A stretch of 37,756 bases of DNA from an uncultured virus (IMG/VR IMGVR_UViG_3300025000_000004) (lineage: Duplodnaviria > Heunggongvirae > Uroviricota > Caudoviricetes > Crassvirales), in the IMG/VR virus record IMGVR_UViG_3300025000_000004; one strand, written 5' to 3'. The position numbers and the translations under genes are program-made. Numbering within the stretch: the stretch's first letter is position 1; every line of letters starts with the position of its first letter. Shown here piece by piece: positions 1 to 37,756 of this stretch. A model generated the notes under the pieces. It saw only the letters and a list, made by a program, of their open reading frames with translations, did not search any database and was not told the origin of the DNA.

Positions 1-4
1 CTTG

Positions 5-77
5 AGCTGAAGGCAGGAGTTGAACCCGCAACCATCGGTTTACAAAACCGCTGCTCTACCATTAAAGCTACTCCAGC
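5..77 (-). tRNA. trnT: tRNA-Thr(TGT)
   Basis: Cloverleaf on minus strand: acceptor GCTGGAG/CTTCAGC, anticodon loop TT-TGT-AA, T-arm GGTTCAACT; CCA not encoded. Confidence 0.92.
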
Positions 78-80
78 AAT

Positions 81-111
81 AAAAAAGGTCCTGCTATTTC
101 TAACAGGACCT
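81..111 (-). terminator. Intrinsic terminator directly upstream of tRNA-Thr
   Basis: AGGTCCTGTTA-GAAA-TAGCAGGACCT hairpin (GNRA loop) followed by a U-tract. Confidence 0.8.
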
Positions 112-165
112 CTCACCCAACTAAATCTACTAATCACTACTAACAAAAAGCCACTTTCCAGAGAT

Positions 166-243
166 TTAGGTGTATAAGTCCTGTACGACAAGGGTTTTAC
201 CCTTGCCAGTTTTTGAGGAATATGTACAACTAAATCGTTTCAT
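166..243 (-). other. 25-aa mini-ORF (MKRFSCTYSSKTGKGKTLVVQDLYT) overlapping a long RNA hairpin; leader peptide or sRNA
   Basis: ATG 4 nt after a consensus -7 element; GATTTAG/CTAAATC, TCCT/AGGA and GGCAAGGGT/ACCCTTGTC pairings. Confidence 0.45.
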
Positions 244-247
244 GTCG

Positions 248-278
248 CAAATATAAAACATAGGTTTGAGAAATCAAA
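248..278 (-). promoter_or_regulatory. Bacteroidota-type promoter
   Basis: TTTG-N19-TATATTTG, matching the -33/-7 consensus. Confidence 0.8.
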
Positions 279-1098
279 ATAAAATTGAACCTTTTTTATC
301 CCATGCGGTATATAAATGTCCGTCTGTTTGATAAATTAATGATCTTAGATCACTTTCCTTGCTTGCTTCCTGAATACAATAATCCATAACTGTTACTCCG
401 ATTCCAAAGAGATCGTGTACTGAAGCTCCGAAAGGAAGAGTACGTACAAGTGTTTTATCATTGCACATTTCCTTCATATCCCTGAGAATATGTTGGTAGA
501 ATACTTCTGCCTGAGCCTCAATCCATTCTTGTGTCCTTTGAGATTCGTTTGTATTGGTAACATTATCAGGAATGGTAGGAATTCTGAAGGTAAGTTGTGA
601 AACATTATGATTAAGACAATATCCTATTATGTTCCGGAAAGTTCTTTCTCTCCAATCATGTCCTAAAACGATTGTCAGTCTTACCATAAGATTCTCTTGA
701 AAAGCTTCGATCATCACATTTCCCAGCTTAAGAAGATCATTAGGTTTTGCGATTGATAGTGCAAGAACATTTAATCCTTTCTTATATAAGGTTGACAAAG
801 CTGTTTTGCTTGTTATCAGAAATTGTCCATTTGTTTGCAGTTCAATTGGAATATTAGAATTGTTAAAGTACTCAATGATACGTAAAGTATCTGTTGGATT
901 ATCCAATGGTTCACCTTTTCCTGTAATCAGGATGCTGTTTATTCCACTGAACATTGCTATCGTTTTTACCTTATTAAGATTTCTCCAGTAGAGTTCTTTA
1001 TTATAAGGTATTTCTCCTGTCATTTTACTGATACAGAAAGGACAGTTGTGTACGCAGTTAGGAGTGTTGATACTGATTGTTAAATTATTCGCTTTCAT
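274..1098 (-). CDS. Radical SAM protein (274 aa)
   Basis: CVHNCPFC (CxxxCxxC), TGKGEP and TNG motifs; start moved to ATG 1098, which overlaps the upstream gene end. Confidence 0.85.
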   Translation of the reverse strand: MKANNLTISINTPNCVHNCPFCISKMTGEIPYNKELYWRNLNKVKTIAMFSGINSILITGKGEPLDNPTDTLRIIEYFNNSNIPIELQTNGQFLITSKTALSTLYKKGLNVLALSIAKPNDLLKLGNVMIEAFQENLMVRLTIVLGHDWRERTFRNIIGYCLNHNVSQLTFRIPTIPDNVTNTNESQRTQEWIEAQAEVFYQHILRDMKEMCNDKTLVRTLPFGASVHDLFGIGVTVMDYCIQEASKESDLRSLIYQTDGHLYTAWDKKGSILF

Positions 1099-1618
1099 AA
1101 TATCTGTATAATGAATGAATATCTGGTCTTTTTTCTTTTGAACCGTCGTATATAACGAAGGTTGCTTTATAATTTGCACCGAGAGATTTAACATGTTCGA
1201 TTATTGTATCGACTGTTCTTCCAGAATAAAAAGAATCATCTATAATAATAACATCCTGACCATTGAAATCTTCTTTAAATGGTTCAAGTGAATCAATAGG
1301 TTCACCATTTCTTAATCCTCCATTGACACCATATACATAATCGTTATCAGCACCATAACATTCGATCCAGTTCTTAAAGAATACACCGAACTTACCTGTT
1401 ACTACATAAATATGTAGTTTATAATCTATGAACTTGTCGATTTTATCATACAAAGATTGAATAATATCCGGGTCTCTTACTGCAATATCAAGGTTCTCAA
1501 AAAATTCTTTTCCCCCTGTATGTAACTGAAGCATTTGTCTGACAACTTCGTTTATTTTAGGGCGAGTGATTTTATTACCAGAATCTTTGGTCTGGTCTGA
1601 AATGGTAAGATTCTTCAT
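1085..1618 (-). CDS. Type I phosphoribosyltransferase-like protein
   Basis: PRPP-binding loop VIIIDDSFYSGRT. Confidence 0.8.
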   Translation of the reverse strand: MKNLTISDQTKDSGNKITRPKINEVVRQMLQLHTGGKEFFENLDIAVRDPDIIQSLYDKIDKFIDYKLHIYVVTGKFGVFFKNWIECYGADNDYVYGVNGGLRNGEPIDSLEPFKEDFNGQDVIIIDDSFYSGRTVDTIIEHVKSLGANYKATFVIYDGSKEKRPDIHSLYRYYESE

Positions 1619-1643
1619 ATATATTTAATTTGGATTAATGTTG

Positions 1644-1725
1644 TGCTCTTAGTCAGACTCGAACTGACACACCTCTCGATATAAGTTCCTAAGACTTACG
1701 TGGCTACCAATTACACCATAAGAGC
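1644..1725 (-). tRNA. trnL: tRNA-Leu(TAG)
   Basis: Acceptor GCTCTTA/TAAGAGC, anticodon arm TAAGT-CTTAGGA-ACTTA, long variable arm, GTTCGAG. Confidence 0.93.
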
Positions 1726-1733
1726 AGTAAAAA

Positions 1734-1961
1734 TTATTTTCCGAATACTTCAGGATGAATAACTCCGTCAATATATCCGAAAAGCATTGCACGTTGCTGT
1801 TGATTTCCAACGAACTTATGTTTTACTTCTTCGCGAAGCTTGTTCCACTCAACAACGTTTGTTGCGGTTTTTAGCTTCTCTGTAAGCTCGATGTTCTTGT
1901 TAATAACTGCTTTCTGTTCTGCATCATTGAAAAACGATCTGTTGTTGTTTACTCTTTCCAT
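1734..1961 (-). CDS. Hypothetical protein (75 aa) inside the tRNA cluster
   Basis: ATG ORF with A-rich leader filling the gap between two tRNAs. Confidence 0.7.
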   Translation of the reverse strand: MERVNNNRSFFNDAEQKAVINKNIELTEKLKTATNVVEWNKLREEVKHKFVGNQQQRAMLFGYIDGVIHPEVFGK

Positions 1962-1988
1962 CTATATGTTTTTTAATTAATAAATCTG

Positions 1989-2068
1989 TGCTCTGAGAGA
2001 GACTCGAACTCTCACCCGATAAGATTGCGGCTTAAACGCAACGTGTCTACCAATTTCACCATCAGAGC
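1989..2068 (-). tRNA. trnL: tRNA-Leu(TAA)
   Basis: Acceptor GCTCTGA/TCAGAGC, anticodon arm TTGCG-TTTAAGC-CGCAA, variable arm. Confidence 0.92.
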
Positions 2069-2073
2069 TTTAG

Positions 2074-2148
2074 GGTGAATAATGAGGATCGAACTCACAA
2101 CCTTCTGAACCACAATCAGACACTCTAACCAATTGAGCTATACTCACC
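2074..2148 (-). tRNA. trnH: tRNA-His(GTG)
   Basis: Anticodon arm TCTGA-TTGTGGT-TCAGA; encoded G-1 opposite C73. Confidence 0.93.
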
Positions 2149-2153
2149 GTATG

Positions 2154-2227
2154 TATCGGGTAGGGGAATCGAACCCCTAATTCCCACCGTGAAAGGGTGA
2201 TGTCCTAACCAATTCGACCAACCCGAT
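2154..2227 (-). tRNA. trnE: tRNA-Glu(TTC)
   Basis: Acceptor ATCGGGT/ACCCGAT, anticodon loop CT-TTC-AC, GGTTCGATT. Confidence 0.92.
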
Positions 2228-2230
2228 GTG

Positions 2231-2303
2231 TCGAGTAAGAGGGACTCGAACCCCCGATCCCCTGCTCCCAAAGCAGATGCGATACCAACTTCGCTACTAC
2301 TCG
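2231..2303 (-). tRNA. trnP: tRNA-Pro(TGG)
   Basis: Acceptor CGAGTAG/TTACTCG, anticodon loop TT-TGG-GA, GGTTCGAG. Confidence 0.93.
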
Positions 2304-2305
2304 AT

Positions 2306-2338
2306 AAAAAACCCTCCAGTATTGCTACCAGAGGGTTT
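2306..2338 (-). terminator. Intrinsic terminator directly upstream of tRNA-Pro
   Basis: AAACCCTCTGGTA-GCAA-TACTGGAGGGTTT hairpin (GNRA loop) with a U6 tract. Confidence 0.82.
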
Positions 2339-2376
2339 CCAACATGTGCTAACTAAAAATTTACCAAAACGCTTCT

Positions 2377-2451
2377 TTATAGTTTTTCCATTACCCTCTG
2401 TTTGTCAAACGGTTCATGTTCGAGATGCAATGGAAGTAATACCCTTTTCAT
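2377..2451 (-). other. 24-aa mini-ORF (MKRVLLPLHLEHEPFDKQRVMEKL) overlapping a long RNA hairpin; leader peptide or sRNA
   Basis: ATG 4 nt after a consensus -7 element; TTCCATTGC(A)TCTC/GAGGGTAATGGAA stem. Confidence 0.45.
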
Positions 2452-2455
2452 GATG

Positions 2456-2487
2456 CAAATATAAATCAAAGATTTTTATTTTGCAAG
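2456..2487 (-). promoter_or_regulatory. Bacteroidota-type promoter
   Basis: CTTG-N20-TATATTTG. Confidence 0.75.
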
Positions 2488-2805
2488 TAATCTGGGTTCT
2501 TCTTCAAATAATTCTTTGTAAACTGCAAGAGAATCATCAAATTTCTTGGTTGCAATCTGCAATTCCATAAAACGATCAACTATTGCTTTAAATCCGGTTT
2601 CTGGTTTTTCTTTCGATTCGACTTTTGCTTTTTCAAAAGCTGTTCTCGCATTTTCCATAACCTCCTGAGCTTTAGCCACATCTATTTCAGCTTGACGCTG
2701 AAGAGATTTAGCTGCTCTTGCAAGTTTTATAGCGTCTCCTGCTTTTTCAATTGTCTCCCAGAAACGAAGGAGAGCATTCTTTTTTTCTTCTGCCATTTTT
2801 ACCAA
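2476..2805 (-). CDS. Hypothetical coiled-coil protein
   Basis: Ala/Glu/Lys-rich helical ORF coupled to the ung stop (start may be ATG 2796). Confidence 0.75.
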   Translation of the reverse strand: MVKMAEEKKNALLRFWETIEKAGDAIKLARAAKSLQRQAEIDVAKAQEVMENARTAFEKAKVESKEKPETGFKAIVDRFMELQIATKKFDDSLAVYKELFEEEPRLLAK

Positions 2806-3554
2806 ATTATAGGTTCAATATTATTTTTAATAAGAAATTCATTTGTTCTGCTGAATGGTTTACTACCAAAGAATCCTGTATAAGCTGAAAATGGAGATGG
2901 ATGTGGTGATAGAATCAATTTAATCTCCTTCTTATAATTCTCATTGACATAAGGAGTCATATCATATGCAATTTTCTTAGCACGATTTCCCCATAAAATC
3001 CATACTGTTGGTCTGTCAAGAGTACAAAGAATCTTCATCACTTCTACAGTAAAAGGTTTCCATAAAGCAGTATGGCTGTCAGGTATACCTCTTACAACAG
3101 TGTGAGCAGTATTTATAAGGAGAACTTCTTGTTTTGCCCAACGTTCAAGATCAGTTATGAATTCAGCTTGTTCTGCAAGCCATTCTCCAAAATCATCTGA
3201 ATAAGTGTGTACATCATCATGTACTTCACGCAGAATATTTACCAATGAAGGAGATATCCGTTTAGTTGTACTTTTTAACGCATTACTGAATGCGAATCCG
3301 TCGTATGATCCATCGTGATAAGGGTCTTGACCAAGAATAATCACCTTCACTTTGGAGACCGGAGTGGTACGAAAAGCTTTAAAAAGTGTATCTGAATTTT
3401 TCTCTGGATATATGGTTCTGGTCATTCTTTCTTCACTGATTGCCTTTCCCAGTTTCGACCAATATTCCGATTCAATTACAGGTTTTAATGCTTCGTACCA
3501 CTCTTCTCCAAAAAGTTCCTTAAAATTCACTTGGGACTGATGGTTGTGTATCAT
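2799..3554 (-). CDS. ung: Uracil-DNA glycosylase, family 1
   Basis: VKVIILGQDPYH, GFAFS, SPSLVNI, LLINT, LWG and HPSP motifs. Confidence 0.95.
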   Translation of the reverse strand: MIHNHQSQVNFKELFGEEWYEALKPVIESEYWSKLGKAISEERMTRTIYPEKNSDTLFKAFRTTPVSKVKVIILGQDPYHDGSYDGFAFSNALKSTTKRISPSLVNILREVHDDVHTYSDDFGEWLAEQAEFITDLERWAKQEVLLINTAHTVVRGIPDSHTALWKPFTVEVMKILCTLDRPTVWILWGNRAKKIAYDMTPYVNENYKKEIKLILSPHPSPFSAYTGFFGSKPFSRTNEFLIKNNIEPIIW

Positions 3555-4380
3555 CAGCCGGAATTAATTCAGATGTCATAACAACTTGGTCACCTTGGTT
3601 TTTGACATCTATAGATTCAGCTATTATGCTCTGAGTTTCTTCTGAAAGAGGAGCGTGAGATATGCCTGCTATATCTGACATAAAATCATGCAGGCGTATA
3701 TGATCCTCAACATAACGGAATGGATAGGATTTTTTTAGTGCAACTGTTACGTTGTTATATAAATCCCAAATCGTATTTCCTCTGAAATGTTCTGAAGTAT
3801 TGAGTTCTTTCTTTACGATTGAAAGTTGAGTTGGTGTTACTATTTCTTTCTCAAAATAGAGTACGCCAAGTATTTCTGCTTTCTGTCGTGCAGTAACCTC
3901 ATAATTTTTCATAATCTCTGCATCAATCATGAGACGAGCAAAGCTTGAATTCATTGATAATACTGCTTGTTGCATCTTCGTACGCAGTTCCTCAAGCACT
4001 GATCCTGTATGTTTCCTACGAAACGTAATCAGGTCTCCTGATATCATACCGTTTGAGCAGATGATAACCGTTGCTCCTACAACAAGTGCAGCAGTCATTG
4101 ACTTATCATAGCTGTTTTTGAAACCTAATGACATTCTGAATCCGAAATCGTCAGGAGTTTCCCGACGTGTATCCTGCACATCATAAAAGCCAACAAGTTT
4201 TGTTCCAAGACCATTTACAAATAGTCTCTGATTCATAACCTGATATTGGCTATCTTCGAGTTTCTGTCTTAGTTCACTAAGAAATTCAGCATGAGAAATA
4301 GGAGAATATGTTTCGGTCATCTCCGGTACTCTGGCGGTTAATGCTCTTTCCAGAGCTGTTCCAATAATTCTTTGTCTCAT
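3520..4380 (-). CDS. DUF932-like protein
   Basis: NSYDKS...VIICSNG...RRKHT and TIWDLYNNVT motifs typical of the family. Confidence 0.7.
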   Translation of the reverse strand: MRQRIIGTALERALTARVPEMTETYSPISHAEFLSELRQKLEDSQYQVMNQRLFVNGLGTKLVGFYDVQDTRRETPDDFGFRMSLGFKNSYDKSMTAALVVGATVIICSNGMISGDLITFRRKHTGSVLEELRTKMQQAVLSMNSSFARLMIDAEIMKNYEVTARQKAEILGVLYFEKEIVTPTQLSIVKKELNTSEHFRGNTIWDLYNNVTVALKKSYPFRYVEDHIRLHDFMSDIAGISHAPLSEETQSIIAESIDVKNQGDQVVMTSELIPADDTQPSVPSEF

Positions 4381-4778
4381 TATTCAACTTTTTTGCTTAA
4401 AAACATTCTTATTTTTACCCCAAATTCTTCGTCAGATGATGATGTTTTCATCATCTCTTTCAGGGATTCAAGAAGATCATCTTCGTAAACTCTTCCTCTT
4501 TCACGTACTCTCATAAATGCATCAGCACATTTGAAAGCATCGTCTGCAGCTTGTTCCGCTTTAAAATCAAAATCAAGAAACTTAGGGAAAACCATAAGTG
4601 CAGCAGAGTCTCTGAGAGACATTTGCCTTTCTTCAAGTTTCCTTATTATAAGTCTTAATTTCTCATTTTCACGCAATGCAGAATTTAACATGGATTGAGT
4701 CAACTGAAGATCTAATTCTTGTTGATCGGTTTGAGGAGCAGATACTTCCTGCTCCTCATTTTTTTCGATGTCTGACAT
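4380..4778 (-). CDS. Hypothetical phage protein
   Basis: MSLRD.AA...A..AF..ADAF..R helical motif that is common in small phage proteins; coupled to neighbours. Confidence 0.7.
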   Translation of the reverse strand: MSDIEKNEEQEVSAPQTDQQELDLQLTQSMLNSALRENEKLRLIIRKLEERQMSLRDSAALMVFPKFLDFDFKAEQAADDAFKCADAFMRVRERGRVYEDDLLESLKEMMKTSSSDEEFGVKIRMFLSKKVE

Positions 4779-4781
4779 TGT

Positions 4782-5552
4782 TTAATTATAAGTATAGATT
4801 TCTTGTTCTAAAATTGGTTTTGATGCAAGTTCTGTTGCATCTGAAAGTTTAACGTTTAAATCTTTCTCCATTAAACTCTTTAAATCCGGGGATTTGTATA
4901 TAATTTTGGCAACTACAGATTCTTTCTTCGGGTCATTATAGAACCTGAGTATCTGTTTTTTCAATGTATCTGAGAACTTTGAATATCTTCCCTCTAAAAA
5001 ATGTTCGACATCTTTCTCGAACCCGTTGGGAATTTTAAAAAGATACATTACATGATACTTATCATATTCTATATGCTTTACACATAGTTTATCTGTAATC
5101 ATAGTTTCTTCAAACGTTTTATATAAGTCTGTGCCCGTATATCTGTACAACAGACAGAGATACTGGTGACAATCACTCACATAAGCGTTAACAAAATAAG
5201 AATCAATTTTTAATTGTAACTTTGTTTTATTTAAAATCGGTATAAGAAATGTACTTGTTTTATTAGGCAACGAGCTAAAAAGAATAACAGCAGTCTGCTT
5301 TTTCTCAACAATTATCATTTGAATTTTGTACATGGTTTGCACCTGTCCTATTGTAACCATAAGTTCATCTCCTATGGAAATTTTACTCTGGTCTTCAAAT
5401 GATACAGATAAAACGTTTCTTTCGTTGTCTCTTGTTACGTTGAGATAAGCAATCGCTGTAGTGTCTATTAACAACTTACAAGCATCGAGTGGTTTTAACG
5501 TTAGTATTTTACCACTTTTCAGCCTGATTACATCTCTCAACAGTGTTGTCAT
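4782..5552 (-). CDS. Hypothetical protein (256 aa)
   Basis: Long ORF tightly packed in the operon. Confidence 0.8.
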   Translation of the reverse strand: MTTLLRDVIRLKSGKILTLKPLDACKLLIDTTAIAYLNVTRDNERNVLSVSFEDQSKISIGDELMVTIGQVQTMYKIQMIIVEKKQTAVILFSSLPNKTSTFLIPILNKTKLQLKIDSYFVNAYVSDCHQYLCLLYRYTGTDLYKTFEETMITDKLCVKHIEYDKYHVMYLFKIPNGFEKDVEHFLEGRYSKFSDTLKKQILRFYNDPKKESVVAKIIYKSPDLKSLMEKDLNVKLSDATELASKPILEQEIYTYN

Positions 5553-5555
5553 AAT

Positions 5556-6599
5556 TTAAAATTTAGGATTAAAAGCATCTATTTCTATCACTCCACCGGA
5601 CTGATAGACATCGTAGGAATAGTCCCACAAATCATTTCTTACGTGCCAATCCATCTCGGCAGCAAGAGTAGTATATCCTTTATACTTCATCTTTGATATA
5701 TTTCCGTCTCTTGGTCCGTAAATCTTTGGAAAATAACCATGCTTTCCATGATAGATGTCGGACATACTCATTTTATAGATGACGGGAGGATAATATAAAC
5801 CTGAATCTGCGTATATGAATTTCGTTGGTTTTACGATATAATCTTTAATTCCTAATTCATTAATAACTTTGTCGAGTCCATAAAAATACATTGAACCCTG
5901 AATATATAATTTGTATCTCCAAAAGGCTTTCCAGAATCCCTCTGCACCTGTTTTGATATCTATTATTTCAATTTCTTTTGTCTTATGATCAATTCTGATC
6001 AAATCAATCATACCTTTGAATTTTACTTCTATTTCTTCAGGATTCTCAGAATGGGTATAAGGTAATTTAATTACCCAAGAATCCCATATTATCGGAAGTT
6101 GATGTATAATTTCAACTCCGTCCTGAGGATTAAAATAATTTTTGGTAAAAGGATTTACTTTGAGAGTATTCACAGTTTGATTTGCTGCAAACATCATCGT
6201 AGCATCAATAATTTTCTTTCCTTTTCCAAGCATAAGTGATTCATAGTAAGCTCTACCTTCAGTTTGGAATTTAGATATTACTGCACTTACACCTATTTTA
6301 AAACCGGAAGCTGCATGAGCCTTTTCATGGTCATTTGTTTCCGCAAACACTTCACAGAACTTAACCATCATTTCGCTTGATGGTTTATCGCCTGTCATCA
6401 CATAAAATTCGTCGTTAAAACTGTCTGGACTTGTTAATAAAACATCAACAACAGACCCAAAAGCGAGTCCCAAAGAGAATTCCTTCTCTTCGAGACTTGC
6501 TTTATAAGCCTGTGGTCCATCAGCTAACTTTGACAGTCTTGAGAAACTCATTGCCTGAGTATTTCTAAAGACTTCTTGAGTTACTGTTGTTATTGTCAT
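5556..6599 (-). CDS. PD-(D/E)XK exonuclease (RecE/ExoVIII-like)
   Basis: SFSRL, FGSVVD, KGMIDLI...IIDIKT and Y.IQ..MY motifs. Confidence 0.85.
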   Translation of the reverse strand: MTITTVTQEVFRNTQAMSFSRLSKLADGPQAYKASLEEKEFSLGLAFGSVVDVLLTSPDSFNDEFYVMTGDKPSSEMMVKFCEVFAETNDHEKAHAASGFKIGVSAVISKFQTEGRAYYESLMLGKGKKIIDATMMFAANQTVNTLKVNPFTKNYFNPQDGVEIIHQLPIIWDSWVIKLPYTHSENPEEIEVKFKGMIDLIRIDHKTKEIEIIDIKTGAEGFWKAFWRYKLYIQGSMYFYGLDKVINELGIKDYIVKPTKFIYADSGLYYPPVIYKMSMSDIYHGKHGYFPKIYGPRDGNISKMKYKGYTTLAAEMDWHVRNDLWDYSYDVYQSGGVIEIDAFNPKF

Positions 6600-7339
6600 A
6601 CTGTAATAGATTGAAGATTTAACGTCGTAAAGACTTTGTTTCTTGCTTTGTTTTGTGTTTTCAGCAACTCCACAACAGATGTAATATTAAGATCAACACC
6701 TTGTTTAATGAAATTACTTAAATAATTATCCGGTACAACTCGTATCTCTACAGTTCCTTGTGCTTTTTTAGTATTAAGAAAGCTTTTAAGATACATTCTT
6801 ACAGTTGAAGAATAGTTTTCCTTTAAAAATTTAACGTTTTTATCCAGTTTTTCCTTATTGACAAGAATAACGATATTATCTTCTCTTACATTCACAAAAT
6901 GACGATTCATTTCTACATGAGGATCATAACGATATGGTTTTTTCAACACTCCAAGCATAAGCACATCATAATGATCTGATCTGACAGACCATTTTGTACT
7001 GTTTGAAATTCCCAGTTTTATGTTCTCATATATAACATCTCTGAATCCAATTGCAGAATAAAATCCACTGAAAATATGAAAAGGAGTAGTACGTCCACGA
7101 TACCATCGTTTTGTCATTTTTGTTCCTGCTCCATTCGGTTCTATTCCCCATTTAAATATTCCCGTTCCCCACGCATCCATAAGGAGAGTATCTCTTATTT
7201 TTGCTGGTCTTGGAAGTACTTTTACTATAGGTATCAGATCATCATACATCACAAATTCATCGTCCCATTGAGCATAGTCAACACCTCCTCTTCCACATTG
7301 ATGATAATAAGAAGAAAATACTATAAGATTTGATCCCAT
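6596..7339 (-). CDS. Hypothetical protein immediately downstream of the E1/ThiF gene
   Basis: 247-aa ORF starting 2 nt after the ThiF stop, ATGA overlap with the exonuclease. Confidence 0.8.
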   Translation of the reverse strand: MGSNLIVFSSYYHQCGRGGVDYAQWDDEFVMYDDLIPIVKVLPRPAKIRDTLLMDAWGTGIFKWGIEPNGAGTKMTKRWYRGRTTPFHIFSGFYSAIGFRDVIYENIKLGISNSTKWSVRSDHYDVLMLGVLKKPYRYDPHVEMNRHFVNVREDNIVILVNKEKLDKNVKFLKENYSSTVRMYLKSFLNTKKAQGTVEIRVVPDNYLSNFIKQGVDLNITSVVELLKTQNKARNKVFTTLNLQSITV

Positions 7340-7341
7340 AA

Positions 7342-8031
7342 TTACTCATTTTTAATGGTTGTCAGAAATAAACCACCAATTTCCTCATAATAAAAAGGAA
7401 GTTCAGCTGTATCTCTTACAAACCAGTTAGTAAATCCTTGTACCATCTTTGCAGCGATAATTGCAGCGAAATGACTTGTCTGCTTATAACTGCAACTGAG
7501 ATTAGGAACGTCTCTGTCTTCAAAAAGATGTTTCTCATATAAAGGAATTCGTTCAGGAGTTACAAAGAAGACCTGAAGTTGTTCCGCAAGTAATCTTCCG
7601 TCAATAAATATTGATTCTTCAAATCCTGCAGCTTCGTTCTTCCATTTATCAAACATCAGTTTGCGTGATGCCATATTATCGAAAGCTGAGAACATTACAG
7701 GACTCGCAAGAGAAGATTCATCGTACCGTGATTCAGAGAAAATGGTAGCATTAGATGTAAATTCTCTCACCATTGATTTAACAGCTTGTGATTTCTGCTT
7801 ACCTACATCCGAAATTCTGTATAGTTGACCAGCAAGATTGACATCTTCAACAATATCCATATCATAGATCATGATTGGAGTATCGGAATTGACCAACCTG
7901 CTCAAAAAGAGAGTTAGCCAACTTCCGATTCCACCAACACCACCTATTATGATCGGGATTTTATATTCGTCTATTTTACTGAACCATAGAGCATCACGGA
8001 ATCTTGATTTTGTTGTATCAATCTTTCCCAT
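7342..8031 (-). CDS. ThiF/E1-like adenylyltransferase
   Basis: GGVGGIG, YDMDIVEDVNLAGQ, GKQKS, FDN..SR and FIDGR motifs; single Cys (C180). Confidence 0.92.
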   Translation of the reverse strand: MGKIDTTKSRFRDALWFSKIDEYKIPIIIGGVGGIGSWLTLFLSRLVNSDTPIMIYDMDIVEDVNLAGQLYRISDVGKQKSQAVKSMVREFTSNATIFSESRYDESSLASPVMFSAFDNMASRKLMFDKWKNEAAGFEESIFIDGRLLAEQLQVFFVTPERIPLYEKHLFEDRDVPNLSCSYKQTSHFAAIIAAKMVQGFTNWFVRDTAELPFYYEEIGGLFLTTIKNE

Positions 8032-9190
8032 AACTCGCTACTGCTTTATTGATTTGTTCAAGTTCACTATCAAGTGTTTCATACCCTTTGAAAAAAGAGT
8101 TTATCCGTTTAACAACTTCAGGTATTATTTTGTCAAATTTTGCATTGTATTTGAATCTTTGAATTGACATTATTACCTCTTTGAGTATATTTTCAAGATC
8201 ATCTTTATCAAAATGGTCTGTTTCAAAGAAAGGATTTAAAATACCTTCTATGTTATCTTCAAAATAATCATAGTAGAATTTCAATTCTTCACTGTTTGCT
8301 TCGGATAGCGTCATAAGCAACTGATAGACACTCTTTGTTTCATTCAGATTTCCATTGACGGAGAGCAGATTCTTTGTAAGACATTCAACTTCTTCTGTAC
8401 TCAATACTTCAGCAGGATCAGGCGTTTTGTTTGAACTTACGAAATTGTCGCCAAAACCATAAAGTGATTGCTGTTGTCCAGCTCCCCTTCCTTTGTACTT
8501 TTTTTCTTTACTCTTTTGCTCTATCTTTTTAAGATCTGCAGCTTGCTTTTTCTTTTCTCTGATCTGATCAATACGATTGTAGAAGAAACGATTGTTGTAT
8601 TCAAGGGCGATCACCATATTTACTACGACCAGAGTATTCTGGGTTGTTTCTTCTTTGAATTTCTTCAGTTGTCCATGATCGTCAGTATAATGCATCTGAG
8701 AAACAAGTTTCCTTTCAGAAAGAAATGCAACTTTAGCTACATAATTTCCTGAGAAGTTGACGATAAGAGAAAGATAATAGTTATGTTTGTCAACATTGAC
8801 CATGAGTTCGTCTGTATCAGTTCCACTGAAGAACGCACTCATATCGTGATGACTGTGAACATGACCAATTTTCATTTCCATTGCTCCCTCAACATTGTCA
8901 TAGAGATCAACGATGTCACCATCTGTCTCATATTCTGTAAATGCTGCAGAACCAATATCCATAAGAAATATGTGCTTTACTTTAAGCACAAAATCAGACG
9001 GTTTTGATGGATTTCCACTTACAACTTCGTAAAGAAGAAGTCCTGACCATTCTGTTTTTCCAATTGAAGCATGAAGATACATTATCTGATTAATCATCTC
9101 CATAGGTAATATCAGTCTTCCTTTAGCTTCCATCTCATAGATAGGGTAGCTAACTTTTTTTACTGTCGGATTGCTCTTTTCTGTACTCAT
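8018..9190 (-). CDS. JAB/MPN+ metallopeptidase
   Basis: EWSG...HSH-x7-S-x2-D, an intact JAMM motif; C-terminal helical extension. Confidence 0.9.
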   Translation of the reverse strand: MSTEKSNPTVKKVSYPIYEMEAKGRLILPMEMINQIMYLHASIGKTEWSGLLLYEVVSGNPSKPSDFVLKVKHIFLMDIGSAAFTEYETDGDIVDLYDNVEGAMEMKIGHVHSHHDMSAFFSGTDTDELMVNVDKHNYYLSLIVNFSGNYVAKVAFLSERKLVSQMHYTDDHGQLKKFKEETTQNTLVVVNMVIALEYNNRFFYNRIDQIREKKKQAADLKKIEQKSKEKKYKGRGAGQQQSLYGFGDNFVSSNKTPDPAEVLSTEEVECLTKNLLSVNGNLNETKSVYQLLMTLSEANSEELKFYYDYFEDNIEGILNPFFETDHFDKDDLENILKEVIMSIQRFKYNAKFDKIIPEVVKRINSFFKGYETLDSELEQINKAVASYGKD

Positions 9191-10649
9191 TTTTTTGAAT
9201 TTCTTTATTTAATAATCTTACTATTGCATCTCCAAATCTTAAATATTCCATAGGATGAAGACTAAATAATGTGTTACGCAATAAATTTTGTTCTTCTTCA
9301 CTTGATATAATTTCTGCCGGAATAATCTTTCCGTTTATATAAGAAGGTATCAGTCTTTCTTTGCGTTTCTGAACTTCTTCATGAAGATTGTCAGTTTCTC
9401 CATTACCAACCATAGCAACTGTACCTGTCAGAGAATCATATGAATATTCATTCATTCGTATTCTGAATTCCTGATCTTCATTTATCATCTTTACAATCTT
9501 TTCTGTAAAAGATTTTGGATTAAATGTAAATCTGAAATGATTTTCTTTCTTCATGAGTATGAATTCTGATTTCAACTCTTCAAGATGTTCTGGTTGTAAT
9601 AAAAAGTGAATAAGTCTGTTTCTTCTTTGTGCACTACTAATATCAGGATCTAATCTTTTTGATCTATCAAATACTGAATTTTGCCGTACTGCATCACCAA
9701 AGACACTGATAGTTTCCATTTTCTTATGAGGACCACCTTCAAGACTTTCCCAGCGTATGAAATTTTCCACTGCTAACAATAATCCTTCAAGTTGAATAGA
9801 AGATGCTTTGTAACGACCATAATCGTCTTCTCCCATAGAATCATATCTCATTCCCATAAAAATACTATCATCATGTCCAAGACAAAATCCATTGAAGTTT
9901 CTTGAAGAATCTTTTGGAAGATGTGAATGAACATAATCAGATGCTATTTCAGAAAAAGAATAAGTTGGTCTTGTTCCGCATAGATATGGGGATAATAGGA
10001 AAGTATCTTTATCTTTCTTTATTCCAAACAGATAAGTGAACAGAGTTCCTATATAATGTGATTGTTCTATAGAATTCTTAACTATTACATCTTCATGTTT
10101 AACAATAATCACGAAATTAAAAGAACGTTCGGTTTCATCATAATAGAATAGAAGATCGTAATGATCTTCATCATAATAACTACCAATTAATTCTTTCATC
10201 TCTTCAGACGTTTCTTTTACAGTATTGAAGAAATTGATATAATAATTCTGTATGTTCAGTACCTTTTTCTCATTTTGAATTCCACTATATTTGACAACAA
10301 AATCTCTTGCTTGTGATTCAAAGAATTTCTTTTTGTCTACAACAAGAAATTTTCTATTCTGGTAACTGGTAACTTCTGTATCTCTTATATAACGAAAAAG
10401 ATAATCCGGTACTAACAAACATCCTTCATGAGCATCTCCTTTATAACGAGAAGGAACTGCAATTCTCATATTCTTGTCGATAAAAAACGGCTTCATCTGT
10501 CTTCTTAAGCTGTTTGAAGTAATATAAGCTCTGGTACAAGAATCATTTGGAATAATAAAAATATCATTATCTTCACTCTGATATTCAGCAAGTGTCATTG
10601 TTGGTGTAATTACTACATCTTCTTCTAAATGTGCTATATTTTCTTCCAT
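9150..10649 (-). CDS. Putative prokaryotic E2-like (UBC-fold) protein
   Basis: HSHL-x9-GFCLG (C256) resembles the E2 HPN...G.ICL site and is followed by an amphipathic helix; lies between Ubl-like and JAB genes. Confidence 0.6.
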   Translation of the reverse strand: MEENIAHLEEDVVITPTMTLAEYQSEDNDIFIIPNDSCTRAYITSNSLRRQMKPFFIDKNMRIAVPSRYKGDAHEGCLLVPDYLFRYIRDTEVTSYQNRKFLVVDKKKFFESQARDFVVKYSGIQNEKKVLNIQNYYINFFNTVKETSEEMKELIGSYYDEDHYDLLFYYDETERSFNFVIIVKHEDVIVKNSIEQSHYIGTLFTYLFGIKKDKDTFLLSPYLCGTRPTYSFSEIASDYVHSHLPKDSSRNFNGFCLGHDDSIFMGMRYDSMGEDDYGRYKASSIQLEGLLLAVENFIRWESLEGGPHKKMETISVFGDAVRQNSVFDRSKRLDPDISSAQRRNRLIHFLLQPEHLEELKSEFILMKKENHFRFTFNPKSFTEKIVKMINEDQEFRIRMNEYSYDSLTGTVAMVGNGETDNLHEEVQKRKERLIPSYINGKIIPAEIISSEEEQNLLRNTLFSLHPMEYLRFGDAIVRLLNKEIQKNEYRKEQSDSKKS

Positions 10650-10662
10650 ATCTGTTAAAATT

Positions 10663-10693
10663 AAAAAGGCGGGACTTTATTATCCCGCCTTTT
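10663..10693 (-). terminator. Intrinsic terminator after the Ubl-like gene
   Basis: AAAAGGCGGGA/TCCCGCCTTTT inverted repeat with T-tracts on both strands. Confidence 0.8.
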
Positions 10694-10714
10694 ATTAATT
10701 CTAAAATGATTATC

Positions 10715-11272
10715 TTACAGTTTCAGACAATTCTTGATCTCTGAAACTTCTTCTTCAAGGTCTTTTACAGATGTCTTAAAGACATATTCTGTTTTGTCGA
10801 CAGTCTTAGATTTTGTGCTTTCAATGATAGCGTCGATAGCTTCATTGATTTTTATCCTGCACTCTTCAATAACTGCGATCTGGTCAATTGCCTGTGCTGG
10901 AACTTCTCCGTAATAATTCTTCAGAATTGAACGAAGATCGTCAACTTTTCCGTCAAGGGAAAGTCCTGCGTTCTTAACCCTGTTCAGCATCGAGATATGA
11001 CTACGCAGATCATTATATGAACTGTTGTCAATATCAATTTTTGCTCCTGATTTTACCTTCTCAGGTACAAGGAACAGAACGAAATCTGTAGCTGGAAGAA
11101 CTGCATCGTCCATCTGCAGGGTATTCTTGGTTGATCTTTCAACGACCCTCATTCCATCCCATTTGACATCTTTGAGCTGTGCCTTAAGCTCACCAAATGT
11201 ACGTGCGTCTGATTCTATGTTGATCAGATCTTTCTGAGTCGTCAGCTTTAATGTTACATTTCTCTTACTCAT
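10715..11272 (-). CDS. Putative ubiquitin-like (beta-grasp) precursor with C-terminal extension
   Basis: Strand-strand-helix (TFGELKAQL)...LQMDDAVL...FVLFL-P-EKVKSG pattern ending at Gly76; context of E2/JAB/E1 genes. Confidence 0.6.
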   Translation of the reverse strand: MSKRNVTLKLTTQKDLINIESDARTFGELKAQLKDVKWDGMRVVERSTKNTLQMDDAVLPATDFVLFLVPEKVKSGAKIDIDNSSYNDLRSHISMLNRVKNAGLSLDGKVDDLRSILKNYYGEVPAQAIDQIAVIEECRIKINEAIDAIIESTKSKTVDKTEYVFKTSVKDLEEEVSEIKNCLKL

Positions 11273-11290
11273 GAGTAACTTTATTAATAA

Positions 11291-11761
11291 TTAAACAATT
11301 TGAATTGTGAAAACAAGTTTTCTTTGGTCATCATCTTTGACCCAGTGATAAGTTTTCCTACCACTCTCGATAACGTAATCAGGACTGTCATCATGAATTA
11401 CTCCGCATTCCTGTAAAGCATCCTCAAACCATTTGAGCCACAACCATAGATTTCCTACATCGGGAATCTTTGATCGTTTAACTTCATATATATCAAGAGA
11501 TATTGCTAACTTATGAGGCTTGTCTTTACCTACGTTGTCCTCAATTTGCTTGATTTGCATTGGAGTTATCTGCTCTTTTATGTACTTGGATAAGTACTCG
11601 TGAAAGTACTCGGTTACTTTTGATCTTACGGTATAATGCATACTTGCATTGTAAATCGACTGACCATTAACGGTCCACATTCTGGGATTACCAGTTTTTC
11701 TCGATTTCTTTGCAAGCATATATCTACCTTGGAACTCAGGAATTATCACGAAAATTTTCAT
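11291..11761 (-). CDS. RusA-like Holliday junction resolvase
   Basis: PDVGN...KWFEDAL..GVI.DD motif; start taken at ATG 11761. Confidence 0.8.
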   Translation of the reverse strand: MKIFVIIPEFQGRYMLAKKSRKTGNPRMWTVNGQSIYNASMHYTVRSKVTEYFHEYLSKYIKEQITPMQIKQIEDNVGKDKPHKLAISLDIYEVKRSKIPDVGNLWLWLKWFEDALQECGVIHDDSPDYVIESGRKTYHWVKDDDQRKLVFTIQIV

Positions 11762-12008
11762 GTTCTGTCCCTCCTTCATATGTGTTTGTTTCTGCCAAAC
11801 GGATTGTTCGCAATCCTTCTTTCTCATAATCACCTGTATCGGCTCTTTTTATGAACTTAGGAGGAACACTATACGTTTCGCATAATATGGCTTGAGCCAA
11901 TATCTCATTATGTGCTGCTATTACAACAACATTCGGTTTGAACTCACCATTTCGATCTTTCTTAACAAACGTACATATATATCGTTTCTTTTTTCTTTCA
12001 GGTAACAT
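11736..12008 (-). CDS. Hypothetical protein (90 aa)
   Basis: Overlaps the primase stop and the resolvase start. Confidence 0.65.
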   Translation of the reverse strand: MLPERKKKRYICTFVKKDRNGEFKPNVVVIAAHNEILAQAILCETYSVPPKFIKRADTGDYEKEGLRTIRLAETNTYEGGTEHENFRDNS

Positions 12009-13029
12009 TTCGTAAAAAGTTTGTTATTAGATCATCAAATTTAGTCAAACTATATTTCTTCACATAGTCTGAAGGATCTTTTGGTTCACCTTCAGGATTA
12101 TGTGTCATAGAAAGACTGAATTTTTCAGAAAAAGATTTTGCTCCTTTGATTCCACCTTCATCATTATCAAACCAGACATAAATGTGCTGCCATCTTGTTT
12201 TTAATTTATCCATTACGTGAGAAGGAATATAAGCTCCTTCATTATTTGGAGCAATTGCCCAGTAACCTAACAGATTAAAAATAAGAATATCCTTGTAACT
12301 CTTAGTTACAAAGAGAATTTTTCCACCTTTCTTTGGTAGAAGTGTCCATCCCTGTACGATGGTAGCATCAACGTTCGCTATGAATCTGGTTATTTTTGAT
12401 TGTGGAAAGTACAGTTTTCTTCTGAATATATCTTGATTCCAATAGTAATCAATCGAATAAGCAAGCATGAAAGGATTTACCCTGTAATAGGATATGTCTG
12501 TTTCATTTTTTATAAGCCTGTAATGACTGATACTCTTAATATTATGATATTCCAGAAGCTTTAAAGGTATTTTATATGAATTCCAATATACTCTGTCTTG
12601 TTTCGTCCAGTCTCTTGGTTGTATCTCAATGACTGTCGTTTTCTTTGCAAAATCTATTATCTCGGAATCGTCCGGTGTCTTCTCCGGGATAACCAGAGAA
12701 GAACACGCAGACTGATCCAAGCCACTATTACATCCGAGACCTAATCCAAAATCTGCATTTATTTTTTGTAATACTTGATTATAATCTAATTCAAACTTTC
12801 TTCCGATAAAGTCAAATACCCGATAACTTTTATCACCAAAATCCTTGTACAATAAATCTCCATCCCAATATATGATAACGCATGAAGGTTCTTTATCCTT
12901 GCGAAATTCACTGCTGAACTTTTTATTGAGTTCTTTGAAATTTCTGCAATATGTTCTGAATAGTTGATAGCTGTTTATCTTCTTCAGAATGTTCTCCTTC
13001 GTCAGAGATTTATCTCCTTGCGTAAACAT
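11998..13029 (-). CDS. DNA primase (TOPRIM, crAss-type)
   Basis: FRKDKEPS...YKDFG N-terminal domain; TKSYKD and FDNDEGG...KDPSDY TOPRIM motifs. Confidence 0.88.
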   Translation of the reverse strand: MFTQGDKSLTKENILKKINSYQLFRTYCRNFKELNKKFSSEFRKDKEPSCVIIYWDGDLLYKDFGDKSYRVFDFIGRKFELDYNQVLQKINADFGLGLGCNSGLDQSACSSLVIPEKTPDDSEIIDFAKKTTVIEIQPRDWTKQDRVYWNSYKIPLKLLEYHNIKSISHYRLIKNETDISYYRVNPFMLAYSIDYYWNQDIFRRKLYFPQSKITRFIANVDATIVQGWTLLPKKGGKILFVTKSYKDILIFNLLGYWAIAPNNEGAYIPSHVMDKLKTRWQHIYVWFDNDEGGIKGAKSFSEKFSLSMTHNPEGEPKDPSDYVKKYSLTKFDDLITNFLRNVT

Positions 13030-13039
13030 ATTTCAGTTA

Positions 13040-13801
13040 TTAAAATGGATCTGAATCGGCTTTGGTTTCTTGTGCATCAGCCATGACTGTCGGCTCTTTC
13101 CACTCTTGGAAAGTAAAACTGTTCTGGAAATCTTCTTTAGGAGGATATCCTGATTCAGTTTGTGATTTAATATGAGCTTCCCAGTAATTGGTTCTCTTGT
13201 TGGTAGCTCTGTCAAAATATCTTCCATAAACCGCCTGATATTTTCCATCTCTGACGGTAAGAAGAACTCTCACTTCATTTGTACCTGCTCCTGAAAGGAG
13301 AGATCTCAATTCGCTGTAATCGCCAAGAAACAGAGCATCAAACTTATCAAGTTTTGCTTCGTCATTTGGACTGATGTTCAGCCAGTTAATAAGAAAATTG
13401 TGAAGGTCGGCTTCTCCGACTTTAGCGGCTCTTGCTGTAGAAGCATCAAACCACTTCAAACCTGCTGGTGCTGCGTCAGGAGTACCCCATGCAGTACGAC
13501 CAAAATTATTTATCCATTCTGCTTTCGTACCATCTACATTTACTCTTGGTTTGTTTTCGAGGAAGAAAGCAAGCTTGGTTCTCATTGAATGCTCTTTATG
13601 AGCAAGATAAAAATCCAGTCTCAGTTTTTTTACTCCATCTTCGGTAGTTGCATACACTGGCTCTGCCTGTGGTTTGTAACCAAGAGCCTCTAACTGCATT
13701 TTGTTTGGATTTATTGCAACCACTTTCATGTTTGCAAGTCCGGTATACAATTTACCTTCCTGAACAACTTGTTTTTCTGATGAATTTGGATTAAAACTCA
13801 T
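13040..13801 (-). CDS. Putative ssDNA-binding or recombination protein
   Basis: Acidic tail ending DSDPF; lies between the AAA ATPase and the primase. Confidence 0.55.
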   Translation of the reverse strand: MSFNPNSSEKQVVQEGKLYTGLANMKVVAINPNKMQLEALGYKPQAEPVYATTEDGVKKLRLDFYLAHKEHSMRTKLAFFLENKPRVNVDGTKAEWINNFGRTAWGTPDAAPAGLKWFDASTARAAKVGEADLHNFLINWLNISPNDEAKLDKFDALFLGDYSELRSLLSGAGTNEVRVLLTVRDGKYQAVYGRYFDRATNKRTNYWEAHIKSQTESGYPPKEDFQNSFTFQEWKEPTVMADAQETKADSDPF

Positions 13802-13832
13802 GTTTTCGTTATTTAAAAGTTAGAAATATATA

Positions 13833-14054
13833 TTAGCCTTGATAGTATTCATCTATTTTCTTTATTACAAGAAGAAGATCATTCGGAATATTTAATTCCG
13901 AAAACATACCTTTTGGCGATTTGCTCGTTGTTGAGCCGTCATTCTGAGTTATAAATCTGTATTCGAGTTTTCCTGTTTGCTGATCCTTAACGATATCTGT
14001 AAATAATACTACTGTAAACAATCCTTCAAGTGTAACTTTCTCATCCAACATCTT
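13833..14054 (-). CDS. AAA ATPase (Sak4/AAA_24-like), exon 2
   Basis: KMLDEKVTLEGLFTVVLFT...SKSPKGMF continues exon 1 in frame; spliced product is 226 aa. Confidence 0.88.
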   Translation of the reverse strand, partial: KMLDEKVTLEGLFTVVLFTDIVKDQQTGKLEYRFITQNDGSTTSKSPKGMFSELNIPNDLLLVIKKIDEYYQG

Positions 14055-14075
14055 CATATTATCCCAATATTTCTA

Positions 14076-14774
14076 TTAGGTATCGACTATATCTTTATTT
14101 TTATATTTCCAGATAAAACCTTTATAGGTTTTTAATCTACCTGTACAAGCAGATGATATATTTCCTCTGAAATAACCTGTTTGTTTTGAAGCTTCTGTAA
14201 GTGTTAAAAACGTGTTAATTAACTTAAGATTAAGATCATATTGTTCTACTCCACCATTACTTTTTTTAATAATAGTTTCAATAGAATATTTCTTACCTAA
14301 GTTTATGTTTCTTAATTTCTCTCTAGTTGCTTCTGACAATACTTTTCCTTGATGTGATTTTGATATTTTATCAGACCATTTTGAATAGTCAATTTCACCT
14401 GAATCTATTCTTCTTTTTAATGACTGTCTTCTTTTTTCTATTGATTGTTTAGAAAAAAATTGGTTTTGATTTCCATCTCCACCTTCAGTCATATTTATAA
14501 GATTAAAATTCCAATGTTTAAATTGGTTGATCCAGTATTTTTCTAACCATTCCCAATCATCATCTGTTGTTTTATCAAGTAATTCAATAACAGGTTTTAA
14601 ATCTTGCTTCAATAAGGACATTATCCAACTGTTTTTATGACTTTTATTGTCTCCTTTTTTAGCTTCACTAATATGTGATGCAAGTCGATATTCAAGTTTT
14701 GAAACTGTTTTTCCTATATATCTTATTTCTAAGATAATAGGATGTGATAATGTATAGATTTTAATTGTTTTCAT
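14076..14774 (-). CDS. Intron-encoded GIY-YIG homing endonuclease with NUMOD3/NUMOD1-like DNA-binding modules
   Basis: KIY..RYIGKT, R...H, E..WI, N motifs; SEATREKLR and C-terminal HTH...YKGFIWKY. Confidence 0.9.
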   Translation of the reverse strand: MKTIKIYTLSHPIILEIRYIGKTVSKLEYRLASHISEAKKGDNKSHKNSWIMSLLKQDLKPVIELLDKTTDDDWEWLEKYWINQFKHWNFNLINMTEGGDGNQNQFFSKQSIEKRRQSLKRRIDSGEIDYSKWSDKISKSHQGKVLSEATREKLRNINLGKKYSIETIIKKSNGGVEQYDLNLKLINTFLTLTEASKQTGYFRGNISSACTGRLKTYKGFIWKYKNKDIVDT

Positions 14775-14778
14775 CTTA

Positions 14779-14810
14779 CAAATTTAATAAAACAATTGGT
14801 AAGATGCAAG
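14779..14810 (-). promoter_or_regulatory. Intron-internal promoter for the homing endonuclease
   Basis: CTTG-N20-TAAATTTG, 4 nt before the ATG. Confidence 0.7.
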
Positions 14811-15032
14811 ATTTTATATAAAAATACTCACTGTTTCCAAATATATTTCTATAAATGTACTCTCCTTCACGGAGATAGTCTGTGAACGTTCTCCATCCTA
14901 CAGGAGCTTCGCTGCTGATTGTCCAATCTGCATAATTTTTAAACATTCATAGTATAATTTCTCTACTATTGTAGTTTATGCAGCTCTAAGAATATTCCAG
15001 CAATTAAATGAGTTTAGGCAAGTTGTTTGTTC

Positions 15033-15491
15033 ACCAATTGTTTTGATTTTTCTTTTCGGAGGATAAGTATCTACCATATTCTCATCGTGACTCAGGATGA
15101 ATACCTTCATGTTTTCTCTCAAACTCTTAGCGGTATTAATAACATCCCATGCATGACGACCAATGTCGGTAAACTTCTGCCATCCCTGTTCTGCAGAACG
15201 ATTCATAAACTCTGAACTCATGAGATACTGAAAATCATCTATCACGATGGTTTTGATCTCAGGTCTCTTTTCAGAGATATGGTTCAGTGCTTTTACGATC
15301 TTTGCAGAATCATTGCTGACATAGAAATTTCCTCCTTCCAAAGTAAAGGGAAGGTAAGCCTGTTTCCAACCCCTGAAAGGAAGCGGTTTACCAACAATGT
15401 TGATAATAACCGTTTCCTTAGGGTTGAGGCTTTCAATGGAAGTTGATTTCCCAGTACCAGTTTGACCTACTACTGCAATAATTTCACTCAT
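15033..15491 (-). CDS. AAA ATPase (Sak4/AAA_24-like), exon 1
   Basis: Walker A GQTGTGKST, Walker B IVIDD, ILSH; ends KIKTIG at the splice site. Confidence 0.9.
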
Positions 15492-16075
15492 GTTTCTAAT
15501 TTAAAAAGTTCCAACTCCAATTTGCGTGACTGTAATAACCAATCACTTTTGAAAATGCCTTTGTTTGTCTTAATGTGAATCCATTTAATTATCTCTTCAT
15601 CTATTGGTTTATCTGCGATGATTAATTGACGCAACGTACTCCTGTAAAAGTTTCCGCTACCAATATTAAAGACGAAATGACCCATTGCTAAAAGCTGAAT
15701 ATGTTCAAGATCTGTCACTTTCTGGACATATGCGATTGCACTGTCCAAATCCTGACGTAATAATCTGTCTGCTTCAGCTTCAGTTAATGGCTGGTTAAAG
15801 AACTCACTTGTTTTAATAGCGTGTCCATATCCAATTGTTAGAATTCCACCGGGACAATAATACATACTGTCCATAAATCCCTCCTGACGTTTGATTGAGT
15901 TTACAACTGTCTCATACATCTCTCTCCATTCTAACATTTGAATAAACTCTTGTAATCCTTTCTCTCTCGTTTCTTCAGTTACTGCCATACACGGAGCTAA
16001 CAGAATATTCAAGTTAATGACAAAGAACGCAAGAGTAAACAGTACACGTTTCTTAACGTTTACTCTCATAAGCAT
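15488..16075 (-). CDS. GH24 lysozyme with N-terminal hydrophobic anchor
   Basis: EG-x7-CPGGILTIGYGH, FVFNIG.G.F..STL and R..E..LF motifs; basic then hydrophobic N-terminus. Confidence 0.88.
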   Translation of the reverse strand: MLMRVNVKKRVLFTLAFFVINLNILLAPCMAVTEETREKGLQEFIQMLEWREMYETVVNSIKRQEGFMDSMYYCPGGILTIGYGHAIKTSEFFNQPLTEAEADRLLRQDLDSAIAYVQKVTDLEHIQLLAMGHFVFNIGSGNFYRSTLRQLIIADKPIDEEIIKWIHIKTNKGIFKSDWLLQSRKLELELFKLET

Positions 16076-16094
16076 TTTGTTTAGTTAATACTGA

Positions 16095-17048
16095 TCAATC
16101 AAAGTCTCTGACCTGATTGATATGTAGGAGATTTCTCATTTTTCCAACGAAGGGGTCTCCATCCCTTGTTTTGATATAGTGCCAATAAATTAAACCCTCT
16201 ACTGGTAAATCCAACTGTCCATATGTTTTAATGTTCAACATTTCAGGACGATGGGTAATCATAAATACATCTGAATATTGGTATAATGCATCTGCTCCAA
16301 AAACATCTGATTTCTGAGGGTAGTGTAAGTTTTTATTCTGGATTCGTTCTACGTTTTCTATATTCCTGTTAAGCTGGCTTACGATAACATATGATGATTT
16401 AATCTTCTTCTTCATTTCATTGAACATTGCAGCAAGCTCGTAAAGAGTTTCAAGCTGATTCTGCTCACCAAGCTTCTTTACCAATATACTATGGTCAAGA
16501 GTTACTAAGATACCTCTGTCGAGGTTCTCAGGCATTTGCATGGCAAAATGTTCAATAGTATTTTTGATTTCCTGCACTGTTCCCGGTATATCTACATACC
16601 ATACTGGTGCATCAATAATCTGCTTTGTATAATCTACTGCCTTTGCATATTCCTCTGCAGTCATGTTTCTTTCTTTCTGGATAAGATCTGCACTGTAGAG
16701 TTGTTTAACTGTTTTATTAAGACCTTTTGATATCTTTCTACCAACAAGTCTTCTTGCCACCATCTCAAAGTTAAATGAGAGGACAGCGAATTTTTCATTA
16801 GGATTCAATTGAAATAATCCTGTTTCCAATTCATTAAGAATAGCAGTCTTTCCACTACCACTCATACCTGCAATTGTAATGATACTTCCCCATTCTACAC
16901 CATCCATTCCTGCTTTATTAAAACTCGACCAAGGGGTTTTAAGTGATTTGATGTGACCATCCAATCTTCCTTTGATGTATTTTAATTCTTGTCTTGCAGC
17001 GTCTTTGATTGGTATGAAAGGTAAAACTTTACATGATTGTTCCGCCAT
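16095..17048 (-). CDS. DnaB-like (SF4) replicative helicase, ATPase domain only
   Basis: GMSGSGKT, FNFEM, LDH, SQLNR and KTRDG motifs. Confidence 0.9.
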   Translation of the reverse strand: MAEQSCKVLPFIPIKDAARQELKYIKGRLDGHIKSLKTPWSSFNKAGMDGVEWGSIITIAGMSGSGKTAILNELETGLFQLNPNEKFAVLSFNFEMVARRLVGRKISKGLNKTVKQLYSADLIQKERNMTAEEYAKAVDYTKQIIDAPVWYVDIPGTVQEIKNTIEHFAMQMPENLDRGILVTLDHSILVKKLGEQNQLETLYELAAMFNEMKKKIKSSYVIVSQLNRNIENVERIQNKNLHYPQKSDVFGADALYQYSDVFMITHRPEMLNIKTYGQLDLPVEGLIYWHYIKTRDGDPFVGKMRNLLHINQVRDFD

Positions 17049-17628
17049 AGATACGAACTTCTTCTTTATTTGGTTTCTCTCTTAATGTCTCACATTCCGA
17101 GGCAAGATTAGATCCTGCATCTTTTTTGTCAATAAAATAATGTGCTTGTTGCATATAAGTGTAACCTCTGACGGCAAATCTTTCAACATATCTTTTTGTA
17201 GCCTCAAATATCTCTTCCTTGGAATACTCGTAAGTGGCTACAAATTTAACCATTTTCTTTAAAACTTCCAACTTATTGCCACGATACCTGTAACCTCCTG
17301 CGTTTACACCTTCTGGAAATATCTTTCTCCAATCGTCAATCCACAGTGCGACATCAGGCATCGCTTTTCTTTTCTTCTTGGACAGTTTTGCAAATAAATC
17401 TTCTCCTCTTTTACGAAGAGAGATATCTTTTGCATCAGAGCCGTGCCACTTTAAATAACCATATGATTCAAGCTTTTTGATCATTTGAGAAAATGTCATA
17501 AAATCCTCATCATAACAGTTCTTTAAAACGGCTTCTTCGTTCTGATAAACTAAAACCAAGAGAACAAACTCGAAGAATGTTATATCAAGCTTGTTCTCAA
17601 GGTAGAGTGTTACATATTCATTATTCAT
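17029..17628 (-). CDS. Putative winged-helix replication protein
   Basis: IKKLESYGYLKW wHTH-like segment; directly upstream of the helicase. Confidence 0.55.
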   Translation of the reverse strand: MNNEYVTLYLENKLDITFFEFVLLVLVYQNEEAVLKNCYDEDFMTFSQMIKKLESYGYLKWHGSDAKDISLRKRGEDLFAKLSKKKRKAMPDVALWIDDWRKIFPEGVNAGGYRYRGNKLEVLKKMVKFVATYEYSKEEIFEATKRYVERFAVRGYTYMQQAHYFIDKKDAGSNLASECETLREKPNKEEVRIYGGTIM

Positions 17629-17894
17629 GTTGCATAAGAATGTTTGTGTATGAGTATCGCATCTTCAGTTTCAATGAAGTTCATATCGTCCTCATAACGT
17701 TTGTAAATAAGGTAATCATGAATATCTGATTCTGTGTAGTTTGTTCCAAACTTACTGTTAAGCAAGTCACATAGCATCTTCGGATTCTGGAAATTCTCCT
17801 TCGGATATTCTTCCTGAAGCAATGCTACCAAAGGCTCTATCTTCGTCTCTGAAGTTATCGCCTTTAATGATTCGTTCTTTGTAGTCAAATCCAT
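17625..17894 (-). CDS. Hypothetical protein
   Basis: ORF filling the gap between the SF2 helicase and the wHTH gene; start uncertain. Confidence 0.55.
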   Translation of the reverse strand: MDLTTKNESLKAITSETKIEPLVALLQEEYPKENFQNPKMLCDLLNSKFGTNYTESDIHDYLIYKRYEDDMNFIETEDAILIHKHSYAT

Positions 17895-19155
17895 CGTGAA
17901 GAAATATTTCACTGTCAAAATACTCTGCATCCGACAAATCAAAACCTTTGACCATCTGTTCAAACCAGCTGTCAGCTTGAGTTCCGCTTACACGTATGAT
18001 CCACATTTCTGCGACATCCTCAGTTCCAAGCCTGTCTAATCTTCCTTTCTTTTGTTTCGATTGTGTTGCAGATCCTATATACGATTCCATTATTGCATGA
18101 GTTGCACCTTTAAGGTTTAACCCAAGCGTTAAGGAACGACAGCTTCCAAGATCACGTATTGTACCCTCATTAAAACCATCTATAAGTTCCTGATTACGGT
18201 CCTTATGGTTATTTGAATGAACAGTATTCTTAGTAATCTTATCAGCCTGAGCAGTTAATTCGGAAAAGATTAAAACCTTTGCTTCCGGATTATCTCTGAG
18301 GATTCCTTCTTTGATTTTCTTTGCAATCATTGCTGTGGACGGTAAATTCAACAGGAACTCTTTTCTTGCTCTGATGGAATTAAGATACATCATTGCTGCA
18401 AATTTCTGTTCTTTTGTTCCTCTACCATTCCAAAACCATTCTCTTGCATCGTCAAACCAATTATCAGAACCTTGTGCAATCATTCGTTTCTGACCCGATT
18501 TGATACGTTCAGTAAGATACGTATAGTAATGAAGTTCTCCTTCCTGCATGGTCTTCTTCCCGACCTTTACAGTAACATTCACAGAATCATCCAGTGAATG
18601 GTTCACAATGAAGAATTTCGTTTTGTTTATCAGTCCATCTTCAGCACTGTCATAATATTCATAGATGATCGGACAGTATTTCTTGTAGTAGAAACCCTTG
18701 TCGTTCTTAGAAGTTATGTCATGTGTAGCCGTAAGACCAATCAGATATTTATGTTGTGTTCTTTCAAATAAAGCCGAATATTCAGGTGTCATCATTGTGT
18801 GAATCTCATCTGCTATGATCAGGTCAAATTTCTCATTCTTCCATTTGTAGGCGGTTTGAACATTTTCAATAACTATCCATACATATCTCTCAGTACCCTT
18901 AATTCTCCATCTCTTTTCAGAGCGAAGGGGGGCATCAATCAGACCCCACTTACGCAATTCTTTTCTCCAGTTATCCTGTAGATTTGTGCGGGGTGAGGTA
19001 ATCAGAACAAAATGTACATCTTCTGTTTCTCTGATAAAGTCTATTGCTACCTTGGATTTTCCTGTTCCAGTAGACAGACAAATAGTTCCTTTATGAAGCT
19101 TTTTGAATTTCTCCAATGCTTCCCTTTGTACTTGTTCCTTGGTTGTTATTTCCAT
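17767..19155 (-). CDS. Superfamily 2 DExH helicase
   Basis: TGTGKS, IIADEIH, GLTAT, LGLNL and Q..GR..R motifs. Confidence 0.92.
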   Translation of the reverse strand: MEITTKEQVQREALEKFKKLHKGTICLSTGTGKSKVAIDFIRETEDVHFVLITSPRTNLQDNWRKELRKWGLIDAPLRSEKRWRIKGTERYVWIVIENVQTAYKWKNEKFDLIIADEIHTMMTPEYSALFERTQHKYLIGLTATHDITSKNDKGFYYKKYCPIIYEYYDSAEDGLINKTKFFIVNHSLDDSVNVTVKVGKKTMQEGELHYYTYLTERIKSGQKRMIAQGSDNWFDDAREWFWNGRGTKEQKFAAMMYLNSIRARKEFLLNLPSTAMIAKKIKEGILRDNPEAKVLIFSELTAQADKITKNTVHSNNHKDRNQELIDGFNEGTIRDLGSCRSLTLGLNLKGATHAIMESYIGSATQSKQKKGRLDRLGTEDVAEMWIIRVSGTQADSWFEQMVKGFDLSDAEYFDSEIFLHDGFDYKERIIKGDNFRDEDRAFGSIASGRISEGEFPESEDAM

Positions 19156-19606
19156 AATTTAGTTTTTTAATTATGCTTACAATCTCACTTCTGTAGTTCT
19201 TATTAGTATCTATTTCGTTTCGCACTGTTTTTACACTATGCAGAATTGTAGTATGATCCTTATTATAGAAATCTGCTACACTCTGATAAGTAAATTTAAA
19301 TATGGCTACTGCTATGTAATGAGCTACCTGACGAGGTTTCGTCGATATTCTTTTACGGGATTCTCCTCCTCTCATTATTGAAGGATCAACATCATAATAT
19401 TTTGATACAACCCAGTTAATATAAACTAATCCCGGTCTGAAAAGATCAATACGTTTTTCATTTTCGTTCATTATATGATCTCTTCTGTATTTATGATAGG
19501 CTTTGAGTACATCATCCCATTTAATCTCATTTACATCAATAGCGACATTCAGGAATCGCAGAACAAATTCTCCGAATCCTGTTAAGCTCTCTCTTTCTAC
19601 TGCCAT
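19091..19606 (-). CDS. DnaA C-terminal (domain IV) DNA-binding domain protein
   Basis: SRKR...PRQVAHYIA...VA.FY.KDHTTILHSVK signature. Confidence 0.82.
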   Translation of the reverse strand: MAVERESLTGFGEFVLRFLNVAIDVNEIKWDDVLKAYHKYRRDHIMNENEKRIDLFRPGLVYINWVVSKYYDVDPSIMRGGESRKRISTKPRQVAHYIAVAIFKFTYQSVADFYNKDHTTILHSVKTVRNEIDTNKNYRSEIVSIIKKLNYGNNNQGTSTKGSIGEIQKAS

Positions 19607-19607
19607 A

Positions 19608-20118
19608 TTAAAATAGTTTTAGTTGTCCTGAATAAACTGCATTCTTAATCTTATTCGCTTCAGCTATATAAAACGAGTAATCTATATCATAATCTTTCAT
19701 TTCTTTCTTCTCATACCTGTTGAATATTGTAGCAAGCTTTCCTACATTCAATAGGATTTCACGCCTGTCTTCAGTATTCTTTTTTAACAGTGTACTGCCT
19801 TGTTTAGAAATATAATATCTGATGGTTTTCTGTTGTCTTTCTCTGAAGCGATCTCCATCCTGAACAAATTCTCTCCATATTTCCCATCCTGCATGTGCTC
19901 TGAAACTTAAACAATAATCATATATATCAGCCTGATAGTTATTAAGTATTGTTTCTTCAATAGGAATATTGTCGAGATAATATAAATGCAGAGCTTTAGG
20001 TACAATTCTCATTGACCAATCCTTATTATATGCAATAGCTCCATTCTGCATAGGGACAATTTCAAAGCAACCTTTTGGTTTAACTTTACCTTCTGTGGTT
20101 ACAGCAAGATAATTATTT
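19608..20118 (-). CDS. Family B DNA polymerase, exon 2
   Basis: NNYLAV...K.KG.F through DIDYSFYI.EA; joins exon 1 to restore RDVNNY; spliced product is 637 aa. Confidence 0.9.
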
Positions 20119-20790
20119 CATTTCTGTTATCTCTGATTTCTCAGAGTGTCGGACTATATCTTCAATTTTAACTCTTTCTATTATTGTATTTTTATAAATA
20201 ACAATATTACTTTTCTTTTTATAAAAAGTAGCTTGTACATTTTGAAATCCTAATTCTTTTAATTGAGTATAATCAAGTAATTCATTATTTATTTTATATA
20301 AATATTTTGTTTTTAGTTTGGAAAACAATTCTGATTGTATTTTATTTCTTTCAGGATTACTTTTCCAATTAGCTGATAGTTTCTTACCGTGATCTTTTCT
20401 GATACCTTTGGACCATTCTTCTTTAAGTCTATTAGATATTTTTGTAGATGTTTCTTTATGAACTATCATTCTTGAATCTGAATCTGATCTCAAATTATAG
20501 CCATTATCTAATGAGTTATAAATACTCATCCAGTATAATTCTCGTTTAGCTACTAATTCTTCATCTTCTTCAAGATACTCTAAAACAAAATATTCAAAAT
20601 TAAATTCACCATATTTTACCCAACTTCTAAGTAGATAAATATTTTCATTATCTCTTTGATTTTTTAGATCATAGAGATGTTGATGAATTCTCTTATAAAT
20701 ATTTTTTGATTTACCGATATAAACTTTATTATTGATTAAATTTCTAATACAATAAATTCCACATCGTTGATGTTTAATGTCTGGTTTCAT
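20113..20790 (-). CDS. Intron-encoded GIY-YIG homing endonuclease
   Basis: GIYCIRN..NNKVYIGKS, R..QH, RE.YW and GYN motifs; ORF runs across the 3' splice site. Confidence 0.92.
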   Translation of the reverse strand: MKPDIKHQRCGIYCIRNLINNKVYIGKSKNIYKRIHQHLYDLKNQRDNENIYLLRSWVKYGEFNFEYFVLEYLEEDEELVAKRELYWMSIYNSLDNGYNLRSDSDSRMIVHKETSTKISNRLKEEWSKGIRKDHGKKLSANWKSNPERNKIQSELFSKLKTKYLYKINNELLDYTQLKELGFQNVQATFYKKKSNIVIYKNTIIERVKIEDIVRHSEKSEITEMK

Positions 20791-21019
20791 ACTTTTATCT
20801 TTTTGTAAAGATAAGAAATATAATTGTTAAAACCAAACAAAGTTAATAATTGCCTTGCACTTCCACACTTAAGTGTACTCTACTCACTTCCGTATTAATT
20901 TATACGTGTTTTCGATAGTCTCTGCTCCTTCCTTATTTCTAAGGCTTGGATCAGGATTGCCTTCAATATTACTTGTTAAGGTTTCCCTGAGTTCACAAGG
21001 TTAAGACGCAAATAATTCT
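20119..21019 (-). mobile_element. Group I intron (IA-like, 901 nt) in the polymerase gene
   Basis: P1 AGACGT/GCGTCT with U-G at the splice site, 8-bp P10 AATTATTT/AAATAATT, terminal G; P GAACTCAGGGAAA, Q AATCCTGA, R GCAGAGACTA, S AAGATATAGTCC. Confidence 0.93.
20806..20837 (-). promoter_or_regulatory. Intron-internal promoter (variant -7 element)
   Basis: TTTG-N20-TATCTTTA upstream of the endonuclease ATG. Confidence 0.55.
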
Positions 21020-22422
21020 ACGTCTCTTATGACCATTTTACTGTACTCTGCATATTCAAGAGTCAGTCTTGTCATTTCTTCCCATCTCTTGCATAATGAT
21101 AATAACAGATCTTTATCTGTTCTTTTGACTTTCACTGTTATACCATCTGTATTAATCTGCAACATTGTAAGATCTTTAATATTGTCAACAAATGTCTCTG
21201 CCAGTATTGATAACAATAATTGACCATTAATTGTTATTTGCATAGTATATTTGGGATCATAAAATAAGCTGAACTTATCATTTGATTTACCATATACACC
21301 ATTCAATGCAAGTTTTAATCCTGAGTTTGTTGCCTGATCTCCTTCTTTCTGAGCTTTCATCCTCTCCTCAAACAATTCTTCATATACATCTACGAACTCT
21401 GGTCCGAGATGCTGAGGATAAAATCTATTTTTAATAGCAAGATTTGGATAATATGATTTGACATCTATATCCAGTATCATGTATTCTTCATCTTCATCAT
21501 ATATTCCGGGTTCGATACAGCCGTGAATCCCACCTGTACCATAATCATATTTGAATCCTTTATATATGACTGACTTTTCAAAAGCATTATATGTAGTTTC
21601 AATTACTGTCGATTTTAAGTATTCCAATAACTCATTGAATTCTTTGGAATTGAAATAGATATAAGGTGATATACAATCTCTTAAATCTATAAAATGGCGA
21701 TATGTTCTCATATCCCTGATAAATTTATAGCTCCATTGTTTCTTGGCTGCTATCTGTCTTCCGAATATCTCCTGACCAATCTTTGGATCATTTGCATTCC
21801 TTAAATTGATATTGTATTTATGTCCGAGCTTCTTTCTCAGCTCAATCATATTTTTTGTAAGCAAATAAAATGCATATGTTGCTTCAACATCATTGAGATT
21901 ATAAGCAAGTATTAATTCTCCTTCTTCAGGTAATATTTCGTGATCAGGATCAAACGGTATGTCCTGCACATTATCAAATCTGATTGCTATTTCAACAGCT
22001 TTCAAGCTTGTATGTTTAGCTTTATTATCAAAGTGATGTATTCTGTATAAATCAAGTTGTGGTATTATTACTTCATTCTCAGGTACTGCACTATATTCTT
22101 CCTGTAATATTGAATTCATATCTTCTACAAGCAATGTATTAATCATATCAGGATCTGGTGTTATAATACCATGTGAGTATCCTTTCATCATATGCATTAG
22201 AGTATGTAATAACGGGTAATCAAAATTCACATTATTAAATCCTATTAATCCTGCTACTTCTTCATTTAAAAATTTATAATATGCTTCTATGTCGTTTCGT
22301 GGTTTAGAAATCACGAATTGTCTGATATCCTGAGGATTATCTCTATCCTTAAACGTGCAGCAATGGTAATTCTTGAACTGCTCGATATCGTAGACCCATA
22401 CTTGTTTGACATTAGTGCTCAT
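21020..22422 (-). CDS. Family B DNA polymerase, exon 1
   Basis: Exo motifs YDIE, GFNN..FD, YN.NDV; pol motifs DVKSYYP, KLALNGVYG, NTDG. Confidence 0.93.
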
Positions 22423-22448
22423 AATAAATTATATTAGAATTAATAATA

Positions 22449-22485
22449 AAGGAGTTCCCCCTCATAATTGAGAGGGAATCTCCTT
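22449..22485 (-). terminator. Hairpin terminator after the SSB-like gene
   Basis: AAGGAGATTCCCTCTCA/TGAGGGGGAACTCCTT imperfect stem followed by T-rich sequence. Confidence 0.65.
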
Positions 22486-22499
22486 AATTGCTTTGGACA

Positions 22500-22994
22500 T
22501 TATTTCTTGTCTGCAGCAGTCTGTGTCTGGAACTCCCTGATGGCTGCATCTTCAGTCTCCACATCATGCTTGATGTAAGAATCCTGAATGTCAGAACCTT
22601 CAGCGACAACCTCGGTTTTCCACACAATGGCTTCACCATTCTTGGTAAGAACTTCACCTGTGGTAGGATTGACCTTCTCACGGTAACCCTGATTTGCAGG
22701 AGCTTCCGACTCCAGCTTTTCAATGGTTACAATCCTGTGAGGACCAACCTTTGCGGAGAAGTCATCACCTTCCTTGAGACCGTATTCCTTGATCATGTTT
22801 GTCAGATCAGCAACACGCCCGACAACAAAGCCGACCTTGTTTTTGACATTCATGAATCCATTGGACAGAGCTGCTACGGTTGAGATCAGCATAAGTGAAC
22901 CGAATTCTGGTTTGTTAGGGTTAACCCTGATTAAACCGTTGGCTGTCAGTTCGTTACCAGCCTTTGCTTCCCATTTTGATACTTTAAGTTTCAT
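22500..22994 (-). CDS. Putative crAss-type single-stranded DNA-binding protein
   Basis: Beta-rich protein with K.NP.TGEVL..NG motif, upstream of the polymerase; family recalled, not searched. Confidence 0.5.
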   Translation of the reverse strand: MKLKVSKWEAKAGNELTANGLIRVNPNKPEFGSLMLISTVAALSNGFMNVKNKVGFVVGRVADLTNMIKEYGLKEGDDFSAKVGPHRIVTIEKLESEAPANQGYREKVNPTTGEVLTKNGEAIVWKTEVVAEGSDIQDSYIKHDVETEDAAIREFQTQTAADKK

Positions 22995-23138
22995 GGTACG
23001 TTGTTTTTAAAATTAATAAATCATGTTAATAACATCTGCAAGATCATTTGTCTCTTAATCGGAGTACATTTTTAGTTCTTGTGAATAAGACATGTAGAAG
23101 GATTAACTGCTTATTTTCATATACCTCTAAGTATATAT

Positions 23139-23453
23139 TTAAGCAATTGTTCCAATTCTGGCTGCAACTACAACTTCATTGTTAACATCGTCAACAACTT
23201 TTATGTCTTTGATTTCGTACATCCCAGTGGATGTGATTTCATTTGACGATGTTCCTGTAACTCTGTCATAGTATTTGTAAGATTTTTCCAAGATTTTGAC
23301 AACAACCATTCTTGTGTCATAATCCTTTGATACAACAACATCTCCTACTTTAACTTCAGAATCTGTGTTGAATGCATACCTCTTCAAGTTTCTGTTAGTT
23401 ATTACACCAGCAGCAACTGAATTAGTATAAACGACAAAAATTGTTTTTTTCAT
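23139..23453 (-). CDS. Hypothetical protein (104 aa)
   Basis: ATG ORF after the tmRNA; YAF.TD..VKVGDVV small beta-barrel-like motif. Confidence 0.75.
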   Translation of the reverse strand: MKKTIFVVYTNSVAAGVITNRNLKRYAFNTDSEVKVGDVVVSKDYDTRMVVVKILEKSYKYYDRVTGTSSNEITSTGMYEIKDIKVVDDVNNEVVVAARIGTIA

Positions 23454-23480
23454 TTGATTAATAATTTAGTTAGTACTATG

Positions 23481-23809
23481 TGGAGGTGGTGGGAATCGAA
23501 CCCACGTCCAACAATATTAATGATAATTATATCTACGACAATATTCCGTTATCTACGGACAAGCGGGACTGAGGACAGTCTTGCTCCACCATCTGCATTA
23601 GTAAACATAAATGCAGAAAATTGCGTATGCTGTATTCTGTTCCAAGGTTATCAGCACCCGGCTCATTCTACTTACGCAGCGGCTTTTAAAGCCTGAGCAG
23701 GAAACATATTAACTACGTTGTCCTTTATTGATTGTGGTTCTTTATGGTAATAACCAATACCTGTCGCAATAATTACTTTCACACTGCTGTCAAAACCAAG
23801 GTCACCCCC
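23481..23809 (-). ncRNA. ssrA: tmRNA, tag (A)DNVVNMFPAQALKAAA
   Basis: 5' GGGGGTGA..GGTTTTGAC; 3' GACGTGGGTTCGATTCCCACCACCTCCA; G3-U pair; tag ORF at 23672-23722 ends in AAA-stop. Confidence 0.93.
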
Positions 23810-23828
23810 ATTTTGAAATTTGTGTAGA

Positions 23829-24038
23829 TTACTCTTTTATATAAAGTTTAATCACTTGATATGATCCTCTGGGTAAATGGCATACTATAGCCATATTAGC
23901 ATCTTCTTCTGACATATATTCAGTTGCGAATACTATACCACCTTTCATAGAAACTGATATGTTACTTATAAACATATCATATTCTTGTTGATAGTATTTA
24001 TTCCAACCAAGATCTTTAATGACGTATCTTATTTTCAT
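23829..24038 (-). CDS. Hypothetical protein (69 aa)
   Basis: ATG ORF with A-rich leader. Confidence 0.7.
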   Translation of the reverse strand: MKIRYVIKDLGWNKYYQQEYDMFISNISVSMKGGIVFATEYMSEEDANMAIVCHLPRGSYQVIKLYIKE

Positions 24039-24307
24039 AATTGTTAGTTATTAAATGACGATTGCATTCTGGCACGGCTCTATGAGCTATTATTGAGCAT
24101 ACCAGAGTATCTCAGCGTGTTTTGTTGCAATCATTTTAAATAACTGCTTTATTGATTCTTTCGGTCACTTTTCTTTTTATATGAGATATGTATCATCTCT
24201 AACCGTATCATTACCAATACCGGACAGTCATTACTCCGGTTGCTTACTGATGATAATTAGCATCAGCAGCTTCACCCCTTTTGTTATAGTCTTGAGGGCA
24301 CTCTGAC

Positions 24308-24625
24308 TTATCTCCACCTGCAACAATCCTGATTGGTATATTTATCCTCAATATCATCCATTAAAACATGTTTTGGTCTGATACGGGATTCAGGCATAAT
24401 CCAATCAAGATTTTCAGGCTTCTTTATTCTCTTAACCTCAGGTACTATATCCTCAACTTTTGTTATTGGATTTATACACTCAGACAGAAAATGAATTGCC
24501 TCATCAATGTTATCGAAGCTCCTTTCATCAGTATCAAGGAGAAACAGAATATCCGATTTGTGATTATCAGTCACAATTCTTGGATCACTGTTGTACCGGA
24601 TTGTGTAATTTGGAATGTGTCCCAT
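24308..24625 (-). CDS. Hypothetical protein (105 aa)
   Basis: ORF overlapping the upstream gene end. Confidence 0.65.
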   Translation of the reverse strand: MGHIPNYTIRYNSDPRIVTDNHKSDILFLLDTDERSFDNIDEAIHFLSECINPITKVEDIVPEVKRIKKPENLDWIMPESRIRPKHVLMDDIEDKYTNQDCCRWR

Positions 24626-25250
24626 GATGCTCTGTGCGTTTTACAAATTCAAACTTGTGTCCCTGACATTGTGCAAATGCTACTTTGTCTTTGAATCTGT
24701 GGAAAAGAATGTCTGCAACCTCTTCCTTGGATTCTACGTCAAATGTGACTGTAGTTTTTCCAAAGAACTTTGCATAACTCTTTTTAAAATGCACGACAAG
24801 CTTCACAGGTGCACCAAACTTGTGCTCTTTCCAATCTCCTTTCAGAACCTGATTCTTTATAGGCTCTGCTGTACGCTTTGTGTTCTTACCTGCTCTTACG
24901 AAATTCATATCAGCAGGAATAAATACTGGTGGACGTAAATTTTCTTTGACCATCAGTTCATCATCATTCACATTGACAGGAAACAGAAGTGTCTCATTCA
25001 CTATATTACGCAGTGAATAACACTTCCCATCATTTGCAGCGTAGACTTTTTCGATACTCTTGTTTTGAGACAAGAATTCATTGAACAGTCTTCGGAGCTG
25101 CACATGTACTCCTCTTTTTGTGAATACAGGGTCGTCACCAATTAGTGCAATAACTTTTGCACTACCTAATTTGTCAAGTAAAAACTTAACAAACCCACCA
25201 TAGAGTTTTTCCTTGAAAAAGTCTTGGTAGTTGTTGTCATCGTTGTTCAT
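24585..25250 (-). CDS. Hypothetical protein
   Basis: Long ORF; start taken at ATG 25250 to minimise overlap. Confidence 0.75.
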   Translation of the reverse strand: MNNDDNNYQDFFKEKLYGGFVKFLLDKLGSAKVIALIGDDPVFTKRGVHVQLRRLFNEFLSQNKSIEKVYAANDGKCYSLRNIVNETLLFPVNVNDDELMVKENLRPPVFIPADMNFVRAGKNTKRTAEPIKNQVLKGDWKEHKFGAPVKLVVHFKKSYAKFFGKTTVTFDVESKEEVADILFHRFKDKVAFAQCQGHKFEFVKRTEHHGTHSKLHNPVQQ

Positions 25251-25518
25251 GTGGAGGGTTAATTCCGGGTAAAGCTGTAGCAGCATCGAGAATGACATAC
25301 TGAATGTATCCATACTCATCACTGCCAACAGTATAAATTAAATGGTTTCCTCTTCTCTCAACTTTGCCTAAACCATATTCGGCATTGAGAAGCAGATTTT
25401 TTCTTCTGTCGGGATCTGCATTACCGATTACGATTTTTCTCGCATTCTGAAAATCAGCTATAGGACCTTTGTTATCCTGTCTGCGTTGCTGAAGCTGTTT
25501 GTAGGTATTGTTATCCAT
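25237..25518 (-). CDS. Hypothetical protein (93 aa)
   Basis: ATG ORF preceded by a repeated leader motif. Confidence 0.7.
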   Translation of the reverse strand: MDNNTYKQLQQRRQDNKGPIADFQNARKIVIGNADPDRRKNLLLNAEYGLGKVERRGNHLIYTVGSDEYGYIQYVILDAATALPGINPPHEQR

Positions 25519-25548
25519 TATATATTATGTATTGGTTAGAGTCAAATT

Positions 25549-25591
25549 AAAAGAGAGAACCTCCTCGGTTAGGGGTGGAAGAGGTCTCTCC
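25549..25591 (-). terminator. Terminator-like hairpin
   Basis: GAGAGACCTC/GAGGTTCTCTC stem followed by TTTTAATTT. Confidence 0.55.
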
Positions 25592-25703
25592 CGGTTGAAT
25601 AATTGATTTAGACAAACCTATTTATTTACGTAGGCGTTTATCCAATTCCCACGCACCATAACTATCAGATTGCTATTATCACAACCTTGGATGCAATCCG
25701 ACG

Positions 25704-25799
25704 TTATTTGTTTACCCTCTTTCTTTTCTTCTTGGGTGTAGAATAGACTACTGGTGCAATAATGCCTGCCAGCAAGTCAAATAATTCCTTTGATTCCAT
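25704..25799 (-). CDS. Small basic protein (31 aa, MESKELFDLLAGIIAPVVYSTPKKKRKRVNK)
   Basis: ATG 5 nt after the upstream stop; below the ORF-track cutoff. Confidence 0.4.
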   Translation of the reverse strand: MESKELFDLLAGIIAPVVYSTPKKKRKRVNK

Positions 25800-25804
25800 T
25801 TCAT

Positions 25805-26065
25805 TTATGATTTGGATGGTTCACCGAATAATACACCTATACCTGCAAAAGGATTAAGTTTAGGCTCTTCAGGTAATGTTTTACGATATTCAGTATCCAG
25901 ACAGCATGAAGGAATTAATCTTTCTTGCTTATCTGAACACATGAATAATCCTATTCCGGGATCAAGAGTCCATTTAATGAACTCTTTAACAGTATACTTT
26001 GCAAATCCTTTTCTGAATTGTACAAAGAAACCGTTATAGGTGAAGTTTTGTACCTATGATATCAT
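25805..26065 (-). pseudogene. 86-codon ORF with an in-frame TAG at codon 4
   Basis: ATGA-coupled start, then ATA TCA TAG and 82 open codons to TAA. Confidence 0.5.
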
Positions 26066-26457
26066 TCTCTTGTAAATTTTAAAGGTGGAATGTCGTATCT
26101 GATTGGTTTAATTGTATATCCTCTCATCATCCTTCCCCACATAATATCCTGATCATTTGTGAAGTATGAAATGAAATTAAGGAAATACGTATCGTTCTTC
26201 GCTTGCACTCTTAAGGTATCACCATCCATTACAGATGATAATATTGTGTAAGTACAAGTATTACATGTACTGCTGTGGTCATTATAAGCAATATTGATAG
26301 CAGTATTGTTATTCACAACCAACTTAATGGTAGGATAAGAGTAACCAGAATAATATTCCCATATACCATTGAATGAGAATTCATCTGCAGGATCATTTGG
26401 TTCACATGAGATAGTGATAGCTATGATCAGGGTCGTTAACAAGATTAGTTTTTTCAT
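26062..26457 (-). CDS. Lipoprotein (possibly lipocalin-like)
   Basis: MKK + hydrophobic stretch + ISC lipobox, acidic EPNDPADE after the Cys, GIW motif. Confidence 0.8.
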   Translation of the reverse strand: MKKLILLTTLIIAITISCEPNDPADEFSFNGIWEYYSGYSYPTIKLVVNNNTAINIAYNDHSSTCNTCTYTILSSVMDGDTLRVQAKNDTYFLNFISYFTNDQDIMWGRMMRGYTIKPIRYDIPPLKFTRE

Positions 26458-26487
26458 TATATATTATGTTATTGGTAAGTCAAGTAA

Positions 26488-26600
26488 AATAATTCCCGGC
26501 AGTACACACTTCATATCAAGAGCATCCTCTGACATGTGAGTTCCAGAGCAACTAACTGCGTGTGTCCACGTGGTTACTCGTATCCTCTCCGGGAATTATT
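26488..26600. repeat. 12-bp perfect inverted repeat enclosing an 89-nt non-coding segment
   Basis: AATAATTCCCGG (26488-26499) and CCGGGAATTATT (26589-26600). Confidence 0.8.
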
Positions 26601-26607
26601 AGTTTGT

Positions 26608-26751
26608 TTACATCTCGGCAAATATTGATATTGACATTAATGATACACCAATACCAAAACATATAACTGATGTTGGATCAGATAATATACCGAGAAGAAA
26701 GAATATTAGTCCTGTTAGGAATAATATCTTTGTTTTCTTTTGAACTTTCAT
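26608..26751 (-). CDS. Small two-helix membrane protein (47 aa)
   Basis: MKVQKKTKILFLTGLIFFLLGILSDPTSVICFGIGVSLMSISIFAEM; ATGA overlap with the upstream gene; not in the ORF track. Confidence 0.7.
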   Translation of the reverse strand: MKVQKKTKILFLTGLIFFLLGILSDPTSVICFGIGVSLMSISIFAEM

Positions 26752-26957
26752 AACTGCATATATTCTATCCAAGATTCATATTCTGAGCCTTTATAGAGAA
26801 TGATGCAATCCTGATGACATCTGCGAACAAGGTTTTCAATTGATACATTCATTATGTCAGTTAAAAACTCTTTAGTCTTGAGATAGTCACGATTGTTAGT
26901 TGGATCACTGAATTCAACGATTACTAACGACTGAGAACCTGCAACAATGTTTGTCAT
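26748..26957 (-). CDS. Hypothetical protein (69 aa)
   Basis: ATG ORF preceded by an ACATAATATA motif. Confidence 0.65.
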   Translation of the reverse strand: MTNIVAGSQSLVIVEFSDPTNNRDYLKTKEFLTDIMNVSIENLVRRCHQDCIILYKGSEYESWIEYMQL

Positions 26958-27183
26958 AAGGCTATATTATATTATGTTGAGTGAATTAACAAAAGGTGAA
27001 AAAGACTGAAAAGGTAGAGGTGTGGATGAGGTAGCTCACTCACACCTTCTAACCCTGTATCAATCAGTTTGTTAGAGCTATGTATGTAAACATAAAGAAG
27101 AAAAAACCCGTTGGTTATTCACGAAGGCGGGTTGACCTCCGAGCACACTGCACCTATCGGTGAGCCTGCCGACAACACAGCGA

Positions 27184-27453
27184 TTAACGTTTGAGTGAGA
27201 GCCACTTAAGCATAATCTCTTCACCTGTTTCGGGGTTAACGAACGGACGTTCAGTAACAGCGAACTGTGAAGGGTCAAGAGTGATGACTGTGTCTACATC
27301 AACCTTCACACTGTCAGCCTTAACTGCAGCATAATAGGTCTCTGACTGACGCATTGTGCCAAGCACTGTCTCAATCTCAACTCTGTGTTGCATTTTGACG
27401 ATACGATTACCATTGCTGGTGATATCGCCAACCTTTACGATAGTAAAGTCCAT
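27184..27453 (-). CDS. Hypothetical beta-rich protein, first gene of the leftward arm
   Basis: 89-aa ORF, relatively GC-rich; VNPETGE motif. Confidence 0.75.
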   Translation of the reverse strand: MDFTIVKVGDITSNGNRIVKMQHRVEIETVLGTMRQSETYYAAVKADSVKVDVDTVITLDPSQFAVTERPFVNPETGEEIMLKWLSLKR

Positions 27454-27569
27454 AGCAACTGTGACGGGGACACTCCCAACGCCAAAACTTAGTGGGGGTC
27501 CTATTGTAGGTCCTCAGTACGAGCGTGTTACAGAAAAATTTTTTATTTTTTCCAAAAAATCAAATTTTC

Positions 27570-27601
27570 TTTGGGGGTTATTCTTAAAATAAGTATCTTT
27601 A
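27570..27601 (+). promoter_or_regulatory. Promoter (variant -7 element) for the EndoVII/HNH gene
   Basis: TTTG-N20-TATCTTTA. Confidence 0.55.
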
Positions 27602-27626
27602 CAAAATAAACTTAAATTATTAAAAT

Positions 27627-28109
27627 ATGCCTTACAAAACACCTTATTCAGAATGGTCTGAAGAAAGAAAGATCAGACACAGAAATAATACAAAAAGATG
27701 GAAAAAAGCTCATAGAGATAAACATCTTGAATTCAAAAAGAAATATTATCGAACTCATAAAGAACAATGGAAACATAATTATAAATATAAGATCGGATTG
27801 AAATATGGAGTTACAGAAGAAGAATTTAATAGAATGAGAACAGAACAAGAGTTTAAATGTAAGATTTGTGGAAAACATGAGAATGATCAAGTAAGAAGAT
27901 TATCTCTTGATCATGATCATAAAACCGGAGAAATAAGAGGATTGCTTTGTGATAATTGTAATGTTGGATTAGGAAACTTTCAAGACAATCCAGAAATTTT
28001 ACAATCTGCCATAAATTATCTTCAGAAAAATTTTGAAAACTTCTCTGATTGTCATATATTTGTATCCGAAGAAGAAACTAAATCAAATAAATATGATAGG
28101 CTTAATTGA
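27627..28109 (+). CDS. Endonuclease VII-family HNH nuclease (likely free-standing homing endonuclease)
   Basis: CKICG...LSLDHDHKTGEIRGLLCDNCNVGLG...A.NYL; basic N-terminus. Confidence 0.92.
   Translation: MPYKTPYSEWSEERKIRHRNNTKRWKKAHRDKHLEFKKKYYRTHKEQWKHNYKYKIGLKYGVTEEEFNRMRTEQEFKCKICGKHENDQVRRLSLDHDHKTGEIRGLLCDNCNVGLGNFQDNPEILQSAINYLQKNFENFSDCHIFVSEEETKSNKYDRLN
28032..28062 (+). promoter_or_regulatory. Bacteroidota-type promoter
   Basis: TTTG-N19-TATATTTG. Confidence 0.75.
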
Positions 28110-28503
28110 ATCAACAGAGAAGTTGTTCGCAGAAGCTCTTGCGACAATGAAGAAGAAGAATGCTGACTATGCAGGAGATTCTGATTCTATGAAGAATTTT
28201 CAGATATCAGCACAAGTTGCTAACGTTAAAATGTCACAAGGTATTCTGACAAGATTGACAGATAAGACGACAAAGATAGGGAATTTGATAGTAAAAGAAG
28301 GTGCTGTCAAAGAGGAGTCGATATTTGACACTGTACAGGATCTTATTAATTGTGCAGCTATCCTGCACTATGCTCTTCAGATGGAACGTAGAGAAGCTAC
28401 TTACAGGATTGATGAGAAGGTGAGTATAGAAGAACTACAGAAAAGATATATTGCCGGAATTGATCCTATAACAGGTCAGGATGTGATTTTCGAGAGAAAA
28501 TAA
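28093..28503 (+). CDS. DUF1599/Nmad1-like all-alpha nucleotide pyrophosphohydrolase-like protein
   Basis: KKNADYAG...NF...GILTRLTDK...ESIFDTVQDLIN motif; start at ATG 28093. Confidence 0.7.
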   Translation: MIGLIESTEKLFAEALATMKKKNADYAGDSDSMKNFQISAQVANVKMSQGILTRLTDKTTKIGNLIVKEGAVKEESIFDTVQDLINCAAILHYALQMERREATYRIDEKVSIEELQKRYIAGIDPITGQDVIFERK

Positions 28504-28525
28504 AATCGCACAAAGAAAAAAGATA

Positions 28526-28774
28526 ATGCCAAACTTAAAAAGTAATCATAGAGAACAGTTAGTATATAAGAAATATACTGATTTGGGATATGAATGTTTG
28601 ACTAAAGGATATCCTGATTTCTGTTTCTATAACGGAGATAAAGTTATTTTTGTTGAAGTTAAGAAGAAGGAACAGATGTACACTATGAAGAAAGGACTTG
28701 CGAAACATCAACAGAAAATGATCAATATTTTTAAAGGTCTTGGATTAGACGTTAGAATTGAGTATATTGAGTGA
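28526..28774 (+). CDS. VRR-NUC domain nuclease
   Basis: GYPDF...FVEVK...L..HQ...G motif. Confidence 0.82.
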   Translation: MPNLKSNHREQLVYKKYTDLGYECLTKGYPDFCFYNGDKVIFVEVKKKEQMYTMKKGLAKHQQKMINIFKGLGLDVRIEYIE

Positions 28775-28870
28775 AATATCTAAAGTAAAACGTGAACACA
28801 AAGAAAGGTAGCACCAAAGAAAAAGGTGGGTGTTTTTAATTACAAGAATTAAATTCACTGCGTTCAGCTG

Positions 28871-28958
28871 CGAAGTTAATTAAAATATTTGACATTTCCA
28901 AATCTTTTAAAATATTTCTGAAAACATTTGCATATTAAAGAAAAGGGTTGTATATTTG
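28871..28958. promoter_or_regulatory. Back-to-back divergent Bacteroidota-type promoters
   Basis: Minus: TTTG-N20-TAACTTCG (28871-28902); plus: TTTG-N20-TATATTTG (28927-28958). Confidence 0.7.
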
Positions 28959-29010
28959 TAATGCCTATTAATTGGTTAGACAATTAATCATTTACACATT
29001 TCTCTGTAAC

Positions 29011-29037
29011 AAACCCCTGCGTCCTGTGGGGGTTTTT
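29011..29037 (+). terminator. Intrinsic terminator
   Basis: AAACCCCTGCG-TCC-TGTGGGGGTTT followed by TT. Confidence 0.7.
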
Positions 29038-29091
29038 ACATTTCCCGGTGCTCATGTTTTGTAGAGGGTGGAAATAAACTATGGAAAAAAT

Positions 29092-29122
29092 TTTGTTTGT
29101 ATAATAAAATATATTACTTTTG
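29092..29122 (+). promoter_or_regulatory. Bacteroidota-type promoter
   Basis: TTTG-N19-TACTTTTG. Confidence 0.7.
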
Positions 29123-29138
29123 TCAAAACAGAATAGGG

Positions 29139-29498
29139 ATGAAGAAAATAACAGAGATCATTGGTTCAGTTGACGAAGTATATCTTGACAAGCTTATCTA
29201 CCTTGACAGGCTTCTTAAACTGTACGCAAAGTTTATGAAGGACTACCATGACGCTTATGTAAGAGTGGATGGTGAGAAGATCTTCGTGAGGTTCTCAAAG
29301 ATCAACAACTACGGGTACATGAACTGGACCGAGAGAGAGTTTACGGTTGAGGAACTTCCTGAGAGGATCAATAAGTACAGGGAGAAGATAAAGTATGAAT
29401 TCAAGAACCGTCATGCCAATACCCGTCTGCTTCGTGAGAAGGAAATCATCAAATGGAAAAAAATCATAGAAGATGCCAAAATTCAAATGTCAGAATGA
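29139..29498 (+). CDS. Hypothetical protein
   Basis: ATG start downstream of the promoter. Confidence 0.75.
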   Translation: MKKITEIIGSVDEVYLDKLIYLDRLLKLYAKFMKDYHDAYVRVDGEKIFVRFSKINNYGYMNWTEREFTVEELPERINKYREKIKYEFKNRHANTRLLREKEIIKWKKIIEDAKIQMSE

Positions 29499-29760
29499 GA
29501 AGTGTGAAAGCTTCGGTAAGGAAGAATATCATCCAAGGATATGTTATACTTGGAATGAGAAGTTAATGAGGTTTGAGTGCGAACACAGTTTCTGCCCTGT
29601 ATGCGGAGAGTTCAGAGAACCCGTAAAGGAGTATGCAGGATTTACGGAAGCGTGGTTTAAGGCTGAGTCAAGCCGGAATTACAATAACAAGACAGTTAAA
29701 CAACACGATTGGGATCGTGATGCCGTAAAACAGACAGACCTTAAAATCAGTAAGAAATAA
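29473..29760 (+). CDS. Zinc-ribbon protein (FmdB-like N-terminus)
   Basis: MPKFKCQNEKC...CPVCG. Confidence 0.7.
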   Translation: MPKFKCQNEKCESFGKEEYHPRICYTWNEKLMRFECEHSFCPVCGEFREPVKEYAGFTEAWFKAESSRNYNNKTVKQHDWDRDAVKQTDLKISKK

Positions 29761-29777
29761 CCATTAAATTTAATAAT

Positions 29778-30158
29778 ATGAAAGAAGAAGAAGTAATCAA
29801 TGAAGAGGTGAAGAATGAAGAAGCTCCTGAACAGAGAATTCCTACACAGGAAGAAATAAGGAGAATGAGAAAACAAGCTGCACTGGATCTTGCAGAGTAC
29901 AAGAAAAGGCTCAGGGAATCTGTTGAAATGAAAAGACTGCAGGTTGAAGAACTTGAACTGAATATCAAGTACTACCATGTAAGACAGGAGCACAAGAAAG
30001 TTCAGTTGCTGATTCAGGAAGAAGAAGCAAAGGAACGTGCCGAAATGCAGAAAGCAAAACAAGTTGCTGAAAAAAGAGCAGCAAAGCTTGAGGTTGTGAA
30101 AACAGGGAAACCGAGAACCGAAGAAGAAATTGAGAAGGCTAAAGAAGAAGTTCAATAA
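29778..30158 (+). CDS. Hypothetical coiled-coil protein
   Basis: Glu/Lys/Arg-rich helical ORF. Confidence 0.75.
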   Translation: MKEEEVINEEVKNEEAPEQRIPTQEEIRRMRKQAALDLAEYKKRLRESVEMKRLQVEELELNIKYYHVRQEHKKVQLLIQEEEAKERAEMQKAKQVAEKRAAKLEVVKTGKPRTEEEIEKAKEEVQ

Positions 30159-30176
30159 CTTTCATTATATTTGTAA

Positions 30177-30542
30177 ATGGAAGTAAGAGTACTGGAACAC
30201 AGAGAAAGCGAATTCGTTGAGCGTCTGAAAACGACGCTTAACGAAGCTTTCAATCCTATCGGAATGAGCTTCGATATAAATTATTTTATAGGAGAAAGTA
30301 CTGCAAACAAAGGCAAGCTCCTTTGTTTTATTATACAATGCTCAAAGACAGGAATCATATATGAGAAAATAATTGAGATGAAACCTCATGAAACTCCAAT
30401 GGATGTTGAGGATAATTTTGTCGATATGATCGTTGGTGAATTGCTCCTTTCGGGAGTGACTTTCTTGAACATTGAAAAGATACGCACGTTTAATCCCCTG
30501 TTTAATAAGCAGAAGTTAAAAGAGCAAATAAAAATGAACTAA
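30177..30542 (+). CDS. Hypothetical protein
   Basis: ATG 3 nt after TATATTTG (possibly leaderless). Confidence 0.75.
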   Translation: MEVRVLEHRESEFVERLKTTLNEAFNPIGMSFDINYFIGESTANKGKLLCFIIQCSKTGIIYEKIIEMKPHETPMDVEDNFVDMIVGELLLSGVTFLNIEKIRTFNPLFNKQKLKEQIKMN

Positions 30543-30916
30543 TGGTTTTTAACATAAATACAAATCCTGAAAAATATTTTCATCAGCTTATAGAGATATT
30601 AAGGGTCTTTGCACCATTCAACACTTTAAGAAAGAGACAACGAGAAGTATTTGCAGAGATTTTGTACTATACTCATAAGTTTTCAGGTAAGGACGACGAA
30701 GTAACAAACCGACTGGTGTTTGACTTCAAAACAAGAGAGGAGATCTCAGAAAAATTAAAGATATCAAAAGCGAATCTTTACAATATATATAAGGAACTAA
30801 GGCAAGCCGGATTGTTACTGAAAGAGAAAGATGAAATTAATCCAAAATTTAAATATACCTACCTACAACATCCTGAGATTGGATTTAGATTCAAGTCGGA
30901 AGACGTTGTACAGTAG
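30542..30916 (+). CDS. Winged HTH DNA-binding protein
   Basis: TREEISEKLKISKANLYNIYKELRQAGLL...INP. Confidence 0.75.
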   Translation: MVFNINTNPEKYFHQLIEILRVFAPFNTLRKRQREVFAEILYYTHKFSGKDDEVTNRLVFDFKTREEISEKLKISKANLYNIYKELRQAGLLLKEKDEINPKFKYTYLQHPEIGFRFKSEDVVQ

Positions 30917-31103
30917 AATATACGAAGGATCTGTTGACGAAGTTGTAAACTGGGCAATAGACCTTTCTGTATTAATGAAAAAATGGGTGAAGGACCATCC
31001 TTTGTATGAATACGAGATGGTAGTGGAGGATACTAAACTTTATTTAACATTATTTAAAAACAGATCAGGAAATGGGAAAACCGATCCACGAATACGACTC
31101 TGA
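30831..31103 (+). CDS. Hypothetical protein (true start probably further downstream)
   Basis: Open frame fills the gap 30917-31071. Confidence 0.5.
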   Translation: MKLIQNLNIPTYNILRLDLDSSRKTLYSRIYEGSVDEVVNWAIDLSVLMKKWVKDHPLYEYEMVVEDTKLYLTLFKNRSGNGKTDPRIRL

Positions 31104-32457
31104 GGGTCGTTATGTAAAATCTTTTAATTCGATTATTGAAGCTGCAAGAGCACACGGAGTTGATGAATCTAACTTACGAAGAGCTGCGATGGGAATAAGA
31201 AACATGTCAGCAAACTGCAGATGGAGTTATCATAAAGTAGATCTTCTTGACGAATTGGGGGTAATTGATAATTTCATAACGGATATGGGAATTAATCCTA
31301 ATGAAGTTGTCAAAACAAGAATTCATCAGAATGCATCCGGGGAAGAAAGAATTTCCGTAGAGACTGTAAAAAAGTCTACGATAGAAGATGTCAGAACGGA
31401 TATGATGATTGGAAAATTAAAGCAATTACAGAGAAAAACAGATGAGACAAGAGTTTTAAGAAAAGAGTTCAGGGAACACTCAAGAGTGGAAAATGCACTC
31501 ACTGCACTCAACGAAGCTCTTGTTGAATTATTGACAAATCAGACGTTCAAGCCTGTTACCTACGAGCATCCTGAAGAGGAAGGACCTGTACTGATAGTGC
31601 AGGTTACCGACACGCATTTCAATGAGCTTGTGACACTTCCGGATAATTTATTTAATTTTGTCGTTGGTGCGAAAAGATTACAGAAATATGCCGGAAAAAT
31701 TCGTAAATTTGCAGAGATTTATAAGGTAAAGAATATTGTGCTGGCATTTACTGGTGACATCATCAATTCTGATCGCAGATTGGATGAGATGCTGAATCAG
31801 TCAACAAACAGAATGAAAGCTGCTATTATCGCCACACAGATTCTTTATCATTTTATACAGGACATCAATCGTTCTGCAAACATAAAGATCGTAGGGGTCA
31901 GTGGAAATGAATCACGAGTAAAGATCGAACATGGGATGAGTGAAATAGCCATGAGCGATAATTACGATTACCTTGTGTATAATATGTTGAAACTTCTTTT
32001 CGCTAAGGCGAAAGGCATTTCTTTTGTAGATGGTGATCCCGTAGAACAAGTAATTAACGTTAATAATTCTAATATTCTGATTACACATGGTACAACTATT
32101 AAAGAAGGTCAGGCTGCAATGCAGCAAGTTTTTGGGAAATATGCAGCGAAGGGGATTCTACTCGACTATGCTATCTTTGGGCACGTTCATTTTACTAACA
32201 TCACTGATATATATTGTCGTTCTGGTAGTATTGTGGGTAACAATGTTTATAGTGACCGTTATCTCAACCTTATCACGAAAGCTTCGCAAGTTATTCATGT
32301 CGTGGAAAAAGACGGATCAATCGACACAACAAAAATAAGTCTTCAGTATACGGACAAATATCCGGGATACGATATCAAAGATGATCTTACGGCTTATAAT
32401 TCGCTGCTTACAAATAATGTGAGAGAGAGGGAAACTATTGTACAAATTGTAATATAA
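31072..32457 (+). CDS. Calcineurin-like metallophosphoesterase with N-terminal NUMOD1-like HTH
   Basis: DTH, GDII, GNE, THG and GHVH motifs; N-terminal FNSIIEAARAHG. Confidence 0.85.
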   Translation: MGKPIHEYDSEGRYVKSFNSIIEAARAHGVDESNLRRAAMGIRNMSANCRWSYHKVDLLDELGVIDNFITDMGINPNEVVKTRIHQNASGEERISVETVKKSTIEDVRTDMMIGKLKQLQRKTDETRVLRKEFREHSRVENALTALNEALVELLTNQTFKPVTYEHPEEEGPVLIVQVTDTHFNELVTLPDNLFNFVVGAKRLQKYAGKIRKFAEIYKVKNIVLAFTGDIINSDRRLDEMLNQSTNRMKAAIIATQILYHFIQDINRSANIKIVGVSGNESRVKIEHGMSEIAMSDNYDYLVYNMLKLLFAKAKGISFVDGDPVEQVINVNNSNILITHGTTIKEGQAAMQQVFGKYAAKGILLDYAIFGHVHFTNITDIYCRSGSIVGNNVYSDRYLNLITKASQVIHVVEKDGSIDTTKISLQYTDKYPGYDIKDDLTAYNSLLTNNVRERETIVQIVI

Positions 32458-32636
32458 TGAAAGCAAGAAAAGGGTTATGTCTTCGTTGTGAGACTGTTGG
32501 GAGAAAGCCAGAAGAAGCAAAACATAAGATTGAAATTAATGATACAGTTGAATATGTTTGTGACAAGTGTATGGATGAGATTGATACAGAAATAGTTGAA
32601 ATGTATGAGATCAAAGAGGACGAGGACACACCTTGA
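32457..32636 (+). CDS. Small zinc-binding protein (59 aa)
   Basis: CLRC...CDKC with acidic tail; TAATG overlap with the upstream stop; not in the ORF track. Confidence 0.65.
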   Translation: MKARKGLCLRCETVGRKPEEAKHKIEINDTVEYVCDKCMDEIDTEIVEMYEIKEDEDTP

Positions 32637-32853
32637 GAATCTTGCAAGAAAGTACGAACTTCGGCTATCTCAGGTGGAGGAGATAGTCGAATCTCCGTTT
32701 AAGTTTTTTGTTAAGATTGCAGGAGAAGGAGATAAAGAGAATCTCAAATTTGGTTCTGTAAGAATAATCAAATGGGGGTTATTCTCTGTAAAAGAAGGAC
32801 GTAAAGAATATTTTAAAAAAATAGCTGATGATAGAAAAACATCTGACAATTAA
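32605..32853 (+). CDS. HU/IHF-like DNA-binding protein
   Basis: LARKYEL..SQVEEIVE..F...SVRI.KWGLFSV pattern. Confidence 0.7.
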   Translation: MRSKRTRTHLENLARKYELRLSQVEEIVESPFKFFVKIAGEGDKENLKFGSVRIIKWGLFSVKEGRKEYFKKIADDRKTSDN

Positions 32854-33028
32854 GAGAGAACATACGAGAGATTATGAAATAGTTACCAGAGAAGTTATGA
32901 TAAATACGATAAAACTTTTCGGATTTACTATTTCTAAACGAAGTTCAATTGTGATTAACAATAATCTCAACGGTACAGCAAAAAAAGCTATTGGACTAAG
33001 ACAACCTAAAGATGAAAAACCTGATTGA
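32828..33028 (+). CDS. Hypothetical protein (66 aa)
   Basis: Overlaps both neighbours in a packed operon. Confidence 0.55.
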   Translation: MIEKHLTIKREHTRDYEIVTREVMINTIKLFGFTISKRSSIVINNNLNGTAKKAIGLRQPKDEKPD

Positions 33029-33560
33029 ACTGTCAAATAATGTCTTATCTATTCAACCTGAAGCTCTGCAGATTAAGGAATTCAGAAATTTGTGGAACAG
33101 GGATAAGAGTAAGACTAAAGACAAGGCGTTAAAGGATCTTGCTTATATATACTATTCGACTGATTTCCAGTCGATTTATAGGAATTACCATCCTGATACA
33201 AGAGAATCCAAGATCAAACTTGATATCTATGGCGACAGGGAATATTCTATAGACATGGCAGTTGTAGAAGGACAGAATAAATATAAGGAGTTACAAACTA
33301 CTCTTTCTATGGAACTTTTGTCCGATGCTGAAGCAGGTATAGATAAACTAAGAATTTATTTTCAGAATGTGGATTTCACTGCAGATGAAGAAGGAAGAGC
33401 AGCAAAGAATTTTATTGCTAACGTAAAACAGCTTGGCGATCTTGTAAAAGGATTGAAACTTCTGAGAGAAGAAGTTGAGAAAGAACTCTCCGATCAGATG
33501 CAACTCAGAGGAGGATCAACAATAGGTAAACGAGAATTGCCACCAGATAGGAGGGGTTAA
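33012..33560 (+). CDS. Conserved-looking helical protein upstream of the terminase (small-terminase candidate)
   Basis: RDKSKTK..A.KDLAYIY motif; size and position only. Confidence 0.55.
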   Translation: MKNLIELSNNVLSIQPEALQIKEFRNLWNRDKSKTKDKALKDLAYIYYSTDFQSIYRNYHPDTRESKIKLDIYGDREYSIDMAVVEGQNKYKELQTTLSMELLSDAEAGIDKLRIYFQNVDFTADEEGRAAKNFIANVKQLGDLVKGLKLLREEVEKELSDQMQLRGGSTIGKRELPPDRRG

Positions 33561-33781
33561 TGGGAGAACATCATGGGACATGTACAAAATGCGGATGTTA
33601 TTTTTCTGATGGAAATCATCAGTTTATTTGTAATAAATGTGTAGAAGAGGAGAAGATAATTATGACAATTGAATATAAATGTATGGTATGTGGGAAAGAA
33701 TATTCAGCAGGTAATATTCCTACAATAGGAAAAGCTGACGGATGTTGTACACCCGGCTCATTAATAGAAATTAAGAAATGA
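33560..33781 (+). CDS. Cys-rich zinc-finger protein
   Basis: Three CxxC motifs plus CC; coupled to both neighbours. Confidence 0.65.
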   Translation: MGEHHGTCTKCGCYFSDGNHQFICNKCVEEEKIIMTIEYKCMVCGKEYSAGNIPTIGKADGCCTPGSLIEIKK

Positions 33782-35967
33782 GTAATATTATAGTTGCACA
33801 ACCTTGGGAAGGAGTACCTAATCCAATACGTAATACAGGTCAGGAGTATCTTAAATTCCTGAATACAGGAGTATTTCAGGAAGAAGGTAGAAATTTCTTA
33901 CGTCGTGGATATTATACTAATGCTCCATTTGGATCAAAAGATTATAATGATTACTGGGACGAACAGGAGAAACGTGTTATTAATGGGTATTCTGTTGGTG
34001 GAGTGAGAGTTACAGGAAGGCATTATTTCTACCTTAACTTTTGTCTTATTAAAGCAAGACCTATTGATCCTATAACAGGTGCTGAGAAGGAGGGTGAGAA
34101 CCGAAAGATCATTACCCTTCCGAGATTCTTGGATCATAATTTCTACTGGTTTCATGAATTTGAGAAATGTGCAGCTGAAGGACCTTGGAAGAATCACCCC
34201 AAGAAGGGAATGATTATTGCCAAGAGTCGTAGGAAAGGATTTACCTATCAGGTAACAGGGGGAGTCTATGGTTACAATTTCAATTTCATTCCTGCATCAA
34301 TGAATATTCTTGCAGCATATGAGAAAGGTCACTATAAAGTAACTCTTGACGGTATTCATCATACCATAAATCACGTTAACAGGATTACAGACTGGGGTAA
34401 AAAACAAGGAAAACTCTCTAAAAGAGACCATTTCAGAGCCTCTTTTGTGATCAAAAATCCATATACAGGAATTGAGATTGAAGATGGTTATATGTCTGAA
34501 ATACAGGCTGTTTCCTTCAAAGATAACCCTTTTAAGTCTATCGGGGAATCAACTGACCTTATGGGATTTGAAGAAGCAGGTAAATTTGAGCATCTTCTGA
34601 CTGCTTACACCATATCAGAACCTACATTCCGTGATGGAGACATCATGACAGGCATCCCTCTTATCTGGGGAACTGGTGGTGATATGGAAAAAGGTACGAG
34701 AGACTTTGCTGAAATGTTCTATGATCCTGAACCTTATGGACTTATGGCATATGAGAACATTTATGATGAGAACGCCACAGGAGATTGCGGATGGTTTATA
34801 GATGATATGTGGTACTATCCCGGCTCAGTCATTAAAACATACTATGTAGATGGTAAGGAGACAACTGAAGTTCTCCCCTTCGTTGATCAGGAAGGTAACT
34901 CAATGAGAGTTATTGCCGAACAGTCTCTTGATGAGAAGAGAATGAAGAGAAGAAGAGGGTCACGTTCTGCTTATAATAAGTTCGTTACCCAACAGCCTAA
35001 GAATCCGGCAGAAGCTTTCTTAAGAGTACAGGGTACAATGTTCGATACAATCAGGGCATCTGCAAGACTTTCTATGATTGAGACTAATAAAAAGACATAT
35101 GTCGACAGCATTTGGAAAGCTAACCTTGTTGTCGATCCGGCAGGAAACAAAATTAAATTTGAATATAATGAAACAGACCCACCACTCTACGATTTCCCAA
35201 TTAAAAGCAACAAGCACAAAGGAGTTATTGAAATCTACGAGATGCCAGTTACTAATGAGCTTGGCGAAGCTCCTTTTGGACGTTACATTGCTGGTATTGA
35301 CACTTACGATGACGATGAATCTACAACAAACTCTGTTGGTTCTATTCTTGTGCTTGATCTCCTTACTGATAGGATTGTTTGCCATTACAAAGGACGACCA
35401 GAAACAGCTGACAAATTCTTTGAAACGGTTCGGAAGATTCTTAAATTCTATAATGCAGTAGGTAATTACGAACGTAACAAGAAGGGTCTCTATGGTTACT
35501 TCTACAATAAGAACAACTTACATTTGCTTGTTGATGAGCCTGAAATACTTAGGGACAAGGGAATAAGCAAGTCCAATACTTTCGGTAATAACTCCAAAGG
35601 TACAATGGCTTCTCCTGCAGTTAATATGTACGGTCTCCAACGTTCGCTGGAATGGATGAGCAGTCCTGCGTACGGAGAACCTGAAGAATCTGAGATTATA
35701 AATCTTGATAAGATAAGATCCATACCTCTTCTTAAAGAGACTATCGGATGGAATCCTGATGATAACTTTGATGATATTTCTGCTCTTGGTATGTTAATGA
35801 TACTCAGGGAAGACAGGCTGAACTTCAGAGATAAGATAAATAAGAGTAAAGTGAAGACTGTTACTGGCGATGACTTCTTCAACCGTCATTTAGGAGAAGG
35901 TGGAAAAAGCTATAGTAATAAAAAAATAATGGATTTTCTTAGGACAGAAAATAAAAATAGTAACTAA
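33778..35967 (+). CDS. terL: Terminase large subunit (crAss-type)
   Basis: KSRRKGFT Walker A, FEEAG Walker B, GTGG, nuclease GIDTY...YERN...NFDDISA. Confidence 0.93.
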   Translation: MSNIIVAQPWEGVPNPIRNTGQEYLKFLNTGVFQEEGRNFLRRGYYTNAPFGSKDYNDYWDEQEKRVINGYSVGGVRVTGRHYFYLNFCLIKARPIDPITGAEKEGENRKIITLPRFLDHNFYWFHEFEKCAAEGPWKNHPKKGMIIAKSRRKGFTYQVTGGVYGYNFNFIPASMNILAAYEKGHYKVTLDGIHHTINHVNRITDWGKKQGKLSKRDHFRASFVIKNPYTGIEIEDGYMSEIQAVSFKDNPFKSIGESTDLMGFEEAGKFEHLLTAYTISEPTFRDGDIMTGIPLIWGTGGDMEKGTRDFAEMFYDPEPYGLMAYENIYDENATGDCGWFIDDMWYYPGSVIKTYYVDGKETTEVLPFVDQEGNSMRVIAEQSLDEKRMKRRRGSRSAYNKFVTQQPKNPAEAFLRVQGTMFDTIRASARLSMIETNKKTYVDSIWKANLVVDPAGNKIKFEYNETDPPLYDFPIKSNKHKGVIEIYEMPVTNELGEAPFGRYIAGIDTYDDDESTTNSVGSILVLDLLTDRIVCHYKGRPETADKFFETVRKILKFYNAVGNYERNKKGLYGYFYNKNNLHLLVDEPEILRDKGISKSNTFGNNSKGTMASPAVNMYGLQRSLEWMSSPAYGEPEESEIINLDKIRSIPLLKETIGWNPDDNFDDISALGMLMILREDRLNFRDKINKSKVKTVTGDDFFNRHLGEGGKSYSNKKIMDFLRTENKNSN

Positions 35968-35998
35968 ATTTACACAAACTTTGCAAAGTTAATAAAAA

Positions 35999-37756
35999 AT
36001 GATAGGAAACATTGTAAAAAAATCACCTCATTTTCCTTTTCAAAAAAGAAGTACCTCTTCTAAAGGAAAAGATTTCGTGGTGGAATGCATAGAAGCTGCA
36101 ATTCATTCAACGTATATGACTACCAATGATATCCTTCAATCAAAGAAGGATATGGCTGTAAACTACAATCTACGTGCAGATATACTTGATGAGAGAGATG
36201 TTGAGAAAGCGATAAATCCTTGGGGAATCAAGGGTGCAACGTTCCCAGCGAAAATGCAGAATTATCCGATAGCCAATCCTAAGATTGATCTGCTGTTGGG
36301 AGAAGAATCAAAAAGACGTTTTGACTGGAGGGTAACAGTTGTTAACCCGGATGCAGTTTCTGAGAAAGAAACGATGATTGCAGATATGATGAAACGTACT
36401 GTGGCAGAAGCAGTTGTAGCTAAAGACTATGATGAAGAAAAGCTTGCTGCTGAATTACAGAAACTACAAAAGTTTTCTAAATATGAAGCTCAGGACCTCA
36501 GGGAGAGAAGAGCCACTCATTATCTCCAGTATCTCTGGAAAGAACAGGAATTAAAGATTAAATTTAACAGGGGATTTGAAGATGCTCTTGTAGCAGGCGT
36601 TGAGATTTATCACGTTGATATAGTTGGAGGAGAACCTGTCGTTCGTAAATGCGATCCTCTTTCAGTCACTCTTGTAAGAGGCGGGAGTAGCTACATGGTT
36701 GAGGATGCTGATATTATTATTGAAGATACTTACCAGCCTATACGATGGGTTATTGATAATTACTATGATTATCTTTCGTCAGCTGAGATTGACAGGATTG
36801 AACGTGGTTACATTGGAACTGCAAAAAACGATCTTATAAATTACCAGTTTGGACAACCTGTACAGAATCCTTTAAGGATTGCTGCTACTACAGACGAAGG
36901 AGAAATCACTGCTTATTCAATGATTGATCTTGACTCTTATAGTCAGAATAACGTTGCTGCTTACGATGACAATGGAAACGTCAGAGTGGTTAAAGTCGTT
37001 TGGGTTTCGATGAGAAAGGTGGGAGAAGTCAAATGGTACGATGAAGAAGGTATCCTGCAAAAGAAACTTGTTGATGAAAATTATGTTCCTGATGAGGCTC
37101 TGGGAGAAAAAGTCGAATGGTTCTGGGTCAATGAATGGTGGGAAGGAACAAGAATAGCTGAAGACATATATGTTAAGTTCGGTCCACGTCCGATACAATT
37201 CCGCAGAATGGGTAACAAATCCATAGGTGGATCAGGATATGTAGGAACTATTTACAATACAAACACATCTCAGTCCAGATCACTTATGGACAGGATGAAG
37301 CCTTATCAATACCTATATAATATATTCATGTACAGAACGGAACTTGCTTTTGCGAAGAGTAAAGGTAAGATTGCTACGCTTGATACATCAAGAGTTCCCG
37401 ATGAGTGGACTATGGATAAGTGGATGTATTATGCAGAAATACTTGGTTGGGCAGTTGAAGATCCGTTCAAGGAAGGTAATAAAGGTGCTGCTACAGGAAA
37501 ACTTGCAGGGATGATGAATCAGAACAGCAGGGTTCTTGACCTTGAGATGGGTAATTATATACAGCAACACATCATGATGCTTGAGTATATCAAGCAGGAA
37601 CTTGGTGAAATTGCAGGTGTTACACAACAACGTCAGGGTATGATTGACAATCGTGAGACACTTGGTGGTGTGGAACGCTCTGTAACTCAGTCATCTCATA
37701 TTACCGAGAAATGGTTTATGATGCATGATAATACTAAACTGCGTGTGATTGAAACT
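35999..37756 (+). CDS. Portal protein (crAss-type), 3'-truncated by the window edge
   Basis: Open frame to the window end: MIGNIVKKSPHFPFQK...QNYPIANPKIDLLLGEESKR...SLMDRMKPYQYLY; follows terL. Confidence 0.88.
   Translation, partial: MIGNIVKKSPHFPFQKRSTSSKGKDFVVECIEAAIHSTYMTTNDILQSKKDMAVNYNLRADILDERDVEKAINPWGIKGATFPAKMQNYPIANPKIDLLLGEESKRRFDWRVTVVNPDAVSEKETMIADMMKRTVAEAVVAKDYDEEKLAAELQKLQKFSKYEAQDLRERRATHYLQYLWKEQELKIKFNRGFEDALVAGVEIYHVDIVGGEPVVRKCDPLSVTLVRGGSSYMVEDADIIIEDTYQPIRWVIDNYYDYLSSAEIDRIERGYIGTAKNDLINYQFGQPVQNPLRIAATTDEGEITAYSMIDLDSYSQNNVAAYDDNGNVRVVKVVWVSMRKVGEVKWYDEEGILQKKLVDENYVPDEALGEKVEWFWVNEWWEGTRIAEDIYVKFGPRPIQFRRMGNKSIGGSGYVGTIYNTNTSQSRSLMDRMKPYQYLYNIFMYRTELAFAKSKGKIATLDTSRVPDEWTMDKWMYYAEILGWAVEDPFKEGNKGAATGKLAGMMNQNSRVLDLEMGNYIQQHIMMLEYIKQELGEIAGVTQQRQGMIDNRETLGGVERSVTQSSHITEKWFMMHDNTKLRVIET

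Follow-up and report, generated by a model that had tools for sequence, protein, structure and literature searches.

A conserved four-gene cassette of phages related to crAss-like gut phages is a candidate ubiquitin-like protein conjugation system

Four adjoining, co-directional genes on the minus strand of an uncultured phage of ~100 kb, related to the crAss-like gut phages, raised the question of whether a virus may operate a ubiquitin-like (Ubl) conjugation pathway of its own. Bacterial Ubl conjugation has so far been established as host defence in Bil, type II CBASS and Bub, according to the parts of the literature drawn on here (PMC10557695, PMC11601596). The window, i.e., the whole stretch of DNA analysed, was 37,756 nt in length (Table 1). 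The first-pass annotation had described four consecutive co-directional genes, the last three overlapping, placed between resolvase/primase and exonuclease genes; all four ORFs were recovered on the minus strand in that arrangement, and the flanking genes agreed with the earlier description. The 499-aa and JAB genes overlapped by 41 nt (9150-9190) and the JAB and E1 genes by 14 nt (8018-8031), while 65 nt separated the Ubl gene from the 499-aa gene. Homologues numbered 144 for the Ubl and 765 for the E1, and 3050 cluster representatives were found for the 499-aa protein. Since each product had many homologues and the synteny was conserved, the four ORFs represent real genes rather than chance reading frames.

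Table 1. Positions of the cassette genes, their features and the flanking genes in the window
Feature	Position (nt)	Strand	Basis or remark
Ubl precursor gene, 185 aa	10715-11272	minus	ORF translation
Ubl domain, residues 1-76, end KVKSG76	11045-11272	minus	ubiquitin-like beta-grasp
Ubl C-terminal helical tail, residues 77-185 and stop	10715-11044	minus	predicted cut after G76
Terminator-like hairpin and T-run, Ubl/499-aa intergenic gap	10664-10693	minus	stem and MFE
Candidate E2-like conjugating enzyme, 499 aa	9150-10649	minus	conserved His/Cys, position
499-aa protein core, residues ~142-303	9741-10226	minus	
499-aa protein H241-S242-H243	9921-9929	minus	
499-aa protein C256	9882-9884	minus	
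JAB/JAMM metallopeptidase, 390 aa, C-terminal helical extension of ~200 aa	8018-9190	minus	JAMM motif
JAB E47 codon	9050-9052	minus	
JAB H112...D125	8816-8857	minus	
Minimal E1-like adenylating enzyme (ThiF family), 229 aa	7342-8031	minus	Pfam ThiF
E1 GxGxxG	7924-7941	minus	
E1 single Cys, C180	7492-7494	minus	
247-aa ORF directly 3' of E1 gene	6596-7339	minus	possible fifth cassette member
RusA-like resolvase, flanking	11291-11833		
Primase, flanking	11998-13029		
PD-(D/E)XK exonuclease, flanking	5556-6599		

The order Ubl, 499-aa gene, JAB and E1 on one strand was recovered by HMM at 77 of the 80 loci fetched with the E1; with two Ubls added by eye and one truncated locus set aside, it was kept at all 79 loci with enough DNA, and loci fetched via the 499-aa protein showed it as well. 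The upstream neighbours varied (RusA at 31 loci, primase at 21 and a UDG-type gene at 14). The ORFs downstream of E1, called at 73 loci, fell into clusters of 25, 14, 5 and 5 that were weakly linked in hhalign, with 59% probability to the cluster of the 247-aa ORF and 92% between two others. The product of the 247-aa ORF matched no Pfam family, and this ORF is possibly a fifth member of the cassette. The cassette was fixed in hundreds of related phages of ~100 kb, beside replication genes, and was phage-specific, its occurrence in 185,579 prokaryote genomes being limited to a single contig. Cultured carriers were crAss001, DAC15 and DAC17 among the phages of Bacteroides, and the FpV4-type phages of Flavobacterium, with gp79-gp76 of crAss001 constituting the same four genes. 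Placement in the Crassvirales held approximately, in that the nearest cultured phages by E1 identity were of the Flavobacterium FpV4 type (48%) and the crAss-like Steigviridae came next (37-40%). In the records of these cultured phages, the genes carry the labels "thiamine biosynthesis protein", "metalloprotease domain" or "hypothetical protein"; a literature search found no description of the cassette, crAss001 gp79-gp76 included.

The first ~72 residues of the 185-aa protein possessed a ubiquitin-like beta-grasp fold (beta-beta-alpha-beta-beta), in agreement with the beta-grasp-like N-terminal part proposed earlier, and the translation reads PEKVKSG76. All but one of 76 distinct relatives retained G76, and the exception, cr111_1, reads KKIRSG by eye. 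The stretch following this Gly ranged from 1 to 252 aa: 13 of the 75 relatives stopped 1-5 residues past it, as stand-alone Ubls of 75-83 aa ending in KSGK, KSGF, KAGK or KSGE, and the others had a longer tail, which in the present phage contained helices at residues 86-99, 110-120, 131-155 and 169-182. At one locus (L093), a GIY-YIG-like ORF was located between the Ubl and a tail-like ORF. Such a conserved Gly, with an extension of variable length after it, is what marks a precursor that undergoes trimming at this residue. The family has the conserved C-terminal Gly expected of a Ubl, exposable by predicted cleavage. The hairpin after the Ubl gene had a 12-pair stem with 6 G-C pairs and a T-rich tail, with an MFE of -24.1 kcal/mol (z -8.2 versus shuffles), and the corresponding gaps of 45-90 nt in relatives gave z <= -3 in 49 of 51 cases. 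A strong hairpin after the Ubl, together with overlapping enzyme genes, fits production of the tag in excess of the enzymes.

Pfam ThiF (PF00899) matched the 229-aa protein above cut-off (E 1e-13, 51.5 bits versus 28.1), and C180 was its sole Cys, so that the first-pass reading of a ThiF/E1 enzyme with one Cys was borne out. This residue was conserved in 61 of 61 relatives and invariant in 52 further sequences, in which R10, D118, R123, D144 and R146 were invariant too; G31 and G33 of the nucleotide-binding Gly motif were invariant or nearly so. The protein is a bare ThiF/MoeB-sized domain lacking a separate catalytic-Cys domain. Its profile matched MccB, UBA5, ThiF, SAE2, UBA6 and UBA1 in the PDB, and its best named NCBIfam matches were sulfur-carrier ThiF enzymes (E 1.8e-13).

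The JAMM motif of the 390-aa protein was intact, consisting of E47, H112-x-H114, seven residues, S122, two residues and D125. Among 66 distinct relatives, H112, H114, S122 and D125 were present in all and E47 in 65. Pfam Prok-JAB aligned to residues 108-133 with E 1e-3 and 19.4 bits, below the 25-bit cut-off, and a profile of 44 relatives matched no solved JAB chain in the PDB at E <= 1; the crAss001 homologue is annotated as a metalloprotease domain protein. We consider it very likely that Gly processing and activation are the joint task of the Ubl, JAB and E1.

The 499-aa protein is the least conventional component. The HSHL-x9-GFCLG motif noted earlier was read in the translation as H241-S-H-L, nine residues and G-F-C256-L-G, and C256 was retained in 70 of 71 relatives, the sole exception being a split ORF. 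In the same set, H243 and N192 were found in 71, S242 in 69 and H241 in 67. The first-pass annotation had named lack of conservation of C256 or G76 in homologues as grounds for rejection, and neither applied. C256 and H241-S-H243 fall between a strand (216-226) and a helix (284-298) in the predicted secondary structure, an E2-like position along the sequence. Around this core the N- and C-terminal parts were variable and fast-evolving, and family members ranged from 370 to 720 aa. No match to the protein was obtained in the PDB by Foldseek (best E 0.76), its core strands of up to 17 residues are far longer than those of known E2s, and it matched no Pfam, NCBIfam or PADLOC family, including the known E2 families (UQ_con, prokaryotic E2 families, BilB and PRTRC B); nor did any such family recur among the 98-99 relatives scanned. 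Its assignment as the E2 of the Ubl/JAB/E1 system is provisional and is favoured by a modest margin over its being something else.

Our preferred reading, to which we give a probability of about 0.62, is that the cassette constitutes a phage-encoded Ubl protein-conjugation system of Bil-like build with much more diverged parts. By this pathway, the 185-aa precursor would be cut after G76 by JAB, which would separate a ubiquitin-like domain of 76 residues from a helical tail. The G76 carboxylate would then be adenylated with ATP by the ThiF-type E1, probably a homodimer, and the Ubl would form a thioester on C180 in the crossover-loop region before being transferred to C256 of the 499-aa protein, presumed to be a very divergent UBC-like enzyme. 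Targets would probably be chosen by the fast-evolving N- and C-terminal parts of the latter, with the Ubl being joined to lysines of phage or host proteins, and JAB may also reverse the tagging. For the suggestion in the first-pass annotation that defence factors or replisome parts receive the tag, no evidence was found.

The closest parallel in architecture is Bil (BilABCD, types I and II), a bacterial anti-phage system whose operon, bilA-bilB-bilC-bilD, is described as Ubl-E2-DUB(JAB)-E1 (PMC10557695, in part); so far as that description goes, the four functions and the gene order are shared with the phage cassette. In the same account, the Gly of Bil Ubls is universally conserved and precedes up to nine residues, which the JAB enzyme BilC removes, and the conserved Gly with a non-conserved extension is found in the phage Ubl too. 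The portions on the enzymes describe a Bil E2 with a long loop from strand 4 to the catalytic Cys and a conserved His nearby, indicate that there is no E3, and give BilD as inactive and active adenylation domains in tandem plus a Cys domain that is mobile (PMC10557695), whereas the phage E1 has only 229 aa, a single adenylation domain and one Cys. PADLOC BilD aligned to the phage E1 over residues 36-126 only (E 1.3e-3), and PADLOC recognised neither the Ubl nor the 499-aa protein nor JAB. The cassette shares the gene order of Bil but has no BilD-type E1, and its proteins show at most this weak BilD resemblance to BilA-D in PADLOC. It also differs from Bil in that no E2 family is matched by the candidate E2 of 370-720 aa, Ubl tails of more than 200 aa occur, and the genes lie in the replication module of lytic-type phages, not in bacterial defence islands.

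PRTRC of plasmids and integrated elements is a mobile-element-borne set with a small ThiF-type E1, and this ParB-related, ThiF-related cassette further comprises a small Ubl and proteins resembling JAB and E2. The only PRTRC-named NCBIfam matches were TIGR03736 (PRTRC ThiF family protein; 31.2 bits versus a cut-off of 144.75) and TIGR03735 (PRTRC_A; 16.2 versus 101.8). No PRTRC model in NCBIfam matched the Ubl or the 499-aa protein, and Pfam scans of 50 window ORFs found no ParB family. With both model scores far below cut-off and no ParB family in these scans, the cassette does not qualify as a PRTRC set. In CBASS, Cap2 is an E2-E1 fusion and conjugates a nucleotidyltransferase, not a Ubl; compared with Cap2/Cap3, the phage cassette has separate genes and a beta-grasp protein as its substrate. 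Bub, as portrayed in the parts of its description used here, works through oxyesters of Tyr and Ser together with a serine protease (PMC11601596), whereas the phage cassette keeps Cys residues. On the phage side, lambda-type TAPI/TAPK, as outlined by Iyer, Burroughs and Aravind in 2006 (PMC1779556, in part), pairs a Ubl, in which a separate C-terminal domain comes after a conserved Gly, with a JAB predicted to cut at that Gly. To that extent, the Gly-ended Ubl, the C-terminal domain and the JAB partner are common to both, but TAPI/TAPK lies among tail genes without E1 and E2, while the present cassette always has E1 and a candidate E2, among replication/recombination genes.

Archaeal SAMP and eukaryotic Urm1 systems activate a Ubl without an E2. 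By analogy, JAB, E1 and Ubl could act as proposed with the 499-aa protein serving as the chief target, an adaptor for substrates or some other enzyme that uses the activated Ubl. We regard this as unlikely, though the least so of the alternatives, because the near-invariant Cys and the invariant His, 13 residues upstream of it, lie in a loop that connects a four-strand sheet to a helix and so have the placement seen in E2s, the gene between Ubl and JAB occupies the E2 slot of Bil operons, and E2/UEV/RWD folds were over-represented among the structural matches. A ThiS/MoaD-type role is less probable still. It would have G76 adenylated and converted to a Ubl thiocarboxylate, with the Cys/His-containing 499-aa protein delivering sulfur to a nucleic acid, nucleotide or cofactor for phage replication. 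Sulfur carriers end in Gly-Gly, whereas only 3 of the 76 Ubl relatives had a Gly directly before the conserved Gly, against 60 with Ser and 11 with Ala in this place. Against this role, too, ubiquitin-type domains outscored MoaD in the Ubl comparison, UBA5, SAE2 and UBA6 equalled ThiF approximately among the E1 profile matches, and Pfam scans of the window ORFs named no rhodanese, cysteine desulfurase or PP-loop enzyme. With Gly-Gly rare and no sulfurtransferase in these scans, the cassette does not have the make-up of a sulfur-carrier system.

It is also conceivable that no tagging takes place: the beta-grasp would only mediate protein interactions within a phage protein of two domains, a different substrate would be adenylated by the E1-like enzyme, for example a peptide as with MccB or PaaA, and the genes would be neighbours merely through a role in replication. 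MccB (1.9e-9) and PaaA (3.6e-8) indeed ranked at or near the top when the E1 profile was matched to the PDB, and beta-grasp domains have many roles, the best VIA-align match of the Ubl being a DIX domain. We nevertheless consider this highly improbable, since the four genes stay linked and ordered across phages with differing flanking genes, the Gly is the exact end point of the stand-alone Ubls, and neither the JAMM motif nor the E1 Cys varies.

If the conjugation reading is true, the same Ubl chemistry would be found in virus hands. The cassette is no curiosity of one genome, as cultured, experimentally usable phages carry it, and crAss001 (gp79-gp76) allows a direct test of phage Ubl conjugation. 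The comparative data provide handles, namely the predicted cleavage site at G76, the cysteines C180 of E1 and C256, and the Ser-Gly remnant that trypsin should leave on modified lysines. Should the 499-aa protein be an E2, it would add to the UBC superfamily a new and very divergent branch, one in which variable domains are built in, and the targets of tagging, once found, would show what the phage gains from it. In its broadest form, which we judge to have an even chance, crAss-like and related phages of Bacteroidota, which are abundant, would run their own Ubl conjugation in infection, with a phage-only family of giant E2-like enzymes (at least 3050 sequence clusters), not recognised before, that would select host or phage targets through its fast-evolving wings, and a two-in-one Ubl gene freeing a helical effector upon the JAB cut, as a phage-side counterpart of Bil, CBASS and Bub.

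The four ORFs that the first-pass annotation had assigned to a ubiquitin-like conjugation pathway, namely a ubiquitin-like protein (Ubl), a candidate E2 (E2c), a JAB protease and an E1, were confirmed on the minus strand at the positions it had given (see the table). The motifs it had quoted were likewise found: KVKSG76 in Ubl, H241-S-H-L followed after nine residues by G-F-C256-L-G in E2c, the JAMM motif E47 ... H112-x-H114-x7-S122-x2-D125 in JAB, and C180 as the single cysteine of E1. The window comprises a phage replication module (genes for DNA polymerase, helicases, a DnaB-like protein, primase and a RusA-like resolvase, together with a PD-(D/E)XK exonuclease, UDG and endonuclease VII), after which a packaging module begins (terminase and portal). 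The GenBank phage collection contained no DNA-level match to this phage in a blastn search with the cassette and no match to E2c in tblastn, and E1 gave no tblastn match among plasmids; identical proteins were present on contigs, the longest of about 100 kb.

Features of the window, with positions in nucleotides
Feature	Position	Strand	Details
Six tRNA genes	4-2303	minus	Thr, two Leu, His, Glu, Pro; beside the radical-SAM pair
Radical-SAM protein	274-1194	minus	overlaps the next ORF
Phosphoribosyltransferase-domain protein	1085-1618	minus	
orf247 (247-aa ORF)	6596-7339	minus	start 2 nt past E1 gene end
E1	7342-8031	minus	229 aa
JAB	8018-9190	minus	390 aa
E2c (candidate E2)	9150-10649	minus	499 aa
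Terminator-like hairpin	10664-10693	minus	12 pairs, G+C-rich, then T-run; gap 3' of Ubl gene
Ubl	10715-11272	minus	185 aa
Sak4-like annealing-protein gene, split	13833-15491	minus	
Sak4-like part	13833-14057	minus	phrog_2872 positions 147-212
GIY-YIG/NUMOD1 endonuclease	14076-14774	minus	in Sak4-like gene
Sak4-like part	14976-15491	minus	phrog_2872 positions 1-150
171-aa protein	19091-19606	minus	C-terminal DNA-binding domain of bacterial DnaA (Pfam Bac_DnaA_C, E 6e-13)
DNA polymerase gene, apparently split	19608-22422	minus	
DNA polymerase part	19608-20051	minus	phrog_1252 positions 524-647
GIY-YIG endonuclease	20113-20790	minus	in polymerase gene
DNA polymerase part	21001-22422	minus	phrog_1252 positions 50-500
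tmRNA gene, full-length	23478-23809	minus	Rfam RF00023, 106.9 bits, E 5e-41, model 1-374 of 374

Elsewhere in the window, the polymerase gene was apparently split by a homing-endonuclease ORF, with no group I intron at Rfam gathering scores, and the Sak4-like gene was interrupted in the same way; ARAGORN made no call at the position of the tmRNA gene.

Related loci were fetched in three independent ways, through Ubl, E2c and E1. The Ubl route yielded 18 loci, and each sufficiently long one had the order orf253, primase, RusA, Ubl, E2c, JAB, E1, (orf247), exonuclease. By the E2c route (145 relatives, 80 loci kept), the order Ubl-E2c-JAB-E1 on one strand was seen in all loci with enough fetched DNA; an HMM-detected Ubl was absent from five, of which two begin inside E2c, two hold a Ubl that the HMM missed, and the fifth (L042) was judged by HMM alone. 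The E1 route, which is independent of E2c (175 relatives, 80 loci kept), gave the four genes in order by HMM in 77/80 loci, and two further Ubls were recognized by eye, one of 72 aa ending in ...KAGA and one of 151 aa with ...KMKFG; the whole set was thereby found in 79/79 loci with room for it, one locus being incomplete. Since the gene upstream of the cassette varied (RusA-like in 31 loci, primase in 21, UDG-type in 14), the four genes constitute a unit in their own right. Cultured phages carrying the set are FpV4, cr111_1 and crAss001, the last with gp79 as Ubl (...KKIKSG), gp78 as E2c (HSH...C), gp77 as JAB and gp76 as E1 (CSYKQT). A clamp-like motif was rejected as a C-terminal trait of the cassette proteins (Ubl 1/77, E2c 2/72, JAB 1/67, E1 2/62).

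A profile built from 18 relatives of E2c matched 3050 cluster representatives at E <=1e-3, and 2585 at E <=1e-10, among 1.84 billion. A scan for the E2c motif in one genome from each of 185,579 prokaryote species, pattern-based so that divergent members could escape it, returned a single locus, and the family is therefore considered almost absent from cellular genomes. This locus, a UDG gene followed by the full four-gene cassette, comes from a metagenome-assembled genome (contig of 41.6 kb) whose bin is labelled Nitrososphaerota archaeon; the contig probably belongs to a phage and was binned together with an archaeon. The ORF just downstream of E1, orf247, may be a fifth gene of the cassette; it had no Pfam family match, and its crAss001 counterpart by position is gp75. 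ORFs at this position in other phages formed a few clusters, weakly joined by hhalign (59-92% probability).

The Ubl gene is separated from E2c by 65 nt, in which the hairpin had a minimum free energy of -24.1 kcal/mol (z -8.2 versus shuffles). A gap of 45-90 nt past the Ubl gene was present in 51/70 distinct relatives, with z <=-3 in 49 of these 51 gaps (median -5.2). The E2c-JAB and JAB-E1 junctions were mostly overlapping or abutting in this comparison, where taking the first start codon as the ORF start exaggerates overlaps; in the window the overlaps are 41 nt and 14 nt, respectively. Such a layout would suit overproduction of the tag relative to the enzymes, whose lower levels would be coupled.

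The AlphaFold2 model of Ubl (33-sequence alignment, pLDDT 76) had strands at residues 4-10, 17-21, 41-45 and 64-70 and a helix at 26-32, followed by a disordered stretch containing PEKVKSG76 and then four helices. Its top Foldseek matches in the PDB were ubiquitin and ubiquitin variants (E 4.5e-4), superposed with TM 0.65-0.68 on the target, rmsd 2.2-2.4 A and 21-23% identity over about 76 columns; at the sequence level, the Ubl profile matched no solved Ubl in the PDB, giving coiled-coil noise on the tail only. Glycine occupied the G76 column in 75/76 distinct homologues, and the remaining one, from cr111_1, has KKIRSG outside the reach of the HMM alignment. Between 1 and 252 residues follow this Gly, with at most five in 13/75; these 13 are stand-alone Ubls of 75-83 aa ending in ...KSGK, ...KSGF, ...KAGK, ...KSGE or ...KSGTSI. 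In the related locus L093 (nt 3044-4441), an 80-aa Ubl ORF and a 59-aa tail-like ORF flank a 291-aa ORF that has GIY-YIG-like features; thus, Ubl and the helical tail can exist as separate genes, and the precursor was apparently split by a mobile endonuclease gene immediately past the conserved Gly. A separate observation is that another locus, L033, carries two Ubl genes in tandem. By this comparative argument, the conserved Gly would be the processing site of a Ubl precursor. The same pattern is described for BilA of the bacterial anti-phage Bil operon, in which, according to PMC10557695, the JAB enzyme BilC takes off the non-conserved residues, nine at most, that come after a universally conserved Gly; Iyer and colleagues (PMC1779556) made a like prediction for TAPI, a tail protein of lambda, and the JAB domain of TAPK.

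E1 passed the curated cut-off of Pfam ThiF (E 1e-13), and a profile of 52 relatives matched MccB, UBA5, PaaA, ThiF, SAE2, UBA6 and UBA1 in the PDB at 1e-9 to 1e-6, all through the nucleotide-binding half. This range of enzymes indicates an E1-like adenylation domain of a general kind rather than a dedicated thiamine enzyme. The protein is minimal, a second domain being absent, and C180 lies past the last core strand within an invariant C-S-Y-K-Q-T-x-H, a stretch that would correspond to the crossover-loop region; C180 was kept in 52/52 aligned relatives and 61/61 distinct relatives from phage loci. For JAB, family-level support for the putative assignment was thin: the match to Pfam Prok-JAB (E 1e-3) fell under the cut-off, that to NCBIfam PRTRC_A (E 0.006) covered the His motif only, and a profile of 44 relatives matched no solved JAB structure among PDB sequences. 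The JAMM motif was complete, with H112, H114, S122 and D125 in 66/66 distinct relatives and E47 in 65/66. C-terminal to the catalytic domain lies a helical extension of about 200 residues. In L033 (5881-8158) and L047 (5954-7571), the JAB gene was broken within the JAMM motif, between HxH and SxxD, by an insert of about 0.4-1 kb that is non-coding-looking and looks like an intron.

E2c and its 98-99 relatives showed no recurrent match to Pfam, NCBIfam or PADLOC families, and the PHROGs entry is of 'unknown function'. Among 110 aligned members, N192 and S242 were invariant, and G225, R227, Y239, H241, H243, F255, C256, G258 and most of W300-P307 were at least 90% conserved. In the confident AlphaFold2 model (pLDDT 89.2, pTM 0.87), the conserved core starts with a long helix (127-156), followed by antiparallel strands (164-171, 176-191, 197-213 and 216-226), a long loop bearing H241-S-H243 and C256, and a helix (284-298). 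The order of elements is that of the UBC fold, whereas the strands are far longer than those of known E2s. Foldseek against the PDB gave no match at E <=0.001 (best E 0.76); the best 50 structural rows contained two UEV domains and five RWD-type domains, as judged by entry titles. Matches in BFVD were uncharacterised crAss-like or podovirus proteins only, the ESM Atlas, whose own E2c model is poor, gave no usable match, and a profile of 110 relatives had no significant match among PDB sequences. When true E2 sequences were sought with UQ_con in 62 genomes from a single archaeal class, one match came up, below threshold. The bacterial E2s of known structure have themselves diverged far: BubB fits UBE2D2 at 3.8 A over 104 residues (PMC11601596) and BilB fits eukaryotic E2s at 3.0-3.4 A over 93-99 residues, with an extended loop from strand 4 to the catalytic Cys (PMC10557695).

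The best-supported reading is a phage-owned, Bil-like conjugation pathway, in which JAB would cleave Ubl at G76, E1 would adenylate G76 and form a thioester with it through C180, and Ubl would be handed over to C256 of E2c and end on target lysines. A system that needs no E2, with E2c as a target or an adaptor, remains a rival. A predicted complex of two E1, Ubl 1-76 and E2c 115-499 scored 0.00 in both runs, which lacked controls and are uninformative either way. E2c shared 24-34% identity among relatives versus 42-61% for its partners in the same genomes (primase about 60%), and its size ranged from about 370 to 720 aa; such rapid evolution and size variation suit a target-choosing component.

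A sulfur-carrier pathway is also still a rival. Sulfur carriers end in Gly-Gly, whereas the residue before the conserved Gly in the 76 distinct Ubl homologues was Ser in 60, Ala in 11 and Gly in only 3, which argues against it. A beta-grasp protein with a non-tagging role is a third rival. As for the targets of a conjugation pathway, the defence factors or replisome parts named in the first-pass annotation are a guess.

No paper describing the cassette was found among openly accessible main texts, and the matches on the topic concerned bacterial systems only; the main text of the crAss001 paper mentions neither thiamine, metalloprotease nor gp76-gp79. In GenBank, E1 is labelled 'thiamine biosynthesis protein' (in one record 'E1 enzyme family protein'), JAB 'metalloprotease domain', as by the depositors of crAss001 for its homologue, and the remaining cassette genes 'hypothetical'. 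PRTRC, the ParB-related, ThiF-related cassette, was rejected, as the cassette fell short of the curated PRTRC models and no ParB came up in scans of the window. Bil proper was rejected on sequence grounds; the cassette would work in a like manner but falls outside Bil by sequence and by E1 architecture. It is best called a phage-borne, previously undescribed variant within the known prokaryotic Ubl-E1-E2-JAB class.

Follow-up and report, generated by a model that had tools for sequence, protein, structure and literature searches.

A putative Ubl precursor with a helical passenger, encoded beside a predicted JAB peptidase and an E1-like enzyme in the replication block of an uncultured Crassvirales phage

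A 185-residue open reading frame in the window, a 37,756-nucleotide stretch of an uncultured Crassvirales virus (IMG/VR record IMGVR_UViG_3300025000_000004), appears to encode a precursor in which a ubiquitin-type beta-grasp domain (Ubl) ends at a conserved glycine, Gly76, and is followed by a helical passenger. We consider it probable that a JAB peptidase encoded nearby cuts the precursor after Gly76, that the exposed glycine is activated by a neighbouring E1, and that the passenger is released. The first-pass annotation had proposed that JAB cleavage would both expose the glycine and free a second product, and this prediction drew support from the motif around the glycine, from natural fission of the gene in relatives, from intact JAB and E1 genes and from complex prediction. 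The pro-protein reading is well supported because the glycine is conserved, sister phages split the gene, and the peptidase and its predicted substrate form a confident modelled complex.

The precursor gene and its conserved glycine

The Gly76 codon reads tcc on the plus strand (11045-11047), corresponding to GGA on the coding strand, and the adjoining triplet (tga at 11048-11050, TCA on the coding strand) encodes serine, giving Ser-Gly at residues 75-76 and leaving a tail of 109 residues (185-76), within which SYNDLRSHI...LSLDGKVDDLRSILK corresponds to residues 85-118. The layout originally described for this reading frame, a putative beta-grasp ending at Ser-Gly76 and then a 109-residue helical extension, was upheld by the sequence and by an AlphaFold2 (AF2) model. 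The parts of the gene are as follows.

10715..11272, minus strand: Ubl-passenger precursor gene (open reading frame, 185 aa plus stop)
11045..11272, minus strand: ubiquitin-type beta-grasp, residues 1-76, with the tail PEKVKSG at 70-76 (AF2, Foldseek, VIA)
11045..11047, minus strand: Gly76 codon (GGA), encoding the residue after which JAB is proposed to cut (P1) and which would then be the substrate of E1 (sequence and homologue conservation)
11018..11044, minus strand: variable linker, residues 77-85 (length spread in homologues, pLDDT about 60)
10913..11017, minus strand: conserved helix-loop-helix module, residues 86-120, YNDLRS...G...DLR...YY (AF2 and conservation)
10883..10912, minus strand: flexible spacer, residues 121-130 (pLDDT below 50 at residues 125-129)
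10718..10882, minus strand: C-terminal helices, residues 131-185, the last a conserved amphipathic helix (AF2 and conservation)

Homologues of the 185-residue protein numbered 144 at E<=1e-3, and a wider search placed the Ubl family at 1220 representative clusters (clustered at 50% identity). Conservation of Gly76 was far beyond chance: all 120 close homologues have it, and of the 149 sequences that represent clusters at 50% identity, 147 have glycine in this column. The first-pass annotation had staked cleavage on conservation of this residue, and the homologue alignment bore it out, with glycine in 275 of 279 collected sequences (hmmalign-based count); the four without an aligned glycine were three fragments (P0122, P0123 and P0133) and one protein, P0232, in which KSAG is shifted by one residue. 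Among 63 distant sequences, P60, P70 and G76 were the sole invariant columns, and the motif P-x-K-x-K-[SA]-G was nearly invariant across Ubl homologues. The residue preceding the glycine was serine in 217, alanine in 39 and glycine in 9 of the 275, while the residue directly after it (P1') took 18 different identities. The linker that follows is often Lys-rich and spans 2-17 residues among close homologues, reaching more than 30 in distant members. No protein among the 279 homologues ended exactly at the glycine, and the residue at the actual C-terminus varies across the family, with L, Y, I, F, G and D each seen. Across the family the glycine lies anywhere from position 69 to 100, with a mode of 76 (97 of 275), and the number 76 is therefore a coincidence of this lineage, as had been suspected from its match to ubiquitin's numbering.

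The fold was examined with an AF2 model built on an alignment of 88 homologues (mean pLDDT 79.1, pTM 0.40), and a single-sequence AlphaFold model of the same protein (pLDDT 45) was set aside. The N-terminal domain consisted of strands at 4-10, 17-21, 41-45 and 64-70 and a helix at 26-32, with pLDDT of 77-89 over residues 1-70; the linker block (71-80) was of low confidence (pLDDT 60), and the passenger contained helices at 86-99, 110-120, 131-154 and 169-182. When compared with the PDB by Foldseek, ubiquitin and ubiquitin variants were the top matches (best E 6.9e-4), with a TM by target of 0.65-0.69 and an rmsd of 2.2-2.4 A across about 76 columns, at some 21% identity. VIA-align gave Z scores of 7.0-8.9 over residues 1-75, with ubiquitin-superfamily domains in 50 of the 50 rows shown, DIX and UBX domains at the top (Z 8.4-8.9) and MoaD structures among the matches (Z 7.2-7.8). 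Residues 1-75 thus model as a ubiquitin-type beta-grasp. A profile search of PDB sequences with the whole protein returned nothing meaningful, and the Ubl had no match in PADLOC or NCBIfam.

Split genes in sister phages and the neighbouring peptidase

A direct search with the window protein found just three shorter relatives, two of them on short contigs and apparently clipped by contig ends, and the third a 48-aa N-terminal piece; stand-alone Ubl forms surfaced only with a query from a distant subfamily. When ten loci of this sister subfamily were scanned, using a 6-sequence alignment as query, the Ubl reading frame was found to stop 1-4 codons past the glycine in seven of them (five distinct sequences), the proteins ending in KVKSGK (L023 and L026), KVKSGR (L024 and L025), KVKSGTSI (L022) or KTKSGLINQ (L030 and L031). 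Each early-stopping frame was followed by a small separate reading frame encoding a helical protein of 39-56 aa, and in three distinct sequences the two frames overlapped at stop and start (TAATG). Eleven of 13 database matches to the short form were likewise reading frames of 75-88 aa, which ended one residue (8 cases) or three residues (3 cases) past the glycine. The family forms a series, from an end at Gly+1 with a separate small reading frame, through short tails and the 109-aa tail of the window protein, to tails of about 240 aa. Homology of the split-form small reading frames to the fused tails is not established, since a short shared motif was visible and phmmer gave a single weak match (E 0.0018). 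The position of the gene break in these relatives suggests that the neighbouring protease cuts at the same place.

Downstream of the precursor gene lie the other components of the module.

10664..10693, minus strand: intrinsic-terminator-like hairpin with a T-run, separating the Ubl gene from p499 (folding)
9150..10649, minus strand: p499, a conserved protein outside known families (next gene in every locus reached)
8018..9190, minus strand: JAB/JAMM metallopeptidase in the N-terminal ~180 aa, then a C-terminal domain with no assigned function (Prok-JAB match and motif)
7342..8031, minus strand: minimal E1-like ThiF-family adenylyltransferase, 229 aa (Pfam ThiF)
6596..7339, minus strand: p247, the product of a downstream module gene with weak conservation (open reading frame)

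The putative JAB assignment was made from a sub-threshold Pfam match and a motif. Prok-JAB matched in 11 of 11 JAB homologues with a best E of 7.6e-4, below the Pfam cut-off, and the JAMM motif E...HxH(x7)S(xx)D is intact (E47, H112, H114, S122 and D125), all five residues and H110 being invariant in the 11 sequences; a profile search of PDB sequences with the JAB family returned nothing meaningful. We then modelled JAB residues 1-185 with Ubl residues 1-90 and zinc, alongside three controls. The JAB-Ubl complex scored 0.73 (runs of 0.76, 0.73 and 0.69) compared with 0.26 for the best of the three controls. In calibration, 116 of 157 solved complexes reached the mark that this score passes, as did 2 of 215 mismatched pairs; the present job departs from that calibration in using its own alignments and in carrying zinc. 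At least 74% of contacts were common to the runs, and partner pLDDT was at least 80. The confident contacts joined JAB residues 47, 49-51, 110, 112 and 124-125 to Ubl residues 69-76, and the predicted complex placed this Ubl tail against E47, H110, H112 and D125. The pass may echo the model's memory of solved JAMM-ubiquitin complexes.

In the mechanism that we propose, the precursor comprises a Ubl modifier (residues 1-76), the variable linker and the conserved helical passenger, with residues 77-185 as the fused unit. JAB, encoded two genes downstream, would bind the beta-grasp, thread the PEKVKSG tail into its zinc site and cut the Gly76-Ala77 bond, leaving a C-terminal fragment that would begin AKIDID, a step favoured by both the comparative evidence and the modelling. 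From what is typical of its family, the minimal ThiF-type E1 would then adenylate the freed Gly76 carboxylate, and may hold the Ubl on its invariant Cys180. More speculatively, the Ubl might be transferred onto lysine residues of phage or host proteins, either directly and E2-free as in archaeal sampylation, for which no E2 is recognisable, or with the aid of p499. The passenger, freed in equal amounts, would act alone, and might serve as an adaptor, in oligomerisation or in association with nucleic acids.

Activation, the passenger and alternative readings

The E1 is a single 229-aa domain that matched Pfam ThiF above the cut-off (1e-13), and its best named matches were NCBIfam ThiF/ThiS adenylyltransferases (1.8e-13, below the cut-off); G30, G31, G33, G34, D57, D59, K80, D118, R123 and C180 were invariant in eight sequences. 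The neighbouring p499 had no match in Pfam, PADLOC, NCBIfam or the PDB, and in the ESM Atlas all TM scores were below 0.35, its own model being poor (pLDDT 0.33). Its invariant residues are N192, S193, E195, G225, Y239, H241, S242, H243, F255, C256 and G258, together with W300-P307 and E312. The idea that p499 is a degenerate JAB paralogue was rejected because hhalign gave a probability of 0.6% against the JAB family; p499 might act in conjugation or be a target itself. The last gene, p247, followed E1 in six of the loci reaching that far and had no family match in Pfam, PADLOC or NCBIfam, and no E2-like protein was found by sequence in the module with the same three collections.

In an alternative reading, after the same cut, Ubl(1-76) would serve as a ThiS/MoaD-type sulfur carrier, its E1-adenylated end becoming a thiocarboxylate from which p499 would use the sulfur for thio-modification of a nucleotide, DNA or a cofactor during phage replication. 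JAB trimming of sulfur carriers is known from QbsD/QbsE and Mec+/CysO, and the small E1 with its ThiF/ThiS matches, the failure to find an E2, the MoaD fold matches, the invariant His-x-His and Cys of p499, and the placement of the module among replication genes all fit this explanation. We regard it as unlikely: the terminus is K-S-G rather than the Gly-Gly of sulfur carriers, with a penultimate glycine in just 9 of 275 sequences, the top Foldseek matches are to ubiquitin itself, and the scan of reading frames in the window turned up neither a rhodanese nor a cysteine desulfurase, nor any enzyme known to insert sulfur, and no thiamine or Moco genes.

The passenger was examined for recognisable folds. 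In the AF2 model it consists of four helices only, without a UBC fold, and neither Pfam nor PADLOC gave a UBC or E2 family match, including when the 88 homologues were compared with Pfam. Helices 86-99 and 110-120 are joined by a loop with an invariant G108 (AF2 and a 15-sequence alignment), and in the same number of sequences the helix-loop-helix module has invariant Y, N, R, S, S, L, N, K, G and Y. The resemblance of the tail to a SAP/HeH module, remarked on in the first-pass annotation, comes down to this helix-loop-helix shape and gained no significant profile match: Pfam gave no SAP/HeH match for the window protein at E<=0.1, the only such family to appear among the 88 homologues was SAP_new25 (2 of 88, best E 0.0085, not significant), searching the PDB by profile with the 42-residue module brought up nothing of relevance (best E 0.66), and the ESM Atlas gave no usable match to the tail. 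Longer homologues (P0100, P0113 and P0102) carry K/A/E-rich insertions at the spacer (121-130), and in the C-terminal helices I135, E136, N143, D147, L172, E175 and L183 were conserved at 90% or more.

The expectation that homologues would combine a conserved glycine with variable tails was thus confirmed for the glycine and its motif and failed for the tail, which is well conserved within the subfamily of the window protein, where Y86, N87, R90, S91, L96 and N97 are invariant. Since the tail is always present and conserved in this subfamily, its fusion to the Ubl could matter in the intact state. In a second alternative reading the protein is not cleaved and acts as a two-domain factor, with the beta-grasp as a docking module in the style of UBX, DIX or Ubl domains, and JAB and E1 have other substrates. 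The retention of the fusion in every member of the subfamily, the absence of any homologue ending at the glycine, and the rank of DIX and UBX, which are never conjugated, at the top of the VIA matches agree with such a factor. We nevertheless think it quite unlikely, because a seven-residue unstructured tail ending in an invariant glycine lacks an obvious role in a docking domain, because sister phages that keep both JAB and E1 split the gene 1-4 codons past that glycine, and because E1 requires a free C-terminal carboxylate, yet the last residue of the full-length proteins varies.

The gene order of the sister phages (primase, Ubl, p499, JAB, E1) was the same as that found here. Among close loci, p499 was present in 14 of 14, JAB in 13 of 13 and E1 in 11 of 11 of those reachable, and among sister loci the counts were 10 of 10, 9 of 10 and 8 of 10, the shortfalls being at contig ends. 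Cultured Flavobacterium psychrophilum phages keep this order, as do contigs from groundwater and other environments; in the cultured relative FpV4 the module corresponds to gp53, gp52, gp51 and gp50, with gp53 as the precursor. All 15 sequencing runs listed were DNA, from groundwater or soil metagenomes, with no RNA run among them. The module is fixed within the replication block in phages whose Ubls share about 25-35% identity; it is a fixed feature of this phage lineage and lies in the replication and recombination block. A fixed position in the replication block across such divergent phages, cultured Flavobacterium phages included, is typical of a core function and not of an accessory anti-defence gene, and deconjugation alone needs no complete set of Ubl and E1, which together make it improbable that the module mainly interferes with host Ubl immunity (Bil, Bub, type II CBASS), with JAB stripping host conjugates off phage proteins or the phage Ubl acting as a decoy, even though E1 had weak PADLOC matches to CBASS E1-E2 (6.4e-8) and to BilD (1.3e-3, residues 36-126) and bacterial Ubl systems are described, in the available text of PMC11601603, as acting in phage defence.

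Comparison with known systems and wider meaning

In eukaryotes, ubiquitin itself is made as a fusion to functional passengers (UBA52, RPS27A, FUBI-S30) that are freed by a protease after its C-terminal glycine; these fusions give a 1:1 output, are cut by cysteine DUBs, carry ribosomal passengers and follow no operon logic. The predicted phage mechanism has a proven bacterial precedent in Type I Bub, where BubCD cuts the BubAB pre-protein just past G229 (PMC11601596; Ye, Gong, Chambers, Corbett). As far as the available text of that paper describes, the two are alike in that the Ubl forms the front of a longer protein, which the operon's own JAB/JAMM cuts directly after a conserved glycine (here predicted), so that one gene yields a Ubl ready for activation together with another protein that has a function of its own (again predicted for the phage). 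The Bub passenger is an E2 (BubB, 133 aa), whereas the phage passenger is all-helical with no E2 features; JAB is fused to E1 in Bub, whereas in the phage the two are separate genes and E1 keeps its invariant Cys; and Bub is bacterial and linked to defence regulators, in contrast to the replication-block gene set of the phage.

In Type II Bil, again from the available portion of the source, a bacterial Ubl has its reactive glycine laid bare by JAB, which is also able to cleave a linear Ubl-GFP fusion, BilC cutting BilA-GFP after G97 (PMC10557695; Chambers et al.). The split or short phage Ubls (Gly+1 to Gly+4) resemble BilA, which extends up to nine residues past its glycine. The Bil extension is only a few residues, in contrast to the conserved 109-aa domain of the phage protein, and the E1 of Bil is multidomain and its E2 of the CEHH type, whereas PADLOC detected no enzyme of either kind in the phage module. 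PADLOC also gave no match at all for p499, p247, JAB or Ubl, and membership of Bil was rejected: no BilB/CEHH E2 was detected, E1 is a single 229-aa domain, and the match to BilD has an E of 1.3e-3. Membership of the ThiS/MoaD sulfur carriers was likewise rejected, with Gly-Gly lacking (G in 9 of 275) and no sulfur-transfer genes among the scanned reading frames.

The TAPI proteins of lambda and T1, in the text available, are phage Ubls with a conserved terminal glycine, a linker and a small C-terminal domain, and their release by the adjoining JAB of TAPK is itself a prediction (Iyer, Burroughs, Aravind 2006; PMC1779556). TAPI belongs to a tail-assembly module without E1, in contrast to the present module, which lies among replication genes and includes E1. 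The archaeal SAMP/UbaA/HvJAMM1 set (PMC4443979) resembles the phage module in its small size (a Ubl, a single-domain E1 and a JAMM), and its type of E1 can serve either conjugation or sulfur transfer. SAMPs end in Gly-Gly, have no large passenger and are cellular, and the phage Ubl differs in all three respects. The PRTRC cassette of mobile elements similarly places a JAB-like protein and one of the ThiF family together, close to genes that handle DNA. Matches to it were weak (NCBIfam TIGR03735 and TIGR03736; JAB 0.006, E1 1.3e-7) and fell well short of the curated cut-offs (for JAB, 16.2 against 101.8 bits; for E1, 31.2 against 144.75 bits), neither ParB nor any other PRTRC protein was found, and membership was rejected.

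Prokaryotic Ubl conjugation has so far been studied as bacterial anti-phage defence (Bil, Bub, type II CBASS), whereas here the substrate and the enzyme set are, in full, phage-encoded. A broader reading, which we put forward tentatively, is that a large lineage of tailed phages, which includes FpV4-like Flavobacterium phages and numerous relatives from the environment (more than 1000 clusters at 50% identity), carries an E2-less Ubl tagging system fixed in its replication/recombination module, with the Ubl delivered as a precursor, the passenger as a separate, stoichiometric effector (speculatively, a replisome- or DNA-associated adaptor marking what gets tagged) and p499, with its core of His-x-His...Cys...WESLEGGP, as a new Ubl-conjugating or Ubl-using enzyme. 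Protein tagging, or Ubl-borne sulfur chemistry, would then be a normal step of phage DNA replication and not of host defence. Our literature search, with subscription-only papers outside its coverage, found no account of a Ubl/JAB/E1 module in FpV4-like or crAss-like phages, and if the cut is confirmed this would be the first virus-encoded Ubl maturation/activation pathway among prokaryotic viruses in the literature searched, raising the questions of what the phage tags during replication and what the freed passenger does. The precursor and the natural fission series offer an experimental handle, with one predicted bond and the enzyme two genes away.

The hairpin that separates the precursor gene from p499 has a 12-bp stem with 6 GC pairs (-24.1 kcal/mol), and as a terminator it would probably raise precursor mRNA above the mRNAs of the enzymes. 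An equivalent hairpin, of different sequence, was found in 10 of the 14 related loci that were folded.

The beta-grasp domain and its C-terminal glycine

The Ubl gene is a 185-aa ORF (window 10715-11272, minus strand) in which residue 76 is glycine (codon GGA; tcc on the plus strand at 11045-11047), with Ser75 before it and 109 residues, among them the stretch SYNDLRSHI...DDLRSILK, after it. The ORF call and codon reading agree exactly with the first-pass annotation, which had placed a Ser-Gly at residue 76 ahead of a 109-residue extension and read the product as a pro-protein. Since a single-sequence AlphaFold model was unusable (pLDDT 45), the fold was modelled from an 88-sequence subfamily alignment. 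The resulting AlphaFold2 model (mean pLDDT 79.1, pTM 0.40) has strands at 4-10, 17-21, 41-45 and 64-70 and a helix at 26-32, followed by passenger helices at 86-99, 110-120, 131-154 and 169-182; block 71-80 is poorly ordered (pLDDT 60), and residues 125-129 fall below 50. Ubiquitin and engineered ubiquitin variants were the top Foldseek matches in the PDB (TM by target 0.65-0.69, rmsd 2.2-2.4 Å, ∼76 columns, ∼21% identity), with just two at E ≤ 1e-3, as expected because 40% of the query was matched. A VIA-align comparison with 48,161 chains gave Z of 7.0-8.9 over residues 1-75, and all of the best 50 rows were ubiquitin-superfamily domains (DIX, UBX, ubiquitin, FAT10, MoaD). As modelled, then, the N-terminal part folds as a ubiquitin-type beta-grasp and ends in the seven-residue tail PEKVKSG.

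Conservation of the tail was evaluated at two depths. A word-indexed search returned 144 homologues, and in the alignment of the best 120 of these, G76, P70 and K74 were each invariant, K72 and V73 were kept in 119 and E71 in 115, and positions 77-79 were variable and gapped. The linker from the glycine to the next conserved motif, YN[DE]xRS, spanned 2-17 residues and was often Lys-rich. When 1.84 billion cluster representatives were searched exhaustively with a profile, 1220 proteins matched at E ≤ 1e-3 (385 at E ≤ 1e-10). In an alignment of 149 proteins (143 newly returned representatives and six earlier ones, P0001 among them) 147 had G in the glycine column; of the other two, one had A and one, a fragment, had a gap. 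Glycine was present in 275 of the 279 collected proteins, the other four being three fragments lacking the region and one KSAG, shifted by one residue, and 18 different identities occurred at the following residue. Among 63 distant members, with a mean column identity of 22%, the only invariant columns were the equivalents of P60, P70 and G76. Judged from these alignments, conservation of Gly76 is beyond chance. Its position ranged from 69 to 100, with the mode, 76, in 97 of 275, so the match to ubiquitin numbering is a coincidence, as the annotator had suspected.

Gene neighbourhood and the predicted JAB-Ubl complex

The same-strand gene order is p253, primase (PHROG match 6.1e-36), RusA-like resolvase, Ubl gene, p499, JAB, E1, p247 and RecE-like exonuclease; the remainder of the window holds a phage replication block, then terminase and portal genes. 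Synteny was examined in Flavobacterium phage FpV4 and 20 IMG/VR loci, seven of whose contigs stop at or just past the Ubl gene. In all 14 loci that continue, p499 came next, and JAB and E1 were present in 13/13 and 11/11 loci reaching further; across these sequences the order Ubl-p499-JAB-E1 is fixed. Relatives in culture belong to the FpV4 group of Flavobacterium psychrophilum phages (29 records; 36% identity across residues 2-93). FpV4 carries these four genes as gp53, gp52, gp51 and gp50; gp53 retains ...QVKSGG..., and the annotation of gp50 reads 'thiamine biosynthesis protein'. The p499 and JAB genes overlap by 41 bases (9150-9190) and JAB and E1 by 14 (8018-8031), consistent with translational coupling of the three enzyme genes. 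Two close homologues, P0022 and P0026, are labelled by NCBI as Candidatus Heimdallarchaeaceae MAG proteins; because of the phage synteny elsewhere, they are probably phage contigs misbinned into archaeal MAGs.

A hairpin was found directly behind the precursor gene:

10664-10693, minus strand: strong, terminator-like hairpin and T-run, 12-bp stem, -24.1 kcal/mol, in the 65-base gap 3' of the Ubl gene

Of the 14 related loci whose gaps were folded, 10, FpV4 among them, had a hairpin of differing sequence at the same position (intergenic gaps of L001, L003-L005, L007, L009-L011, L015 and L019). The 17-base gap of L012 had none, and in L016, L017 and L021 the gap folded was shortened by the ORF call. 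In L022-L029, comparable GC-rich inverted repeats, each with a T-run after it, can be seen by eye behind the Ubl gene or the small ORF. The arrangement suggests that precursor mRNA may be made in excess over the p499, JAB and E1 mRNAs.

The catalytic motifs of both enzymes are intact. JAB (390 aa) matched Prok-JAB weakly (window copy 1e-3), as did 11/11 homologues (best E 7.6e-4), all under the cut-off, and its JAMM signature, E47 with H112-x-H114-x7-S122-xx-D125, is invariant. E1 (229 aa) matched Pfam ThiF above the cut-off (1e-13), and its nucleotide-binding glycines (G30, G31, G33, G34), together with D57, D59, K80, D118, R123 and a Cys at 180, were kept in 8/8 aligned homologues. Searches of Pfam, PHROG, PADLOC, NCBIfam, PDB and ESM Atlas detected no family for p499, which is 360-719 aa long among relatives, always next after the Ubl gene. 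Its core (residues ∼190-315) carries invariant Y-x-H-S-H, F-C-x-G and WESLEGGP motifs; the invariant residues are N192, S193, E195, G225, Y239, H241, S242, H243, F255, C256, G258, W300ESLEGGP307 and E312. The His...Cys spacing may loosely recall an E2 active-site region. In an hhalign comparison p499 did not come out as a JAB paralogue.

A complex of JAB 1-185, Ubl 1-90 and a zinc ion was predicted with a score of 0.73 (runs 0.76, 0.73 and 0.69), the best of three controls scoring 0.26; in calibration 116 of 157 solved complexes attained that mark, as did 2 of 215 mismatched pairs, figures that are approximate here given the custom alignments and zinc. The runs shared at least 74% of contacts, with partner pLDDT of at least 80. 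The confident interface joins JAB 47, 49-51, 110, 112 and 124-125, among others, to Ubl 69-76, and also includes Ubl sheet surface 9-14, 40-51 and 67, with residues 77-90 absent. The model thus puts the Ubl tail, through Gly76, at the JAB catalytic site. The prediction supports JAB-Ubl binding short of proof, as the score may reflect model memory of solved JAMM-ubiquitin complexes.

The reading we consider probable is that JAB would cleave the precursor behind Gly76, that the ThiF-type E1 would adenylate the new C-terminus and the Ubl then be transferred, and that the passenger would be freed in equal amount for a role of its own. The same maturation could instead supply a ThiS/MoaD-like sulfur carrier, which the minimal, ThiF-like E1 and the lack of a detected E2 would suit; with a Ubl ending in K-S-G and no sulfur-transfer genes among the window's ORFs scanned, we regard this as unlikely.

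Loci split behind the glycine and the conserved passenger

A scan of viral contigs for a distant subfamily (six-sequence alignment) yielded 10 loci that have, as far as their contigs reach, the order primase...Ubl-p499-JAB-E1. In seven of them (five distinct sequences) the Ubl ORF stops 1-4 codons past the glycine.

Ends of the Ubl ORF at the split loci
L023: ...KVKSGK (stop)
L024 and L025: ...KVKSGR (stop)
L026: ...KVKSGK (stop)
L022: ...KVKSGTSI (stop)
L030 and L031: ...KTKSGLINQ (stop)

A separate ORF of 39-56 residues comes next, starting in a TAATG stop/start overlap (L023, L024/L025, L026) or 14 (L022) or 9 (L030) bases downstream of the Ubl stop. The tail is fused in L027 and L028, with just 21-23 residues, and full in L029. 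When the 75-aa form of L023 was searched against a 5.8-billion-protein collection, 11 of the 13 matches, on contigs as long as 50 kb, were complete 75-88-aa ORFs with their ends at Gly+1 (eight) or Gly+3 (three); the others were an N-terminal fragment and a 128-aa tailed form. By eye, an alignment of the small ORFs with the first residues of the short fused tails shows approximately V-E-E-H-Y/M-x-x-L, a hydrophobic residue and D in both, a motif without statistical support (a single phmmer match, E 0.0018). The series, in which JAB and E1 are kept, indicates that the gene has repeatedly been broken or joined right behind the glycine, the pattern that a functional C-terminus at the glycine and a separable passenger would produce. 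That the protein instead remains uncleaved, with two domains, is more doubtful still than a sulfur carrier, given this series and the invariant unstructured tail. Least probable is a counter-defence device, since the position in the replication block is fixed across very divergent phages.

By sequence comparison, the passenger is conserved, not variable, within the subfamily. Y86, N87, R90, S91, L96 and N97 are invariant in the 88-sequence alignment, and H92, S94, A102, G108, L113, Y120, I135, E136, N143, D147, L172, E175 and L183 are at least 90% conserved; of the conserved glycine with variable tails proposed for homologues, the glycine stood and the variable tails did not. Over the family at large the central part of the tail shifts in type, for example to acidic linkers, and an amphipathic helix recurs at the extreme C-terminus, the last residue not being conserved. 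Longer homologues (228-318 aa) have K/A/E-rich low-complexity insertions between helices 110-120 and 131-154. In P0100, P0113 and P0102 (239-318 aa) Lys/Ala/Pro/Glu-rich insertions resemble histone-H1-like tails; the window copy lacks them. The likeness to SAP/HeH modules seen at first reading is not confirmed. Residues 86-120 form a helix-loop-helix with an invariant loop glycine (model and alignment), but Pfam SAP, HeH, LEM and Rho_N did not match the window protein, SAP_new25 matched just 2 of 88 homologues (E 0.0085), a profile of the 42-residue module had no relevant match in the PDB, and ESM Atlas returned nothing for the tail. The window tail is acidic (pI 5.0), which disfavours DNA binding by this copy; Lys-rich forms elsewhere might bind nucleic acids. 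Corrected on three points (a coincidental residue number, a conserved tail and an unproven SAP label), the interpretation of the first-pass annotation is supported.

Known systems and other features of the window

The classic example of one gene giving two products is the eukaryotic fusion of ubiquitin to a ribosomal protein. Direct precedents exist for the proposed JAB maturation. In Type I Bub, the Ubl-E2 fusion BubAB is cleaved directly behind G229 by the BubCD JAB domain, as established with active-site mutants and Edman sequencing (PMC11601596). In Type II Bil, BilA-GFP is cleaved by BilC after G97, and BilA homologues have up to nine residues beyond the glycine (PMC10557695). Release of the lambda TAPI Ubl domain from its C-terminal domain by JAB was predicted by Iyer et al., 2006 (PMC1779556). 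The present passenger, unlike that of BubAB, is not an E2; neither the Bil-type E2 nor the multidomain E1 was detected here (PADLOC); and, in contrast to TAPI, the gene lies outside any tail module. Scores against PRTRC were far under NCBIfam cut-offs. The Ubl precursor does not belong to any of these families. A literature search outside subscription-only papers found no description of a phage Ubl-p499-JAB-E1 module; the phage family is large and apparently undescribed, the mechanism itself being already known from Bub. The predicted cut after Gly76 merits a simple cleavage experiment.

Two genes elsewhere in the window appear to be split. For the DNA polymerase (19608-22422, minus strand), 21001-22422 encodes the N-terminal part (PHROG 1252, 4.1e-127, profile positions 50-500) and 19608-20051 the C-terminal part (positions 524-647 of the same profile), with a GIY-YIG homing endonuclease ORF between them (20113-20790). 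For a Sak4-like annealing protein (13833-15491, minus strand), 14976-15491 likewise encodes the N-terminal part (PHROG 2872, profile positions 1-150) and 13833-14057 the C-terminal part (positions 147-212), on either side of a homing-endonuclease ORF at 14076-14774. Within the replication block, the helicase and Sak4 genes flank an endolysin-like gene (15488-16075, minus strand; PHROG 7, 1.2e-22).
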